Of a stretch of DNA of 64,000 nt, positions 1-64,000 are shown in pieces; position 1 is the first letter of the stretch, and the number at the start of each line of letters is the position of its first letter. The notes under the pieces are model-generated. The model did no database searches, was not told the DNA's origin, and saw nothing but the letters and a program-made list of their open reading frames with translations. The DNA comes from an uncultured Ignavibacteriales bacterium (lineage in GTDB: Bacteria; Zixibacteria; MSB-5A5; GN15; FEB-12), in the NCBI GenBank assembly GCA_964630485.1, contig CAZVUZ010000001.1:3472-67471 (forward strand), given 5' to 3'. A program made the position numbers and the translations under genes.

Positions 1-2
1 GT

Positions 3-122
3 TCCTTGATGGCCCGCTCAGCTATTTTACCGGGCTTCTTTACAACCTGCTTTATTCGCTTTCCGGTTTTGTACGATCCGCAGACCGTAAATCGTTTGCT
101 TAAAGAGAGACTGGACAGGTAA
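3..122 (+). CDS. 3' end of an unidentified CDS entering from the left window edge
   Basis: Frame is open from base 3 to TAA at 120-122 (...LLKERLDR*), just before purN. Too short to assign a family. Confidence 0.25.
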   Translation, partial: SLMARSAILPGFFTTCFIRFPVLYDPQTVNRLLKERLDR

Positions 123-127
123 GATTC

Positions 128-736
128 ATGGAAGAACACAGGGCTCGTGTGGCGGTATTTCTATCCGGCGGCGGCAGTAATCTGCAATCGCTGATCGATG
201 CCTCGAAAACCGGTATTCTCGCCGCCGACATCGCCCTGGTGGTGTCGAGTCGCCGGGATGCCTACGGCCTCCAAAGGGCCGCCAAAGAGGGCATCGAGTC
301 CTTCGTTTTCAAACCGAAAAAGTATCCCTCGCCGGAAGAGGCCGGCCGGGACCTGATGCAGAGGCTGACCGACCGCGGTATTGACTATATTGCCCTGGCG
401 GGCTATTTGAGACTTCTGCCGAAGCAGGTCGTGCAGGCCTTTCACAACCGTATTGTTAATATCCACCCCGCCCTTTTGCCCAAATACGGCGGCAAGGGGA
501 TGTACGGGCACTTTGTCCACGAAGCCGTTCTCGCCGCCGGTGATAAAGAATCGGGGCCGACCGTGCACCTCGTTGACGAGATCTACGACAATGGCAGGAT
601 CCTTGAGCAGTTCAGGGTCCCGGTCGAGCCCGACGACACCCCTGACACTCTCGCCGAGCGGGTGTTAAAACAGGAACATAAACTCTACCCCAGAGTTTTG
701 CACAAGCTAATCAGAGGAGGCTACGCCCTTGACTGA
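128..736 (+). CDS. purN: Phosphoribosylglycinamide formyltransferase
   Basis: 202 aa. VAVFLSGGGSNLQSLID and NIHPALLPKYGG motifs are typical of GAR transformylase. Followed by purC and purH. Confidence 0.9.
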   Translation: MEEHRARVAVFLSGGGSNLQSLIDASKTGILAADIALVVSSRRDAYGLQRAAKEGIESFVFKPKKYPSPEEAGRDLMQRLTDRGIDYIALAGYLRLLPKQVVQAFHNRIVNIHPALLPKYGGKGMYGHFVHEAVLAAGDKESGPTVHLVDEIYDNGRILEQFRVPVEPDDTPDTLAERVLKQEHKLYPRVLHKLIRGGYALD

Positions 737-749
737 GAAAAAAGTTGTA

Positions 750-1631
750 ATGACTACTGACATCAAGGAATACCCGGTGTTGGTTCGCGGCAAGGTGCGC
801 GATGTTTATGACATGGGCGACACCCTGCTGTTTGTGACGAGCGACCGTATGTCGGCCTTCGACGTCGTCCTGCCCAACGGCATCCCCGGCAAGGGTCAGG
901 TCCTCACGGCCATGTCGCTGTTCTGGTTCGACTTTCTGAAGGACACCGTCGACAATCATTTGATAACGGCTGATGTCGACGAATACCCCGAGCCACTCAA
1001 GAAATACCGCGATATTCTCGAGGGCCGGTCGATGATCGTTACCAAGGCCGAGCGCATCGACGCCGAGTGCATCGTGCGCGGCTATATCTCGGGTTCGATG
1101 TGGAAGGAACTCGGCCAGGCCCGCGGGCGCGGCTCGAATGTTGTCCACGGTTTCGAGTTCTCGCCCGATTTGCAGGAATCGGAAAAGCTCCCCGAGCCTT
1201 TGTTCACGCCTTCGACCAAGAACGACAGCGGCCATGACGAGAATGTCAGTTACCGCGAGTTGATCAAAATCATCGGCGAGGAGACAGCTAGTCTATGCGC
1301 CGAGAAGTCGCTGGAGATCTACGAGAAAGCGGCCGACTTCGCCGCCACCAAGGGCATTATCATTGCCGACACCAAATTCGAATTCGGCTATAAGGACGGT
1401 CGCTTCATTCTGATCGACGAGGTCCTCTCGCCCGACTCGAGCCGTTTCTGGCCCATGGACAGCTATGTCGTCGGAAAAGGTCAACCATCGTTTGACAAAC
1501 AGCCGGTAAGGGATTATCTACACGGACTCGACTGGGATAAGAAGCCGCCGGGACCGAAACTTCCGGATGAAGTTGTCGAGGCGACCTCGGCCCGGTACCG
1601 CGAAGCACAGAGACTCTTGACGGGAAAGTGA
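750..1631 (+). CDS. purC: Phosphoribosylaminoimidazole-succinocarboxamide (SAICAR) synthase
   Basis: GKVRDVYD and TSDRMSAFD motifs. In-frame ATG at 750 lies after the purN stop and is preferred to TTG at 729, which overlaps purN. Confidence 0.88.
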   Translation: MTTDIKEYPVLVRGKVRDVYDMGDTLLFVTSDRMSAFDVVLPNGIPGKGQVLTAMSLFWFDFLKDTVDNHLITADVDEYPEPLKKYRDILEGRSMIVTKAERIDAECIVRGYISGSMWKELGQARGRGSNVVHGFEFSPDLQESEKLPEPLFTPSTKNDSGHDENVSYRELIKIIGEETASLCAEKSLEIYEKAADFAATKGIIIADTKFEFGYKDGRFILIDEVLSPDSSRFWPMDSYVVGKGQPSFDKQPVRDYLHGLDWDKKPPGPKLPDEVVEATSARYREAQRLLTGK

Positions 1632-1635
1632 ACAA

Positions 1636-3207
1636 ATGGCTGAGTTGACAAAGATAAAGAGAGCCCTCATTTCGGTTTCGGATAAATCCGGGATAGAGGA
1701 ACTTGCCCAGGCCCTTGACGGCATGGGCGTCCAGATAATCTCCACCGGGGGGACTCTGAAGAAACTCAAGGAGGCCGGCGTGCCGGCCATATCGGTATCG
1801 ACCTTCACGGGCGACCCGGAGATCCTTGACGGCCGGGTCAAGACCCTGCATCCGAAGATTTACGCCGGTTTGCTCTATCGGCGCGACAACCCGGATGACG
1901 TGGAATTGCTGAGCAAACTCGACTACCGGTCGCTCGACCTGGTCGTGGTCAACCTGTATCCCTTCCGCGAAACCGTCGCCCGTCCCGATGCGAGCGAGGC
2001 GGAGATTATCGAGAATATCGATATCGGGGGGCCGTCGATGATCCGGGCCTCGGCCAAGAACTACGCCAGCGTGACGGTGGTGGTCGATCCGTCCGATTAT
2101 GGCAGGCTCCTAGAGCAGTTGCAGGAACACGAAGGCGCCACCGATGCGGCCTTCAGAAAAGACTGCGCGCTCAAGGCTTTTTCGGCCACGGCGTCCTATG
2201 ACAGCGCTATCAGCACTTACTTCGCCGGTGGGGGGGATGACGAGGGCGGGACCTTCCCGGGCCGTTTGAACCTGGACTATTCCTTCAAATCGGAATTGCG
2301 ATACGGCGAAAACCCACATCAGCAGGCGGCGATTTACGGCCGCGACGAATACCCCGGGGCGAGCCTTCTCAGGGCCGAGATCCTGTCCGGAAAGGAACTT
2401 TCCTACAACAACTATGGTGACCTTGATGCCACCCTGGACATGCTCCTCGATTTCAAAGAACCCTTCGCCTGCGTTTTGAAACATGCCAATCCCTGCGGGG
2501 CGGCGGTGGGGAAGACCCTCGCTGAGGCCTACAAGCTTGCCTACGAGAGCGATCCCCTGTCGGCCTTCGGGTCGATTATCGGCTTGAACAAAGAGGTGGA
2601 TATGGAAACGGCCGAACTCCTGCATGAGACCCCGTTTGTCGAGTGCATGGTGGCGCCGTCATTCACCCCCGAGGCCTTCAAGCTCCTCAAGCGCAAGAAA
2701 GCCCGGCGTTTGCTGGCTTTACCGGGAATTCTCAAGGGTTTCCTGGCCAACGATGTCGTTTACCGCGCGATTCGCGGCGGCATGCTGATGCAGACCGCTG
2801 ACGATATCGAACTCGATCCGTCAACCTTGAAGGTTGTTACCAAACGTGAGCCGACCGAGGACGAACTGAAGTCCCTCCTGTTTGGCTGGAAGATCGTTAA
2901 ACACACGAAATCCAATGCCATCGTCCTGACCAAGGGCGGCGCCACGGTGGGGGTCGGCATGGGGCAGACCTCGCGGGTAGATTCCGGTTTCATGGCGGTC
3001 AAACGGGCCGGCGATCGCGCCAAAGGCGCGGTGATGGCCTCCGATGCCTTCTTCCCGATGCCCGACGGTGTCGAGGTGGCCACCGATGCCGGTGTGACGG
3101 CGATAATTCAGCCGGGTGGCTCCAAAGGTGATGAACAGGCGATTGAAGCCGCCGACAAAGCCGGCGCGGCCATGGTCTTTACGGGCGTCCGCCACTTCAA
3201 ACACTGA
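1636..3207 (+). CDS. purH: Bifunctional AICAR transformylase / IMP cyclohydrolase
   Basis: 523 aa. MGS-like N-domain (ALISVSDKSGI), NLYPF, GGPSMIRASAKN, and a GVRHFKH C-terminus characteristic of PurH. Confidence 0.95.
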   Translation: MAELTKIKRALISVSDKSGIEELAQALDGMGVQIISTGGTLKKLKEAGVPAISVSTFTGDPEILDGRVKTLHPKIYAGLLYRRDNPDDVELLSKLDYRSLDLVVVNLYPFRETVARPDASEAEIIENIDIGGPSMIRASAKNYASVTVVVDPSDYGRLLEQLQEHEGATDAAFRKDCALKAFSATASYDSAISTYFAGGGDDEGGTFPGRLNLDYSFKSELRYGENPHQQAAIYGRDEYPGASLLRAEILSGKELSYNNYGDLDATLDMLLDFKEPFACVLKHANPCGAAVGKTLAEAYKLAYESDPLSAFGSIIGLNKEVDMETAELLHETPFVECMVAPSFTPEAFKLLKRKKARRLLALPGILKGFLANDVVYRAIRGGMLMQTADDIELDPSTLKVVTKREPTEDELKSLLFGWKIVKHTKSNAIVLTKGGATVGVGMGQTSRVDSGFMAVKRAGDRAKGAVMASDAFFPMPDGVEVATDAGVTAIIQPGGSKGDEQAIEAADKAGAAMVFTGVRHFKH

Positions 3208-3229
3208 TATCGAATTTCATTTGTTCTGA

Positions 3230-3259
3230 CCGCCGGGTGTTATTCCCGGCGGTTTTTTT
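3230..3259 (+). terminator. Rho-independent terminator after purH
   Basis: Perfect 8-bp GC stem ccgccggg / cccggcgg with a 7-nt loop, followed by seven T. Confidence 0.7.
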
Positions 3260-3329
3260 GTGCTTACGGGAAGACTGATGTCGATCGATTTCAACTTGCC
3301 CCGGCGCAAGTTTCGACGTAAAGTCTTCC

Positions 3330-4004
3330 ATGACCAACGATCAACTCCTGAGGGCCTGCTATCTTTGCCGCCAACTTGATGACAAAGAAATGGCGTCCCT
3401 GGCGGCCATCGCTTCGTTTCGCAAAGCGCGCAAGGGCGAGGTAATGTTCATCGAGGGCGATACTGCGGTGGGGTTCTATGTCCTGCTCACGGGACGGGTG
3501 CGGATTTACAAGGCCTCCCCGGAAGGCAAGGAATACACCCTGCACCAGATCGCCCCCGGTCAGATGTTCGCCGAAGCGGCTATTTTCAGGGGGACGACCT
3601 ATCCCGCCAACGGCGCCGCCATGGCCGATTCGACGGTGGCCTTTTTCCCCAAGGACAGGTTCGTGGATTTGCTGGCCCGCTCCCCGCAAATGTCGCTGAA
3701 GATGATCGGGGCCCTGTCGGCATTTATCCGGGAGTTCAACGAGAAAGTCGAAGACCTTTCGCTCAAGGAGGTCCCGGCTCGCCTCGCCGCCTACTTGCTG
3801 AAACTCTCGCGAAAAAAAGGGCGCACTTTTCAACTCGACATAACCAAAACCGAGTTGGCTCATTCGCTCGGTACAATCAGCGCTACCCTTTCGCGTAACC
3901 TTAAGAAATTGAGTGACATCGGGGCCATAGAGGTCACCGGCAAGAATATTACCATCCTCGATGCCAAGCTTCTCGAATCCGTTCATGACGGCGAAAAAAT
4001 CTAA
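3330..4004 (+). CDS. Crp/Fnr family transcriptional regulator
   Basis: 224 aa. cNMP-binding-type beta-roll (GEVMFIEGDTAVGFYVLLTGRVRIYK) and a C-terminal HTH (TKTELAHSLGTISATLSRNLKKL). Confidence 0.85.
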   Translation: MTNDQLLRACYLCRQLDDKEMASLAAIASFRKARKGEVMFIEGDTAVGFYVLLTGRVRIYKASPEGKEYTLHQIAPGQMFAEAAIFRGTTYPANGAAMADSTVAFFPKDRFVDLLARSPQMSLKMIGALSAFIREFNEKVEDLSLKEVPARLAAYLLKLSRKKGRTFQLDITKTELAHSLGTISATLSRNLKKLSDIGAIEVTGKNITILDAKLLESVHDGEKI

Positions 4005-4010
4005 CTCCAT

Positions 4011-4024
4011 TTGACTTAAATCAA
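4011..4024. promoter_or_regulatory. FNR/CRP-family binding site candidate (TTGAC-N4-ATCAA)
   Basis: ttgacttaaatcaa matches 9 of 10 half-site positions of the FNR consensus TTGAT-N4-ATCAA. It lies between the regulator stop (4002-4004) and the ferredoxin gene. Confidence 0.5.
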
Positions 4025-4096
4025 AGCCTGATTGCGTCCAGTTTCCGATCTTGGGGACAGGCAATCAAGACGATGACCTCAAAAAAGGAATCACTC

Positions 4097-4846
4097 ATGG
4101 CGGTCAGGAAGATAATCAAGATAGATGAAGAAAAGTGCGACGGCTGCGGCCTGTGCGTTCCGTCCTGTGCCGAGGGCGCTATTCAGATAATCGACGGCAA
4201 GGCCCGCCTGGTGAGCGAAACCTATTGTGATGGCCTGGGGTCATGTCTTGGGGAGTGTCCCCAGGGTGCGATTAGCATGGAGGAGCGGGAAGCTCCGGAG
4301 TATGACGAGACGGCGGTCGAGAAACATCTGGCCGCGCCAAAAGCCGTGCCGATGCCGCTTCAATCGATCCCGGCCGCCTGTCCCGGTTCGGCCATGAAAC
4401 GCTTTAGCCCGCCCACCGGCCCGCCGCAACCGGGTGCGCCGGTGCCGGGACAGTCGCAACTGGGGCACTGGCCGGTACAGCTAATGCTGGTGCCGCCGTC
4501 GGCGCCGTTTCTCAAACAGGCCGATCTCCTGATCTGCGCCGACTGCGTTCCCTTTGCCGTCCACGACTTCCACAGCCGTTTCCTCAGCGGCAAAGCGGTG
4601 GTGGTCGGTTGTCCCAAGCTCGACAATCTCGAACACTACTTTGAAAAACTGAAGCAGATGTTTGGAGAGGCCGCCCCGAAGAGCCTTACCGTGCTGAAAA
4701 TGGAAGTACCCTGCTGTTCGGGTATCGCCCAGGCCGCGATTCAGGCCCGCAACGAAGTGATTCCCGGCACGCCGATCGAGGTTCATACCATAGGCGTCCG
4801 AGGTGAAATCGAAACCCGGAAAGTTCCGGCCGGCAATGCCGCCTGA
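4097..4846 (+). CDS. Ferredoxin-like 2x[4Fe-4S] protein with an extra Cys-rich C-terminal domain (FrdX-like)
   Basis: CDGCGLCVPSCAEGAI and CDGLGSCLGECPQGAI cluster motifs, then a C-terminal domain with CADCVPF, VGCPKLD and VPCCSG. ATG at 4097 has an AAGGA RBS; the alternative start is 4073. Confidence 0.75.
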   Translation: MAVRKIIKIDEEKCDGCGLCVPSCAEGAIQIIDGKARLVSETYCDGLGSCLGECPQGAISMEEREAPEYDETAVEKHLAAPKAVPMPLQSIPAACPGSAMKRFSPPTGPPQPGAPVPGQSQLGHWPVQLMLVPPSAPFLKQADLLICADCVPFAVHDFHSRFLSGKAVVVGCPKLDNLEHYFEKLKQMFGEAAPKSLTVLKMEVPCCSGIAQAAIQARNEVIPGTPIEVHTIGVRGEIETRKVPAGNAA

Positions 4847-4859
4847 GGAGCGATCCGCA

Positions 4860-6032
4860 ATGCGAGTTGCCGGCAAAGTGACGCAGGAATGTTCGAAAGT
4901 ACGTGAAAAAGGGGGCAATGCCCCTCTCCGGCGGGATACCTCGCGCCCGATTCAGCGTTATCGGCTGTCGATACAGATAGCCTTTGCGGCCCTGTGCCTG
5001 TGGATCGGGGTTGAGTTTTATCTGTTCGTGAAATATCTTGAGACAGCCGGTGTCGCGGGGGCCGCCTATCGTCCCCCGGGCGTGGAAGGGTTCCTTCCGA
5101 TCAGCTCGCTGATGAGCCTGTACTATTTCTTCCAGACGGGCATTGTCCATGCGGCACACCCGGCGGGCCTGTTTATCCTGCTGGCCATTTTGGTGGTCTC
5201 GTTCGTATTCGGGAAATCGTTTTGCTCCTGGCTTTGTCCGGTAGGGACGTTGTCGGAGTTTCTGGGTGATTTCGGACAGCGGCTCTTTGGCCGGCGACTG
5301 CGCCTGCCGCGGTTCCTTGACTATCCCTTGAGGAGTTTGAAATACTTGCTTCTCGCTTTCTTCGTTTACGCCATTTTCTTCGCCATGAGCAGCGCCGCCC
5401 TGGGGGCATTTCTCGACAGTTCCTACAATGTTGTGGCCGATGTGAAGATGTACTACTTTTTTGCCGACATCTCCCGTTTCGCGCTGGTAGTCGTCGGGGT
5501 GCTCTTCTTCCTCTCGATTGTCATCAGGAATTTCTGGTGCCGGTATTTGTGTCCCTATGGCGCCTTTCTGGGGGTGGTCTCGCTTTTGAGCCCGCTCAAG
5601 ATTAAACGCAATCCGCAATCCTGCATCGACTGTGGCAAATGCGCCCGCGCGTGCCCGTCACTTATCAAAGTAGATAAGGTCAATACGGTCCTCTCCGACG
5701 AATGCACGACCTGTATGAATTGTGTTGACGTGTGCCCGGTCAAGGAGACCCTCGACCTGGCGCCGGTCGGCGGGCGGAAGAGAATTCCGCGCAAAGTTGT
5801 TGCTATCGGAGTGGTGGTTCTGTTTGTTGCTGTTACAGGATTGGGAGTTGTGACCGGCAACTGGGCCAATGACATTTCCACCGACGAGTATTTGCACCAT
5901 CAGGAACGACTGCATCTTTACGGCCATCCCACCGGTACGCGGGAAATCGATGAATTGAACCGCGAAGTTCGTAAGGGGCGTTCCGAGGCGGGGCCGTCGG
6001 AGGCGTCGGAGGTAAGTCCGGATCAAAGATAG
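4860..6032 (+). CDS. NapH/MauN-type membrane polyferredoxin (putative quinol-interacting Fe-S protein)
   Basis: Multiple TM helices with CSWLCPVG and CRYLCPYG motifs, followed by CIDCGKCARACP and CTTCMNCVDVCP 4Fe-4S motifs. ATG at 4860 is preceded by a GAGGAG RBS; the ORF is open from 4803. Confidence 0.8.
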   Translation: MRVAGKVTQECSKVREKGGNAPLRRDTSRPIQRYRLSIQIAFAALCLWIGVEFYLFVKYLETAGVAGAAYRPPGVEGFLPISSLMSLYYFFQTGIVHAAHPAGLFILLAILVVSFVFGKSFCSWLCPVGTLSEFLGDFGQRLFGRRLRLPRFLDYPLRSLKYLLLAFFVYAIFFAMSSAALGAFLDSSYNVVADVKMYYFFADISRFALVVVGVLFFLSIVIRNFWCRYLCPYGAFLGVVSLLSPLKIKRNPQSCIDCGKCARACPSLIKVDKVNTVLSDECTTCMNCVDVCPVKETLDLAPVGGRKRIPRKVVAIGVVVLFVAVTGLGVVTGNWANDISTDEYLHHQERLHLYGHPTGTREIDELNREVRKGRSEAGPSEASEVSPDQR

Positions 6033-6100
6033 TTAAAGCCGCACTTAAATCGGAATTAAGCATCGCGCGGGAGAACCCGCCAAACGATAGGGCGAGGTAT

Positions 6101-7432
6101 ATGGGTTATCTTCTAAAACTTATGATCGTGATTTTGCTGGCATTGCCGCTGGCAACCGCCGGGGCCGCGGTCGATGACAATGTCTCAGGCAAGTGCATGA
6201 CCTGCCACAAAGAGAGGTCACCGGGACTTTACAAGCAATGGTTCAAATCCCAGCACGCCATCCACAAGGTGACATGCATCGGGTGCCACGGCGCCGAGCG
6301 CGGGGAGGCCGATGCTTTCCTGCACGAAGGGGCGTACATTGCCACGCTGGTAACACCGAAGGATTGCGGCCAATGCCATGCCCGCGAGGCCGAGCAGGTG
6401 GAGGCCTCCTATCATGCCCATGCCGGGGAGATCCTTGAATCGGCCGATGCTTACCTGGCCCATGTCGCCGGCGGCGAGCCGGTGGCCATCCTGGGTTGCG
6501 AGAGTTGCCACGGCGGCAAGGTGATTATCGATGAGTCCTCGCCCAACAAGCTCTCGCGGAAAAGCTGGCCCAACTCGGGCATCGGGCGGCTTAATCCCGA
6601 TGGGTCCAAAGGGTCCTGCAATGCCTGTCACACCCGCCATTCATTCTCGAAAGCCCAGGCGCGACAACCGGAGGCCTGCTCCAAGTGTCACCTTGGTCCG
6701 GACCACCCGCAAAAGGAAATCTACGAGGAGTCCAAGCACGGCAACGCCTATTACACTCATCTCAACGACATGAACATCGATTCCGACCGCTGGGTGGTGG
6801 GGGAGGATTATTTCGAGGCTCCCACCTGCGCCACCTGTCACATGTCGGCGACCCGGACTATGTCTGTCACTCACGATGTCGGCGATCGCATAAGCTGGAC
6901 GTTGCGTCCCAAGGTCTCCAAACACAAGGACAACTGGCAGGCCAAACGGGCCAATATGATGAACGTTTGCGCCGCCTGTCACAGTTCCACCTTCCCGGAG
7001 GGGCATTATTACCAGTTTGACGCCGTCGTCGAGCTCTATAATGAAAAATTTGCCAAACCTGCCGGCGAGATAATGAAAATCGTCACGGACAACAAGCTCC
7101 TGGAGAACCCGGCTTCGTTCAGTAACAAGATCGAATGGACCTACTGGGAGTTGTGGCATCACGAGGGCCGCCGTGTGAGGCATGGCGCCGCCATGATGGG
7201 CCCGGACTACACCTGGTGGCACGGCATGTATGAGGTCGCCCAGCACTTCTATTTCAAGTTGCTTCCCGAGGCCCGCGAGTTCAAGAACCCCGAACTCGAT
7301 GCCTACCTGGACAACCTGATCGAGAACGATCCCATGCATTCGTGGTTGCATACCGCCACGGCCGATCTCAAGAAGGGTATCCGCTCGGGCGAAATGAAGG
7401 AGATATACGAGAAGCTGTTCGAAAAGAAATAG
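6101..7432 (+). CDS. Secreted octahaem cytochrome c, hydroxylamine oxidoreductase (HAO) family-like
   Basis: Signal peptide (LLALPLATAGAA) and exactly eight CxxCH motifs: CMTCH, CIGCH, CGQCH, CESCH, CNACH, CSKCH, CATCH, CAACH. The helical C-terminal region WELWHHEGRRVRHGAAMMGPDYTWWHG recalls HAO-type proteins. Confidence 0.8.
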   Translation: MGYLLKLMIVILLALPLATAGAAVDDNVSGKCMTCHKERSPGLYKQWFKSQHAIHKVTCIGCHGAERGEADAFLHEGAYIATLVTPKDCGQCHAREAEQVEASYHAHAGEILESADAYLAHVAGGEPVAILGCESCHGGKVIIDESSPNKLSRKSWPNSGIGRLNPDGSKGSCNACHTRHSFSKAQARQPEACSKCHLGPDHPQKEIYEESKHGNAYYTHLNDMNIDSDRWVVGEDYFEAPTCATCHMSATRTMSVTHDVGDRISWTLRPKVSKHKDNWQAKRANMMNVCAACHSSTFPEGHYYQFDAVVELYNEKFAKPAGEIMKIVTDNKLLENPASFSNKIEWTYWELWHHEGRRVRHGAAMMGPDYTWWHGMYEVAQHFYFKLLPEAREFKNPELDAYLDNLIENDPMHSWLHTATADLKKGIRSGEMKEIYEKLFEKK

Positions 7433-7441
7433 GGGTGGATT

Positions 7442-8935
7442 TTGTTTGAGAAATATCTCAATTTCGTGCGCGGCGTCTCGGCGACCTGGTATGGCAAACT
7501 GGGTGTGATTCTCACAACCTCGTCTTTCGCGACGCTGGTCCTGCTGGAACTGGCCCGGTTGGCGGGTATAGTTACCAACACCTATGTCGGGCTGGTGACC
7601 TACCTGCTGTTTCCGACCCTGTTCGTAATCGGCCTGGTACTCATTCCACTGGGATGGTTTAAGCTCAAACGCCTTACCGGCAAATCGACCCGTGAGTTGC
7701 TCCTCGGCAGGTTCGAGGCCGCCGCAACGGGCGAGGGTTTCTTCGGCTCGCGGCTTTTTCGGACGATTGTCATCTTTTCGCTGATCAATATCATATTTCT
7801 GGGAGGGATAAGTTCCCAGATGCTGAGTTTCATGGATGAGCCGGTGTTTTGCGGAACAGCCTGCCACAGTGTGATGAATCCCGAGTGGACCACATATCAG
7901 GACTCGCCGCACGCCCGCGTGAGATGCGTCGACTGCCATGTCGGGGAGGGTGTCGATGCCCTGCTCGACTCCAAACTCAACGGAATCTGGCAAATGGTAT
8001 CGGTGACCTTCGATTTGCTCGAACGCCCGATTCCGACTCCCGTGCGTCAACTTCGGCCGGCCCGTGAGACCTGCGAGAATTGCCACTGGCCGGAGAAGTT
8101 TTATGGGAGCCGCCTTAAGACCATCGTGTCCTATCAGCCGGATTCGGCATCGACACCGCTGTTTACTACCCTGGCACTGAAAGTCGATGCCGGGAGAGGG
8201 GGCGAAAAGGCCGGTATACATTGGCACATCGGAGCGGAGACCGAAGTGCGCTATGTCTCGATCGACGACGAGCGCGAGCAGATTGTGTGGACCGAAGTCC
8301 GCCGCCCCGACGGCAGTTATCATCGGTATACCAATAAAGAGCTGGCCGAGGCCGGATACGGGGATGTCAAAGCGCGAGTAATGGACTGCGTCGACTGCCA
8401 CAACCGCGCCACCCATATTTACGAAGACGCCGACCGGGCACTCGATGAGCGGATTCGGCGTGGACTTCTTACGCGAACGCTTCCCTACCTGAAACGGGAG
8501 GCCCTCCACGCCATTTCTAATGATTACGGCGACTCGATGGCGGTGATGCAAGGCATTGAGAATCAACTGAACGGTTTCTATCGAAGCAATTATCCCGATC
8601 TGGCGCTGAGCAATATGGATGCCATCGATTCGGTGATAGCGGTGCTTCAGGGTGTTCATCTTAGAAATATCCATCCCGAAATGAACATAACCTGGGGCTC
8701 TTATCCGAGCCACATCGGGCACGTCGGAGACGGAGGCTGTTTCAGGTGCCATAATCCTGATCTGGTCGATGAGGAGGGGGGGGAAGTTGAATACGATTGC
8801 ACCCTCTGTCATTCGATTCTGGCCTATGATGAGGATGAACCGTTTGAATATGTGCTCCCGCTGGATACGGCCGATATTGAGGCGCCGGTGCACCGGTATC
8901 TCCGCCAGGAGTTTTTGCTGTCGTATCGCCACTGA
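7442..8935 (+). CDS. Membrane-anchored hexahaem cytochrome c with a NapC/NirT/NrfH-like N-terminal haem pair
   Basis: Three N-terminal hydrophobic helices, then six CxxCH motifs: CGTACH, CVDCH, CENCH, CVDCH, CFRCH, CTLCH. TTG start lies 10 nt after the stop of the octahaem gene, with AGGGGTGG upstream. Confidence 0.8.
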   Translation: MFEKYLNFVRGVSATWYGKLGVILTTSSFATLVLLELARLAGIVTNTYVGLVTYLLFPTLFVIGLVLIPLGWFKLKRLTGKSTRELLLGRFEAAATGEGFFGSRLFRTIVIFSLINIIFLGGISSQMLSFMDEPVFCGTACHSVMNPEWTTYQDSPHARVRCVDCHVGEGVDALLDSKLNGIWQMVSVTFDLLERPIPTPVRQLRPARETCENCHWPEKFYGSRLKTIVSYQPDSASTPLFTTLALKVDAGRGGEKAGIHWHIGAETEVRYVSIDDEREQIVWTEVRRPDGSYHRYTNKELAEAGYGDVKARVMDCVDCHNRATHIYEDADRALDERIRRGLLTRTLPYLKREALHAISNDYGDSMAVMQGIENQLNGFYRSNYPDLALSNMDAIDSVIAVLQGVHLRNIHPEMNITWGSYPSHIGHVGDGGCFRCHNPDLVDEEGGEVEYDCTLCHSILAYDEDEPFEYVLPLDTADIEAPVHRYLRQEFLLSYRH

Positions 8936-8964
8936 AGCCTTCGGCCCTGGCTGAGACGATTCCG

Positions 8965-9005
8965 GTGATGGTCGCCATCGGGAGTGGTGACCATCACTTT
9001 TTTTT
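8965..9005 (+). terminator. Rho-independent terminator after the cytochrome operon
   Basis: 9-bp stem gtgatggtc / gaccatcac followed by eight T. Confidence 0.7.
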
Positions 9006-9101
9006 GATCGACTCGGGGAACAATTTCCTTATCCGATATGTACTTAGGTAACCAGGGCGGGGAGTGACGGAAGATGTGCTCGGGCAGGCGGCAATCTTGT
9101 C

Positions 9102-9130
9102 TTGCATCGCTGTTAAGTCTGTGGTATCTT
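9102..9130 (+). promoter_or_regulatory. Candidate sigma70-type promoter for smg-coaBC
   Basis: TTGCAT-N17-TATCTT, about 35 nt upstream of the smg ATG. Sequence match only. Confidence 0.3.
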
Positions 9131-9163
9131 CCCGGTAACCGACAACTTAGATTAGGTAGTGGA

Positions 9164-9637
9164 ATGAGAGACAGAATTCTTGAGATCGTTGTTTTCCTGA
9201 TGGACTATATGCGTGATAGCCGTGACCCGGGTCCGGAAACAGAAGACTTTTCTTCGACGCTAAAGCACATGGGTTACTCGGAAAACGAGATTTCTTCCGC
9301 TTATTTCTGGTTAATGAACCGCTTTGATGACACCCCGGAACAGCTTTTCGCCGAGTTTCCGGATCATTATCATGCCAACCGCATTCTCACTACTTCCGAA
9401 CGCGTCCGGCTGACGACCGAGGCTCACGGATTCCTGGTCAAACTGCTTAATTTGTCGCTGATTGACAGCGAGCAAATGGAGAACATTCTGGAGCGAATCG
9501 CTGTATTCGGCGCCGATCCGGTGAATGTCGAGCAGGTTAAGATTATCGCCTCGACGGTTGTCTTCCGCGAGTTCGACGATTTCGGGACCCTGGATCTGGA
9601 GGATCCCGACAGCAGTCGGTCAATTCTGATCAATTGA
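9164..9637 (+). CDS. smg: Smg (DUF494) family protein
   Basis: MRDRILEIVVFLMDYM... N-terminus and size (about 157 aa) are typical of Smg. The ORF is open from 9074, but that extension is Cys/Arg-rich and not Smg-like. Confidence 0.7.
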   Translation: MRDRILEIVVFLMDYMRDSRDPGPETEDFSSTLKHMGYSENEISSAYFWLMNRFDDTPEQLFAEFPDHYHANRILTTSERVRLTTEAHGFLVKLLNLSLIDSEQMENILERIAVFGADPVNVEQVKIIASTVVFREFDDFGTLDLEDPDSSRSILIN

Positions 9638-9643
9638 TCCTAA

Positions 9644-10207
9644 ATGACAGTTAAAGGCAAGAAAATACTGGTGGGCTTGACGGGCGGAATCGCCTGCTAT
9701 AAGGTCCCGTATCTGGTGCGTTTTCTGGTCAAGGACGGTGCCGAGGTGCAGGTGGTAATGACCGAGAGCGCGACGCGCTTTATCTCGCCGCTGACGCTGG
9801 AGACGCTTTCCAACCGGCCCGTAGCGGTGCACCTTTTCCCCGGCCACGAATTTGTCTCCACGCGTCATGTCGATGTGGCGCAATGGCCCGACCTGGTGGT
9901 GATCGCACCCGCCACGGCCAATTTCCTGGGTAAGGCGGCCTCGGGGATAAGCGACGATATGTTGACGACTGTGATCTGTGCCACACCGCGGCCGGTGATG
10001 GTGGCCCCCGCCATGAATCCCAACATGTGGCTCAACAAAGTTACCCAGCGCAACCTGGCCACCCTCAAAGAAGTCGGTTTTCATTTCATAGATCCCGACA
10101 ACGGCGAGATGGCCTGCGACGATGTCGGGGTCGGGCGCATGGCCGAACCGGAACAAATCTTCAACGCCGTCAAGGCGTTCTTCTCCACTCAAAAAAAAAA
10201 GTCCTGA
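9644..10207 (+). CDS. coaBC: CoaC (phosphopantothenoylcysteine decarboxylase flavoprotein) part of coaBC, ending prematurely after an A10 run
   Basis: KKILVGLTGGIACYKVPYLVRFL, PAMNPNMW and GEMACDDVGVGRMAEP motifs of the CoaC domain. The frame stops at 10205-10207 (..STQKKKS*). Confidence 0.8.
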   Translation: MTVKGKKILVGLTGGIACYKVPYLVRFLVKDGAEVQVVMTESATRFISPLTLETLSNRPVAVHLFPGHEFVSTRHVDVAQWPDLVVIAPATANFLGKAASGISDDMLTTVICATPRPVMVAPAMNPNMWLNKVTQRNLATLKEVGFHFIDPDNGEMACDDVGVGRMAEPEQIFNAVKAFFSTQKKKS

Positions 10208-10842
10208 CCGGTAAGAGGCTCATAATCACCGCCGGTCCCAGCCGGGAGGCGGTCGATCCCGTTCGTTTTATCAGCAATCACTCTTCCGGCAAGATGGGCT
10301 ATGCCCTCGCTGAGGCCGCCCTGGAACTGGGTGCCGAGACGGTGCTGATAACGGGTCCGACCGGTTTGACGCCGCCGGCGGGAGCACAGGTGATTCGTTT
10401 CGAGACCACGGCCGAGCTGCACCGGGCCGTGCTGGCCGAACTGGAGGCCGCCGACGGGCTCATCATGGCCGCCGCGCCGGCCGACTTTCGCCCCCGGAAG
10501 ACCGGTAAGTCAAAAATAAAACGCGGTTCCGACACCCTGGCGCTCGAACTCGAGCCAACGGAGGACATTCTCAAAGATGTTGCCCGCCATCGCAAAAAGG
10601 GGCAGGTGATAGTCGGTTTTGCCCTTGAGACCAACGATGGTGAGGCAAATGCCCGGCGCAAGCTTGAAGAGAAGCAACTCGATTTGATCATCCTCAACAC
10701 CGTCGGCGACGCCACCGGCTTCAATACCGATACCAATCAGGTAACAATAATCTCACCGGACGAACCACCAAAATCACTCCCTTTGTTGACTAAGCGGGTT
10801 GTTGGCGTTAAAATACTCCAACACATGGCAAAGCTGTTTTAA
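10189..10842 (+). CDS. coaBC: CoaB (phosphopantothenate-cysteine ligase) part of coaBC, in the -1 frame and without its own start codon
   Basis: SKKKVLTGKRLIITAGPSREAVDPVRFISNHSSGKMGYALAEAA is the canonical start of the CoaB domain. The only in-frame ATG (10027) lies 160 nt upstream, inside coaC, and encodes Arg-rich nonsense. Confidence 0.8.
   Translation, partial: SKKKVLTGKRLIITAGPSREAVDPVRFISNHSSGKMGYALAEAALELGAETVLITGPTGLTPPAGAQVIRFETTAELHRAVLAELEAADGLIMAAAPADFRPRKTGKSKIKRGSDTLALELEPTEDILKDVARHRKKGQVIVGFALETNDGEANARRKLEEKQLDLIILNTVGDATGFNTDTNQVTIISPDEPPKSLPLLTKRVVGVKILQHMAKLF
10191..10200 (+). repeat. A10 homopolymer at the coaC/coaB frame switch
   Basis: Ten consecutive A counted directly in the sequence (ccactc aaaaaaaaaa gtcctg). 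Confidence 0.95.
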
Positions 10843-10877
10843 CCTGAATAGGCCGGCAGGAGGCAGGGACGTACGAT

Positions 10878-11642
10878 ATGGACAGAGATTCTCTAAGTGT
10901 CTACGAAATGTTACGTCGGGCGCTCGCGGCCCAGGTGGATATGGGCATGGACGAAATCGTCCTTCGCCGCGAAGAGCCGCACCTCCAGCAGTTCGCCGAG
11001 ACCATCACGCCGCAGGAAAGCGCCCGGGTGGTCCCGGTCAAAGATCTGTTTGCCGCCGATGCGCCCCAGCCGATGCGGCCGCAGTTTCCGAATCTCCGGG
11101 ACCATTTCACGGCCATTTGCGAGTGTCAGAGCTGTCCATTGGGAGCGACGCGCAACAAGTTCGTCTATGGGGCGGGCAATCCGGACGCCGATTTGATGTT
11201 CATCGGTGAGGCGCCCGGGGCCGAGGAAGACCGCCGAGGAGAGCCGTTCGTCGGCCGCGCCGGGCAACTTCTGGATCGCATCCTGGCGGCGATAAATTTC
11301 ACCCGTGACGATGTCTATATCGGCAATATCCTTAAGTGTCGCCCGCCGAGCAACCGCGACCCTCAGCCCGATGAAATGGAAGCCTGTTTCCCGCATTTGA
11401 AACAGCAGATCGCCCTGATCCGGCCGAAATTGATCTGCGCCCTGGGGCGTATTTCGGCCCAGGCACTTTTGGCTACCAAGACTCCCCTGGGACGACTCCG
11501 CGGCCAGTGGCACGAATACGAGGGTGTCCCGATGATGGCCACCTACCACCCGGCGGCATTGCTCCGTTTCCCGGCCTACAAGAAAGACACCTGGGCCGAT
11601 ATGCAGATGCTTCGCGCCCGTTACGATGAATTGATGGGATAA
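10878..11642 (+). CDS. Uracil-DNA glycosylase, family 4
   Basis: [32 protein letters not shown] and HPAALLR motifs. Confidence 0.85.
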
Positions 11643-13076
11643 ATGGCCTACCGCACGCAAGAGCAAAAGAAGGTTGACCGACTGCAGCCGCCGCAATCAG
11701 TGGAGGCGGAACAGGCGGTGCTGGGATGCATCCTCAAGGACGTCGCCGCCCTGCACGAGACCCTCGAGATTCTCAAAGAAGAAACGATTTTCTACGTTCC
11801 CAAGCATCAGATTATCTACCGCGTAATAATGAAGCTCTACGAGGATTCGGAACCGTGCGATATAACCACCGTGGCCAACGCGCTTCTGCAGGATGATCAC
11901 CTGACCCGCATCGGCGGTCGTGTCTATCTCGTCGAGCTTGTCGAGGGAGTGTCCTCGACGGCCAACGCGAAGAGCTACGCCGAGATTGTCCTCGACAAGT
12001 ATCTGCTCCGGCGGGTAATCGAAATCACCAACGAAATCAGCCGCAGTTGCTACAGTCTCGATCAACCCGTTGACGATTTGCTCGACCAGGCCGAGGCGGG
12101 AATTTTCCAACTCTCCGAGAAGAGGCTTCGCAAGGGGTTCATGCCCCTCAAATCGCTGATCCCGTCCACCTTTCAGGATATCGAGGATCTCCAGACACGC
12201 AGCAGCAGCCTGGAGGGTTTCAAGACCGGTTTCGAGCAACTTGATGTCATGACCAACGGTATGCACAAGGGCGAACTGATTATCGTGGCCGGCCGACCGT
12301 CCATGGGTAAATCAGCCTTTGTCATGAATATTGCCGAATATGTTGCCATCACGCAGAACAAATCGGTGGGCGTTTTTTCGGTTGAAATGTCAGCCCAGCA
12401 ACTGGCCCTGCGTTTGATGTGCGGGCGGGCCAAAGTGTCGCAGCAGAGACTGAGGGCCGGCAAACTCGGGGACGAGGAATGGCAGCGTCTGACCCGGGCC
12501 TGCGGGCCTCTTTCGGAAGCCGATATTTTTATTGATGATTCCGCGGCGTTGACCTCGCTCGAAATGAAAGCCAAGTCGCGTCGCCTCAAGGGTCAGCACG
12601 GTGTCGATTTGATCATCGTCGACTATATCCAGATGATGCAGGGACTGGGTCGTTTCGAGAATCGCCAGCAGGAAATCGCCAGTATTTCGCGGAATCTCAA
12701 GATCCTGGCGATGGAACTCGAGGTTCCGGTCATAGCCTGTTCCCAGCTGTCGCGACAGGTCGAACAGCGAGGCGGCGACAAGCGACCGCAGTTGTCGGAT
12801 CTCAGGGAGTCGGGCGCGATCGAGCAGGACGCCGATGTCGTCATGTTTGTCTATCGTCCCGAGCTTTATTACTCGCACCTGGAGAAGACCGATCCGAAGT
12901 ATCTGGAAGTGGCCGGGAAGGCCGAGATCATAGTATCCAAACAGCGCAACGGTCCCACCGGCGTGGCCCGGCTGGCCTTCGTCAAGGACTTCTCGCGCTT
13001 TGAAAATCTGGCCCAGCGTCCGGCCGAGTTGCCGCCGGATGCCGAGCCCGTGGATGAAGGAAACCCTCCTTTCTAG
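11643..13076 (+). CDS. dnaB: Replicative DNA helicase
   Basis: 477 aa. PPQSVEAEQAVLGCIL N-terminus, Walker A GRPSMGKSAF, and IVDYIQMM, SQLSRQVEQR, ESGAIEQDADVV motifs. Confidence 0.95.
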   Translation: MAYRTQEQKKVDRLQPPQSVEAEQAVLGCILKDVAALHETLEILKEETIFYVPKHQIIYRVIMKLYEDSEPCDITTVANALLQDDHLTRIGGRVYLVELVEGVSSTANAKSYAEIVLDKYLLRRVIEITNEISRSCYSLDQPVDDLLDQAEAGIFQLSEKRLRKGFMPLKSLIPSTFQDIEDLQTRSSSLEGFKTGFEQLDVMTNGMHKGELIIVAGRPSMGKSAFVMNIAEYVAITQNKSVGVFSVEMSAQQLALRLMCGRAKVSQQRLRAGKLGDEEWQRLTRACGPLSEADIFIDDSAALTSLEMKAKSRRLKGQHGVDLIIVDYIQMMQGLGRFENRQQEIASISRNLKILAMELEVPVIACSQLSRQVEQRGGDKRPQLSDLRESGAIEQDADVVMFVYRPELYYSHLEKTDPKYLEVAGKAEIIVSKQRNGPTGVARLAFVKDFSRFENLAQRPAELPPDAEPVDEGNPPF

Positions 13077-13083
13077 GGGAGAC

Positions 13084-13863
13084 ATGGAGTCAGGCTTAGC
13101 CATACTCGGACGCCGGGGTGTCCGGTTCATTGACAAAGTCGGGGGGGTGTTTATCCTCTTCGGGCAGTTTGTCGTCTCCCTCAAAGACGTCTGGCGTTCA
13201 CTGCACCTCATCGTCGAGCAGATTTATTCGCTGGGTGTGCGGTCGTTGCCGCTGATAATCATCATTTCGATTTTTGTCGGTGCCGTTTCGGCCTGGCAGG
13301 CGGCCTACCAATTTCAGTTTATCGGCGCACCCCTGCGGTATATCGGGCAGTCGGTGGGGAAGGCCATCGTCATCGAACTGGCTCCGGTGCTGTCCTCGCT
13401 GGTTTTTGCCGGACGCGTTGGGGCCGGCATTACCGCGGAGCTGGGCACCATGCGCGTCACCGAACAAATCGACGCTCTCGAATCGATGGGTATCTCACCG
13501 GTGCGCTATCTGGTCATGCCGCGCGTGCTGGCCTGCACCCTCATGGTCCCCTTCCTCGTGATGATCTCCGAATTCATCGCCATCATGGGCGGCCTGGGCA
13601 TCAGTATCATGGGCGTCGATATCTCGTCCGAGACTTTCCTCGGCGGTTTCCGTAGTTCCTTCTTGCTTCAGGATTTCATCAACGGTCTGATCAAGGCGGC
13701 CGTCTTCGGACTGGCCATCGGTCTGGTCGGCTGTTACGAGGGTTTCCAGACGCGCGGCGGCGCCGCGGGCGTGGGCAAAGCCACCACGAGTTCGGTGGTG
13801 ATCTCCTCGGTGCTGGTCCTCATATTCGACTTCATTTTCACCATCATCTTGTTCAGGATATAG
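13084..13863 (+). CDS. mlaE: ABC transporter permease, MlaE family
   Basis: Polytopic membrane protein with GAGITAELGTMRVTEQIDALESMGISP, the MlaE/Ttg2B signature. ATG at 13084 avoids overlap with dnaB; the ORF is open from 13000. Confidence 0.85.
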   Translation: MESGLAILGRRGVRFIDKVGGVFILFGQFVVSLKDVWRSLHLIVEQIYSLGVRSLPLIIIISIFVGAVSAWQAAYQFQFIGAPLRYIGQSVGKAIVIELAPVLSSLVFAGRVGAGITAELGTMRVTEQIDALESMGISPVRYLVMPRVLACTLMVPFLVMISEFIAIMGGLGISIMGVDISSETFLGGFRSSFLLQDFINGLIKAAVFGLAIGLVGCYEGFQTRGGAAGVGKATTSSVVISSVLVLIFDFIFTIILFRI

Positions 13864-13866
13864 GCC

Positions 13867-14622
13867 GTGGAAGACTCCTTCATCCAGATACAGGGATTGT
13901 ACAAGGGCTTCCAGTCACAGCCGGTCCTGCGAGGGGTGGACCTCACCATTCATCGCGGCGATTCGATCGTTATTATCGGCCAGAGCGGCTGTGGTAAATC
14001 GGTCCTGCTCAAGCATATCGTTCGGCTCCTGGAGCCGGATCAGGGACGGGTCGTTTTTGACGGCGAGGACATCGAGCACCTTAAGTTCTCACAACTGATT
14101 TCCGTGCGCCAGCGCATCGGCATGCTGTTTCAGTCGGCGGCGCTTTTCGATTCGATGACGGTTGCCGAAAACGTCGGCCTGGGGCTGAAAGAATCGCGGC
14201 GCTACAAAGAATCCGAGATACGTGAGTTAGTCCTGCAAAAACTCGGATTGGTGGGACTGGAGGACGCCGCCGACAAGAATCCATCGGAGCTTTCGGGCGG
14301 TATGCGTAAGCGCGTCGGTCTCGCCCGGGCCATTGCCGGCGACCCCGAGGTGATTCTCTATGACGAGCCCACCACCGGGCTGGATCCCATCACGGCCGAC
14401 ATGATTAACGAATTGATAATCGACCTGCACAAAAAGTTGAAAGTCACCTCGGTCTCGGTGACCCATGACATGACCTCTGCCTACAAGATCGCCGACCGCA
14501 TTGTCATGCTCCACGAGGGGCGGGTGGAGTTCGAGGGAACCCCGGACGAGGTCCGCAATACAGAAAACGCCGTCGTGAAGCAATTCATCACCGGCAGTGC
14601 CGTGGGGCCCATCACCGAGTAA
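13867..14622 (+). CDS. mlaF: ABC transporter ATP-binding protein, MlaF family
   Basis: Walker A GQSGCGKS, signature LSGGMRKRVGLARA and Walker B ILYDEPT. GTG start lies 1 nt after the mlaE stop. Confidence 0.85.
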   Translation: MEDSFIQIQGLYKGFQSQPVLRGVDLTIHRGDSIVIIGQSGCGKSVLLKHIVRLLEPDQGRVVFDGEDIEHLKFSQLISVRQRIGMLFQSAALFDSMTVAENVGLGLKESRRYKESEIRELVLQKLGLVGLEDAADKNPSELSGGMRKRVGLARAIAGDPEVILYDEPTTGLDPITADMINELIIDLHKKLKVTSVSVTHDMTSAYKIADRIVMLHEGRVEFEGTPDEVRNTENAVVKQFITGSAVGPITE

Positions 14623-14624
14623 CC

Positions 14625-15989
14625 ATGGTCACCGCGAAGAAAATCAAGACGGCCTTCTTTTGCTCGCAGTGCGGCGCCCAGCATCCCAAATGGCAGGGCC
14701 AGTGTCACGAATGCGGCGAGTGGAACACCCTGGTCGAAGAAAAAATCCCCGACAAACGGACCGCGGCCGCACCCGGCGGACCGGTCCGGGCGAAAAAGAT
14801 AAGTGAGATAGGTGCCGAGGCCAGCGGTGGGGTCAAATGCGGTATTGAAGAATTCGACCGCGTGCTCGGCGGGCGGCTTTTGCCGGGTATGACCGTCCTC
14901 CTCGGCGGCGAACCGGGGATAGGCAAGTCGACGCTGATTCTGCAGGCGGCCGAGGCCTATTCGAAGCAGGGCCTGGCGGTGCTCTATGTGACCGGTGAGG
15001 AATCTTTGCCGCAGATCAAACTCCGCGCCGACCGTCTCGGTGTGAGAGGTGACAGAGTTACGGTGGTCAATTCCACGTCGCTCGAAGAGATTACCGCCGC
15101 AGTCGGCACCGGCGAGTACCGGGTGGTGCTGGTCGATTCCATTCAGACCGTGGCCTCGGCCATGTTCCTGATGCAGCGCGTGAAGAGCCTTCGCATCATC
15201 GAGGCGGCCAGCCAGCTGATAAACCAGGCTAAGGCCGCGGGGCATGCACTGTTTTTGGGCGGGCACGTAACCAAGGACGGCATGGTGGCCGGGCCGAAGG
15301 TGCTCGAACACATGGTCGACACCGTGATATATTTCGAGGGCGATGCCGCCCATCTTTACCGTATGCTTCGCGCCACTAAGAACCGCTTCGGGTCTATCGC
15401 CGAGGTGGGTATCTTTGAGATGGCCGCCAGCGGACTGGTGGAGGTCGCCAACCCGTCCTCGATGTTTCTGGCGGGACGCGACGATCAGCGGCGCTCCGGG
15501 TCGGTGGTGACCGGCATTTGCGAGGGCAACCGGCCGATACTGGTCGAGGTGCAGGCGCTGGTGACCACGGCCAATTACGGCAACCCGCAACGGGTAGCGG
15601 GTGGTATCGACAACAAACGCCTCGCCTTGCTCCTGGCCATCCTCGAAAAACGCGGCGGCTATCCCATGGCCACGAACGATGTGTTCGTCTCTGTCGCCGG
15701 GGGGCTGAAACTTACCGAGCCGGCAGTGGATTTGCCGGTGCTGGCGGCGATTGCCTCGTCACTTATGAACCGCGCTGTCGATCCGCAAACGCTTCTCGTG
15801 GGCGAGGTGGGTCTCTCCGGCGAGGTGCGCGGGGTGACAAATATCGACCGGCGGGTGAGCGAGGCGGCCCGCATGGGTTTCAAGCGCATGATTCTCCCGA
15901 AGGCGAATCTTGACAAGATCGCCGGGCGACCGCTGGACCTTATCGGAGTCGCGGGTTTGCAAGATGCGCTCGAGATCGTGCTCGGTTAG
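14625..15989 (+). CDS. radA: DNA repair protein RadA/Sms
   Basis: N-terminal zinc finger CSQCGAQ..CHECGEW, Walker A GGEPGIGKST, the KNRFG motif and a Lon-like C-domain. Confidence 0.95.
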   Translation: MVTAKKIKTAFFCSQCGAQHPKWQGQCHECGEWNTLVEEKIPDKRTAAAPGGPVRAKKISEIGAEASGGVKCGIEEFDRVLGGRLLPGMTVLLGGEPGIGKSTLILQAAEAYSKQGLAVLYVTGEESLPQIKLRADRLGVRGDRVTVVNSTSLEEITAAVGTGEYRVVLVDSIQTVASAMFLMQRVKSLRIIEAASQLINQAKAAGHALFLGGHVTKDGMVAGPKVLEHMVDTVIYFEGDAAHLYRMLRATKNRFGSIAEVGIFEMAASGLVEVANPSSMFLAGRDDQRRSGSVVTGICEGNRPILVEVQALVTTANYGNPQRVAGGIDNKRLALLLAILEKRGGYPMATNDVFVSVAGGLKLTEPAVDLPVLAAIASSLMNRAVDPQTLLVGEVGLSGEVRGVTNIDRRVSEAARMGFKRMILPKANLDKIAGRPLDLIGVAGLQDALEIVLG

Positions 15990-16091
15990 TCGCGCTACCT
16001 TCTTTCCCGCTTGGCAAATCACCGACCATAACGTATTATCCCCATCAGAGATAACCGGGCACAAAAAACACCCGGATAGAAACAGCATTGA

Positions 16092-17725
<1,634 letters not shown>

Positions 17726-17866
17726 GTCAAAACCCCTGGCCCGCAGTCCCGACGAAGGTAAGTTCGGACTATCATTGGACATGACGAATCCCACCCAGAG
17801 GTTGGGGAACCAATCTCATCAGTCTTAGACTGTGCAGTGGCGTGCGACAGACAAGCAAAGCGTGCG

Positions 17867-18487
17867 TCAGTAGAAGCGTTTTATGGGGAGCAGAAATCCA
17901 ATAGATAGTCGAATATCGTTGAACCGCGTCTGGCGGTGTTTCTCGGCATAAACCGATGGACCCAGCGACTGGGTCTTGATGAAATCGGGTCGAAGGTCGG
18001 TGAGGTTAACCTCCAAAGATATCACACTCCGAAATCTCAACCCGGCCGTGAAACGATACCCCATGGTCGATTTGAAACCGACATCGGTGACGTCCTCGTA
18101 TTTCAATAACGAGTCCGCCGCCGCGCTCGAGAGACTCATGTCATAGTGCGAGAAAACTAACCCGCCGCCGACAAAACCGGTCATTTTGGTCGTCCCTCGG
18201 TAATAGAGCGCTTCGACAGATAGAGTCGGACCGTAAAGATAACCGTCGGGATACTGGGCATCGGACACGGATCCGAACTTGTAGTCGATGGCTCCGCGGA
18301 GGACTATCGGGTGAATCAACATCAACTCGTATTTGGTGGAAAGCTCAACGCCCGTTGACAAAACCGTGTTGGGGCCGGTCACGGCCGCCGTAAAATGCAT
18401 GTTCATGAAATTGACGGTGTCCTGTTGGACAGGGTTGACCGGATAAAGCGGCATGGCAAGCATATAGGCAAAAACAAGGGCGTTCAT
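17867..18487 (-). CDS. Putative outer-membrane beta-barrel protein
   Basis: Hydrophobic N-terminus, alternating amphipathic strands rich in G/Y/S/T, and a C-terminal aromatic residue (..KRFY). Confidence 0.5.
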   Translation of the reverse strand: MNALVFAYMLAMPLYPVNPVQQDTVNFMNMHFTAAVTGPNTVLSTGVELSTKYELMLIHPIVLRGAIDYKFGSVSDAQYPDGYLYGPTLSVEALYYRGTTKMTGFVGGGLVFSHYDMSLSSAAADSLLKYEDVTDVGFKSTMGYRFTAGLRFRSVISLEVNLTDLRPDFIKTQSLGPSVYAEKHRQTRFNDIRLSIGFLLPIKRFY

Positions 18488-18711
18488 ATATTTCTCCTGC
18501 GAAGGTCTCTAATATTATTAACGGTCGGAGCCGTGGTTTTGCCAAAAGAAAAATCGTAAGTCCTGCAAAAACATGGGTTTGGTTCGTGCGAAGGCGTTTT
18601 TTGCGGAGTCTTTGGTCGAGTCGTGTAAGCCGGTTTGAGAGTGTTGCGGACGGCCGTCAAAACGGCCTGTAAATCCTTGTGGCACAACGTCAAGATAACT
18701 TTCAAAAGCGG

Positions 18712-18739
18712 TTGACAACGACGGCATAAAGAGTATATT
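18712..18739 (+). promoter_or_regulatory. Candidate sigma70-type promoter of the aldehyde dehydrogenase gene
   Basis: TTGACA-N16-TATATT, near consensus, about 95 nt upstream of the ATG at 18835. Confidence 0.4.
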
Positions 18740-18759
18740 AGCGGATTGTGCCCGACCGG

Positions 18760-18775
18760 TGTGAATATTTTCACA
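18760..18775. promoter_or_regulatory. Perfect CRP-type palindrome TGTGA-N6-TCACA
   Basis: tgtgaatattttcaca read directly. It lies 21 nt downstream of the candidate -10 and 60 nt upstream of the start codon. Confidence 0.5.
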
Positions 18776-18834
18776 AACGGGGGCTTTGCCGAGCGTGTTT
18801 GACGAACGCAATAACGGTTATCATGGAGTATGTT

Positions 18835-20328
18835 ATGAGCGATCCCAAGGTTTTCAAAAATTTCATAAATGGTGAATGGGTCGAGTCCAAATCGGGCCAG
18901 ACCTACGAGAACATCAGCCCCGCTGATACCAGCGACGTGATTGGTGTCTTTCAAAAATCCAATGCCGACGATGTCCGGATGGCCATCGACGCCGCCAGTG
19001 AGGCCTACAAAAAGTGGCGCCTGGTGCCGGCGCCGAAGCGCGGAGAGATTCTGTACAACGTCGCCCAGCGCCTGCTGGACCAGAAGGAAGATATCTCGAA
19101 GATGATGACCCGCGAAATGGGCAAAGTCATCAGCGAAACCCGAGGCGATACCCAGGAAGCCATCGACATGACTTTTTACATGGCCGGTGAGGGACGCCGC
19201 CAGTTTGGTATCACCACGCCGTCGGAAATGCAGAACAAATTTGCCATGACGGTCCGTCAGCCGCTGGGTGTATGCTCTTTCATTACCCCCTGGAATTTCC
19301 CGATCGCTATCCCGTCCTGGAAGATGATGCCGGCCCTTATTTGCGGCAATACCATCGTTATCAAGCCGGCCACCGACACCCCGGCCTCGGTTGCGAATCT
19401 CATGAAGGCCTGCGAAGAGGAAGGTGTTCCTCCGGGCGTGGTCAATATGGTCACCGGTTCGGGTGCGGCGCTGGGTGATCCGATGATGAACAACCAGGCC
19501 GTCAAGGTCGTGTCGTTCACCGGTTCGACCGAGGTGGGGCGCACGATTTCCGAAACCTGCGCCAAGACTTTCAAACATTGTTGTCTCGAAATGGGCGGTA
19601 AGAACGTACAGATTGTCATGGATGACGCCAATCTGGAACTCGCGGTCGAGGGAGCTCTCTGGGGAGCTTTCGGAACTACCGGTCAGCGCTGCACGGCGAC
19701 GAGCCGCGTGGTTTGCCACAAGGATATTGCGGCGAAGTTCACGAAGATGGTCAGCGAGCGCGCGGCGAAATTGAAGATCGGCAACGGCCTTGATGAATCG
19801 GTCCAGATGGGTCCGTGCATCAACGAGGGCCAGCGCCAGACAGTGCTCAGCTATGTCGAGATAGGCAAGAAGGAAGGCGCCAAGATGGAAACCGGCGGTG
19901 AGCAGCTTTCGGGCGGCGACTATGACAAGGGCTTCTTCGTTCAGCCGACCGTGTTCTCGGGTGTCACCCAGCAGATGCGCATCTGGCGGGAAGAGATTTT
20001 CGGCCCCGTTCTGGGCATTGCCACCTGCGACAACTTCGACCAGGCCATCGAGATGGCCAACGACACTCCCTATGGTCTGTCAGCGTCGATTTACACCAAC
20101 GATTTGAGAAAAGCTTACACCGCCATGCGCGATGTCTACACCGGTATTTTCTACGTCAACGCCCCGACCATCGGCGCCGAGACGCACCTGCCGTTCGGCG
20201 GCACCAAGGAAACCGGCAACGGTCACCGCGAAGCATCTACGGCGGCGCTGGACGTTTTCAGCGAGTGGAAGTCGGTTTACGTTGATTTCTCGGGCAGTCT
20301 GCAGCGCGCCCAGATCGATAACCAGTAA
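18835..20328 (+). CDS. NAD(P)+-dependent aldehyde dehydrogenase
   Basis: [10 protein letters not shown]-terminus, ITPWNFP, catalytic Glu in LEMGGKN, catalytic Cys in GQRCTA, and EEIFGPV. ATG at 18835 (or 18823) is preferred to the upstream ATG at 18748. Confidence 0.9.
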
Positions 20329-20489
20329 GGGCAAGGACGGAACCTTTATGAAAGATGCGTTGCGCAGTCACGATGGAGCCTTTCGGTAGATATTGCGATT
20401 CTATGAGACTCTGTAGGTAGTCCGACGGGCTTTGGCCGGGACTACCGGGGTGGGTGTAACTTGTAACGCTAATTGAACTGGAGTTTGAC

Positions 20490-21854
20490 ATGGCTAAGAA
20501 TAGAAAAAAGATCATCATCATGGGCGCGGCCGGACGCGACTTTCACAATTTCAACACCGTCTACCGTGACAACAAAGACGTTGAAGTCGTGGCTTTTACC
20601 GCCACCCAGATCCCGGATATCCACGGTCGTAAGTACCCCGCGGTGCTGGCCGGCAAGCTTTATCCCAAGGGTATCCCGATTTATGACGAGAGCGAACTGA
20701 TCAACCTGATCAAGAAGCACGCCATCGACGAGGTGGTGTTCTCCTACTCCGACGTGCCCTACCAGTACCTGATGGAGCGGGCCGCCTACGTGACCTCGGC
20801 CGGCGCCCGGTTCTCCTTCGAGGGTTCCTACCCGACCATGATCAAGTCGAAAAAGCCGGTGGTGTCTGTTTGCGCCATCCGTACCGGCTGTGGCAAGTCG
20901 CAGACGACGCGTCGCGTGGCCGAGGCTTTGCAGGCGATGGGCAAAAAGGTCGTGGCGATCCGCCACCCCATGCCCTACGGCGACCTGGCCAAGCAGGCCT
21001 GCCAGCGTTTCGCGACGCTGAAGGACCTGGACAAGCACAAGTGCACCATCGAGGAGCGCGAGGAGTATGAACCCCACATCATGTCCGGTGTCATCGTTTA
21101 CGCCGGTGTCGATTACGAGATGATTATCCGCGAGGCCGAAAAAGAGGCCGACGTGATTCTCTGGGACGGCGGCAATAACGATATGTCGTTCTACCAGGCC
21201 GACCTGCAGATCACCGTCGTCGATCCGCATCGTCCGGGTCACGAGCTTTCCTACTTCCCGGGACAGAACAACCTGCTCCTGGCCGACGTGATCGTCATTA
21301 ACAAAATCGACTCCGCCGATCCGGAAGGCGTGGCCGAGGTTCGCCAGAACATCGCGGCCTATAACCCGGATGCTATCGTGGTTGACGCGGCCTCGCCGCT
21401 GACGGTGGACAAGCCCGAACTCATCAGAGGCAAGAAAGTGCTCGTGGTCGAAGACGGCCCGACCCTCACCCACGGTGAAATGGCTTACGGCGCCGGCGTC
21501 GTGGCGGCCGAGAAATACGGCGCTGCCGAACTCGTCGACCCGCGCCCGTACACGGTCAAGTCCATTACCGCGACCTATAAGAAGTATCCCGGAATCGGTA
21601 CTCTTCTCCCGGCCATGGGCTATGGCGACAAGCAGGTCAAGGACCTCGAAATGACCATCAACCGTGTCAAATGTGACGCCGTGGTCGTGGCGACGCCGAT
21701 TGACCTGACCCGCATTCTCAAGATCAGGAAGCCGTCGGTCCGCGTGGGCTACAGCCTGCAGGAGATCGGTGTTCCGACTCTGGCCGGGATCCTCGGGGAT
21801 TTCTTCGGCAGTAAAGGAAAGAAACGCGCGATTGCAAAGCGCGGACGGAAATAG
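20490..21854 (+). CDS. Predicted GTPase of unknown function (COG2403-like)
   Basis: IIIMGAAGRDFHNFN N-terminus, a P-loop-like TGCGKSQT and an NKxD-like VINKID motif. Assignment from memory of the family, not verified. Confidence 0.65.
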   Translation: MAKNRKKIIIMGAAGRDFHNFNTVYRDNKDVEVVAFTATQIPDIHGRKYPAVLAGKLYPKGIPIYDESELINLIKKHAIDEVVFSYSDVPYQYLMERAAYVTSAGARFSFEGSYPTMIKSKKPVVSVCAIRTGCGKSQTTRRVAEALQAMGKKVVAIRHPMPYGDLAKQACQRFATLKDLDKHKCTIEEREEYEPHIMSGVIVYAGVDYEMIIREAEKEADVILWDGGNNDMSFYQADLQITVVDPHRPGHELSYFPGQNNLLLADVIVINKIDSADPEGVAEVRQNIAAYNPDAIVVDAASPLTVDKPELIRGKKVLVVEDGPTLTHGEMAYGAGVVAAEKYGAAELVDPRPYTVKSITATYKKYPGIGTLLPAMGYGDKQVKDLEMTINRVKCDAVVVATPIDLTRILKIRKPSVRVGYSLQEIGVPTLAGILGDFFGSKGKKRAIAKRGRK

Positions 21855-21932
21855 AAGAAACGCGACTGTCGGGTCGGCTCATGCCGGCCCGACTCGCATT
21901 TGTCCGATTAGTAATGACAGAGAGTTGGCTAA

Positions 21933-22883
21933 ATGCCTGACAGCAAGACAGCCGTTATCGCCCTCGGCGGCAATGCTATAACGCAGCCGTCACAGGAAGA
22001 TACCATAGCCAACCAGTTTGCCAACACGCGGCAGTCGCTCGGCGGTATTGTCGAGCTGGCTCGCGACGGCTACCGGCTGGTCGTGAGTCACGGCAACGGT
22101 CCGCAGGTTGGTAACGCCCTGTTCCGCGTCGAACTGGCCCGCGGGAAGGCCCCGATCCTTCCCCTCGGAGTCTGTGTCGCCGATACCGAAGGCGGTATGG
22201 GTTACATGATAGAGCAGTCTCTCCAAAACCGTCTCCGCGCAGAGAAAATAGATCGGCCGGTAGTGACCATCATCACCCAGATGCTGGTGCGCCCCGATGA
22301 TCCCGCGATCGAGAACCCGACGAAGTACATCGGCCAGTTTTACGACGAACAGCAGGCCCGGGAGTATGAAAAGTCCCGGGGTTGGCACATGAAGAAGGAC
22401 TCCGACCGCGGTTGGCGGCGGGTGGTTCCGTCACCGATGCCTTACAATACGGTGGAGGGCTCGACGATCAAGAGCCTGGTGGAAAGCGGCGCAATCGTCA
22501 TCGCCGGCGGCGGCGGCGGAATCCCGGTTTACATCGATGAAAACGGCAACTATGAAGGTATGGATGCCGTCATCGACAAGGACCTCGGCTCGGCGGTGAT
22601 CGGACATGAAATCGGGGCGGGTATCCTGTGTATCCTGACCTCGGTTGACAGCGTCGCGATCAACTTCGGCGAAAAGAACGAGGAGTCGCTGGGAACGGTG
22701 ACTCTTTCGCAGATGAAAAAGTATTTTGATGAAGGTCATTTCGCGCCCGGCTCGATGGGCCCCAAAATCCAGGCGGCCGTTAAATTCCTGGAGAACGGCG
22801 GCGAAATGGTCTCGATTACTTCTTTCAATAATGCTGAAAAAGCGGTTCGCGGCGAGGCCGGAACCCGGATTGTCCCAGACTGA
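21933..22883 (+). CDS. arcC: Carbamate kinase
   Basis: VIALGGNAI and VSHGNGPQVG motifs, and IAGGGGGIPV. Confidence 0.9.
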   Translation: MPDSKTAVIALGGNAITQPSQEDTIANQFANTRQSLGGIVELARDGYRLVVSHGNGPQVGNALFRVELARGKAPILPLGVCVADTEGGMGYMIEQSLQNRLRAEKIDRPVVTIITQMLVRPDDPAIENPTKYIGQFYDEQQAREYEKSRGWHMKKDSDRGWRRVVPSPMPYNTVEGSTIKSLVESGAIVIAGGGGGIPVYIDENGNYEGMDAVIDKDLGSAVIGHEIGAGILCILTSVDSVAINFGEKNEESLGTVTLSQMKKYFDEGHFAPGSMGPKIQAAVKFLENGGEMVSITSFNNAEKAVRGEAGTRIVPD

Positions 22884-22886
22884 GGA

Positions 22887-24281
22887 ATGTGCAATTTGTC
22901 CCGCGATACGGTGGACGATATTCTCGCCAGAGGGAAGATTTACGAAGTCGGTGGTGCTGTACGTGACCGATTAATGTCGGCAACGGCGACTTCGCAGGAT
23001 CGCGACTACCTCGTGACCGGGATCGACTATGATTCCCTGACCGAGCTGTTGCGCAAACACGGCCGCGTTGACCTGGTGGGCAAGAGTTTCGGGGTAATCA
23101 AATTCACGCAGTTTCGTCAGGGAGTAAGAAACACCTTCGACATCGCCCTGCCGCGCCGCGAACACTCCACCGGTTGGGGACACCGCGAGTTCGAGGTGGC
23201 CTTCGATCCTGAGCTTTCGGTCGAAGACGATCTCGTTCGCCGCGACTTTACCATCAATGCCATGGCCGTTGCCCTCGACAGCGACGAGATAATCGACCCC
23301 TTTGGCGGCCGCGAAGACCTCAAGCGCCGCCATTTGCGGATGGTTTACGAGGATTCGTTCGAGGACGACCCGCTGCGGATGATACGAGCGGTGCAGTTTG
23401 CCGCCCGGTTCAAGTTCGAGATCGAGCCGGCGACCTTCGCTGCGATGAAACGCTGTGCCCACAAAATCGCAACCGTATCCGCCGAGCGTATTAACGAAGA
23501 GCTGAATAAACTCCTGAGATTGGCCGAGAAACCGTCCCAGGGGTTCCGGCTCATGCTCGCGACCGGACTTCTGAAGGAAGTCCTGCCGGAGCTTGAGGAG
23601 TGTGTCGGTGTCGATCAGCCCGGCGGTTATCACAAGTACGATGTTTTCGAGCACACCATGTATGCCATCGACGCCAGCCCGGCCGTGTTGCGGGTGCGTA
23701 TGGCGGCGCTCTTTCACGATATTACCAAACCCCAGGCCAAGCGTCCGGCGGAAAAAGGGGCCACATTTTACGGTCATGAGCGATCCGGAGCCCGGGTCGC
23801 CGAGCATGCTCTCGGCCGCCTGCGCTATTCGCGGGATTTCATCCGGCAGGTGATTACCCTGGTGGAGCGTCACATGTTCACGACGCAGGTGACGGATAAG
23901 GGAATGCGCCGTTTGCTAAGAAGAGTCGGACCGGATCTCATTTTCGATTTGCTGGACCTTCGGCGGGCCGATGTTCAAGCCATGGGGATGGGTGGTTCGA
24001 CCGAGGATGTCGACGAGTTTGAGGCCGACCTTCGCGCCGAGCTCTCGCGCAAACCGCCCCTGAGCGTCTCGGACCTGGCCCTCAACGGCACCGATCTTAT
24101 GCAAATGCTCAAAATCGGCCCCGGTCCGAAGGTGGGGGAGATCCTGAAACAACTTCTCGAGAAGGTGCTCGACGAACCCGAATTGAACCGGCAGGAGACG
24201 CTGCAGTCCCTGGCGAGATCGTATTACGAAAGTAATCCTGAACTTAAAGATAAGAACACCGACAAGGAAAGCGACCTATGA
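22887..24281 (+). CDS. cca: CCA-adding tRNA nucleotidyltransferase / poly(A) polymerase family protein with an HD domain
   Basis: GGAVRD, DYL and RRDFTINAMA nucleotidyltransferase motifs, plus an HD region (LFHDITKP). Confidence 0.85.
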   Translation: MCNLSRDTVDDILARGKIYEVGGAVRDRLMSATATSQDRDYLVTGIDYDSLTELLRKHGRVDLVGKSFGVIKFTQFRQGVRNTFDIALPRREHSTGWGHREFEVAFDPELSVEDDLVRRDFTINAMAVALDSDEIIDPFGGREDLKRRHLRMVYEDSFEDDPLRMIRAVQFAARFKFEIEPATFAAMKRCAHKIATVSAERINEELNKLLRLAEKPSQGFRLMLATGLLKEVLPELEECVGVDQPGGYHKYDVFEHTMYAIDASPAVLRVRMAALFHDITKPQAKRPAEKGATFYGHERSGARVAEHALGRLRYSRDFIRQVITLVERHMFTTQVTDKGMRRLLRRVGPDLIFDLLDLRRADVQAMGMGGSTEDVDEFEADLRAELSRKPPLSVSDLALNGTDLMQMLKIGPGPKVGEILKQLLEKVLDEPELNRQETLQSLARSYYESNPELKDKNTDKESDL

Positions 24282-25417
24282 AAATTCACGAGTATCAAGC
24301 CAAGCAGATTTTTGCCGAGGCTGGTATTCCGGTGCCCGGGGGAGAGGTAGCCACCACTCCAATGGAAGCTCTGGAGATCGCCCAACGACTCAACAAACCG
24401 GTAATGGTTAAGTCCCAGGTCCACGTGGGTGGGCGGGGCAAAGCCGGCGGCATTAAGTATGCCGAGAATGCCGAGGCGGCCAAGATCCTCGCCCAGACGA
24501 TCCTGGGTATGGAGATTAAGGGTCTGCCGGTTAAGAAGGTGCTTGTCACCATCGCCGAGGACATCATCTCCGAATCATACGTGGGGATAATTCTCGACCG
24601 TGCTTCGAAGAAACCGGTAATCATGGTTTCCCCGGCGGGCGGTGTCGACATCGAAGAGGTGGCGGCCAAGACTCCCGAGAAGATTTTCAAGATGGCCATC
24701 GATCCCAACGAAGGCCTGCGTTCCTATCAGGCCCGCGAGCTCGCCTTCAAGCTCTATCGCGACATTAAGCAGGTGCGCGCCGCGGCTGATATCCTCCTGA
24801 AGCTCTATGACGTGTTCTGGAAAATCGACGCTTCACTGGTGGAAATAAATCCGCTGATCACCAATACCTCCGGCACCGTGATAGCCCTCGACGCCAAGAT
24901 CAATATCGACGACAACGGTCTCTTTCGCCAGAAGGACATTGAGGCCATGCGCGATATCGACGCCGAAGAGCCCGCCGAGGTCAAGGCCCGTGAATACGAC
25001 CTGTCGTACATCAAACTGGACGGGGAAATCGGTTGTATGGTTAACGGCGCCGGCCTGGCCATGACGACCATGGACCTGGTCAAGCGCTACGGCGGCGATC
25101 CGGCCAATTTCCTGGATATCGGCGGATCTTCCAGCCCTGAGAAGGTCATGGCGGCGTTGCGTATTATTCTCGGCGACCCCAATGTCAGGGCGGTTTTGAT
25201 CAATATCTTCGGCGGGATCACACGCTGTGACGATGTGGCCACCGGGATCGTGGGCGCTTTCAAAGAACTCAACCCGTCCGTGCCGGTAGTGGTGCGTCTG
25301 ACGGGCACCAATGAACATGAGGCGGTCAAGATTCTCAAGTCGGTCAACCTGCCGTCGGCCGACACCCTGGACAATGTTGTCAAGAAGGCCATTGAACTGG
25401 CGCAGGGGACTCTGTAA
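24278..25417 (+). CDS. sucC: Succinyl-CoA synthetase beta subunit
   Basis: MKIHEYQAKQIF N-terminus, ATP-grasp region and GCMVNGAGLAMTTMD. ATGA overlap with cca. Confidence 0.95.
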   Translation: MKIHEYQAKQIFAEAGIPVPGGEVATTPMEALEIAQRLNKPVMVKSQVHVGGRGKAGGIKYAENAEAAKILAQTILGMEIKGLPVKKVLVTIAEDIISESYVGIILDRASKKPVIMVSPAGGVDIEEVAAKTPEKIFKMAIDPNEGLRSYQARELAFKLYRDIKQVRAAADILLKLYDVFWKIDASLVEINPLITNTSGTVIALDAKINIDDNGLFRQKDIEAMRDIDAEEPAEVKAREYDLSYIKLDGEIGCMVNGAGLAMTTMDLVKRYGGDPANFLDIGGSSSPEKVMAALRIILGDPNVRAVLINIFGGITRCDDVATGIVGAFKELNPSVPVVVRLTGTNEHEAVKILKSVNLPSADTLDNVVKKAIELAQGTL

Positions 25418-25441
25418 ACCGTATTCATTGAGGATAGAAAT

Positions 25442-26413
25442 ATGTCGATTTTCATAAACAAGAAGACCAAGCTGCTGGTCCAGGGCATAACCGGCCGCGA
25501 CGGTTCGTTTCATGCCGAGCAGATGAAGAAATACGGCACCAATGTCGTGGGCGGCGTGACGCCCGGCAAAGGGGGCGCCAAAGTCGCGGGGATTCCCGTT
25601 TTTGATTCCGTGGCGCAAGCCGTCAAGGCAACCAAAGCGAATACGTCGGTGATCTACGTACCGCCGGCATTTGCCGTCGATGCCATTTACGAGGCCGTCG
25701 ACGCCGGTATCAAGACTATCGTATGTATCACCGAGGGTGTTCCGGCCAATGATATGATGAAGGTGTATCCTTACGTCAGGGCCGCCGGCGCCCGCCTTAT
25801 AGGTCCCAACTGCCCCGGCCTGATTTCGGTTGATCAGTGCAAGGTAGGCATTATGCCCGGCAATATCGTCAAGAAGGGTAACGTGGGGGTTATCTCCCGT
25901 TCCGGCACCCTGACCTACGAGGCCATCTGGGCGCTGACGCTGGAAGGAATGGGTCAGACGACCTGCATCGGAATCGGTGGCGACCAGGTCATCGGAACCA
26001 ACTTCATCGATGTCCTCGAGGCTTTCGAAGCCGACAATGCCACCAAGGCGATTGTGATGATCGGTGAAATCGGCGGTTCCGATGAAGAGGATGCGGCCAA
26101 GTTCATCAAGAAGCACGTAACCAAGCCGGTGGCGGCGTTCATCGCCGGCCAGGCGGCTCCTCCCGGAAAGCGCATGGGCCACGCCGGTGCCATTATCTCC
26201 GGCGGCAGCGGCACGGCGGCGGATAAGATCAAGGCGCTCAATGCCGTCGGTATCCCGGTGGCCGGTTCCCCCACGGAACTGCCCGGTTTGATCAAGGAAC
26301 TCCTGGCCAAGGGTAAGAAGAAGGCTACGGTGAAGAAAACCGAAAAGAAAGCAACCAAGAAGACAATTAAGAAGACGACGACTAAGAAAGCCGCCGCCAA
26401 AAAGAAGAAATAG
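25442..26413 (+). CDS. sucD: Succinyl-CoA synthetase alpha subunit with a 34-aa lysine-rich C-terminal extension
   Basis: [21 protein letters not shown] and [10 protein letters not shown] (phosphohistidine loop). The tail [34 protein letters not shown] lies beyond the usual SucD end. Confidence 0.95.
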
Positions 26414-26464
26414 TCAACCTTAATCTTTGAAGAACAGCGAGAGCGCTGTTTCTGAGGAAGTGCG

Positions 26465-26728
26465 ATGGCAGAATCAAAAGATGCGGCCAAGCCCGCAACC
26501 GCTAAAAAGGGCAAAAGCAAGTATGACTATACTAATGGGCCACCCCCACTGAACATAGATATGTCCTGGTGTAAGGCGTGCAACATCTGTATTGCTCTTT
26601 GTCCCACTCAGGTTTTCGAACCTGATCGGGATGGCAGACCTACTATAGCCCGCGCCGAGGACTGCACCCAGTGCTCGGTTTGCTGGACTCACTGTCCCGA
26701 CTTTGCGATCACGTCAAACTACAAGTAG
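26465..26728 (+). CDS. korD: 2-oxoacid:ferredoxin oxidoreductase delta (ferredoxin) subunit
   Basis: 87 aa with CKACNICIALCP and CTQCSVCWTHCP. It is first in a delta-alpha-beta-gamma gene order like oorDABC. Confidence 0.8.
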   Translation: MAESKDAAKPATAKKGKSKYDYTNGPPPLNIDMSWCKACNICIALCPTQVFEPDRDGRPTIARAEDCTQCSVCWTHCPDFAITSNYK

Positions 26729-26741
26729 GTTGGAAGAAAAC

Positions 26742-27878
26742 ATGGTTGATACACAACGAAATCTGATGCTGGGTAACCTGGCTTGTGTTCACGGCGCTAT
26801 CTATGCCGGTATGCGTTTCTTTGCCGGCTACCCGATTACGCCGTCTACGGAAGTCGCCGAAGGACTTTCACGCGAACTGCCCAAAATTGGCGGCCGCTTT
26901 ATCCAGATGGAAGATGAAATCGGATCCATTGCGGCCGTGGTCGGGGCCTCCATTGCAGGCCTGAAATCCATGACCGCTACCTCCGGACCCGGCTACTCCC
27001 TGATGCAGGAGAACATTGGCTACGCCTATATGACAGAGACCCCATGCGTGGTCGTCAATGTCCAGCGTGGTGGGCCCTCGACCGGATTGCCGACCAAGGT
27101 CAGTCAGTCCGACACGATGCAGGCTCGCTACGGCCCGCACGGTGACTATACGGCAATTACGGTGGCGCCGTCGACGGTCGGCGACACCATTACCGAGACC
27201 ATTCGCGCCTTTAACCTGGCCGAGCGTTTTCGGACGCCGGTAACGATCCTGATGGACGAAATCATCTCGCATCAACGGGAGTTGATCAAGCTGCCGCAGC
27301 CGGGTGAACACACGATCGTGGATCGGGTTAAGCCGACCTGCACGCCGGAGGAATTCGAGCCCTATGCCTCGACGCCCAACGGCGTTTCTCCCATGCCGGC
27401 TTTCGGTGAAGGGTACCGCTACAACGTTACCGGTCTGACCCATGATGCCATGGGGTTTTCAACGGCCAAGGCAGACGAAATTGTCTGGAAAATGGATAAA
27501 ATGCGTAATAAGATCCTCGACTACCGCAACGAGATAGTCAAGTTACGCGTTGAAATGATGGATGATGCCGAGATCGCTTTCGTATCCTACGGTTCGGTCT
27601 CCAGGGCGGCTTTGCTCGCCGTCGCCGTGGCCCGCAAGGCCGGGGTGAAAGTGGGCATGGTCCAGCTCTATACTCTCTGGCCGTTCCCGGAAGATGAACT
27701 GAGGGACTATTGCCAGAAGTGTCGAAAGGTTATCGTTCCCGAATTGAATATGGGACAGGTCGTCGGAGAGGTGCGTCGGCAGTTACCGTCCGAGGTTGAG
27801 GTTCACGCGCTCAATCGTTATGACGGTGAGCTATTGACGCCGATGCAGCTTCTCGAGAAACTGGAAGAGGTGATGTGA
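26742..27878 (+). CDS. korA: 2-oxoglutarate:ferredoxin oxidoreductase alpha subunit
   Basis: GNLACVHGAIYAGMRFFAGYPITPSTE and GPGYSLMQE motifs. ATG at 26742 lies after the delta stop; the ORF is open from 26703. Confidence 0.9.
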   Translation: MVDTQRNLMLGNLACVHGAIYAGMRFFAGYPITPSTEVAEGLSRELPKIGGRFIQMEDEIGSIAAVVGASIAGLKSMTATSGPGYSLMQENIGYAYMTETPCVVVNVQRGGPSTGLPTKVSQSDTMQARYGPHGDYTAITVAPSTVGDTITETIRAFNLAERFRTPVTILMDEIISHQRELIKLPQPGEHTIVDRVKPTCTPEEFEPYASTPNGVSPMPAFGEGYRYNVTGLTHDAMGFSTAKADEIVWKMDKMRNKILDYRNEIVKLRVEMMDDAEIAFVSYGSVSRAALLAVAVARKAGVKVGMVQLYTLWPFPEDELRDYCQKCRKVIVPELNMGQVVGEVRRQLPSEVEVHALNRYDGELLTPMQLLEKLEEVM

Positions 27879-28735
27879 TGACTACAGCAGAGAAACCCAA
27901 GGCCGCAAAGCAGAAGTCGGATGTCATCCTTAGTTACCTGCGGCCGAAGAAGAAGTTCCCGAGTGTCTGGTGTGCCGGCTGCGGCAATGGCGTGGTGATG
28001 AGCGCCATCGTCCGGGCTATTGACAAGTTGAATCTTTCGAAGGATGACGTCGTTCTTGTCTCCGGTATCGGCTGCACCAGCCGTATGCCCATGTACATGG
28101 ACTTCAGCAGCCTGCACACGACTCACGGCCGCGCCCTGCCGTTCGCAACCGGTGTGAAATTTGCCAAGCCGAACATGAAAGTTATCATTATCACCGGTGA
28201 CGGCGATTCGCTTGCCATCGGTGGTAACCATTTCATTCATGCCTGCCGACGCAATATCGATTTGACGGCGATCCTCATTAACAATTACATCTATGGTATG
28301 ACCGGCGGCCAGGGATCCCCCACGACTCCGTCGAAGGCCTTCTCCACGACGACCCCTTACGGCAATGTCGAAAAGCACTTCGACCCCTGCCGTCTGGCCG
28401 AGGCGGCGGGAGCAAGTTTCGTCGGACGGTCCACAGTCTACCACACGCCGCAGCTGGAGAAACTCATCTCGCAGGCCGTGAGTCATCGCGGCTTTTCACT
28501 GGTTGAAGTGATCTCCAACTGCCACACGTATTTCGGGCGTCTCAATCGCCAGGGCGATCCGGTCGCCATGCTCAAGATGTTCAAGGAGAATTCGGTGACC
28601 ACAGCCAAGGCCAAGGACATGAGTCCCGAAGAACTCAAGGACAAGTATGTCATAGGAACCCTGCACGAGGACGATCGCACCGAATTCTGTGATGAGTATC
28701 AGAAAGTGGTCGACGCCCATCTGGGAGAAAAGTAG
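27875..28735 (+). CDS. korB: 2-oxoglutarate:ferredoxin oxidoreductase beta (TPP-binding) subunit
   Basis: WCAGCGNG, GIGC and the TPP motif ITGDGDSLAIGGNH. ATGA overlap with the alpha subunit. Confidence 0.9.
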   Translation: MMTTAEKPKAAKQKSDVILSYLRPKKKFPSVWCAGCGNGVVMSAIVRAIDKLNLSKDDVVLVSGIGCTSRMPMYMDFSSLHTTHGRALPFATGVKFAKPNMKVIIITGDGDSLAIGGNHFIHACRRNIDLTAILINNYIYGMTGGQGSPTTPSKAFSTTTPYGNVEKHFDPCRLAEAAGASFVGRSTVYHTPQLEKLISQAVSHRGFSLVEVISNCHTYFGRLNRQGDPVAMLKMFKENSVTTAKAKDMSPEELKDKYVIGTLHEDDRTEFCDEYQKVVDAHLGEK

Positions 28736-28737
28736 AC

Positions 28738-29316
28738 ATGGCGCATAAGTTGCTCGATAGTATAGAGATCCCCCACGACCGCTTTGAGGTCCGGCTGTCC
28801 GGATCCGGAGGGCAGGGGATGATTCTGGCGTCGGTGATTCTCGCCGAGGCCATTGGCAAGGACTATTCCAAGAACGTAGTGCAGACACAGTCCTACGGCC
28901 CCGAGGCCCGCGGCGGTGCCTCCAAGTCGGATGTGGTGGTCTCGACCAACGAGATCTATTACCCCAAGGCTATCAAACTCGATATGCTTCTGGCCATGAC
29001 CCAGGAGTCGTGCGATAAGTACTATCCCGATCTCCGCGAAGACGGTGTCCTCATCGTCGATACCGGCCTGGTCACGGATGTACCCACGAAGGATTTCTAC
29101 GGTTTGGAATTCACGCACCTTGCCCGCGAGGAAGCCGGTCACATTATGGTGGCGAACGCGATTGCCCTGGGAGCAATCGCCGCTTTCACGGGTATCGTGT
29201 CAAAAGAAGACCTCACCGAGGCTGTCCTTAAGAGAGCCCCCCGCGGAACCGAAGACAAGAACCGCGCCGCGGTTGAAATCGGTTTCAGGGAAGCCCTGAA
29301 GATTAAAAAGGATTGA
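28738..29316 (+). CDS. korC: 2-oxoglutarate:ferredoxin oxidoreductase gamma subunit
   Basis: GSGGQGMILASVILAEA, and SYGPEARGGASKSDVVVS typical of OFOR gamma subunits. Confidence 0.85.
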   Translation: MAHKLLDSIEIPHDRFEVRLSGSGGQGMILASVILAEAIGKDYSKNVVQTQSYGPEARGGASKSDVVVSTNEIYYPKAIKLDMLLAMTQESCDKYYPDLREDGVLIVDTGLVTDVPTKDFYGLEFTHLAREEAGHIMVANAIALGAIAAFTGIVSKEDLTEAVLKRAPRGTEDKNRAAVEIGFREALKIKKD

Positions 29317-29344
29317 TTGCCCCGGGCAAGTTGGAGGCATTGAT

Positions 29345-29746
29345 TTGAGTCGTACTTTGTTGATAGTCAAGCCGGATGCCACCGAGCGGAGGCTTATCGG
29401 CCATATTCTCGGTCGCCTGGAGCGTGCCGGATTCATGATCGCGGCCATGCGCATGACGAGGCTTTCCGAGGCGGACGCCCGGCGCTTTTACGCGGTTCAT
29501 GAAGGCAAACCGTTCCTCGATGACCTGGTCGAGTTCATGATGTCGGCGCCGGTGGTACCGATTCTGCTTGAGAAAGACAACGCCGTCGAGGATCTCCGGA
29601 CACTGATAGGCGCCACTGACCCGTCCAAAGCGGCCTGTGGCACCATCCGTCAGGAGATCGCTGTAGACATCCAGCGAAACTCTGTTCATGCCTCCGACTC
29701 GGATGAGAACGCCACCAAAGAAATCGCGTTCTTTTTCCAGGATTGA
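29345..29746 (+). CDS. ndk: Nucleoside diphosphate kinase
   Basis: TLLIVKPDA, and the NSVHASDS active-site His region. TTG start lies 7 nt after a GGAGG RBS. Confidence 0.9.
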   Translation: MSRTLLIVKPDATERRLIGHILGRLERAGFMIAAMRMTRLSEADARRFYAVHEGKPFLDDLVEFMMSAPVVPILLEKDNAVEDLRTLIGATDPSKAACGTIRQEIAVDIQRNSVHASDSDENATKEIAFFFQD

Positions 29747-29871
29747 TATATATCGGGCCGGCTTCCGGTCGGCCCGACTTCGAATTGTCAACCTCCATGT
29801 CAACCGGTCGGTATCCCTGATCCCGCGCCGGGGCATGGCGTTCATTGTAACTAATCGGGGCTCGTGCTCGA

Positions 29872-31107
29872 ATGGGATCGACCTTGAACATTGAACTCAG
29901 ATACGGTCAGGGAAAACTCAGCGTTTCCCTGCCGCAGACGTTTAAGGTCGATGAATTCTCGCCCGCAACCGTCTCTGCCGGGCCCGCCTTCGCTGACTTT
30001 CGATCAGAATTCGAAAATGCCGGGGGGGAGGCCCTGCTGGCCGCCCACGAGCCCCTGGTCATTGTCAACGACGCCTGCCGAACTACCCCGACCATGTCGA
30101 TTCTGGAGTGGATCGATAAAATTGATCCAGGCTTTATTGACCGGGCGCGATTCCTGATTGCCACCGGCAGTCACAGGGCGCCCACCGAGGATCAACTGAA
30201 TTTCGTTTTGGGCCGTTTTCTCTCACGCCTCGCCGGTCGGCTGAGTGTCCATGACGCTCGCGACAACGATAGCATGGTGTCACTGGGCCGAGATGGTTTC
30301 GGGGCGGAGGTCCTGCTTAACCGGCAGGTGTTAGACTATCATCCGACGCTGGTTATCGGTTCGGTCGAGCCGCATTATTTCGCCGGCTACACGGGAGGAC
30401 GCAAGGCGTTTTTCCCGGGACTAACCGACCTGGCCACGATCGAGCGCAACCACAACCTGGCCAATTCGATGGCGGCGATGCCGCTGCGCCTGGACGGTAA
30501 CCCCGTGGCCGAACACCTCGATGAACTCATGGCGATGGTGGATATTCAAGACGTGATGAGTATCCAGATGGTGTTGGACGCTTCGCAGGATCTTGCCGGC
30601 GTGATGTGTGGCTCATTGGCGGAGTCGTTCGCACGTGGTGTCACGATGGCCGAAGAGGTATTTGCCCATCGGGTGGAGGTGCCCTACGACATAATATTTT
30701 GCGAGGTTCTGCCGCCGCTGGACGAGAATCTCTACCAGGTGCAGAAGGCGCTGGAGAACAGCTCACGGGCGGTTCGCGACGGCGGCGCGGTGGTGCTCGT
30801 CTCGGCCTGCGCCGAAGGAATCGGTTCGCAGGCTTTTTACGAACTGGCCGACCACTGGGACGCCGAGGCCAACCGACCGACCGACGGCCGCCTTCGCTTC
30901 GGCTCGCACAAACTCTCGCGAGTGAATGCCACCCGTCGTCGCATCGGCGTTTACCTGCACAGCGAGCTGTCGGCGGTTCAGGTGCGCCGGGTATACTATG
31001 AACCACTTGACAATCTCTCGGAATTGTCTTTTATAGCAGGGAATATCAATGAAGAGTACAGGGTAGCTATTGTTCGAGATGCTGGAAATACAGTTCTTTA
31101 TTTATAA
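29872..31107 (+). CDS. LarA-family (nickel-pincer cofactor dependent) 2-hydroxyacid racemase/epimerase homologue
   Basis: DUF2088-type N-domain with TGSHR, SVEPHYFAGYTGGRKAF (cofactor-tethering Lys context) and ERNHN. These match the LarA catalytic and cofactor-binding positions by motif. Confidence 0.75.
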   Translation: MGSTLNIELRYGQGKLSVSLPQTFKVDEFSPATVSAGPAFADFRSEFENAGGEALLAAHEPLVIVNDACRTTPTMSILEWIDKIDPGFIDRARFLIATGSHRAPTEDQLNFVLGRFLSRLAGRLSVHDARDNDSMVSLGRDGFGAEVLLNRQVLDYHPTLVIGSVEPHYFAGYTGGRKAFFPGLTDLATIERNHNLANSMAAMPLRLDGNPVAEHLDELMAMVDIQDVMSIQMVLDASQDLAGVMCGSLAESFARGVTMAEEVFAHRVEVPYDIIFCEVLPPLDENLYQVQKALENSSRAVRDGGAVVLVSACAEGIGSQAFYELADHWDAEANRPTDGRLRFGSHKLSRVNATRRRIGVYLHSELSAVQVRRVYYEPLDNLSELSFIAGNINEEYRVAIVRDAGNTVLYL

Positions 31108-31137
31108 ACGCAACAGTTCTATAACAGTCTGGAGGTA

Positions 31138-32067
31138 TTGATGAACAAGAAGATCGCTGTCATCGGTGCGGGAAATGTTGGCGCCACATGTGCCATGTAT
31201 CTGGCCGAAGCCAATTTCGCCGACGTGGTAATGGTTGACATTATTGACGGTGTTCCCCAGGGAAAGGGACTCGACCTCAGCCAGGCCGGACCGGTTCGCG
31301 GTTACAACGCCATGGTCAAGGGATCCAACCGCTACACTGATATCAAGGGAGCCGACATCGTTATCATGACGGCCGGCCTGCCGCGCAAACCGGGTATGTC
31401 GCGCGAAGATCTCCTTAAGACGAATGCCGATATCATCAAGACCGTCGGTAAGAACATCAAGAAGTATGCTCCCAAGAGCTTCGTCATTATGGTATCCAAC
31501 CCGCTCGACCTGATGACCTTCCATATGCAGAAGGCGACCGGATTCCCGAAGAACCGCGTCTTTGGCCAGGCCGGGGTGCTGGATTCGATCCGCTTCCGGG
31601 CTTTCATTGCGATGGAGCTGGGCGTGGCCATGACCGACACCCAGGCCATGGTTCTCGGCGGCCACGGCGACACCATGGTGCCGCTGCCGCGTTACACCAC
31701 CGTGGCGGGTATCCCGATCGGTGAACTTATGCCCGCTGATCGCATCAAGGCCCTTGCCGACCGTACCCGTGTGGGCGGTGGTGAAATCGTCAAGCTGCTC
31801 AAGACCGGTTCGGCTTATTATGCTCCGGCGGCGGCTACCGTCAACATGTGCCGTGCGGTATTCAATGACGAAAAGAAGGTGCTGCCGGCCTCGGCGTATC
31901 TTACCGGCCAGTACGGTATCAAGGACATCTACATCGGCGTCCCGGTGGTTCTCGGCGCCAGGGGTGTGGAGAAGATTCTTGAACTCAAGCTCAACAAGAG
32001 CGAGTTGAAGGCGCTTCAGACCTCGGCCAGGACTTACAAGAAACACCTCAAGATTCTCGGCCACTAA
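31138..32067 (+). CDS. mdh: Malate dehydrogenase (LDH-like type)
   Basis: [27 protein letters not shown] and GGHGDTMVP motifs. Confidence 0.93.
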
Positions 32068-32087
32068 GAACTGCTAAAGGAGACGAA

Positions 32088-33332
32088 ATGGCAGGATATA
32101 TACACATAGAGGTCCCCGAGAAGGGTCAGCGCATAACCGTCAAGAACAAGAAATTGGTGGTGCCCAACCGACCGATCATTCCCGTCATCGAAGGTGACGG
32201 AATCGGACGGGATATCTCGAAAGCCACTCGCCGCGTCGTCGATGCGGCCGTCAAGAAGGCTTACAATGGTCGCAAGCGCATTGCCTGGATGGACGTCTAT
32301 GCCGGCGAAAAGGCCAACGAACTCTACGGCGAATGGATGCCGCAGGAGACCTTTGATGCCATCAAGAAGTACGTTGTGGCCCTCAAGGGTCCTCTGACCA
32401 CGCCCATCGGCGGCGGCTTCCGTTCCCTGAACGTCACTTTGCGACAGGTGCTGAATCTCTACGCCTGCGTGCGTCCCGTGCGCTGGTTCAAGGGTGTCGG
32501 CTCGCCGGTCGTGCACCCGGAGAAGCTCAATGTCATCATCTTCCGTGAGAACACCGAGGATGTCTACGCCGGGATCGAGTGGCGCAAGGGCAGCAAGGAA
32601 GTCAAGAAGGTCATCAACTGGCTGAACAAGAACATGAAGACTTCCATCCGTGCCGACTCCGGTATCGGAATCAAGCCGATTTCCGTTACCGGGACCAAAC
32701 GCCTGGTACGTAAGGCCATCAAACACGCCATCGCGAAGAAACTGCCGTCGGTGACCCTCGTACACAAGGGTAATATCATGAAGTACACCGAAGGCGCTTT
32801 CCGCGACTGGGGATACCAGGTGGCGATTTCCGAGTTCCGTAACAAGATCGTCACCGAGGACGAGCTCTGGTCGAAGTACAACGGCAAGATGCCGAAAGGT
32901 AAAGTCCTCATCAAGGATCGTATTGCCGATTCGATTTTCCAGCAGGTCCTCACCCGTCCGACCGAGTACAGCGTGCTGGCCACGCCCAATCTCAACGGCG
33001 ATTTTCTGTCCGATGCCTGCGCGGCCCAGGTCGGCGGTCTCGGCATGGCTCCCGGAGCCAACATCGGTGATTATATCGGTCTCTTTGAGGCGACTCACGG
33101 CACGGCGCCGAAGTATGCCGACAAGGATGTGATCAACCCCGGCTCACTGATTCTGTCGGCGGTCATGATGCTCGAATACCTCGGCTGGGGCAAGGCGGGC
33201 GAATTGATCGAAAAGGCGATCGCGAAGACCATCAATAAGAAGACCGTTACATACGACCTGCATCGTCAGATGAAGGGCGCGAAAAAGATCGGCACCTCGC
33301 AGTTCGCGACGCAGATCATAAGCAATATGTAG
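32088..33332 (+). CDS. icd: NADP-dependent isocitrate dehydrogenase
   Basis: 414 aa with [22 protein letters not shown] and GTAPKYA motifs. Confidence 0.95.
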
Positions 33333-33359
33333 CAGTTTTTCCGTTCGACATTTACAGAA

Positions 33360-33387
33360 GGAAGGCGACGGCGCCTTCCTTTTTTTT
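33360..33387 (+). terminator. Rho-independent terminator after icd
   Basis: Stem ggaaggcg / cgccttcc with a 4-nt loop, followed by eight T. Confidence 0.7.
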
Positions 33388-33441
33388 GTTGGCTAAAGTT
33401 GCCCCGGTGGTTTCGTTGCGGCAAACGAAAGGAGCTATCCG

Positions 33442-33828
33442 GTGGAATTTCTAATTTTGCTGATCGTGACCCTGGCTATCTCGGTGACAGTGGCCCTGCT
33501 CGTAATATTTTTCTTTCGCCGCCCGGTCGACAAGATTTTTGCCCGTGTTATCGGTGATGAGATATCCATCGCCTGGCGTAAATTCCTGACCTTCGCGCTT
33601 TTCGTCGTCGGCGTTTCCTCGGGCGTGAGCCTTTACAAACTTGAGAGGTTCGTTGCTCCCCTTGGTGAGGGCGCCGTCCGACCGGAACTGACGCCGGAGT
33701 ACTGGGGACTGGAAGTATACCGGACCATTATTAATACGCTCGGGGGAATGGCCTGGGCCCTGCTCATCTTTTTCGTCGTGGCCCTGATCGCCTTCGTCAT
33801 TTCAAGGAAGAAGGAAGTTCGAACCTGA
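33442..33828 (+). CDS. Small membrane protein of unknown function
   Basis: GTG start 6 nt after an AGGAG RBS. Three predicted hydrophobic helices; no recognisable family. Confidence 0.45.
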   Translation: MEFLILLIVTLAISVTVALLVIFFFRRPVDKIFARVIGDEISIAWRKFLTFALFVVGVSSGVSLYKLERFVAPLGEGAVRPELTPEYWGLEVYRTIINTLGGMAWALLIFFVVALIAFVISRKKEVRT

Positions 33829-33857
33829 GCGGTTGCTGAGATCCTGCTGAAAACGAA

Positions 33858-33883
33858 AAGGCCCGGTATTGCTACCGGGCCTT
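33858..33883 (-). terminator. Hairpin terminator downstream of ackA, in a convergent gap
   Basis: 11-bp stem aaggcccggta / taccgggcctt with a 4-nt loop. On the - strand it is followed by cttttcgtttt. Confidence 0.5.
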
Positions 33884-33918
33884 AATGTATTCATGAGTGT
33901 ATGTGGCGGGCGTCAGGT

Positions 33919-35127
33919 TCAGGCGCCTTCGCCTTCGACAATGCGTTTGGTGTCGCGGGCGATGACCAGTTCCTCGTTGGTGGGAATCACCAGCACGCGG
34001 ACTTTGCTGTCGTCGGTGGCGATGTCCATTTCCTTGCCGTTAGCCGCAGCGTTTTTGTCCTCGTCGATCTCGATGCCGAGATACTTGAGCCCTTCGCACG
34101 CCTGTGAGCGGGTCAGGGGAGAGTTCTCGCCTACGCCGGCCGTAAAGACCACCGCATCGAGGCCGCCCATGGCCGCCGAGTAACTGCCGATGTATTTTCG
34201 CAGTCGGTAGCTGTAAACGTCAAGCGCCAGTTTTGCGTTGGCGTTACCTTCCTTCACTGCCTCTTCGATTTCACGCATATCGGACGACACACCCGAGATC
34301 CCGGCGATGCCGGAGTGCTTGTTCAGCAGGGTATTGGCCTCATGGAGCGAAAGTTCCTCGCGGGCCATGATGTGCAGGATAATGGCCGGGTCGAGATCGC
34401 CCGAGCGCGTACCCATCAGCAGTCCCTCGAGGGGGGTGAACCCCATGGAGGTATCAACCGACACGCCACCGTTTACTGCGGCCACGGAAGCGCCGTTGCC
34501 GAGATGACAGGTAATGGTCCTGACCTCTTCGTAGGGCCGTCCGAGCATGGCTGCCGCGCGCTCGCTTACGAAGCGGTGCGACATGCCGTGAAAGCCGTAA
34601 CGGCGTATACCGTAACGCTTGTAGAGCACATAGGGGATACCGTAGATATAGGCATGGGGCGGCATCTCGTGGTGAAAGGCGGTGTCGAAAACGGCCACCT
34701 GCGGGATGCCTGGAAGAGTTTTCTCGCAGGCGTTTATACCCCGGATATTGTGGGGGTTGTGCAGCGGGGCCAGGTCGATAAGCGAACGCAGGGTACCCAT
34801 CAGTTCGGGCGTGATCAGCACCGAGTCGGCGAACTGCTCGCCGCCGTGAACTACCCGGTGTCCGATAGCGCCGATTTCAGAGCTGTCTTTGATTACGCCG
34901 TGGTTCTCGGAAAGAAGCATGGAGACGACGTACTCGATGGCCACGATGTGGTCGAGTATGTCGCCGGTGACTTTCACTTCAGGGCGATCGTGCGGCTTGT
35001 GGGTCAGCACGGCACCGGACATGCCGATGCGGGCGACCATGCCCTTGGCCAGTGATTTTTCGGTGTCGGTGTCGATCAGCTGATACTTGACCGATGATGA
35101 TCCGCAGTTGATTACGAGGGTTTTCAT
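33919..35127 (-). CDS. ackA: Acetate kinase
   Basis: MKTLVINCGSSSVKYQL, AIGHRVVHGG and FDTAFHH motifs. Confidence 0.95.
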   Translation of the reverse strand: MKTLVINCGSSSVKYQLIDTDTEKSLAKGMVARIGMSGAVLTHKPHDRPEVKVTGDILDHIVAIEYVVSMLLSENHGVIKDSSEIGAIGHRVVHGGEQFADSVLITPELMGTLRSLIDLAPLHNPHNIRGINACEKTLPGIPQVAVFDTAFHHEMPPHAYIYGIPYVLYKRYGIRRYGFHGMSHRFVSERAAAMLGRPYEEVRTITCHLGNGASVAAVNGGVSVDTSMGFTPLEGLLMGTRSGDLDPAIILHIMAREELSLHEANTLLNKHSGIAGISGVSSDMREIEEAVKEGNANAKLALDVYSYRLRKYIGSYSAAMGGLDAVVFTAGVGENSPLTRSQACEGLKYLGIEIDEDKNAAANGKEMDIATDDSKVRVLVIPTNEELVIARDTKRIVEGEGA

Positions 35128-36032
35128 GATTGGTCACCTCCCTCGTTGTTTCCCGAATCATCTATAAGGCGATTGCCTTCCTTGTCGTAACGGAAGAAGC
35201 CTCGGCCGGTTTTGACGCCGAGACGTCCGGCCCGGACCATTTTGCGCAAGAGCGGGCAGGGGTTGTACTTGTGCTCGGACAACTCGTCGATCAGGTTTTC
35301 CATCCAGGACATGACCACGTCAAGGCCCATCATATCGGCCAGCGCCAGCGGACCGACGTTGAACCCGAAACCGAGCTTCATGGCCTTATCGATGTCCTCA
35401 GCGGTGGCTACACCCTCCATGAGGACGTGCATGGCCTCGTTGAGCAGCGGCACGATAATGCGTGTGGTCACATAGCCGGGATACTCGTTGACCGTAATAT
35501 ATTTCTTGTTCAGCAACGAGGCGAACTCGACGGCCTTGGCGAAAGTTTCCGCGTCCGTTTTGAGCCCCTTCACGATTTCCACCAGCGGCACCTTGGTAAC
35601 CGGGTTCAGGAAGTGCATACCGATTATCTTGCGTGGCCGGTCGGTGGCGGCGGCGATTTCTGACACCGATACCGTTGAGGAATTGGTGATCAGGACCGCA
35701 TCGGCCCGGCATACCTGGTCGAGCTTCTCAAACAGGGCCTGTTTCTTGTGCAGATCCTCCGGTATACATTCGATCACGATCTCGGCTTCTTCGGCCTGGG
35801 AGAGGTCCGAAGACGGGAAGACCCGGGCCAGAATGGCTCGTTTGTCCGACTGTGTCAGCCCCCATTTGTCGATCTCCCGGTCAATTGACTCGGAGATCCC
35901 CTTCACGCCCCTTTCGGCCAGCTTGGTCGTCTTGTCGATCAAGGTGACTTCAGTACCGGAGGTGGCAATGGCCTCCGCGAGGCCCTGACCCATAACCCCG
36001 GCTCCGATAATGATTATACTGGTATTTGCCAT
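35124..36032 (-). CDS. hbd: 3-hydroxyacyl-CoA / 3-hydroxybutyryl-CoA dehydrogenase
   Basis: IIIIGAGVMGQGLA Rossmann motif, NSSTVSVSEIA, HFLNPV and GPLALADMMGLDV. Overlaps the ackA start by 4 nt. Confidence 0.85.
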   Translation of the reverse strand: MANTSIIIIGAGVMGQGLAEAIATSGTEVTLIDKTTKLAERGVKGISESIDREIDKWGLTQSDKRAILARVFPSSDLSQAEEAEIVIECIPEDLHKKQALFEKLDQVCRADAVLITNSSTVSVSEIAAATDRPRKIIGMHFLNPVTKVPLVEIVKGLKTDAETFAKAVEFASLLNKKYITVNEYPGYVTTRIIVPLLNEAMHVLMEGVATAEDIDKAMKLGFGFNVGPLALADMMGLDVVMSWMENLIDELSEHKYNPCPLLRKMVRAGRLGVKTGRGFFRYDKEGNRLIDDSGNNEGGDQS

Positions 36033-36217
36033 TATGCAATTCCGTCCTTTCAACCCATCACGGCTGTCGCGCAGCCGGTTAAAACCGGCCTTTAATATAG
36101 TCGGTCCTGTAAATCCCGCAACCGCTTATTGGCCATGTTTGTCGCTATTATATAAAAATTCGGCTGTTGGGGCCTTTCTTTGTAGAAGAATTTACAGATC
36201 GGCAGTCGGTAAACTGA

Positions 36218-36246
36218 TTGACAGGCCGTTGCCGGTTGGCTATCTA
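36218..36246 (+). promoter_or_regulatory. Candidate sigma70-type promoter for the 36279 OMP gene
   Basis: TTGACA-N17-TATCTA, 33 nt upstream of the ATG. Sequence match only. Confidence 0.35.
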
Positions 36247-36278
36247 GACGGTGTTAACATCGATTACCGGGAGATAAT

Positions 36279-36959
36279 ATGTCGAGAGCATTGTCATGCC
36301 TTCTTGTGGTGGTGGGGCTGATTATTATAGTGGCCGGAACAATTGAAGCCGGCATTGTAAAAGTAGCTAAAAGGTATAATGTCGTTGATTTCTACGGCGG
36401 CTTTTCCAGTCCCGTGGGCAGTTATGACGGTATCGGAATACTCGATTTTTACGACGAAACGGGAAAACTCGTCGATCTCGATGCCGACGACGTCTACGAT
36501 CAGACTTTTCACCTCGGTTTCAATTATGGTCAGGTAAGAAATGACCGCATCTATGTTGGGGTCGGGTTCAGGTATACCAACATCGACCAGATGGAAGAAT
36601 TCGCGGTTGGTAATCAGGTGTTGAGCATCAATCCGACTCCGAACTTCAATCAGTATGACCTTGAATTCAACGTCAATTTTCACCTGACGCCGGTCTCGCG
36701 GTCGGTTCTGTCTCCATACGTTGGAATGGGCTTTCGGGGCGGTTTAACAGCCATGACTGCCGAGGGAGTGGAATCCGAGAACGAAGCCAATGTTGCCCTG
36801 GCGGGCAATTTTGGACTTGAGGTCAAGCTGTGGGAGTCGGCCAAGAAACGCTCCTTTGTATCGGTAGCCTCGATTAATAGCTATGAGTTCGTGGTCAGTG
36901 GTGACCGCCCGCGGCATTTCAATTTCGGTTTCGGCCTTAAATATTACTTCCGACCCTGA
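36279..36959 (+). CDS. Putative outer-membrane beta-barrel protein
   Basis: Signal-like N-terminus and alternating G/Y/F/N-rich strands (GVGFRYTN, YVGMGFRGG, FGLEVKLW, FGFGLKYYF). Confidence 0.5.
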   Translation: MSRALSCLLVVVGLIIIVAGTIEAGIVKVAKRYNVVDFYGGFSSPVGSYDGIGILDFYDETGKLVDLDADDVYDQTFHLGFNYGQVRNDRIYVGVGFRYTNIDQMEEFAVGNQVLSINPTPNFNQYDLEFNVNFHLTPVSRSVLSPYVGMGFRGGLTAMTAEGVESENEANVALAGNFGLEVKLWESAKKRSFVSVASINSYEFVVSGDRPRHFNFGFGLKYYFRP

Positions 36960-37053
36960 ACCGCGCGGCGGTTTCAAATGTTGCGTCATTAGGTGCCGGC
37001 CACAAGACTCTGGCCGATAGGGTAACAACAACCCGAGGAGTATTGAGAGACAT

Positions 37054-38046
37054 ATGAGCGAATTCAAAGTCGTTTTGATAATACCGGTTTTGCTGATCCT
37101 GGCCGTGATGGCCGGTTGTGGCGGTGACGATGACCCCAACGGTCCGGTTACGGCCGATGGTCTGGTGGCGGTTAACGGCCTCTATTATAAGGGGACAATG
37201 GGATCGGCCGATCTTGATACGGCTATGGTCTTTGCCGTGAAGGACAAATCCGGTAGCTTCATTAACGATCGCTGGATATTCTTCACCCGCATTGAGGGCG
37301 ATGGCCAGATATCGGCGGACTCGCTCAAATCAGATACTTCCGGAACGGTTGAGCTTGAGTACGATTTCTCGGGAAGTCTCGGTCACGCGGTGATTCGAGC
37401 CACCGACCGCCAAACCGACACGATTGATGTCGTCCTTCGGGCGGATATCCTCACTCCGACGGTGCAGGGACAATATATCCTTCTCGATGACACTTATGGT
37501 GACATTATTACCTTCAACGGCTCCCCGGCATCACTTGATGTGATTCCCGATGTCCCCGAAATCATGGTCGCCAACTACGAGGCGGCCCTCGGCGTGGTTT
37601 TTGTGCTTTACGATGTCAACGAGGACGGCGCGCTTGACAACACCGCACCGGTTTACGGCATCATTGTGGTTGATTCAGTTTATCCCCAGCCGCCCGATGG
37701 CAGTACCAAATCGGCCCGCTATGGGGGCACGACGATTGAGGGCATCGGAATGGGCGCCAACTTCTGGGACGATGTTTACCCGGTATTCGGTACGCCGGTG
37801 GTGGTTGTTAACGATGACGATCCGAATTTGCCTTCATGGATTATGGAATACCCGGCCCTGCACCTGAATTTCTGGTGCCTCAGGGACGATACCACGGTCT
37901 ACCAGATAGACATTCAGGAAGCGTTTGACGATTCGCTGTTCCCGGTTTCCGGTGTGGATGGCGATGAAATCATGAAGGCCGTGCGCGCTCATTATCGAAC
38001 CGGCGATTTGCGTCGCGAGGACGACCGATTGCCGCTTGATCGTTAA
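37054..38046 (+). CDS. Lipoprotein of unknown function
   Basis: Lipobox LAVMAGC followed by GGDDDPNG. The remainder is beta-rich with no recognisable catalytic motif. Confidence 0.55.
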   Translation: MSEFKVVLIIPVLLILAVMAGCGGDDDPNGPVTADGLVAVNGLYYKGTMGSADLDTAMVFAVKDKSGSFINDRWIFFTRIEGDGQISADSLKSDTSGTVELEYDFSGSLGHAVIRATDRQTDTIDVVLRADILTPTVQGQYILLDDTYGDIITFNGSPASLDVIPDVPEIMVANYEAALGVVFVLYDVNEDGALDNTAPVYGIIVVDSVYPQPPDGSTKSARYGGTTIEGIGMGANFWDDVYPVFGTPVVVVNDDDPNLPSWIMEYPALHLNFWCLRDDTTVYQIDIQEAFDDSLFPVSGVDGDEIMKAVRAHYRTGDLRREDDRLPLDR

Positions 38047-38079
38047 CTACGGCCTAACGAAGTCCCCGTATTTACAATC

Positions 38080-38108
38080 TTGACACTACCCGGACTGAGT
38101 CCTATATT
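38080..38108 (+). promoter_or_regulatory. Candidate sigma70-type promoter for the cyclophilin gene
   Basis: TTGACA-N17-TATATT, 49 nt upstream of the ATG at 38157. Confidence 0.45.
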
Positions 38109-38156
38109 CGGCACCATGTTCAGATAATGCAGTGTGGATGGGAAAGGAACCTGTAA

Positions 38157-38870
38157 ATGAGAATTTTGACGGTGTTTTTGACTGTTATGCTGGTCCTGGC
38201 CTTTGGGTTGCCGGGATGTTCGAACGATGATGCCTCGGAGAAGACCTCCGATCAGCAGACAGCACAGCAGAAACAGGCGGCTCAGCCGGAGGTGGGCTCG
38301 GAAGAATATTATGAGGCCCTGGCTGCCAAAACCAAGTCCGTTCGTGACGAGAACAACAAGATTGTCACTTTGGACGTCGACTACGGCACAGACAGCACCT
38401 TGGGCAAGCTCGTGCTTGAGCTTTGGCGTGATGTCGCCCCGGCCCATGCTGATTCATTCCTGGCTCGCGTTCAGGACGGCTTCTACGAGGGCACCATTTT
38501 CCACCGCGTGATCGACAATTTCATGATCCAGGGTGGAGATCCCAAAGGCAATGGCTCTGGCGGGGCAGACTATAATCTCGCGGCTGAGTTCAGTGAATGG
38601 CCACATGAGGAAGGTACCCTTTCGATGGCTCGGGCTCGCTCGCCCAACTCAGCCTCGAGCCAGTTCTTTGTAATGCTGGCCCGACGTCCCGGACTGGACA
38701 ACCAATACACCGTCTTCGGGCAACTGCTCAAGGGTTATGATGTCCTCCACCGAATCGGCAAGGTCGAATGCGTGGCCAATCCGATGAACCCGAATGAGAT
38801 TTCCAAGCCCGTTGAAGATATCTATTTGAGAAAGGCCTATCTCTCGGATGCCGAGGGTAACCCCCTTTAG
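38157..38870 (+). CDS. Cyclophilin-type peptidyl-prolyl cis-trans isomerase, lipoprotein
   Basis: Lipobox GLPGC; FHRVIDNFMIQGGDP and SMARA..PNSASSQFF cyclophilin motifs. Confidence 0.9.
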   Translation: MRILTVFLTVMLVLAFGLPGCSNDDASEKTSDQQTAQQKQAAQPEVGSEEYYEALAAKTKSVRDENNKIVTLDVDYGTDSTLGKLVLELWRDVAPAHADSFLARVQDGFYEGTIFHRVIDNFMIQGGDPKGNGSGGADYNLAAEFSEWPHEEGTLSMARARSPNSASSQFFVMLARRPGLDNQYTVFGQLLKGYDVLHRIGKVECVANPMNPNEISKPVEDIYLRKAYLSDAEGNPL

Positions 38871-38986
38871 GGGCAGAGTGATAGTCTGTAGCTGAGTTTG
38901 AGGGCGGGATACATGTTGTCCCGCCCTTGCGTTTGCCCTGCGGTTTTGCATGGAACCGGCGCCGGACTCTCACGTTAAATGACAGT

Positions 38987-40153
38987 ATGACGACAAAAAA
39001 CATTAGCCTGCTGGGATCGACCGGAATGATCGGGCGCCTTACGCTCGATGTCATCCGCAGTCACCCGGGCCGCTTCAATGTGCGCGCCCTGGCCGCCTAC
39101 TCTAATGTGGATTTGCTGGCTGAGCAGGCACGGGCCTTCAAGCCAGAATATGTTTGTATCGTCGATGAATCAAAGCACTCGCAATTAACCGAGGCCATGG
39201 CCGGCACCGATATTCGGGTTCTTGCCGGCGATAAAGATATGGTCGATCTGGCCGCCTTGGGGCAGGTAGACACGGTGGTCAATGCCGTTGTCGGCGCGGC
39301 CGGCCTCAAGGCTTCACTGGCGGCCGTTCGTAATGGCAAGGCCCTGGCCCTGGCCAACAAAGAATCACTCGTGGCCGGCGGGCCCCTTTTCCCCGATCTC
39401 GTCAAAAAAAGTAACTCGCTCATTCTGCCGATTGACTCCGAACACTCCGCCATCTGGCAGGCCCTCATGTCCGGCAGAAAAGAAGAGGTTCGCAACCTCA
39501 TCATAACCGCCTCCGGCGGGCCGTTCCGGGCCTGGCCGAAAGAGAAATTCGCGAGCATAACCCCAGAGCAGGCGCTCAATCACCCAACCTGGAAGATGGG
39601 ACCGAAGATCACCATCGATTCGGCCACGCTTTTCAACAAGGGTCTGGAAGTTATCGAGGCGGTGGCCCTGTTTCAAGTACCGCCGGATCAGGTGAAGGTG
39701 GTTATTCATCCGCAGTCGATTGTGCACTCGATGGTGGAATTCATCGATTCTTCCATTCTGGCCCAGCTGAGTAACCCCGACATGAGATTGCCCATTGCCT
39801 ATGCTCTCTTCTGGCCCGAACGGGTTGAATCTGATTTCGGTCGCCTGGAATTGTCGCAGTTGAGCGAATTGACCTTCGAGATGCCTGATCTCGAGAGGTT
39901 CCCGGCCCTCAGGCTCGCCTATGAGGTGGCCCGCGAGGGAGGAACGGCCCCGGCGGTGTTTAATGCCGCCAACGAAGTGGCGGTGGAGTCATTCTTAAAC
40001 AAATCGATAGGCTTTGCCGACATTACCGGGGTAGTGGGGCAGGTGATGGATAAAATTGAAGTTGTTCTCAAACCAAACCTGGGCGATATTTTAGAGGCGG
40101 ACCGGTCTGCCCGGGAGATGGCGACCATAATGATAGGAAAACTCGCATGCTGA
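38987..40153 (+). CDS. dxr: 1-deoxy-D-xylulose 5-phosphate reductoisomerase
   Basis: ISLLGSTGMIG, LANKESLV, PIDSEHSAIWQ and NHPTWKMG motifs. ATG at 38987 is preferred to 38927. Confidence 0.95.
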   Translation: MTTKNISLLGSTGMIGRLTLDVIRSHPGRFNVRALAAYSNVDLLAEQARAFKPEYVCIVDESKHSQLTEAMAGTDIRVLAGDKDMVDLAALGQVDTVVNAVVGAAGLKASLAAVRNGKALALANKESLVAGGPLFPDLVKKSNSLILPIDSEHSAIWQALMSGRKEEVRNLIITASGGPFRAWPKEKFASITPEQALNHPTWKMGPKITIDSATLFNKGLEVIEAVALFQVPPDQVKVVIHPQSIVHSMVEFIDSSILAQLSNPDMRLPIAYALFWPERVESDFGRLELSQLSELTFEMPDLERFPALRLAYEVAREGGTAPAVFNAANEVAVESFLNKSIGFADITGVVGQVMDKIEVVLKPNLGDILEADRSAREMATIMIGKLAC

Positions 40154-41214
40154 CGACGCTGGCATTTATATTTGTACTCGGAGTATTGATTTTCATTCAC
40201 GAACTGGGCCATTTCCTGGTCGCCAAGTGGGTCGGTATCCGAGTCGAGAAATTCTCGCTGGGATTTCCGCCTAATATCGTGTCCCGGAAAAAGGGTGAGA
40301 CCACCTATTGCATAGGTGTCATCCCGCTCGGCGGCTATGTCAAGATGGCCGGGGACAATCCCGAGGAAGAGAACTCCGGCGCTCCCGACGAATTCATGTC
40401 CAAGTCGATTATGCAGCGCGCCGCCGTCGTATTCGCCGGCCCCTTTATGAATTACGTGCTGGCCATTTTGCTGATGATCGCGGTGTTCTATTTCAGCGGC
40501 AGTCCCCAGTTCGATCAGGATCGCCTGGTTGTGGGTGATATTTCCGAAGATTTCCCGGCCGCCGCCGCCGGCCTGCAGATTGACGACGTTATTATTGCCG
40601 TCGATGGTGAACCGGTGACGGCTTTTGATTCGGCACGCGTACGGATCAATGCCCGCGTTGAGGAGCCGGTGTCACTGACATGGGTTCGCAATGCCGACAC
40701 CATGACCGCCGAGATCATCACGCGTTCAACCACCGTTCCCGATCTTGACGGCGGTGTGGATACCATCGGTATTATCGGGTTCAATCAGAAGGTGGTCGGT
40801 TACACCCGGCTTGGGCTCGGGCAGTCGGTATCACGGGGGTTCGTGACGGCTCATGTGGTTGTGATCGAAACGGTCAAGCTGGTCAAGAAATTCGTCACCG
40901 GGGAAGTGTCGCCGAAGATGATCGGCGGGCCGCTTTTTATCGCTCAGCAGTCCGGCAAGGAGGCCCGCAAAGGGGCCTCGTCGCTGTTTTTCTTCATGGC
41001 ACTGCTTTCGGTAAACCTGGCCGTGCTCAATGTCCTGCCGATTCCGATGCTTGACGGCGGCCACCTGGTGTTTCTGGCTTTAGAAAAACTCAGGGGCAAG
41101 CCCCTTTCCATAAAGGCCCGGAGTTGGGCGCAACAGGTTGGACTGGTTCTGATATTATCGCTCGTGGTTTTCGTGACCTACAATGATATCCTGAGGTTTT
41201 TCCGTGGTGAGTAG
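40147..41214 (+). CDS. rseP: RIP site-2 zinc metalloprotease (M50)
   Basis: HELGHFLVAK motif, a PDZ region, and NLAVLNVLPIPMLDGGH in the C-terminal TM region. Confidence 0.9.
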   Translation: MLTTLAFIFVLGVLIFIHELGHFLVAKWVGIRVEKFSLGFPPNIVSRKKGETTYCIGVIPLGGYVKMAGDNPEEENSGAPDEFMSKSIMQRAAVVFAGPFMNYVLAILLMIAVFYFSGSPQFDQDRLVVGDISEDFPAAAAGLQIDDVIIAVDGEPVTAFDSARVRINARVEEPVSLTWVRNADTMTAEIITRSTTVPDLDGGVDTIGIIGFNQKVVGYTRLGLGQSVSRGFVTAHVVVIETVKLVKKFVTGEVSPKMIGGPLFIAQQSGKEARKGASSLFFFMALLSVNLAVLNVLPIPMLDGGHLVFLALEKLRGKPLSIKARSWAQQVGLVLILSLVVFVTYNDILRFFRGE

Positions 41215-41357
41215 GGTTATGTGCGGCAGTAAAAGGGATTCATTGCCTCCGGTGCCCAAACTTTCAAATCGAACATCGGAGTCTGTTTTTGCGTAGGGAT
41301 CAACAAAGGTCTGGCGACAACACTTCGTTAGAGAACTGCATACAGGATGTGTTATAA

Positions 41358-42065
41358 ATGGCAAAGCAAGGTGTAGGCGAATCGATCTGGGACAATACCA
41401 AACAGGTGCTTCTGGCGATCGTGATGGCCATCGTAATCAAGACCTCCATCGTGGAGGCGTACAAGATTCCGTCACAGTCGATGGAGGACACGCTTTTGGT
41501 CGGAGATTTTCTTCTGGCCAACAAGTTTCTTTACGGCGCCCATTTGCCCCTGGTCGACTGGCGCCTGCCCGCCATTCGTCAGCCGGAGCCGGGTGATGTC
41601 GTGATTTTCATATTTCCCCGTGACGGCGTGACCAAGTATATCAAACGATGTGTCGCGGTCGGCGGCGATACCGTTGAAATCAAAGACAAGCAGCTGTTCG
41701 TCAACGGCAAGGAATTTACGAATCCCGAGGAGTCGAAATTCATCGAGCCGCGGGTGATTTCGCGAGGACAGGGGGGACGGGACAGCCGCGATAATTTCGG
41801 ACCCTATGTCGTTCCGAAAGACACTTACTTCATGATGGGCGACAATCGCGACAATTCTTATGACTCCCGATTCTGGGGACCTGTAAAGAAGGAGCTTGTC
41901 CTGGGTGAGGCGATGATGATACACTGGTCCTGGAATGACGATATACATCCGTCACCGGAGGTCAAGATAAGCGACCCCCTCTCAGTGCCGCGTCTGTTTA
42001 TTCACGGCGCCGTTCATTTCTTCGACAAGGTCCGCTGGGGCCGGATTTTCAATCTGATCTCCTGA
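41358..42065 (+). CDS. lepB: Signal peptidase I (copy 1)
   Basis: IPSQSMEDTL (catalytic Ser), YIKRCVAVGGD (catalytic Lys box) and GDNRDNSYDSRFWG. Confidence 0.9.
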   Translation: MAKQGVGESIWDNTKQVLLAIVMAIVIKTSIVEAYKIPSQSMEDTLLVGDFLLANKFLYGAHLPLVDWRLPAIRQPEPGDVVIFIFPRDGVTKYIKRCVAVGGDTVEIKDKQLFVNGKEFTNPEESKFIEPRVISRGQGGRDSRDNFGPYVVPKDTYFMMGDNRDNSYDSRFWGPVKKELVLGEAMMIHWSWNDDIHPSPEVKISDPLSVPRLFIHGAVHFFDKVRWGRIFNLIS

Positions 42066-42231
42066 AATACGCTGTGTTATTTGTTACGGGAGAGCAAGTT
42101 AACCGGCGCGCACACGACTTTCGCCGTCCTCTGTGATTGCTTGCCCGGGGACGGTATTTTTTGTATTAATCAGGCTATTCGCTGGCGGGTATAAGTAACG
42201 TTGACCGAATTTTATTGCGAAAGATGACCAG

Positions 42232-42984
42232 ATGCCGACCGAAGACAACAATACCGAATACAACACCTACGAACCCCCGCGCATAACTGTGACGGGAGGG
42301 GCCGGCGGCGCCGTGCGGACTCTCAAAGAGATCATTCTCTATGTGGCTCTTTTTATGGTGTTGAAGACCAGCGTGGTCAGCGCCTATAAAATCCCCTCGG
42401 CCTCAATGGAGGACACGCTGCTGGTCGGGGACTTCCTTCTGTGTAATCAGTTTCTCTACGGTGCGCGTTTGCCCCTGACAGATTGGCGCCTGCCGGCGAT
42501 AAGGGAGCCCCGGGCGGGCGATGTCGTCGTTTTCTATTTCCCTTCTGACGGTGTGACCCGCTATATCAAACGCTGTGTGGCGGTTGGCGGTGACACCGTG
42601 GAAGTTACCGGGAAAAAGCTATTTGTCAATGGTGTTGAGATTCCGGATCCGCCCGGCGGCAAGTATATAGATACTTCGAGCAACGGCCTGCAACGGATCC
42701 AGAGCCGTCGCGATAACTTCGGCCCCTACATCGTTCCGATGGACAGCTATTTCATGATGGGGGACAATCGGGACAATTCCTACGACTCCCGATTCTGGGG
42801 AACGGTGCCCGGCGACCTCGTGGTGGGCAAGGCCATAATGATACACTGGTCATGGAATGATGACGCCTCGCCGTCACCGGAAGTCACCTGGAAAGATCCC
42901 CTGTCCGTGCCGCGGCTGTTTGTCCATGAAACCATCCACTTCTTTGACAAGGTACGTTTTGGTCGAGTGTTCAATGCCCTGTAG
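42232..42984 (+). CDS. lepB: Signal peptidase I (copy 2, tandem paralogue)
   Basis: IPSASMEDTL, YIKRCVAVGGD and GDNRDNSYDSRFWG. Long stretches are identical to copy 1. Confidence 0.9.
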   Translation: MPTEDNNTEYNTYEPPRITVTGGAGGAVRTLKEIILYVALFMVLKTSVVSAYKIPSASMEDTLLVGDFLLCNQFLYGARLPLTDWRLPAIREPRAGDVVVFYFPSDGVTRYIKRCVAVGGDTVEVTGKKLFVNGVEIPDPPGGKYIDTSSNGLQRIQSRRDNFGPYIVPMDSYFMMGDNRDNSYDSRFWGTVPGDLVVGKAIMIHWSWNDDASPSPEVTWKDPLSVPRLFVHETIHFFDKVRFGRVFNAL

Positions 42985-43080
42985 CCCACTCAGACTCAAG
43001 TGATTTAACGGAAAATCCGAGATATGAATTTAAGGAAAGTAATTAATCGTATTGCCGGTGATGTTTGCGGAGGAAAATCG

Positions 43081-43800
43081 ATGACTAAAGGTTCACTAAA
43101 CCTGCTCCTTCTCGCGGGAATGATGCTCATGGGAGCCGCCACCCTGGCCGGTCCTATGATCGATATCCCCGATGCCATGTTCGACTTTGGCCGGACCTCG
43201 CAGTATGGCGTGGTCAGTCACCGGTTTACGATCAAGTCCGTCGGCGATGAACCCCTCAGGATAACAAAGGTCGAGTCGGGTTGCGGTTGTACCAAGGCGC
43301 CGCTGGCGGATTCCATCCTGGCTCCCGGCGACAGCACTATCCTCGAGATATTTTTCTCGACCCGGTCCTACCCCGGGGTGGTATCCAAGCGACCGTACCT
43401 TGAAACGAACATCAACGACGAGAAGGTGTATGTGAAGATTAAGGCCGAGCTGTTTCCGAAGCCGGAAGAGGCCCGGCCGATATACCTCAGTCCGGCCCGG
43501 CTGGACGTCTCACAGTTCAAGCCCGAGCCGCGTCGGAAGGCCCGTTTTTTCATCTGCAATACCGACACCGTAGACTATGAGATAAATCTGATTGACTACG
43601 CCGAGGACGCTTTCTGGCTTGAGATGCCGCCCATGGTGCCGGCGGGGGACTCGGTTATGGTGAAGCTCCTGGTGGACGAGGAGTTTATCAAGGGCGAGTT
43701 CGAACACTCGATCACGTTTGAAATCAACGATGCCAATAAGACCCGCTATTCACTTCCGGTGAAGCGGATGTATCGCGTCCGCGAGCGGGGGGGGCAGTAG
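43081..43800 (+). CDS. DUF1573-like secreted protein with a CGC motif
   Basis: Signal peptide, then FDFGRT..HRFTIKSVGDEPLRITKVESGCGCTKAP, the pattern I associate with DUF1573. ATG at 43081 has a GGAGGA RBS; the ORF is open from 43024. Confidence 0.55.
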   Translation: MTKGSLNLLLLAGMMLMGAATLAGPMIDIPDAMFDFGRTSQYGVVSHRFTIKSVGDEPLRITKVESGCGCTKAPLADSILAPGDSTILEIFFSTRSYPGVVSKRPYLETNINDEKVYVKIKAELFPKPEEARPIYLSPARLDVSQFKPEPRRKARFFICNTDTVDYEINLIDYAEDAFWLEMPPMVPAGDSVMVKLLVDEEFIKGEFEHSITFEINDANKTRYSLPVKRMYRVRERGGQ

Positions 43801-43910
43801 GGAGCTTCTCCCAGCCCTGCAAAGACTGAAACCCCGTCGGGGGCTCGGCGGGATCAATCACCGCTCCTTTTTTGCTTGCCTTATGGCCGGTTGATTCCAC
43901 ATTGTCACTT

Positions 43911-44528
43911 ATGTACAATCTCGTCGCAACCAATCTGAGCAAACGCTTCGGCGCTCGCAAAGTGTTTTCGTCACTCGAGATAGCTTTGCAGACCGGTGAT
44001 TCCCTGGCCGTCGTCGGTCCCAATGGCTCCGGCAAATCGACCCTGATGACCGTTTTGCTGGGACTCCAGCGACCCACTCGCGGCGATATCGTGTACTCAT
44101 GCGACGGCAAGGCCCTGCCCGAGGAAGACATTCGCACCCGCGTCGGGTTCGTGTCGCCTTACCTGAATCTCTACGATCAATTGACGGCCGAGGAAAATAT
44201 CAAGTTCTTCGCCACCGTCTCCAACCTGTCCCTGACCGGCAAGGAAATCGACAGCCAGTTGGCCGAGCTTGGCCTTGAGGGGAGGGGGATGGACCCGGTG
44301 GGGGAATACTCGTCGGGGATGAAGCAGCGGCTGAAATACGCCGTGGCTTTTCTGGGTAAACCCGATTTTCTGTTTCTGGACGAACCTTCGGCCAATCTCG
44401 ATGATTCGGGCCGCCACGCGATTTTTGCCGCGATAGAGCGTTTCCGTGAAGACAGCATAATCGTCATCGCCACCAATGAAAAGGAGGAGTATTCCCTTGC
44501 GTCGAGGCAATGCCGGCTTGGTGGCTAA
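43911..44528 (+). CDS. ccmA: Haem exporter ATP-binding protein
   Basis: Walker A GPNGSGKST, signature YSSGMKQRL and Walker B LFLDEP. First gene of a ccm-type operon. Confidence 0.85.
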   Translation: MYNLVATNLSKRFGARKVFSSLEIALQTGDSLAVVGPNGSGKSTLMTVLLGLQRPTRGDIVYSCDGKALPEEDIRTRVGFVSPYLNLYDQLTAEENIKFFATVSNLSLTGKEIDSQLAELGLEGRGMDPVGEYSSGMKQRLKYAVAFLGKPDFLFLDEPSANLDDSGRHAIFAAIERFREDSIIVIATNEKEEYSLASRQCRLGG

Positions 44529-44532
44529 AACT

Positions 44533-45180
44533 ATGGCGGTTTTCGCCAAGGATCTGCGCCTGGAACTGCGCAGTCGCTATGCGCTCAATGCCATTCTCAT
44601 GTTCGGCATTACGTCGCTGGCGGTTATTTCCTTTTCGCTCGGGCAGGCGGGGCTTTCGCCGAAACTTCACGCCGCTCTCTTCTGGGTGGTAATGTTTTTT
44701 TCGGCCATGGCCGGTCTCGCCCAGGTCTTCGTGCGCGAGGAAGAGGCCGGGACCGCCCTGGCATTAAAGCTCAAGGCTGACCCCGACGCCCTCTATCTTG
44801 GGAAACTACTGTTTAATTTCACGCTGCTGACGGTAATGACGGTGATCATCACGCCGATCTTTTTCGTATTTACCGATGCCCCCGTAGACAATATCATGCT
44901 CTTTATTGCCTTTCTTATTCTCGGGGTAATCGGTCTGTGCGGCGCGACGACACTCGTGGCGGCTATTATCGCCAAGGCCTCGGTAAAAGGGCCTCTATTC
45001 GCCGTTTTGTCGTTCCCTGTCCTCATGCCGTTGCTCCTGGTCGTAGTCGGGGGATCGGAGAAGGCGCTGGGGGGAGCTTCAATCGGCGAGGTGTCCGCCG
45101 AGTTACAGTTCATGCTGGCCTATGCGGTGGTGATGTTAACCGGATCAATCCTCCTTTTTCGCTTCGTCTGGAAGGAATGA
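44533..45180 (+). CDS. ccmB: Haem exporter permease CcmB
   Basis: Six-helix membrane protein directly after ccmA with FAKDLRLELRSRYAL, a CcmB-like N-terminus. Alternative GTG start at 44521. Confidence 0.8.
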   Translation: MAVFAKDLRLELRSRYALNAILMFGITSLAVISFSLGQAGLSPKLHAALFWVVMFFSAMAGLAQVFVREEEAGTALALKLKADPDALYLGKLLFNFTLLTVMTVIITPIFFVFTDAPVDNIMLFIAFLILGVIGLCGATTLVAAIIAKASVKGPLFAVLSFPVLMPLLLVVVGGSEKALGGASIGEVSAELQFMLAYAVVMLTGSILLFRFVWKE

Positions 45181-45269
45181 CCGGCGCGGCGGTGATAGAG
45201 TGAACTCTGTTGCTTTTAGCCTGTTATAGAACTTAATTTGTGAAAATGGGAAATTGCGAGTAGAATAAT

Positions 45270-45926
45270 ATGTGGTGGAAAATAGTATTGTTCCTGGGGA
45301 TGACGGCCGTAATCGTCTTCAGCTTCATCACGCCGGCCCCGCAGGCGGTGATTGGTGAATCGAGCCGTATTTTCTATTTTCACATACCCCAGGCCTGGAT
45401 TGCCGTCCTGGCCTTTGCCATGTCGATGATATACTCGATACGATTTCTCAAAACGCGGCGCACGGAGTTTGACGACCGGGCCCTCGAGGCCGCCCGGCTG
45501 GGCTTGCTGTTCAGTATTCTGGCGACCATCACCGGTTCTATTTTTGCCCGTGTGACCTGGGGATCGTTCTGGAACTGGGACCCGCGCGAGACGTCGATCT
45601 TCATCCTGTTGCTGATATACGGGGCGTATTTCGCATTGCGGACGGCGGTGGAAGAGCCGCAACGGCGGGCCACGCTTTCGGCGGTATACTCGATTTTCGC
45701 GTTTTTGACCGTTCCGTTTCTGGTTTTCGTAATACCTCGCGTGGTGCCCTCGTTACACCCTGCGGATTCGGTCGTTGATCAGGATATGAAATTTACCATG
45801 GGCCCGACTGTGAGGGCGATTTTCTTCTCGTCTCTGGCCCTGTTTACCGTATTGTATTTGTGGTTATTCAGCCTGGCTGAGCGGGTCAATGCCGTGCGTC
45901 GGGCGCGCCTGGAAGCGGAGGACTAA
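45270..45926 (+). CDS. ccmC: Haem exporter / haem-handling protein CcmC
   Basis: WWD-type motif WGSFWNWDPRETS and FYFHIPQAW. Confidence 0.9.
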   Translation: MWWKIVLFLGMTAVIVFSFITPAPQAVIGESSRIFYFHIPQAWIAVLAFAMSMIYSIRFLKTRRTEFDDRALEAARLGLLFSILATITGSIFARVTWGSFWNWDPRETSIFILLLIYGAYFALRTAVEEPQRRATLSAVYSIFAFLTVPFLVFVIPRVVPSLHPADSVVDQDMKFTMGPTVRAIFFSSLALFTVLYLWLFSLAERVNAVRRARLEAED

Positions 45927-46040
45927 ATGGATGGAAACTACGTGGCCCTGGCGGTCACCCTGGCCATATGGATAGGTGTTTTTGTATACCTGATGCGATT
46001 GGATAAGAGAGTCAAAAAGATCGAGAGGCAATCCCGCTGA
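45927..46040 (+). CDS. ccmD: CcmD-like small membrane protein (37 aa, absent from the ORF track)
   Basis: My translation is MDGNYVALAVTLAIWIGVFVYLMRLDKRVKKIERQSR: one TM helix followed by a basic tail. The ATG abuts the ccmC stop, and its TGA overlaps the ccmE ATG (TGATG). Confidence 0.55.
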   Translation: MDGNYVALAVTLAIWIGVFVYLMRLDKRVKKIERQSR

Positions 46041-46474
46041 TGGCCCGATACATAATCGGCGGCATTATAATAGCCGTCTTTCTCGTCTGGGGTGGCTATG
46101 CTTTCCTGAGTACCACTATCCAGTATGTGCCCATCGATCAGGCGCGCGACTCCGGGCGCACGGTGCAGGTGCTGGGCAAGATTGATTTCGCCCGGGTGCA
46201 ATACAGCGCCGAGCAATCGCGTCTTGAATTTGCCATCTACGATGCCGAGGCTGTGGATACCCTCAATGCCGAACGCCTTCCCGTCGTCTACCACGGCATC
46301 GTGCCGGGCAATTTCGACCAGGCAACTTCGGTGGTGCTGAAAGGGCGCGGCGATGGCGAGGTGTTCGAGGCCGATCAGATCCTGGTCAAATGTCCGTCCA
46401 AGTACCAGGGCGAGGGAGACGAGTTTCAGGATATGAAGAAGCATCAAGAGGGCGTTGGCCAGGCGGGGATATAG
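46040..46474 (+). CDS. ccmE: Haem chaperone CcmE, CxxxY variant
   Basis: N-terminal TM anchor and OB-fold-length domain. It has VKCPSKYQ (C118..Y122) where canonical CcmE has K-H-xxx-Y. Confidence 0.88.
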   Translation: MARYIIGGIIIAVFLVWGGYAFLSTTIQYVPIDQARDSGRTVQVLGKIDFARVQYSAEQSRLEFAIYDAEAVDTLNAERLPVVYHGIVPGNFDQATSVVLKGRGDGEVFEADQILVKCPSKYQGEGDEFQDMKKHQEGVGQAGI

Positions 46475-46479
46475 CGGGG

Positions 46480-48825
46480 ATGAGTCTCAATACTTTCGGT
46501 GAATTACTGATACGGCTGGCGTTTGCCCTGAACCTTCTGGCCGGTTTTAGCTTCCTGCGTCTGGCCGGCGGGCACCTCTCTTACGAGAGTCTCGCGCGCC
46601 GCAGTTACAACGTTTTCGTGGCGGTAGTGACCGTGGCGGTGGCCTTGCTCTATTTTCTCTTCTTCAACCACGAATTTGTTTTCAAGTATGTCTTCGAATA
46701 TTCCGACAGCTCGCTGCCGTTTTTCTATCTCCTGTCGAGTTTCTGGGGCGGCCAGGAAGGCACCTATTTGCTCTGGCTGTTCTTCAGTGCTTTGCTGGGA
46801 TATGTCATCATCTACCGGGGAGGGATTTACCGCAACTGGGCGATGGTGATCTACACCTGCGTGAACGCTTTCTTCTTGTTCATAATGACGGAGCTGTCAC
46901 CGTTCGCGGTGCTCGATTTCTGGCCGCCCGAGGGCGCCGGACTGAATCCGCTTTTGCAGGATCCGTGGATGGTAATACATCCGCCGGTCATTTTCTGGGG
47001 CTATGCTCTGGCGGCGGTTCCTTTCTCGATTGCGCTGGCGGCGCTTATCCTCAACGATTACTCCGAATGGGTCCGGAGAGCCTTTCCCTGGGTGGGAATG
47101 ACCGCGTTCCTTCTGGGAGCCGGTAACGTCATGGGCGGCTACTGGGCCTACAAGACGCTCGGTTGGGGCGGTTACTGGGCCTGGGATCCAGTCGAGAATT
47201 CGTCCTTTGTGCCCTGGTTCGCCGCGCTGGCTCTTTTGCACGGGCTTATTGTCGAGAAACGCTCCGGGGCGCTCCGGCGCTCCAATATACTCCTGTCGGC
47301 GATAGTGTTCGTTCTGGTAGTTTACGGTACTTTTCTGACTCGAAGCGGGGTCCTGGCGGACTTTTCGGTACACAGTTTCGTCGATCTGGGCACTACGGTC
47401 TATCTGGTGGGCTTTCTCATACTTTTCCTGATCGTAACCCTGGTTCTCTTTGCCTGGCGCTTCCGGACTTCCGGAGGCAAGCCGATTGAATACAACCTGT
47501 TCAGCCGTTTTTTCTCACTCGTGGCGGCGGAGGCAATGCTTTTCGTCTTCGCCATGATCGTCCTCTTCTGGAGTTCCCTGCCGGTTATTACGACCTACCT
47601 CACGAATGAGCCGCGCGCGGCTGATATCCCCACTTACAACAGCTTTGCTATGCCGTTCGCGGTCGTTTATGCGTTGCTGCTGGCGGTGTCGCCGCTGATC
47701 GGTTACGGTTCCCGCTCGATGACGAACTGGCCCCGGAAACTGATTATAACGCTGGTTGTTGTTGCCGCCCTTGGGGGTGGTCTGTTCTATGTTGTTCTCG
47801 GCGCCGGTTTTGTCTTCGCCGTGGTGTTTACGCTGGTGCTTACCGGTCTGGTGATGTACTTCCTGAACGAGGAGTTCCGCTCGAAGGCTTATCCGGCCCT
47901 GGGCGGATTCTTGGGGACGGCGGTGCTGGCGATGTTGCTGGGTGTTCGGGAATATATGTATATCCTGCTCTTCGCGACGGCAGCCATGGCGATTGTTACC
48001 AATGTTTCTTTTGTTATTAAGGGTTTCCCCCGAGGGTGGAAATATGCCGGGGGACAGGTAGCCCATTTCGGGTTTGGCCTGATGATTATCGGTATCGTCG
48101 CCTCGTCGGCTTTCAGCACCAGCGAACAACTGATCTTACCTCTCGGCAAGAGCGATTCGGCTTATAATCTGTCGGTAACGTACCGCGGCATGGCCAATCA
48201 GATAATGCATCCCAACAACGAGTTAATATTGGATCTCAACGACGGTTCCGGCGCCGAAGAGATACGGCCACAACTGTATTATTCCGAGCGTCTCAACGGC
48301 ATAATGCGCAAGCCGTATATCCACCGTTCTTTCCTCGACGATCTCTACTTCGCCCCCCAGGAAGTCCGCGAGGGCGAGGCCGGGGCCGGGTTGGTGCTGG
48401 TTAAGGGGGAAATGAAGAGAGTCGGCGAATACGAAATTACCTTCGATGATTTCGTCATGGATCAGCACAGCGACGGCGGCGGTCACATGAGTGTCGGCGC
48501 CCGGCTGGAGGTTGTGAATGGCTCCGCGGTTGATACCGTAATGCCGGTTCTGAGTATGGGGTCGGCGGGCACTTCGCTGCAGGCGGACAAAGTCGTGTAT
48601 CTTGATACTGCCGGTCAATACCCGGTCAATATCACCGGCATTCAGGCTGATCGCGGAGCGGTTGTGCTGGATATTCCCGGTCTCACGTCCGACGCCCGGG
48701 GCGAGCAACTGGCCCTGGAAATATCACGCAAACCGTTGATTACGCTGGTCTGGGTGGGGACGACATTTATCCTCATCGGTGGCTTGATAGCCTATTTTAG
48801 GCGTCGTTCGGAGCTGGAAGCCTAA
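46480..48825 (+). CDS. ccmF: Cytochrome c haem lyase subunit CcmF
   Basis: Polytopic protein with the WWD motif WGGYWAWDPVENSSFVPW and a C-terminal periplasmic domain plus final TM. ATG at 46480 lies after the ccmE stop; the ORF is open from 46390. Confidence 0.9.
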   Translation: MSLNTFGELLIRLAFALNLLAGFSFLRLAGGHLSYESLARRSYNVFVAVVTVAVALLYFLFFNHEFVFKYVFEYSDSSLPFFYLLSSFWGGQEGTYLLWLFFSALLGYVIIYRGGIYRNWAMVIYTCVNAFFLFIMTELSPFAVLDFWPPEGAGLNPLLQDPWMVIHPPVIFWGYALAAVPFSIALAALILNDYSEWVRRAFPWVGMTAFLLGAGNVMGGYWAYKTLGWGGYWAWDPVENSSFVPWFAALALLHGLIVEKRSGALRRSNILLSAIVFVLVVYGTFLTRSGVLADFSVHSFVDLGTTVYLVGFLILFLIVTLVLFAWRFRTSGGKPIEYNLFSRFFSLVAAEAMLFVFAMIVLFWSSLPVITTYLTNEPRAADIPTYNSFAMPFAVVYALLLAVSPLIGYGSRSMTNWPRKLIITLVVVAALGGGLFYVVLGAGFVFAVVFTLVLTGLVMYFLNEEFRSKAYPALGGFLGTAVLAMLLGVREYMYILLFATAAMAIVTNVSFVIKGFPRGWKYAGGQVAHFGFGLMIIGIVASSAFSTSEQLILPLGKSDSAYNLSVTYRGMANQIMHPNNELILDLNDGSGAEEIRPQLYYSERLNGIMRKPYIHRSFLDDLYFAPQEVREGEAGAGLVLVKGEMKRVGEYEITFDDFVMDQHSDGGGHMSVGARLEVVNGSAVDTVMPVLSMGSAGTSLQADKVVYLDTAGQYPVNITGIQADRGAVVLDIPGLTSDARGEQLALEISRKPLITLVWVGTTFILIGGLIAYFRRRSELEA

Positions 48826-48889
48826 AGCCTGTCGGCTCTTCTTTCGATCTTCTCTGTATAATCTTACACGCGAGAGATACCGGGATATT

Positions 48890-49729
48890 ATGAGAATCAG
48901 GTCCTTACTTACGATTTTGAGCCTGCTGGCCGCGAGTGTTTTGGCCGGCACGATATCATTTGATCCGCAACGCGGACTGGTCGAGGTGGCGGTGGTGATC
49001 GACGGGCGCGTGAAGGGGAAATTCGGCATCGATACGGGCGCCGATCGGCTCTATATGGATCGCGGCTTCGCCGAGCGAAATAACCTGAAGGTGGACTCCG
49101 GGCCGCCACAGAGGGCGATCACCGGTGTCGAGGGATCCTCCGAGGCCGCTTCGATAGGGTTGCGGTCGATAGAAGTCGGCGATGAAACCCTGTATAATCT
49201 GACGGCTACGGCCATTGATCTCGGGGCGCTTATCGGCGACAAGAGCAAAGGCTATCCCGACGGTCTCATTGGACACGACGTCCTGCGGCGGTTTTACATA
49301 ACCGTCGACTATCAACAGCAGAGCCTGGCCATGCATATGGAAGAACCCGGTTTTTTGAAAGGCAGTGACTATACCTCGGTACCCTTTACGGGCAATCGCC
49401 ATTTGATTTTGGTGGATGTTACTTTCAATGACTCGGTTACGGCGCCGATGATTCTTGATTACTGTGCCTCGTACACCGTAATAACTCCCGAACTGGCCGT
49501 CCGGCTGGGTGTTGATTCGTCGGCGGGGGCACGCCCGATTATAGATCGCATGCAACTCACCGACGGGACCTTCACCCCCGGCGTACACACCTCCGTCAGC
49601 GATTTGTCGAATCTCAGAAGATCGGGCCTGAGGGCTGGCTTCGAGGGTATACTCGGCTACAGTTTTCTGTATCGTCACCGGATAACCGTTGATTATAAGC
49701 GCGGCAAAATCTATGTCCACGACAAATGA
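48890..49729 (+). CDS. Secreted protein with two tandem retropepsin-like (clan AA aspartic protease) lobes
   Basis: Signal peptide. Lobe 1 has FGIDTGAD and GLIGHDVLRRF; lobe 2 has MILDYCAS and GILGYSFLYRH in the equivalent positions. Confidence 0.55.
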   Translation: MRIRSLLTILSLLAASVLAGTISFDPQRGLVEVAVVIDGRVKGKFGIDTGADRLYMDRGFAERNNLKVDSGPPQRAITGVEGSSEAASIGLRSIEVGDETLYNLTATAIDLGALIGDKSKGYPDGLIGHDVLRRFYITVDYQQQSLAMHMEEPGFLKGSDYTSVPFTGNRHLILVDVTFNDSVTAPMILDYCASYTVITPELAVRLGVDSSAGARPIIDRMQLTDGTFTPGVHTSVSDLSNLRRSGLRAGFEGILGYSFLYRHRITVDYKRGKIYVHDK

Positions 49730-49821
49730 GGTCGGTGACCGGATCGTCTTTTACGACGGTTCACCGGTTGCCCTCGGCACCGGCGCTGTCTATATTCGGG
49801 TCAAAAAGAGGGAGATAGCAA

Positions 49822-50166
49822 GTGTCTGAGAAGGCAAATAAATTTCAAGAGGAGCGGGAACGGCTCAACGATATTATCCTGGCCCGCGATGATGTTAACC
49901 TGAAGCGTTTCTTCGGTATCGATACCGCGGTGTACCGTCCCGGCGCTCTCGATGAGAAGACCAAGGAATTGCTTGGACTGGTGGCCTCGCTGGTGCTTCG
50001 TTGCGACGACTGCGTCAGTTACCACACCATCCGGGCGCGGCAGCTCGAGACCACCGAAACGGAATTCGATGAGGTCATGTCCATCGGTCTGGTCGTGGGC
50101 GGATCCATTACCATTCCGCATATAAGACGGGCCTATGATCTATGGAAGGACATGAAAGCGAAATGA
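49822..50166 (+). CDS. Carboxymuconolactone decarboxylase / AhpD-like family protein
   Basis: 114 aa with CDDCVSYH, which matches the AhpD-type CxxCxxxH motif. GTG start. Confidence 0.7.
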   Translation: MSEKANKFQEERERLNDIILARDDVNLKRFFGIDTAVYRPGALDEKTKELLGLVASLVLRCDDCVSYHTIRARQLETTETEFDEVMSIGLVVGGSITIPHIRRAYDLWKDMKAK

Positions 50167-51047
50167 GGCAGTTATTATTTGTGATGATTCTTGCGTCTTC
50201 GTTGTTTACGGTACTTGCGGCCGATGCCGCGGAGTTGGAAGAGCCGACGGCGCCCGGGGCGGCATGGTACCGGGCGCATTACCCCTTCTGCACCATATCC
50301 GACACCGTTTACACCTTCCAGTCCGAGTTTATCCTGCCTGAAGGGTTCCATCATGCCGACTCGTCTCGGCTCAACGATTTTCAGGTATGGATCTCAAACT
50401 TTCCCCTGAGGCACAGGTATATCAGGGTGGGCAGCTGGAAGGGGAGGATTAAGTATGAGGTTGACCAGGTTTCCCGCGCCGTTCACCTGCCATATTCCGG
50501 CCAGCTATTTCGCGATTATACCCTTCCGCTGAGGGTCCTTGCCGAGTACCTGCTCTACCGAGAACAACAATACTCCCTGACAATAGTGCCGGCGCGAGGC
50601 GACACTCTGAGGTATGGTGACTGGCTCATGGGTGAGCTGGTTTACAATTCGCACCGGGAGCCGTTTTTTCGCCCCGGCGCACCGAGGGAACCCAGCCAGA
50701 GGGAATACTACGACTTCATGAAGGCCTGCATGCGCAATACCTCATATGCCAGTTTGGCCTTCAACGCCGACAGCATTAAGGCCGATCAGGTGATGCCTGG
50801 TGATGTGTTTGTAGCCCACGATGAACGCGGTCTCAAAGGATGCGTCTATCTGGTCCTGCATATGATCGAGAACAAAGACGGTAAGAAGCTCTACGCGGTG
50901 GCTACCGGTTGCCCCGATGCCTGCGACATACACATCCCCCTGCTCACGGAGAACCGCGATATGCCGTGGGTGACGGTCGACAATATAGCCGCCCTCGGTC
51001 GTGACTATCCGCGCCGCTCCTTCCTGCGTCTCCTTACGGGGCCTTGA
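50163..51047 (+). CDS. Secreted protein of unknown function
   Basis: Signal peptide MRQLLFVMILASSLFTVLAADA. ATGA overlap with the AhpD-like gene. No confidently recognised domain. Confidence 0.5.
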   Translation: MRQLLFVMILASSLFTVLAADAAELEEPTAPGAAWYRAHYPFCTISDTVYTFQSEFILPEGFHHADSSRLNDFQVWISNFPLRHRYIRVGSWKGRIKYEVDQVSRAVHLPYSGQLFRDYTLPLRVLAEYLLYREQQYSLTIVPARGDTLRYGDWLMGELVYNSHREPFFRPGAPREPSQREYYDFMKACMRNTSYASLAFNADSIKADQVMPGDVFVAHDERGLKGCVYLVLHMIENKDGKKLYAVATGCPDACDIHIPLLTENRDMPWVTVDNIAALGRDYPRRSFLRLLTGP

Positions 51048-51284
51048 CACGGGTACTCGGCCCCTACTTCGAAAGCCCTTGTCTTTCTTTTTACCGATCA
51101 GTATATTCGCCGAAGTGCAGGAATCAACGCCTGCCTTCCGGGCCGGGGTCGATCGGAAACTGAGTCTTTCAGTCATTTTTCACTTAGACGCTGGCCCTGC
51201 AACGAGTTACTGGACGCGAGAAATCAGCACGGTATTCATGGCGCGACACCTTCTCGGGTATAACTGCCTTTTACGGCATCTGTT

Positions 51285-52022
51285 TTGTCGGGAGGACCCT
51301 TGGAAGAGAATGAGGGACTGGACCGGGGACCGTACACCAGGTTTGAGGCACAGCGCATCCAGAATGAGTTGGCCTCGTGCGTGGATCTTTATGGAAGCCA
51401 GGTCGAGCCAAAGTTGATAGCCGCCGTGGATACCGCATACGGCCAAGACGGTGATGTTCTCTATGCCTGCGCCACCGTCACTACTTTCCCGGAGATTGAA
51501 GAAGTCGAGCGATCCTGCTACCATGGCCGGCCATCCTTTCCCTATGTCCCGGGATTACTGTTTTTTCGTGAAGGTCCGATCGTGGTCGGAGCGTTGGAAA
51601 AGCTCACCCACCGGCCGGATATTGTAATCGTTCACGGTCACGGTATCGCTCACCCGCAGCGGTGCGGAATGGCGTGTCACGTGGGTATTACTCTGGATAT
51701 ACCCACCATAGGCTGTGCCCGGCGCATCCTGGCAGGCAGGCACGGTTACCTGGCGACGGCGAAGGGATCCTCACAACCGATAGATTACCAGGGCCGCGAG
51801 GTCGGGGTAGCTTTTCGCAGCAAAGACAACGTCAAGCCGATCTACATTTCCCCGGGGTATCGATGTGACATTCAAACCGCCCGGGATATCGTTGTTCGCA
51901 ATCTGAGGGGATTTCGACTTCCGGAACCTTTACGGTTGGCTCATTTGTTCGTAAATAAGTATAAGAGAAAATCGGAAAAGAAACATTCGGCCCAGCGTGA
52001 GTTGGTGTCGAAAACAGTATGA
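51285..52022 (+). CDS. nfi: Endonuclease V
   Basis: IAAVDTAY, PYVPGLLFFREGP, VHGHGIAHPQRCGMACHVG and PTIGCAR motifs. The start codon (TTG at 51285) is uncertain. Confidence 0.8.
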   Translation: MSGGPLEENEGLDRGPYTRFEAQRIQNELASCVDLYGSQVEPKLIAAVDTAYGQDGDVLYACATVTTFPEIEEVERSCYHGRPSFPYVPGLLFFREGPIVVGALEKLTHRPDIVIVHGHGIAHPQRCGMACHVGITLDIPTIGCARRILAGRHGYLATAKGSSQPIDYQGREVGVAFRSKDNVKPIYISPGYRCDIQTARDIVVRNLRGFRLPEPLRLAHLFVNKYKRKSEKKHSAQRELVSKTV

Positions 52023-53237
52023 GTGAATCACCGTTTGGCTACTTCACAAGCTCTGATTGAAGAGTTGAAAAAAATCGCCGGGAAGATATCCCGCGATCAG
52101 GTTACGTGGCGCCGCCATCTGCATCGTCACCCCGAACTTTCCTTTGAAGAATATGCAACGTCCGAGTTCCTCCGGGACACCGTCGGCAAATTCGGGTTGA
52201 AGATCCTGCCGCTTGACATGGATACCGGGGTGCTGGCGCAGCTGGAAGGAGGCCGCCCGGGCCCGGTGGTGGCGGTTAGAAGCGACATCGACGCTCTGCC
52301 GGTTGGGGAACGCACCGGGCTGGATTATGCGTCGCAAAACCCCGGTTGCATGCACGCCTGTGGACATGATATGCACATGGCCATTGTGCTGGGAGTGGCG
52401 GCTGTGCTGAGTGAACTGAAGGATCAGATCGAGGGGACAGTGCGGTTTATCTTCCAGCCGGCGGAGGAAATGCCTCCCGGCGGGGCCCGCCCGATGATTG
52501 AGCAGGGGGCCCTGGATGACGTGGCCATGATTTTCGGACTGCATGTCGATCCCCATGTTCCTACCGGAGACATTGGACTCCGTGACGGCGTCACTATGGC
52601 CTCGGTCACGGATTTTGACCTGACCATCAACGGTCGGGCCGGACATGCCGCCCGTCCCCAGGATGCCGTCGATGCCATTGCCACAGCCTGTGAGGTGGTG
52701 GATTCGATACAGAAGATAATATCCCGCGAGATCGACCCGGTCGAGCCGGCGGCGATCACTTTTGGCCGGATCGAGGGCGGTTTCGCGCGCAACGTAATCG
52801 CCGACACTGTCACCCTGACGGGTACCGCACGGGCCCTTTCGATGAACACCACTCGTGAGTTGCGACGTCGCATAAAGCGAACGGCCGACGCTGTTTGCCG
52901 TGCCCGGGGCGCCCGGTCCGAATTCGTAATTAAGGCCGATTACCCGGTACTGAAGAACCATCCCCGCGCCAACAGCATCCTGAGGCGAAACTTCGGTTTG
53001 CTCTATGACGAGCGGCGTATTGCCGAGACACCTCAGGTTCTCGGCGGAGAAGATTTTGCCTGCTATCTGCAGAAGGTGTCGGGTGCCATGTTTCGACTGG
53101 GCGTCCGCAATCCGGACCTCGGGGCGGACAAACCCTGGCATTCACCGCAGTTTACAGCCGATGAGAATGCTATCACCTGCGGTACATCACTCCTGGCCGC
53201 GTCCGTCCTGGATGCCCTGATGGTGGTTCGAAAGTGA
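52023..53237 (+). CDS. M20 family amidohydrolase (N-acyl-amino acid amidohydrolase / hippuricase-like)
   Basis: WRRHLHRHPELSFEE, HACGHDMH, FQPAEE and GGEDFA motifs. Confidence 0.85.
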   Translation: MNHRLATSQALIEELKKIAGKISRDQVTWRRHLHRHPELSFEEYATSEFLRDTVGKFGLKILPLDMDTGVLAQLEGGRPGPVVAVRSDIDALPVGERTGLDYASQNPGCMHACGHDMHMAIVLGVAAVLSELKDQIEGTVRFIFQPAEEMPPGGARPMIEQGALDDVAMIFGLHVDPHVPTGDIGLRDGVTMASVTDFDLTINGRAGHAARPQDAVDAIATACEVVDSIQKIISREIDPVEPAAITFGRIEGGFARNVIADTVTLTGTARALSMNTTRELRRRIKRTADAVCRARGARSEFVIKADYPVLKNHPRANSILRRNFGLLYDERRIAETPQVLGGEDFACYLQKVSGAMFRLGVRNPDLGADKPWHSPQFTADENAITCGTSLLAASVLDALMVVRK

Positions 53238-54706
53238 CAGCTCTCCGCAAACTCGTCATTCTCGGCGTTCTGTGCTGTTGCCTGGCGCCGGTGGCAGGGG
53301 CCGGGCGCCTTGAGGGGCAGGCCGTGACCTATGCCGATTTTTCTCATGTGAACGACATCGCCAGTTCGATGAGCCACGTCTACTTCGCCACCACCGAGGG
53401 CATCATTCGATACAACAAAATGACTTCATCGTGGGAGGAACCGCTTACCGGGGCCGACGGCGTGGACAGTCGCGATATCCAGAGGGTCTGGGTAGACGTC
53501 TTCGATGAAAAGCTCTTTGCCAAAACGTCGTTTCGCTATTACGAATATGACCTGCTGTTCGACGAGTGGTTTCCCATGGCTGAGCTTCCGAATATAGAGA
53601 CCAAAGGCGCCCACGTGGGGCCGCCGCCGGTCATGTATGCCCCGCCCGGGTACATGTACTCGGCCGACGGCCAGTTGATCGGCCCCGACGGTCGCCGCTA
53701 CACGTTCACCGACATATTCGATGATCGCTCCGGCAACCTGTGGCTCGGAACCTGGGGCCACGGTCCGATAGCGGCTAATAGCGCTTCCTATGTCATGGAG
53801 TTCCTCACCTTCGGGCTCCTCCAAAATCGCGTCAATACGATGATGTTCCACGGTGATCAGCTATGGCTCTCCGGCGCCGCGCTCGGGGAGGATCGCTCGG
53901 GAGTAACCGAATTCGACCTGGAACGCAACACCTTTCGCCATTACGAGTCGGGTCTGGATAATGATTTTCCGATAGTCGATATCAATGCCATGGCGGCGGA
54001 TGATAAGACGCTCTATCTGGGCACGCCGTTCGGCCTGCTGCTCTTCGATCGGGAAATGGGCCGTGTGCGCCGGCGCCTGTCGGACCGACGGGGGCTGATC
54101 GACGACAATGTTCTGAGCCTCGCGATAATGGGGGACACGCTAATTGTCGGTACCGAGGCCGGGTTGAGTATTCTCACCGAGTACGGTGACTCCGCCAGGG
54201 CGGTTCATCCGGACGTGTTTCAGGGCCAGATTATTTATGACCTGGAGGTGGACGATTCCACCGTCTGGGTGGCGGCTACCGAGGGAGCCTATCGGGTGAC
54301 CATGACAACGGGCCGCATTCAGAGGTTATCCGATCCTGACCTGTATCTTTCCAGCTGGGTGACGGCGGTGGAACGTTTTGAAGATGATATCTGGTTTGCC
54401 TCGCGTTACGGGGTCGTTCGGGTCAGGAGTCGGACCGGCGATTTTGAATCCTACCCGGAAGCGGCGGGGGCAGGCGATATAAACGCCCTGGCGGTAAACG
54501 ACACCATGTTCGCCACGGGGTCCAACCAGGGGCTTACCATTACCTATTATCAAGACGGCAGGCGCAATACGCGCGGTTTTACGACCGATGACGGGCTGGC
54601 CTCGAATTATGTCTACAGTCTTTTGATGGACGGTGACTACATTTGGGTTGGCACAGAACTGGGCGTGACCCGTTTCTGGTGGAATAATCCCCGCCGGATC
54701 GACTAA
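53234..54706 (+). CDS. Secreted beta-propeller protein (two-component-regulator-propeller-like repeats)
   Basis: Signal peptide and repeated motifs (D..GNLWLGTWGHG, LYLGTPFGLLLFD, LIVGTEAGLSIL, VWVAATEGAYRV, IWVGTELGVTRF). Confidence 0.55.
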   Translation: MTALRKLVILGVLCCCLAPVAGAGRLEGQAVTYADFSHVNDIASSMSHVYFATTEGIIRYNKMTSSWEEPLTGADGVDSRDIQRVWVDVFDEKLFAKTSFRYYEYDLLFDEWFPMAELPNIETKGAHVGPPPVMYAPPGYMYSADGQLIGPDGRRYTFTDIFDDRSGNLWLGTWGHGPIAANSASYVMEFLTFGLLQNRVNTMMFHGDQLWLSGAALGEDRSGVTEFDLERNTFRHYESGLDNDFPIVDINAMAADDKTLYLGTPFGLLLFDREMGRVRRRLSDRRGLIDDNVLSLAIMGDTLIVGTEAGLSILTEYGDSARAVHPDVFQGQIIYDLEVDDSTVWVAATEGAYRVTMTTGRIQRLSDPDLYLSSWVTAVERFEDDIWFASRYGVVRVRSRTGDFESYPEAAGAGDINALAVNDTMFATGSNQGLTITYYQDGRRNTRGFTTDDGLASNYVYSLLMDGDYIWVGTELGVTRFWWNNPRRID

Positions 54707-54808
54707 TAAACCGGCGGGAGGCGGTTTAAAGTTGATTGTCGGGCTTTCAGGTGTTAATTTGCACGGAATGGCATTGCAGATTTGGTTTAACCCCCGTTTT
54801 TAAGACCG

Positions 54809-55729
54809 GTGATGAAGTCTCTTTTCAACAACCTGTCGATGAAGATTATAGCCCTGTTATTGGGGCTCCTGCTCTGGTTTCATGTAGCCACGGAGAAGAC
54901 CTATAAATATCAGCTCAGCCTGCCGGTGAGTGATATCCAGCTCGATGAAGAGTTTACTCTCAAGCAGGATCCTCCGGACTCGATTCAGGCCGTCGTGTCG
55001 GCCTCGGGTAAAAGCCTGCTTCGCAGCCAGTGGCGGAATGAGGGCGTCCGTATCAGCGCCATCCAGTTGAAACCGGGGCGACACGATTTGAGTCTCTCCA
55101 CCGCCAATACCTTCCTGGTCGGCGGCGGCAATGTCATGTCGTTACAGGAAGTGGTGTCGCCGGCGACGGTCAAACTGGAGGTCGACACGAAAGCCGAGGC
55201 TGTCGTGCCCGTAACGGTGGATCTGATTACCATGCCTGACGAGGGTTATGCCGTCAAGGCCGTTTCGGATCCGGATCCGCCCGAGGTTACCCTGGTCGGT
55301 CCGCGGTCGCGTTTGAGCAGTTTTAGGACGGTGCTGACGGAACAAAAGGAACTTTCCGGGCTAAGGAATAACCTCCAGCTCACGGTCGGCCTCGTCAAGC
55401 CGGCGGGCTACAATATCACTCTCTATCCTGATTCGGTGACGGTGTCCGTGGAGGTGGTGCCCGTTCAGACCCGTGTCTTCGAAAATGTGCCCATAGTTGT
55501 TTTCAATGTTCCCGCCGGTCAGCTCATGGTGGCCCGTCCTGACACGCTGAGTGTTATCCTCACCGGTCCCCCGGCGGCGATAGGTAGCCTTTCGGTGACG
55601 GCCCTGGTGGCCACCGTTGACTATGCCGGCGCCGACGCGGAGGGCTGGACGGCCGTAACGGTCGATTGCCCCTCAATCTTTCGCGTCAAAAGCGCCTCCG
55701 TGGACTCCGTTTACATCGTGACGCAGTAA
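54809..55729 (+). CDS. YbbR-domain-containing protein
   Basis: N-terminal anchor LSMKIIALLLGLLLWFHV followed by repeated beta-rich modules with V..V....P.GY patterns, as in YbbR/CdaR proteins. Confidence 0.6.
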   Translation: MMKSLFNNLSMKIIALLLGLLLWFHVATEKTYKYQLSLPVSDIQLDEEFTLKQDPPDSIQAVVSASGKSLLRSQWRNEGVRISAIQLKPGRHDLSLSTANTFLVGGGNVMSLQEVVSPATVKLEVDTKAEAVVPVTVDLITMPDEGYAVKAVSDPDPPEVTLVGPRSRLSSFRTVLTEQKELSGLRNNLQLTVGLVKPAGYNITLYPDSVTVSVEVVPVQTRVFENVPIVVFNVPAGQLMVARPDTLSVILTGPPAAIGSLSVTALVATVDYAGADAEGWTAVTVDCPSIFRVKSASVDSVYIVTQ

Positions 55730-55733
55730 GTAT

Positions 55734-56753
55734 ATGCTGATACTTGGAATCGAAACATCCTGTGACGAAACCTCGGCGGCGGTTATTCGCGACGGCCGCG
55801 AAATTCTGTCGAATGTAATTCTGTCTCAGGCGGACCATGAGTATTTTGGCGGGGTTGTCCCCGAAATTGCGAGCCGCAGCCACCTCAGGACAATTGTGCC
55901 CATCTACCGACAGGCGCTCAGCGAGGCCGCGGTGACGCTGGATGATATCGATCTGGTTGCCGCTACCATGGGGCCCGGCCTGGTTGGTCCGCTCCTCGTG
56001 GGCCTCACCTTTGCCAAGGGTCTGGCCTTCGCCCGGTCCATAAAATTCATCCCGGTTCACCACATAGAAGGACATATCGCGGCCAATCTGCTCGAGCACC
56101 GTGACCTGGCGTCGCATCACCTTACCCTGATAGTCTCCGGGGGGCACACCATGCTGGTCGAGGTAGACGGTTTCGGGAATTTCGAGATTCTCGGTCAGAC
56201 CATAGACGACGCCGCCGGGGAGGCTTTTGATAAAGTGGCCAAGATTCTGGGGTTGGGCTATCCCGGAGGGGCGCGTCTGGACGAACTCGCGCGACAGGGT
56301 GATCGCAAGTATTTCCGGTTTCCGCGGGCGCTCCGTGCCGAGACGGGATACCGGTTCTCGTATTCCGGTCTCAAGACGGCCGTGGCGGTCTACCTGCAAA
56401 AACTTACCGATGAGCAAATTGAACAGCACCGGGCCGATATCGCGGCCTCGTTTCAGGAGGCGGCGGTGGAGGTACTGGTTGACAAGACGGTTCGGGCTGC
56501 TAAGGAGAGGCGCCTGACCGATGTGACCCTATCCGGAGGGGTGGCCGCCAACAGCCGCCTGCGCAGCCTTCTGGCCGAGCGCCTGAAGAAGATCGGGGCG
56601 CGATTGTTCTACCCGTCGACGGAGCTTTGTACCGACAATGCCGCCATGATTGCCGCCGCCGGATTCTATCGATTCGAGCGCGACGGCCCAGGAGAGTTGG
56701 TGGCCAACGCCGTGCCGTACCTGAAGCTGGATGAAAGCCCGCGTGGAGCATAA
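55734..56753 (+). CDS. tsaD: tRNA N6-adenosine threonylcarbamoyltransferase
   Basis: ILGIETSCDETSAAV, HHIEGH, SGGHT and GGVAANSRLR motifs. Confidence 0.95.
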   Translation: MLILGIETSCDETSAAVIRDGREILSNVILSQADHEYFGGVVPEIASRSHLRTIVPIYRQALSEAAVTLDDIDLVAATMGPGLVGPLLVGLTFAKGLAFARSIKFIPVHHIEGHIAANLLEHRDLASHHLTLIVSGGHTMLVEVDGFGNFEILGQTIDDAAGEAFDKVAKILGLGYPGGARLDELARQGDRKYFRFPRALRAETGYRFSYSGLKTAVAVYLQKLTDEQIEQHRADIAASFQEAAVEVLVDKTVRAAKERRLTDVTLSGGVAANSRLRSLLAERLKKIGARLFYPSTELCTDNAAMIAAAGFYRFERDGPGELVANAVPYLKLDESPRGA

Positions 56754-56794
56754 AGTAAGCAGTCCTATGACCTATTGAAAATGCAGGAGATTCA

Positions 56795-57511
56795 TTGATG
56801 ATTTGCCGTTGCTCGACTTTAATGAAATTGATGATTGTGACCGCTGTGCTGACAGCGCTGGTGTTGCCCGCCTGCTCCTCGGACAAAGAAAAAGCCGGAG
56901 CCGGCAAGATCGCGCCGAAGAACGATGCTTCCGTAACGCTGTCGAATGATGCCACGGTGAGCGGGGATACCATCTACAAGGAAATCAAGTACCAGATGTC
57001 CGACATTCCCTTTGATCTCAACGGCGCCCCCGTGAAAGTCGCCGGGGTTACTTTCACTCCGGCCTCACAGTGGAAGGATCTGGGAGGCGAAGGCTCCAAT
57101 GTGGCGCATTATCTTTACGGTCCGCTGGAGAGTGATACCGATTCTGCCGTCGTTAAGGTTTTTTACTTCGGGAAGGACGCCGGTGGGACCTGGGAAGAGA
57201 ATTTTGAGCGCTGGATCAATCAGATCGAGTTGTCGGGAGGACGGGATCCCCATCAGGCGGCCCTGACGCATGACCGCATCGTTGACGGTATGACGGCGCA
57301 TGTGCTCAGCATGTACGGCACCTATCTGGCTTCCTCCGGCGGCCCGATGTCGGGCAAGACAATACCGAAAGACAATTACCGCATGGTTGGGATTGTTCTG
57401 GAGGCTCCGGAGGGCAACGTCTTCTTCAAGTTGACCGGTCCCGATTATACGGCGCGCATCATGATCGAGGCCTTCATGAACATGATATACGTGGTGAAAA
57501 AAACCGCGTAG
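56795..57511 (+). CDS. Lipoprotein of unknown function
   Basis: Lipobox VLPAC followed by SSDKEK. AGGAGA RBS lies upstream of the TTG/ATG at 56795/56798. Confidence 0.5.
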   Translation: MMICRCSTLMKLMIVTAVLTALVLPACSSDKEKAGAGKIAPKNDASVTLSNDATVSGDTIYKEIKYQMSDIPFDLNGAPVKVAGVTFTPASQWKDLGGEGSNVAHYLYGPLESDTDSAVVKVFYFGKDAGGTWEENFERWINQIELSGGRDPHQAALTHDRIVDGMTAHVLSMYGTYLASSGGPMSGKTIPKDNYRMVGIVLEAPEGNVFFKLTGPDYTARIMIEAFMNMIYVVKKTA

Positions 57512-57535
57512 AAATGTGTCCGGGTGGGGGGACGC

Positions 57536-58354
57536 TCAGACTGCGGCCGGGACCTCTTCCTCGGCCACGGCGTGTTTTGTCGGCGTGTCGGCTTCGGTGC
57601 GCCGGAGTATTGCCACGGGGCGGTAAACCTCGGAGTAGTCGGTGAGGGGCTGCTGTAAATCCCAATCGCGCCACCACCCGGTAAAATCGAAGTCATCTCT
57701 CTCGGCTACGAATTTCAAAAACTCGTCGGGTCGGATGGCCTTGTTCTCTTCAACCATTTCCAGTTTGACCGGTTTGCCATGGTCGTCGATGTTCATGGTC
57801 CAGGTTTCCCGGTAGACATTCTCGAGAGGATCCACGAGTTTGATCTTGAAATCTGACGACAGGGTAATACCGTCCTTTTCGCGGTGTATGGCATTCTGGC
57901 CATTGTACGAAAGCGGATCGTTGAACTGTATGCACCAGTCGAGAAAGTAGAGGCCGCCCGGTTTCAGACAGCGGCTGACGGAGTCGAAGTGGCGGGCCAT
58001 TTCAGCGGCGCTCTTGAGGTAGAGCGAGCCAATCATGACAAAGGCAAAATCAACCTTCTCGGCCATGTCGAAGTCAACCATGTCGGCCCTGAAAAGCTCC
58101 GGGACCGGTTTCAGGTGGCTCCATTTTTCGCGGGCATCTTCGAGCATGGTCTCGTTCAGATCCAACCCCAGATACTGATAACCAAGGTCGGTCAGTTCAC
58201 CGGCATGGGGGGCGGGGCCGCAGGCCAGTTCCAGGACGCGCGATACCGGACGCCTTGAATACATCTGGATACAGGAGTGCAGAAACTTTGCCTCGTTGGG
58301 AATGTCTCGAAACGAGAAAACGACTTCGTAGTATTTTGGATGTTCGTACAGCAT
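57536..58354 (-). CDS. Class I SAM-dependent methyltransferase
   Basis: Motif I VLELACGPAPHAGEL, then YLGLDLN and a post-I acidic loop. Confidence 0.8.
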   Translation of the reverse strand: MLYEHPKYYEVVFSFRDIPNEAKFLHSCIQMYSRRPVSRVLELACGPAPHAGELTDLGYQYLGLDLNETMLEDAREKWSHLKPVPELFRADMVDFDMAEKVDFAFVMIGSLYLKSAAEMARHFDSVSRCLKPGGLYFLDWCIQFNDPLSYNGQNAIHREKDGITLSSDFKIKLVDPLENVYRETWTMNIDDHGKPVKLEMVEENKAIRPDEFLKFVAERDDFDFTGWWRDWDLQQPLTDYSEVYRPVAILRRTEADTPTKHAVAEEEVPAAV

Positions 58355-58597
58355 TTTGCCTTACAACTTTCTCTTCCCATTCTATAACGGCATTTATGCT
58401 CGATAACTGTATGCCTTTCATGATCTTTGCCATGCCGAAGGGCGGAATGTTCAGTTTCCGAACAGGATTCAGGAGGTTCCTTGCACGACCTGATGAACCG
58501 TTGGCGGCAGCAGCCTGACCGGCGGGTAGATTGTCGGTGCGGCGAAGTTTTCTCTTGTAAGCGATTGCGCCGTATCTTATTATTGGACAATTGAAAC

Positions 58598-58622
58598 GAA
58601 ACCGTATGAGCCGGCAAACGTA
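58598..58622 (+). promoter_or_regulatory. Candidate ECF-type autoregulated promoter (GAAAC-N16-CGTA)
   Basis: gaaac cgtatgagccggcaaa cgta, 24 nt upstream of the sigma factor start. It resembles the AAC / CGT signature of ECF promoters. Sequence match only. Confidence 0.3.
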
Positions 58623-58645
58623 TTTAACAGTGAGAGAAAAGGCCT

Positions 58646-59212
58646 TTGCAGGACAATGAAATAGCTCTAATTGCCAATGCTCTTGGTGGCGACCAGCGGG
58701 CCTACACTCTGTTGACCAAACGGCACAAAGGGGCCGTCTATCAGATCATTTACAAGATAGTACGTGATCGTGAAACGGCCAATGACCTGGTTCAGGATAC
58801 GTTTATGAAGGCTTTTTCGTCGCTGGCAAGTTACCGTTCGGAGTATCGTTTCTCCACCTGGCTTTACAAAATAGCCGCCAACTGCTCGATCGACCATCTG
58901 CGTAAACAGCGCATCAAGGTGCTGTCTCTCGACCGCAAGCTCGAGACCAAGGACGGCACCATGGAAATGGATATCGCCGATTATTCTTATCATCCGGAAC
59001 GCGATCTCGTCCGCAAGGAGCAACGCTGCAGCATTCAGGATGCGATTGCCTCACTGCCGGACAAATACCGCGAGGTGATTATTTACCGTCATAAGGATGA
59101 TAAATCGTATGAGGAAATAGCCGATCTTTTGAGTATACCCGTGGGTACCGTAAAGGCCCGTATTTTTCGAGCCCGGGAATTGCTGAAGAAAAAGCTCAAG
59201 ACGGCTTTTTGA
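58646..59212 (+). CDS. RNA polymerase sigma-70 factor, ECF subfamily
   Basis: Region 2 (DLVQDTFMKAF, FSTWLYKIAANCSIDHLRK) and region 4 (YEEIADLLSIPVGTVKARIFRAR). TTG start. Confidence 0.9.
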   Translation: MQDNEIALIANALGGDQRAYTLLTKRHKGAVYQIIYKIVRDRETANDLVQDTFMKAFSSLASYRSEYRFSTWLYKIAANCSIDHLRKQRIKVLSLDRKLETKDGTMEMDIADYSYHPERDLVRKEQRCSIQDAIASLPDKYREVIIYRHKDDKSYEEIADLLSIPVGTVKARIFRARELLKKKLKTAF

Positions 59213-59230
59213 CCAGGAGGAGTTGGTGAC

Positions 59231-60139
59231 ATGGTATGGTTTCGATGTATCGCAGCAGGTTTGTTCTTGCTCTTCGGGGCAGGGGCGGCCGTAGACGCCG
59301 ACGAGTACAACTTCCAATATCAGAAGATAGTCGAAACCGACCGGGCCATTGAATTGGACCTGAACCTCACAACCGGACGGGTATACATCGAGGGCGGCGA
59401 CGACCACCGGCTTATTATTGAGGCGGTCAAAGTCATACGGGCCGGCAGCCGGGACGAGGCGGAGGAAGTGGCCGACCATATCGAGATCAACGTCAAAAAC
59501 GACGGCGACAGGATTGAGGTCAGGACCAACTACCTCAAGCTGGGAAGCCGCGGTCGCTCTTTCTGGAACAAGCTCCTGGGTACCGGATCGGATTCTTATG
59601 GTGACGTGGATTTCAGGATAACCCTGCCGGCCACCCGGGCCATACGGCTTCGGACGGTGGCGGCGGCAATAGAACTTTCGAGTATCCAGGCCGAGATCGA
59701 GATAGACAATGCCTCGGGCAGCACCCAGGGCGAATTTTTGTTCGGACCGATCACGGTCCGTCAACCTTCCGGCGAGATAGACCTCAAATGGATCGAGGGT
59801 GACATAAAGATCAAATCCACGTCCGGCACGGTTACTATTCAGCAGGTGCGGGGCGCCATCGATCTGGCGACATATACCGGCAATGTGAACATCCAGACAG
59901 AGCTGGACAGCCCCCGGAACTATTTCGTGGAAACAACGACCGGTAAAATTTCATTTGCGGTTCCGGAGACATCCTCCGGTATCGTTGATATCGAGACCAT
60001 GTCCGGCGAAGTCGCGACGGATCTGCCTGTGGCTATCACGTCTCTTTCGCGCAAGAGACTGGTGGGTGAGTTTGGGCTGGGAGGACCCCGGATTCGGCTC
60101 CTCTCCTCCAGTGGCGATGTCGTCGTGACCAAGTTCTAA
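59231..60139 (+). CDS. DUF4097-like (toastrack / putative adhesin) beta-strand repeat protein
   Basis: Signal peptide and repeated G.I.I/L units (ASGSTQGEF, PSGEIDLKW, TSGTVTIQQ, YTGNVNIQT, TTGKISFAV, MSGEVATDL, SSGDVVVTKF). Confidence 0.6.
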   Translation: MVWFRCIAAGLFLLFGAGAAVDADEYNFQYQKIVETDRAIELDLNLTTGRVYIEGGDDHRLIIEAVKVIRAGSRDEAEEVADHIEINVKNDGDRIEVRTNYLKLGSRGRSFWNKLLGTGSDSYGDVDFRITLPATRAIRLRTVAAAIELSSIQAEIEIDNASGSTQGEFLFGPITVRQPSGEIDLKWIEGDIKIKSTSGTVTIQQVRGAIDLATYTGNVNIQTELDSPRNYFVETTTGKISFAVPETSSGIVDIETMSGEVATDLPVAITSLSRKRLVGEFGLGGPRIRLLSSSGDVVVTKF

Positions 60140-60175
60140 TTGATCCTGGTCTCTACATAGGACGTAGAACGGGAA

Positions 60176-61447
60176 ATGCGAATCACAACTTTTACATTCG
60201 GCGGCGTGTGCCTGACGGCGGTGCTCTTGTTGTGCCTGATCTGTCTGGTGCCGGTGGTAACCTGCCTGGCCGATGAAACCGACCCCGCGGCGCCCGAAGA
60301 TACGACCTTCCTCGAAATCCAGTTGTCCCGTGAAGGGATCGTGGCCATCGACACGGCCGGCTACGACTGGTACTACGACTTCGATTCCGAGACATTTATC
60401 CAGGGTATACCTGAGCGCGACGAACCCGTGCCCCCGCGCGAGCTTGCCGGTTGGAGTGAAAGGGATGACAGCCCGGTCGAGGAACGTTGCACCGAGAGGC
60501 TTGAGGTAAAACCCTTCGAAAAGAAATCCGTCAGCGTCGATGCCGACGAGTATGTTGACGGCGACATTATTGCGTGGGGACGGGTGACCGTCAAAGGTTG
60601 GGTCCGGGGCGATGTGACATCTCTCAGCAAGCGGGTTCTGGTGACCGAGACCGGTCAGGTAGACGGTGATATCGAGGCTCCTGAAATCGTTGTCAAGGAG
60701 GGCGGGCTGGTTATCGGTGAGATCCTTGAGGAGACCCCGCTTGATGTACCCGAGTTGACGGGGTTCTCGGCCAGCGGTTTGATCGTCGTGATTTGCCTGG
60801 CGGCTTTCTTTTTGTTCTGCGGCTTCCTCGCGGTTTCTCTCATGCCTCGGCAGGTGAGAAACTTTCACGCCTGCCTTGAGGCGAACAAGACGAAGACTTG
60901 CCTTCTGGGTTTGCTCTTTCTGCTGCTCATGCCGGTGGTTACGGTGCTGGTGGTTATTACCATCATTGGTATTGTACTGCTGCCTTTTCTGCCTTTTCTG
61001 TACCTGGCCGCCATTGTGCTTGGCTTCATCTCCTTCGGCAGCATGCTGGGAAAGGGACTTGCGCTACGTCTCTGGGGACAGGAAAAAAGCTTTATGCTGA
61101 GGTCTTTCCTCGGTATCGTCCTGCTCATGATTCTCTGGTTAATAACGGCGACCCTGCTGGGTTCGGCTGATGAGGTGTCGCAGGGGTTCGGTGTTTTCTT
61201 CCTGGTGCTGTCCATTGTGGTCTGCAGTTTTCCCGTCTCGGCCGGTATCGGGGCCGCCATTCTGACACGCTTCGGGTTCCGTGAGTACGTCAGCTGGAAG
61301 GATCCTCAACGGCCTGATTCGCGTCCCATGGCGCCGCCTCCGGCCCCGCCGCCAATCCCTAAGGAACCGCCCATGATGAGGCCGCCGGAGCCGAGACCAA
61401 CCCCCCCCGGCGCAACTTTGCCGCCGGATAACCGTACAGAAGACTGA
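60176..61447 (+). CDS. Polytopic membrane protein with a bactofilin-like beta-helix domain and a proline-rich tail
   Basis: N-terminal hydrophobic segment, then VDGDIIAWGRVTVKGWVRGDVTSLSKRVLVTETGQVDGDIEAPEIVVKEGGLVIGEI, which is bactofilin/DUF583-like. About five to six TM helices follow, then PPPAPPPIPKEPPMMRPPEPRPTPP. Confidence 0.6.
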   Translation: MRITTFTFGGVCLTAVLLLCLICLVPVVTCLADETDPAAPEDTTFLEIQLSREGIVAIDTAGYDWYYDFDSETFIQGIPERDEPVPPRELAGWSERDDSPVEERCTERLEVKPFEKKSVSVDADEYVDGDIIAWGRVTVKGWVRGDVTSLSKRVLVTETGQVDGDIEAPEIVVKEGGLVIGEILEETPLDVPELTGFSASGLIVVICLAAFFLFCGFLAVSLMPRQVRNFHACLEANKTKTCLLGLLFLLLMPVVTVLVVITIIGIVLLPFLPFLYLAAIVLGFISFGSMLGKGLALRLWGQEKSFMLRSFLGIVLLMILWLITATLLGSADEVSQGFGVFFLVLSIVVCSFPVSAGIGAAILTRFGFREYVSWKDPQRPDSRPMAPPPAPPPIPKEPPMMRPPEPRPTPPGATLPPDNRTED

Positions 61448-61479
61448 GTGGAAAAGCGAAAGTGAAAGGAGCTCGTCTG

Positions 61480-62331
61480 ATGTTCACCAAAAGTACAATT
61501 CTGGCAGCCATCCTGATACTTGTCTGCGGTACCATCGGCGCCCGAGACATGGATCGGGTAACGGAGAGGATCGACGCCAAAGGCGCCAAAGATATCAGGC
61601 TTTCCATTGACTTCGGTGCCGGTGAGGTGGAAATAGCGTCGGGGGATATCGATGAGGCCGCCGTTCTCGATGTCGAGTACGATCCCAAATATGTAGACTA
61701 TCAAATTGAATATAAATTGCGGGGCAAGACCGGCTATCTGGATCTCGAGAGTATCCAGCGGCGCAAGCGGGACGTGGACACCGATCGGAACAAGTGGACC
61801 ATGACCCTTTCGAAGAAATATCCGATGTCGATATCCATGGATATGGGCGCCTGCGAGGCCCTGATTGATCTTGGCGGCGTGCCCGTAACGGATCTGTCGA
61901 TTGACATCGGGGCGGCCTCGGGAGTGCTGGAATTCTCCAAGCCCAATCCCGAAAGACTCGACGAAATCGACATCGACGCCGGCGCGGCGTCAATGGAATG
62001 CATCAATCTCGGCAATGCCAATTTTGAGTACTGCAAATTCTCCGGCGGTGCCGGCTCCTTCGATCTGGATTTCAGGGGGAAATATAGCGGCGAATCGGAA
62101 ATCAAGATAGATATAGGCCTGGGTTCGGCTGATATTGTCCTGCCGGAGGGAGTGCCGGTGAGGGTCATCTCGGAGGGTAGCGGTTTCCTGTCCTCGGTCG
62201 ATTTCCACAATGACGATCTCGACGAGGTCGATGACGACATCTATGAATCGCCGGATTTCGACGACGCCGATACCAGGATAATTATCGAAATCGACGTCGG
62301 TCTCGGCTCGGTCGATGTCTACTGGAAATGA
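61480..62331 (+). CDS. LiaF-like / DUF2154-like toastrack domain protein
   Basis: N-terminal anchor and repeated ID.GA.S units (IDFGAGEVEI, MDMGACEALI, IDIGAASGVL, IDAGAASMEC, IDIGLGSADI, IDVGLGSVDV). ATG at 61480 has an AAGGAG RBS; GTG alternative at 61462. Confidence 0.6.
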   Translation: MFTKSTILAAILILVCGTIGARDMDRVTERIDAKGAKDIRLSIDFGAGEVEIASGDIDEAAVLDVEYDPKYVDYQIEYKLRGKTGYLDLESIQRRKRDVDTDRNKWTMTLSKKYPMSISMDMGACEALIDLGGVPVTDLSIDIGAASGVLEFSKPNPERLDEIDIDAGAASMECINLGNANFEYCKFSGGAGSFDLDFRGKYSGESEIKIDIGLGSADIVLPEGVPVRVISEGSGFLSSVDFHNDDLDEVDDDIYESPDFDDADTRIIIEIDVGLGSVDVYWK

Positions 62332-62364
62332 TACCCAAGCCAGCATTTTTTCATAGCTCACAAG

Positions 62365-62397
62365 GCGCGGCTGCCCTCCGGGGAACCGCGCTTTTTT
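62365..62397 (+). terminator. Rho-independent terminator after the ECF cluster
   Basis: Stem gcgcgg / ccgcgc enclosing a GC-rich loop, followed by six T. Confidence 0.55.
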
Positions 62398-62476
62398 ACT
62401 GATCGAACACCTTCTCCCGATAGCTTCCGAAAGACCTTCGCCGAGTACCCCGGCGTGGATATCGGCCGGAAATTCC

Positions 62477-62506
62477 CTTGCTGAGTTCTATAGAAACCAG
62501 GTATAA
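62477..62506 (+). promoter_or_regulatory. Candidate sigma70-type promoter for htrA
   Basis: TTGCTG-N18-TATAAT, about 100 nt upstream of the ATG at 62609. Confidence 0.4.
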
Positions 62507-62608
62507 TCGATCTTAAGCAGGCCGACGACCTCAGAACAAAACTTAGTGAACTTGGGCAGGCGCCGACTGTTTAAGGGAGAGTCGGAAACTTACTGAAGAG
62601 GAACCTGA

Positions 62609-63982
62609 ATGTTAAGAATAGCTCTGTTGATACTCCTGATGTTCGCCGGTCGGGCCGAATCCGCCGGCGTTGGCGGCGCCACCCAGGCAGACATCTACCA
62701 GGCCCGGGATAAGGTCATGCCGGCCGTGGTGCACATCCAGCCGGTGATCAAGAATTACAATACCGGGGAACTCGAGAAGCAGGCGGTGGTGGGTTCGGGA
62801 GTCATATTCCATCCCGACGGCTATGTCGTGACTAACTACCATGTCGCCGGCAAGGCGGAGCGCATCATCTGTACTCTCTCCGACAAGGAAGTGGTACCGG
62901 CTGAATTCGTAGGCGGCGATCCGTCGACCGATATAGCCGTTATCAAGCTCGACCTGACCGAATACTCGGGGCAGATCCAGGTGGCAGAATTCGGGGACTC
63001 CGATTCGATACAGGTCGGGCAATACGTCCTTGCCATGGGATCGCCGCTGTCGCTGTCGCGGACGGTATCGGCCGGAGTGGTGTCGACCCTGGACCGGTAT
63101 TTCTCGAGCGATGTCAGATTGCCCACGGGCGAGCGAACCGGACGTTACAATCTCTGGATTCAAACCGATGCCGCCATCAACCCCGGCAACTCCGGCGGGC
63201 CGCTGGTGGATCTGTTCGGCCGCGTGGTCGGGATCAATTCCCGCGCCACGGTTTTCGCCAACAATATCGGCTTTGCCATTCCCATCAATATCGTGGAAGA
63301 GGTGTCCAATAAAATAATTGCCCGCGGCGAAGTGACGCGCAGCTGGATCGGCCTGCACTGCCAGGCTCTGCAGGAACTCGAGGACTATTTCGGGGCGGAG
63401 CGGAACTCCGGCGTCCTGGTCGCATGGATTGACCCGGGTTCTCCGGCCGAGGCGGCTTTTCTAAAGGCGGGGGATATCATCCTGGAAATGGACGGCCAGC
63501 CGGTTTCGGCCCGTTTCGTCGAAGAATTACCGGCTTTTTACAACCTCATTGCCCAGCATGAGCCCGGGAGTGAGATCAAGCTGAAAACCAAGCGGGCTGA
63601 TGAGATCTATAATTTCAGCATCAAAACAAAACAACTGGGTGATTTGCAGGGAGAAGACTTCGAATGCCAGGGCTGGGGCTTCACGATCAAGGCCATCACG
63701 CGGCAAATGCAGATCGAGAACCAGCTGGACGACACCGCGGGTGTCTATGTCGTGGGCGTGAAGAGAGTCGGCTCGGCCGCCGACGGGGGCCTGCGACGGC
63801 GTGATGTGATAAGCATGGTCAACGGCGAAACCGTCACCGCCCTGCCGGATTTTGTCGCCCTCTACAATCGACTTAAAGCCGCCGAAACGGAGAGCATGCT
63901 CCTGACCGTGAAAAGGGGCGGCGCCACGCGGTTCGTTGTTGTAAAAAGTGAGGATAAGGGGGAAGAAAGCTCCGATGAATAA
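62609..63982 (+). CDS. htrA: Periplasmic serine endoprotease DegP/HtrA family (trypsin domain plus two PDZ domains)
   Basis: Signal peptide, TNYHV (His), DIAVIK (Asp) and GNSGGPL (Ser). Two PDZ-like regions (GDIILEMDGQPV and RDVISMVNGETV). Confidence 0.9.
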   Translation: MLRIALLILLMFAGRAESAGVGGATQADIYQARDKVMPAVVHIQPVIKNYNTGELEKQAVVGSGVIFHPDGYVVTNYHVAGKAERIICTLSDKEVVPAEFVGGDPSTDIAVIKLDLTEYSGQIQVAEFGDSDSIQVGQYVLAMGSPLSLSRTVSAGVVSTLDRYFSSDVRLPTGERTGRYNLWIQTDAAINPGNSGGPLVDLFGRVVGINSRATVFANNIGFAIPINIVEEVSNKIIARGEVTRSWIGLHCQALQELEDYFGAERNSGVLVAWIDPGSPAEAAFLKAGDIILEMDGQPVSARFVEELPAFYNLIAQHEPGSEIKLKTKRADEIYNFSIKTKQLGDLQGEDFECQGWGFTIKAITRQMQIENQLDDTAGVYVVGVKRVGSAADGGLRRRDVISMVNGETVTALPDFVALYNRLKAAETESMLLTVKRGGATRFVVVKSEDKGEESSDE

Positions 63983-64000
63983 GATCATTAGAAAAACACA

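Follow-up and report, generated by a model that had tools for sequence, protein, structure and literature searches.

A probable NO- or nitrite-responsive gene cluster of Zixibacteria that joins an octahaem-hexahaem cytochrome pair to a ferredoxin-polyferredoxin front end

The question raised by this locus is whether five adjacent genes, found in a 64-kb stretch of DNA (the window), encode the parts of one unrecognised electron-transfer machine, as a preliminary description had proposed. The genes specify a Crp/Fnr-family regulator, a FrdX-like ferredoxin, a NapH-like membrane polyferredoxin, an octahaem cytochrome c (OCC) and a hexahaem cytochrome (HEX). A check of the open reading frames found all five on the forward strand, separated by spacers of 68, 13, 68 and 9 nt. 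The Pfam and NCBIfam domains of the five proteins and direct counts of their cysteine and haem motifs bear out the gene identities given in that description, and the close, co-directional spacing is real. The two strong terminators said to bracket the cluster were both recovered, each followed by a T-run. The left boundary (3228-3264, forward strand) is the intrinsic terminator of the upstream purH-like reading frame (1636-3207); its hairpin (3228-3254) has a 10-bp stem with 8 G-C pairs and a 7-nt loop. The right boundary (8964-9005, forward strand) has a hairpin (8964-8998) with a 15-pair stem and a 5-nt loop, followed by a T7 run. No comparable terminator was found on the forward strand in the interior of the cluster.

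The OCC gene (6101-7432, forward strand) encodes 443 residues with exactly eight CxxCH motifs and an N-terminal signal-type helix, and the protein is predicted to be periplasmic. It matches the HAO family (PF13447), has more than 8000 homologues at 60-81% identity, and belongs to a family of 1708 clusters (50% identity) at E <= 1e-3. A family profile built from 25 diverse homologues matches IhOCC of Ignicoccus (4qo5) best, at 2e-86, followed by N. europaea HAO (1.5e-49), Kustc0458 (6e-46), HOX (2e-35) and HDH (1.5e-32). These values are far ahead of the marginal, partial matches to NrfA and ONR (1e-6 to 1e-8) and to MccA (7e-3), and the earlier assignment of OCC to the HAO family stands. Octahaem tetrathionate reductase (OTR) is not matched at E <= 1.

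The preliminary description had pointed to the cross-linking Tyr of Nitrosomonas HAO as the residue distinguishing oxidative from reductive enzymes, and alignment gives the reductive answer. HAO Tyr467 aligns with Trp373 of OCC (Trp372 under an alternative gap placement), and Trp occupies this position in 18 of the 25 family members. Two enzymes without the cross-link also lack Tyr here, IhOCC having Phe and Kustc0458 Trp. The distal pair Asp267-His268 of HAO is retained as D201-H202. With the cross-link Tyr replaced and the distal Asp-His pair kept, OCC is, as judged from its sequence, of the reductive IhOCC/epsilon-Hao-like type. With Arg in place of Tyr334 of the HAO distal pocket, its active site is unlike those of the enzymes studied, a point that weighs against inferring its substrate from them. 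Nitrite reductase activity has been reported for IhOCC (PMC9250108), a passage of PMC9213671 cites the conversion of nitrite to ammonium by epsilon-Hao in vitro, and the homologue of Caldithrix abyssi, whose genome lacks nrfA, is a presumed ammonifying nitrite reductase (PMC5317091).

HEX (7442-8935, forward strand) is a membrane-anchored protein of 497 residues that matches PF03264 (NapC/NirT) with 31.8 bits at a cut-off of 24.1. It scores 55.6 bits against the NrfH family TIGR03153, below the cut-off of 134, and matches the NrfH structure 2j7a_C with E 3e-5, the CH-x-MNP region being aligned. The three hydrophobic transmembrane helices described earlier are present. The six CxxCH motifs are not, the direct count being five CxxCH and one CxxxCH (C137-GTA-C141-H142). 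Since the CxxxCH motif is invariant across 30 homologues, six haem sites are still plausible. The stretch CxxxCH-SVMNPEW corresponds to haem site 1, so that HEX retains the NrfH haem-1 signature CH-x-MNP within an NrfH/NapC-like quinol-dehydrogenase module. The extra haem sites lie in an insert of about 100 residues, which a low-confidence model shows as rich in beta-strands, and in a helical region. At least 5877 homologues exist, named only "NapC/NirT family cytochrome c". As had been noted, the window also holds the System I cytochrome c maturation genes ccmA, ccmB, ccmC and ccmF (43872-48825, forward strand; domains ABC_tran, CcmB, Cytochrom_C_asm and CcmF_C). They are situated about 35 kb from the cluster and belong to its context, outside the operon.

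The frdX-like gene (4073-4846, forward strand) encodes 257 residues, predicted to be cytoplasmic; in gene calls made elsewhere the start lies 8 codons later, at 4097. Fer4 is matched in the N-terminal third only, which has a dicluster-ferredoxin fold with C-x5-C-x3-CP as its second motif. A disordered linker joins this part to an alpha/beta domain at the C-terminus, in which six cysteines are conserved, including C-x33-CC(G). This domain is covered by the precomputed PF27217, and the AF2 pLDDT is 86-96 over residues about 135-245; matches in the PDB are limited to the ferredoxin part, with none for the C-terminal domain. The protein has more than 8000 homologues. The frdX-like gene adjoins hcp at L079, L086 and L130 and is one gene apart from it at L005. 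In C. difficile, knock-down of frdX increases sensitivity to NO (PMC12915319).

The napH-like gene (4860-6032, forward strand) encodes a membrane polyferredoxin of the NapH/MauN/YccM family, with two Fer4_5 domains (75.9 bits) and a 2x[4Fe-4S] domain. Its reading frame as listed opens at GTG 4803, but the alignment with homologues begins only at about residue 28-45 of that frame; ATG 4860, which follows the frdX stop codon by 13 nt, is the likelier start. The best named family, NapH/MauN, is matched below its cut-off (TIGR02163, 96.7 bits versus 213), as is the NapH equivalog of NCBIfam (93 bits, cut-off 234). The direct count confirmed the NapH/MauN-type motifs reported before, namely CSWLCP, CRYLCP and the two ferredoxin motifs CIDCGKCARACP and CTTCMNCVDVCP. 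Five transmembrane helices are predicted and, from these and the charge distribution, both Cx3CP motifs and the 2x[4Fe-4S] domain are expected to face the cytoplasm, whereas the last 58 or so residues, a C-terminal tail, are expected in the periplasm. Since the predictions put FrdX and the Fe-S sites of the NapH-like protein in the cytoplasm and OCC and the haems of HEX in the periplasm, the two quinone-linked components would lie on opposite faces of the membrane.

The regulator gene (crp, 3330-4004, forward strand) encodes 224 residues with cNMP_binding (79 bits) and HTH_Crp_2 (59 bits) domains, and reaches no NCBIfam equivalog cut-off. Its only cysteines are C10 and C13, and an FNR-type cluster is lacking; by context, it is HcpR-type. 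Orthologues of 57-65% identity adjoin frdX at L005, L007, L008, L019 and L079 and at 7 metagenome loci. A promoter-like -35 TTGCCC and -10 TAAAGT, 17 nt apart (3296-3324, forward strand), precede the gene, and a CTTGCC ... TACTAT arrangement stands directly before the ATG at L005, L007, L008 and L079. As the -10 element ends 6 nt before the ATG, the mRNA would be leaderless or nearly so.

The crp-frdX spacer contains an FNR/HcpR1-type palindromic box, TTGACTTAAATCAA (4011-4024, forward strand), 62 nt 5' of ATG 4073. It is the sole TTGAYN4RTCAA match in 64 kb, where 0.21 are expected, and its form TTGAC-N4-GTCAA matches the published HcpR1 consensus wyTTGACnnnnGTCAArw (PMC1274295). The box recurs in this spacer at every sister locus examined and at 10 further metagenome loci, 51-82 nt 5' of frdX, and no sister or metagenome locus with the crp gene lacks it. 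Loci of other phyla in which the front end is missing have it too: at 11 of them it stands 73-198 nt upstream of OCC, which makes 11 boxes in 19 kb where 0.28-0.48 would be expected (P 1e-14 to 5e-12). At 4 more loci it lies ahead of OCC-HEX operons that open with a porin, cupin or Rrf2 gene. We propose it as a candidate activator site for the frdX-napH-occ-hexa transcript. The sequence of the box would suit HcpR, Dnr, NnrR and FNR-type regulators alike.

The distribution of the genes, in samples made up of the 80 most similar loci per scan and thus no unbiased census, does not uphold a single five-protein machine. HEX lies directly downstream of OCC at 58 of the 69 loci with enough downstream DNA. 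This self-standing pair spans more than 15 phyla, among them Zixibacteria, Calditrichota, Ignavibacteria, Acidobacteriota, Marinimicrobia, Fibrobacterota, Krumholzibacteria and Myxococcota, and about 50 of the 58 pairs have neither a NapH-like nor a FrdX gene nearby. Conversely, the NapH-like gene stands beside HEX or a close OCC at none of 80 independent metagenome loci. There it accompanies a regulator, with or without FrdX, ahead of NrfHA, NirK, Hcp or RIC: it is followed by RIC/YtfE at 19 loci, NrfH at 16, hemerythrins at 14, NrfA at 13, NirK-like at 11, NirV-like at 8, SCO1 at 7 and Hcp at 2, and is preceded by an Fe-S-type Rrf2 regulator at 44. The cluster thus joins two modules found independently elsewhere. 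Moreover, the HcpR regulons described in the literature already include FrdX, the membrane-bound polyferredoxin yccM, a cytochrome c, nrfHA, a cupin and a porin (PMC545781, PMC1274295, PMC4534486). Desulfuromonas has HcpR sites at frdX, yccM and a cytochrome c (PMC545781), and the genes of D. gigas that depend on HcpR1 and respond to GSNO by induction include hcp, frdx, nrfA and those for a membrane polyferredoxin and a cupin (PMC4534486).

We consider it probable that the cluster is an HcpR-type-regulated operon, probably induced by NO or nitrite, in which OCC-HEX has been fused to a front end of regulator, FrdX and NapH-like protein. Judged from the relatives of OCC and the gene context, it most likely serves to reduce nitrite, NO or hydroxylamine in the periplasm at the expense of quinol, when induced by NO or nitrite. 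In the catalytic back end, HEX, an expanded NrfH/NapC-type cytochrome, would oxidise menaquinol at its Met-ligated first haem and pass electrons through its six haems to periplasmic OCC, a route mirroring NrfH-NrfA and the epsilon-Hao system. The substrate of OCC, a non-cross-linked (non-P460) HAO-family enzyme, would be nitrite, NO and/or hydroxylamine, with ammonium as the most likely product. The portable front end, comprising the regulator, the box, FrdX and the NapH/YccM-like protein, would be a generic part of HcpR/Rrf2-controlled N-oxide clusters, probably connecting the quinone pool with cytoplasmic Fe-S/ferredoxin-dependent detoxification and repair proteins such as Hcp, itself encoded elsewhere in the genome or absent. 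The four structural genes probably share a box-dependent promoter upstream of frdX. The regulator, its box and the presence of hcp within the cluster of sister Zixibacteria, between napH and occ at L005 and between frdX and occ at L079, speak for the N-oxide role suggested earlier; the lack of hcp, nrfA, nirK and RIC within the 64-kb window counts against the explanation favoured here.

An integrated chain, a sharper form of the preliminary proposal, in which a low-potential cytoplasmic donor would feed FrdX, the NapH-like protein, then menaquinone or HEX directly, and finally OCC and the N-oxide, would make the front end a dedicated electron input for periplasmic nitrite reductases. Such a chain would account for the tight linkage under a common predicted promoter in the window, L007 and L008, for its persistence in the rearranged L019, and for the order napH-like, OCC, HEX without FrdX in Ignavibacteria and Bacteroidota (L014, L035, L048 and L080). 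The NapH-like gene also precedes three unrelated types of periplasmic nitrite reductase (NrfHA, NirK-like and HAO-like), and a 5-TM electron-transfer protein was noted in the nrfHA operon of M. roseus (PMC3534657). We nevertheless regard the chain as unlikely, given the separate distribution of the two modules. Cytoplasmic RIC, hemerythrins and Hcp are equally preceded by the NapH-like gene, HEX, like NrfH, is already a full quinol-to-enzyme path, and the cluster lacks a NapG-like periplasmic Fe-S adaptor. It is likewise doubtful that OCC-HEX is an ordinary respiratory nitrite-ammonifying (DNRA) enzyme under FNR-like anaerobiosis control, with FrdX and the NapH-like protein as co-regulated passengers. 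The half-sites TTGAY/RTCAA are FNR-type, the C. abyssi homologue was proposed as a respiratory nitrite reductase (PMC5317091), and the HcpR regulons of Geobacter and Desulfuromonas contain respiratory nrfHA and nar (PMC1274295). However, the adjoining regulator lacks the FNR [4Fe-4S] cysteines, most boxes have the HcpR1 form rather than TTGAT...ATCAA, hcp is inserted in sister clusters, and the companions of the front end (RIC/YtfE, hemerythrins and Hcp) are classic NO-stress genes. As detoxification and respiration can coexist, this explanation overlaps with the NO/nitrite-induced operon favoured here.

Other chemistries for OCC carry less weight. Reduction of sulfite, tetrathionate or polysulfide appears improbable: Speth et al. 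hypothesised that related HAO proteins outside clade III, those of Desulfobacterota from sediments poor in nitrate, reduce sulfur compounds (PMC9213671), and MccA and OTR provide a precedent in the wider fold family, but the OCC profile gives MccA only 7e-3 and leaves OTR unmatched. All recurrent neighbours and regulators (Hcp, the HcpR-type box, Rrf2, and the cupin and porin shared with nrfHA) are of N-oxide type, and no sulfur-metabolism gene recurs beside OCC-HEX in the loci examined. Many databases name the homologues hydroxylamine dehydrogenase or hydroxylamine oxidoreductase, and the PF13447 match and a weak NCBIfam HDH match agree with these names; even so, oxidation of hydroxylamine or hydrazine is scarcely credible, because the P460-forming Tyr is replaced by Trp and the HDH score of 69.8 falls far short of the cut-off of 900. 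In addition, the hosts are anaerobes, the loci examined show no amo or hzs context, and OCC is paired, like the enzymes of reductive systems, with a quinol dehydrogenase of the NrfH type.

The arrangement is a Zixibacteria-specific fusion of regulon parts already known. The cluster is thus a variation on known systems, with no new type of respiration.

The cluster is bounded by two strong intrinsic terminators of the + strand, situated at 3228-3254 and 8964-8998. Between them lie the genes for a Crp/Fnr regulator (crp, 3330-4004), a FrdX-like protein (4073-4846), a NapH/YccM-like polyferredoxin, an octahaem cytochrome (OCC, 6101-7432) and an NrfH-like cytochrome (HEX, 7442-8935), all read from the + strand. 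The napH-like ORF is open from GTG 4803; ATG 4860 is more probably the start, the alignment with homologues beginning only at residue 28-45. The intergenic distances are 68, 13, 68 and 9 nt, and the terminator scan detected no internal + strand terminator of any strength within the cluster. The ORF and terminator scans are thus in agreement with the preliminary description, which had reported five same-direction ORFs between two strong terminators. Its domain assignments for the five genes were confirmed by Pfam and NCBIfam, and the napH motifs, the eight CxxCH motifs of OCC and the three hydrophobic helices of HEX by direct counting.

The 68-nt napH-occ spacer contains a G+C-rich hairpin (GCGGG-AGAA-CCCGC, 6067-6080) that lacks a T-run and is no terminator according to the scan; a role in processing or stability is conceivable. 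A 763-aa antisense ORF (6641-8932, - strand) was rejected as a gene, as it overlaps the two strongly conserved genes occ and hexa. Similar antisense ORFs also turn up in related loci, and this one is in all likelihood just a consequence of codon usage. The ccm genes noted earlier are indeed present in the window, ccmABC..F lying about 35 kb from the cluster; directly upstream of ccmA lie a tandem pair of signal peptidase I genes and, after them, a gene for a DUF1573 protein (41358-42984). A homologue search of the window found no hcp, nrfA, nrfH, nirK, RIC, porin, cupin or Rrf2 homologue, and an Rfam scan of the whole window gave no match.

OCC belongs, by its sequence, to the HAO family. Its eight CxxCH motifs are in the HAO-family order, and it matches Pfam PF13447 with 92.4 bits (cut-off 21.9). 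A single-sequence search of the PDB (phmmer) gave IhOCC of Ignicoccus hospitalis (4qo5) at 3e-45, and HAO, HOX, Kustc0458 and HDH at 1e-13 to 1e-20. Upon searching with a profile built from 25 diverse relatives, the values were 2e-86 for IhOCC, 1.5e-49 for N. europaea HAO, 2e-35 for HOX and 1.5e-32 for HDH. The profile matches to NrfA (3e-8), ONR (1e-6) and MccA (7e-3) were marginal, all of them short and partial, and OTR (1sp3) was absent at E <= 1. The earlier HAO-family call therefore stands, neither OTR nor any other family scoring better than IhOCC.

In the profile alignment the distal Asp-His pair of N. europaea HAO (Asp267-His268) is kept in OCC as D201-H202, the segments CATCHSGVDH and CSKCHLGPDH of the two proteins being aligned there; the pair is present in 16-17 of the 25 relatives. 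At the position of the cross-link, the segment ...NPGGWTY467TEGW of HAO (4fas_A) is aligned with ...GPDYTW372W373HGMY. A Trp is found opposite HAO Tyr467 under either placement of the single gap, and the profile alignment extends as far as the HAO C-terminus. In the two non-cross-linked proteins IhOCC and Kustc0458 this column holds Phe and Trp, respectively; it is Trp in 18 of the 25 relatives. HAO Tyr334 corresponds to Arg in OCC in the profile alignment, and the NCBIfam HDH model scores OCC at 69.8 bits against a cut-off of 900. The absence of the cross-linking Tyr separates OCC from the oxidative P460-type HAO and HDH and groups it with the reductive IhOCC/epsilon-Hao type, HAO-family proteins lacking this residue. 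The comparison had been proposed in the preliminary description as a means of telling the two types apart; as Tyr467 aligns with Trp, the answer is the reductive one.

Database relatives of OCC number >8000, with identities of about 60-81%; at E <= 1e-3 there are 1708 clusters (50% identity). Across the OCC-matching genome loci (L001-L080, >15 phyla), OCC is 63-76% identical and HEX 45-64%, OCC being far more conserved. The high identity across >15 phyla is a sign of strong constraint on OCC, of its frequent horizontal transfer, or of both. No experimental study of any of the five proteins or of close homologues was found in the literature.

HEX is a protein of 497 aa with three transmembrane (TM) helices. 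It has five CxxCH motifs and one CxxxCH, so that the six CxxCH motifs first reported have to be corrected by one, although six haems are still likely because the CxxxCH is invariant in 30 homologues and is followed by an NrfH-like Met-Asn-Pro. This first haem site reads C137-G-T-A-C141-H142; among the homologues C137, C141, H142, M145, P147, E148 and W149 are invariant and N146 is nearly so. Residues 114-176 align with D. vulgaris NrfH (2j7a_C) over the haem-1/Met-ligand region with CH-x-MNP, the spacing being CxxxCH-xx-M in HEX and CxxCH-x-M in NrfH. HEX scores 31.8 bits with Pfam NapC/NirT PF03264 (cut-off 24.1) and 55.6 bits with the NrfH equivalog TIGR03153, below the cut-off of 134.2. It is thus not NrfH proper, which has one TM helix and four CxxCH haem sites, but differs from it in having three TM helices, six haem sites, a CxxxCH as the first of these and an insert of about 200 residues. 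HEX is a variant of the NrfH/NapC family with a new architecture; at least 5877 relatives are annotated merely as 'NapC/NirT family cytochrome c'. The three TM helices with a positively charged TM2-TM3 loop suggest that the haem domain is periplasmic. By analogy with NrfHA, HEX would be a quinol dehydrogenase and the electron donor of OCC. An AF2 model made with a 30-sequence alignment (mean pLDDT 58.8, haem regions <50) was too poor for a fold search and gives no classification of the extra ~200 residues.

The FrdX-like protein has the attributes by which FrdX is named, being a ferredoxin-like Fe-S protein whose gene has an HcpR-type site and, in related loci, lies beside hcp. The two genes adjoin in loci L079, L086 and L130 and are close to each other in L005 and L034. 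The AF2 model of FrdX has a pLDDT of 77, rising to 86-96 in the C-terminal alpha/beta domain. Its Foldseek match to the PDB is confined to the N-terminal ferredoxin part, and neither Foldseek nor a sequence search of the PDB returned a credible solved relative of the Cys-rich alpha/beta domain. This domain (encoded at 4500-4846) is covered only by the recent Pfam entry PF27217 and has six conserved Cys residues, arranged as a linker Cys, CxxC, C and CC(G) with a C-x33-CC spacing. These residues may form a redox site of an unusual kind, based on Fe-S or on thiols. The C-x33-CCG spacing recalls that of HdrB-type CCG domains, which is no more than an idea; FrdX gave no match to Pfam CCG.

The NapH-like protein has the membrane core of NapH, with two Cx3CP motifs and two [4Fe-4S] motifs, a core also common to NosH, MauN, YccM, CcoG and the C-terminal part of NosR, in which the 2x[4Fe-4S] part is cytoplasmic. 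It scores far below the NapH and MauN cut-offs (96.7 vs 213 and 93.2 vs 234), and its PDB matches are to generic ferredoxin domains only. From topology reasoning the Cx3CP motifs and the 2x[4Fe-4S] domain are predicted to be cytoplasmic, in the same compartment as FrdX. In contrast to the canonical four-TM NapH, there is a fifth TM helix, and after it comes a tail of about 58 aa, acidic and rich in His (...DEYLHHQERLHLYGHP..., encoded at 5850-6032), that is predicted to be periplasmic. The cluster also lacks napG and napA: no nap gene was found in it, nor did any recur beside the NapH-like gene in 80 orthologous loci, where the context is a regulator with stress and nitrite-reductase genes rather than the nitrate reductase of NapH.

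The regulator has the Crp/Fnr domain architecture without the FNR Cys cluster, its only Cys residues being C10 and C13. It resembles HcpR in its context, which is a position beside frdX and/or hcp with a conserved TTGACnnnnGTCAA-type site upstream of these genes. The palindromic site (box) in the crp-frdX spacer, TTGACTTAAATCAA at 4011-4024, fits the consensus that Rodionov et al. gave for HcpR1, wyTTGACnnnnGTCAArw (PMC1274295, PMC545781), and is the sole TTGAYN4RTCAA match in 64 kb, where 0.21 would be expected. It is conserved in position, 51-82 nt before frdX, in every sister locus and in ten more metagenome loci. In 11 loci from other phyla, with no crp, frdX or napH nearby, a box lies 73-198 nt upstream of OCC; these are 11 boxes in 19.25 kb of upstream DNA against 0.28-0.48 expected (P 1e-14 to 5e-12). 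In four more loci a box precedes the first gene of OCC-HEX operons led by a porin, cupin or Rrf2 gene. These boxes indicate that OCC-HEX belongs to an FNR-family regulon in many lineages. The window OCC-HEX has no box of its own and is thus probably co-transcribed from the frdX promoter.

A promoter-like pair precedes crp at 3296-3324 (-35 CTTGCC, about 17 nt, -10 TACTAT or TAAAGT) and is conserved before crp in L005, L007, L008 and L079. As it ends only about 6 nt before the ATG, it suggests that the crp mRNA is leaderless or nearly so. The putative -35 is overlapped by a perfect inverted repeat, AACTTGC-N6-GCAAGTT (3293-3312), which is not conserved in the sister loci and may therefore be due to chance or be a strain-specific operator.

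The surroundings of OCC and of the NapH-like gene were compared in the 80 best matches of each scan, the OCC set being drawn from species-representative genomes and the NapH-like set from metagenome loci with orthologues at 57-68% identity. Genes of the loci were called by a simple longest-ORF heuristic, which yields some antisense artefacts. HEX is directly 3' of OCC in 58 of the 69 loci having enough downstream DNA. The loci come from Zixibacteria, Calditrichota, Ignavibacteria (among them a MAG that is assigned to the species Melioribacter roseus), Acidobacteriota, Marinimicrobia, Krumholzibacteria, Fibrobacterota, Myxococcota, Gemmatimonadota, KSB1 and Desulfobulbales; OCC loci without an adjoining HEX are mostly from Desulfobulbales and Desulfuromonadales. 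Among the 80 best OCC loci, crp-frdX-napH is linked to OCC only in those of the Zixibacteria type, and the fusion of this front end with OCC-HEX into a single operon is specific to Zixibacteria. L007 and L008 have the gene order of the window, hcp is inserted in L005, L019 is rearranged and L079 reads crp-frdX-hcp-occ. A napH-like gene is linked to OCC without crp-frdX in four Ignavibacteria/Bacteroidota loci.

On the NapH-like side, neither HEX nor a close OCC was found near the gene in any of the 80 metagenome loci. An Rrf2-family regulator is immediately upstream in 44 of these, and frdX adjoins in 17, seven of which also have the crp gene. Downstream are encoded RIC/YtfE (19 loci), NrfH (16) and NrfA (13), hemerythrins (14), a NirK-like copper protein (11) accompanied by NirV-like (8) and SCO1 (7) proteins, a porin (8), distant HAO-family cytochromes (7), DUF438-hemerythrin-PAS and DUF1858-DUF2249 proteins (6-7) and Hcp (2). 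The Rrf2 regulators near napH-like or OCC genes carry a C-x6-C-x5-C motif and are assigned by NCBIfam to the Rrf2 superfamily, their IscR and SUF-regulator scores being higher than those for NsrR and all of them below the cut-offs. In L014 (5495-6730, - strand) and L080 (4415-5683, - strand) napH-occ-hexa is accompanied by another HAO-family multihaem gene, shorter (411-422 aa) and divergently transcribed; its neighbours include a frdX-like gene in L014, and DUF438-hemerythrin-PAS and DUF1858 genes in L080.

A gene for an outer-membrane beta-barrel of the Alginate_exp type adjoins OCC-HEX in 9-14 of the OCC loci. It is upstream of OCC in L003, L012, L019, L024, L027 and L042, and downstream of HEX in L020, L022, L030, L033, L050 and L064; a divergent member (26-31% identity) follows nrfHA in L089, L092, L101, L124, L141 and L155. 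Extracellular electron transfer of the porin-cytochrome type was considered and discarded as the main reading, since the same porin family occurs after bona fide nrfHA and a porin is an HcpR1 candidate, namely an in-silico target in D. gigas outside the five validated ones (PMC4534486). The barrel may instead be an outer-membrane channel for nitrite or other anions, which is the simpler reading. A small cupin gene also recurs in OCC-HEX operons (L012, at 266-661, L025, L028, L029 and L042) and recalls the HcpR1-dependent cupin DGI_2602 of D. gigas (PMC4534486).

IhOCC, the best solved relative of OCC, aligns over nearly its full length with the same eight-haem order. Neither protein has the cross-linking Tyr, its position being taken by Phe in IhOCC and by Trp in OCC. 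The archaeal enzyme is longer (521 vs 443 aa), with a large insert at query position ~290/291. IhOCC is not known to have a HEX-type partner. IhOCC has been reported to be a nitrite reductase (PMC9250108). The epsilon-Hao of Campylobacterota is likewise a periplasmic HAO-family octahaem cytochrome lacking the Tyr ligand; it reduces nitrite to ammonium in vitro, as cited from Haase 2017 in PMC9213671 and PMC8940962. The Caldithrix abyssi homologue Cabys_2556, named epsilon-Hao, is presumed to be the ammonifying nitrite reductase of a genome without nrfA, in a paper that leaves a HEX-type partner unmentioned (PMC5317091). Homologues from Calditrichota share 69-75% identity with the OCC of the window. 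The Campylobacterota epsilon-Hao genes pair with the tetrahaem NapC/NrfH-type HaoC, whereas the partner in the window is the 497-aa, three-TM HEX with its six haem sites.

OCC-HEX can also be compared with NrfH-NrfA (D. vulgaris, 2J7A), in which a gene for a NapC/NrfH-type membrane protein is similarly placed beside that for a periplasmic multihaem reductase, and nrfHA occupies the slot behind the NapH-like gene in 13-16 of the 80 metagenome loci as OCC-HEX does in the window. However, NrfA is a pentahaem protein with a CxxCK haem and not an HAO-type octahaem one, and the catalytic subunit precedes the membrane subunit in OCC-HEX, unlike in NrfH-NrfA. The HAO-c554-cM552 module of ammonia oxidisers also joins an HAO-family octahaem cytochrome to a quinone-linked membrane cytochrome of the NapC/NrfH family. 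OCC-HEX, which has no cross-linking Tyr, no c554 gene, a membrane partner of other architecture and a predicted reductive role, resembles the hydroxylamine:ubiquinone redox module in reverse (the 'reverse HURM' idea, PMC3701875).

The arrangement was initially described as unrecognised, which does not hold: it is the known parts list of the HcpR regulon with OCC-HEX in the nitrite-reductase slot. HcpR regulons of Desulfovibrionales, Desulfuromonas and clostridia share with the window the regulator class and the box form TTGACnnnnGTCAA (PMC545781, PMC1274295, PMC4534486) and, by protein class, FrdX, a membrane polyferredoxin and a multihaem nitrite reductase with an NrfH-type partner; their cupin and porin recur in loci related to the window. 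They were defined around hcp and frdX, to which Desulfuromonas adds yccM (polyferredoxin) and a cytochrome c, and they include nrfHA in Geobacter and Desulfuromonas (PMC545781, PMC1274295). In D. gigas, GSNO induces hcp, frdx, nrfA, a membrane-bound polyferredoxin and a cupin gene in an HcpR1-dependent manner (PMC4534486). In C. difficile, NO induces frdX ~200-fold, and knocking the gene down makes the cells sensitive to NO (PMC12915319). The nrfHA operon of M. roseus includes a five-TM electron-transfer protein (PMC3534657). The published regulons consist of several scattered operons with NrfA as reductase, whereas the window has one operon with OCC-HEX and without Hcp. The kind of system is already known, as a reductive HAO-like enzyme with an NrfH-type partner within an HcpR-type N-oxide regulon.

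The reading that we consider probable, though well short of assured, is that of an operon activated by NO or nitrite. Either signal would activate the HcpR-type regulator, which would bind the box and drive frdX-napH-occ-hexa. HEX would oxidise menaquinol and feed OCC, the periplasmic enzyme that would reduce nitrite, NO and/or hydroxylamine. FrdX and the polyferredoxin would form a link between the quinone pool and Fe-S-dependent detoxification or repair in the cytoplasm; Hcp is the recurrent partner of the two in sister genomes. Because the box sequence is shared by FNR-family regulators and cannot tell them apart, OCC might also be read as a plain FNR-controlled respiratory DNRA enzyme; this overlaps with the HcpR-type reading and, given a regulator without the FNR Cys cluster, is held to be improbable. 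The preliminary description had proposed an uncharacterised module with two quinone-linked components, and the joining of all the genes in one operon would suit an integrated chain, with electrons passing from FrdX and the NapH-like protein to the periplasmic reductases. Such a chain is unlikely. HEX is absent from 80 of 80 NapH-like loci, and the differing distributions of the two parts, together with the cytoplasmic position of the FrdX and NapH-like Fe-S centres, suggest that a front end has been joined to an OCC-HEX back end, and speak against one chain in which two quinol dehydrogenases would be redundant.

The role of HAO-family proteins outside the nitrifier/anammox clade has been described as unknown, even sulfur-related (PMC9213671). 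That OCC reduces sulfur compounds is nevertheless very improbable, as the regulatory and neighbourhood evidence argues for N-oxides in the OCC subgroup: an HcpR-type box upstream in several phyla, the hcpR-frdX-(hcp) fusion in Zixibacteria, the shared porin family and the cupin found with nitrite-reductase and HcpR genes (PMC4534486). An oxidative, HAO-like function is hardly credible; the family membership and the retained distal Asp-His pair are shared with HAO, but the cross-linking Tyr is not. More tentatively, and as a possibility rather than an expectation, the regulator-(FrdX)-polyferredoxin unit could be an undescribed NO/nitrite-inducible membrane redox module serving periplasmic nitrite reductases of three unrelated types, namely NrfA, NirK-like proteins and the HAO-like OCC, as well as cytoplasmic repair and detoxification proteins.

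HAO-family proteins outside the nitrifier/anammox clade occur in dozens of phyla and are among the most abundant 'nitrogen-cycle' matches in anoxic metagenomes (PMC8940962). The comparative evidence ties a large conserved subgroup of them (>8000 sequences, 60-81% identity) to N-oxide metabolism and defines its constant partner, a six-haem-site NrfH-type protein that had been annotated only generically until now. This abundant subgroup, routinely mis-annotated as 'hao', should not be counted as a nitrification marker. The function of OCC can be tested in cultured Caldithrix abyssi, and in Melioribacter roseus if the isolate carries the OCC-HEX of the MAG. The regulator-linked polyferredoxin emerges as a component that recurs in clusters for nitrite reduction and nitrosative stress. 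If it is indeed part of a membrane redox module, it might be an entry or exit point for electrons of the quinone pool or a reductase-maintenance factor resembling NosR/CcoG. OCC-HEX would then be the main non-NrfA ammonifying nitrite/NO reductase of >15 mostly uncultured phyla, at present miscounted as 'hao' in metagenome surveys.
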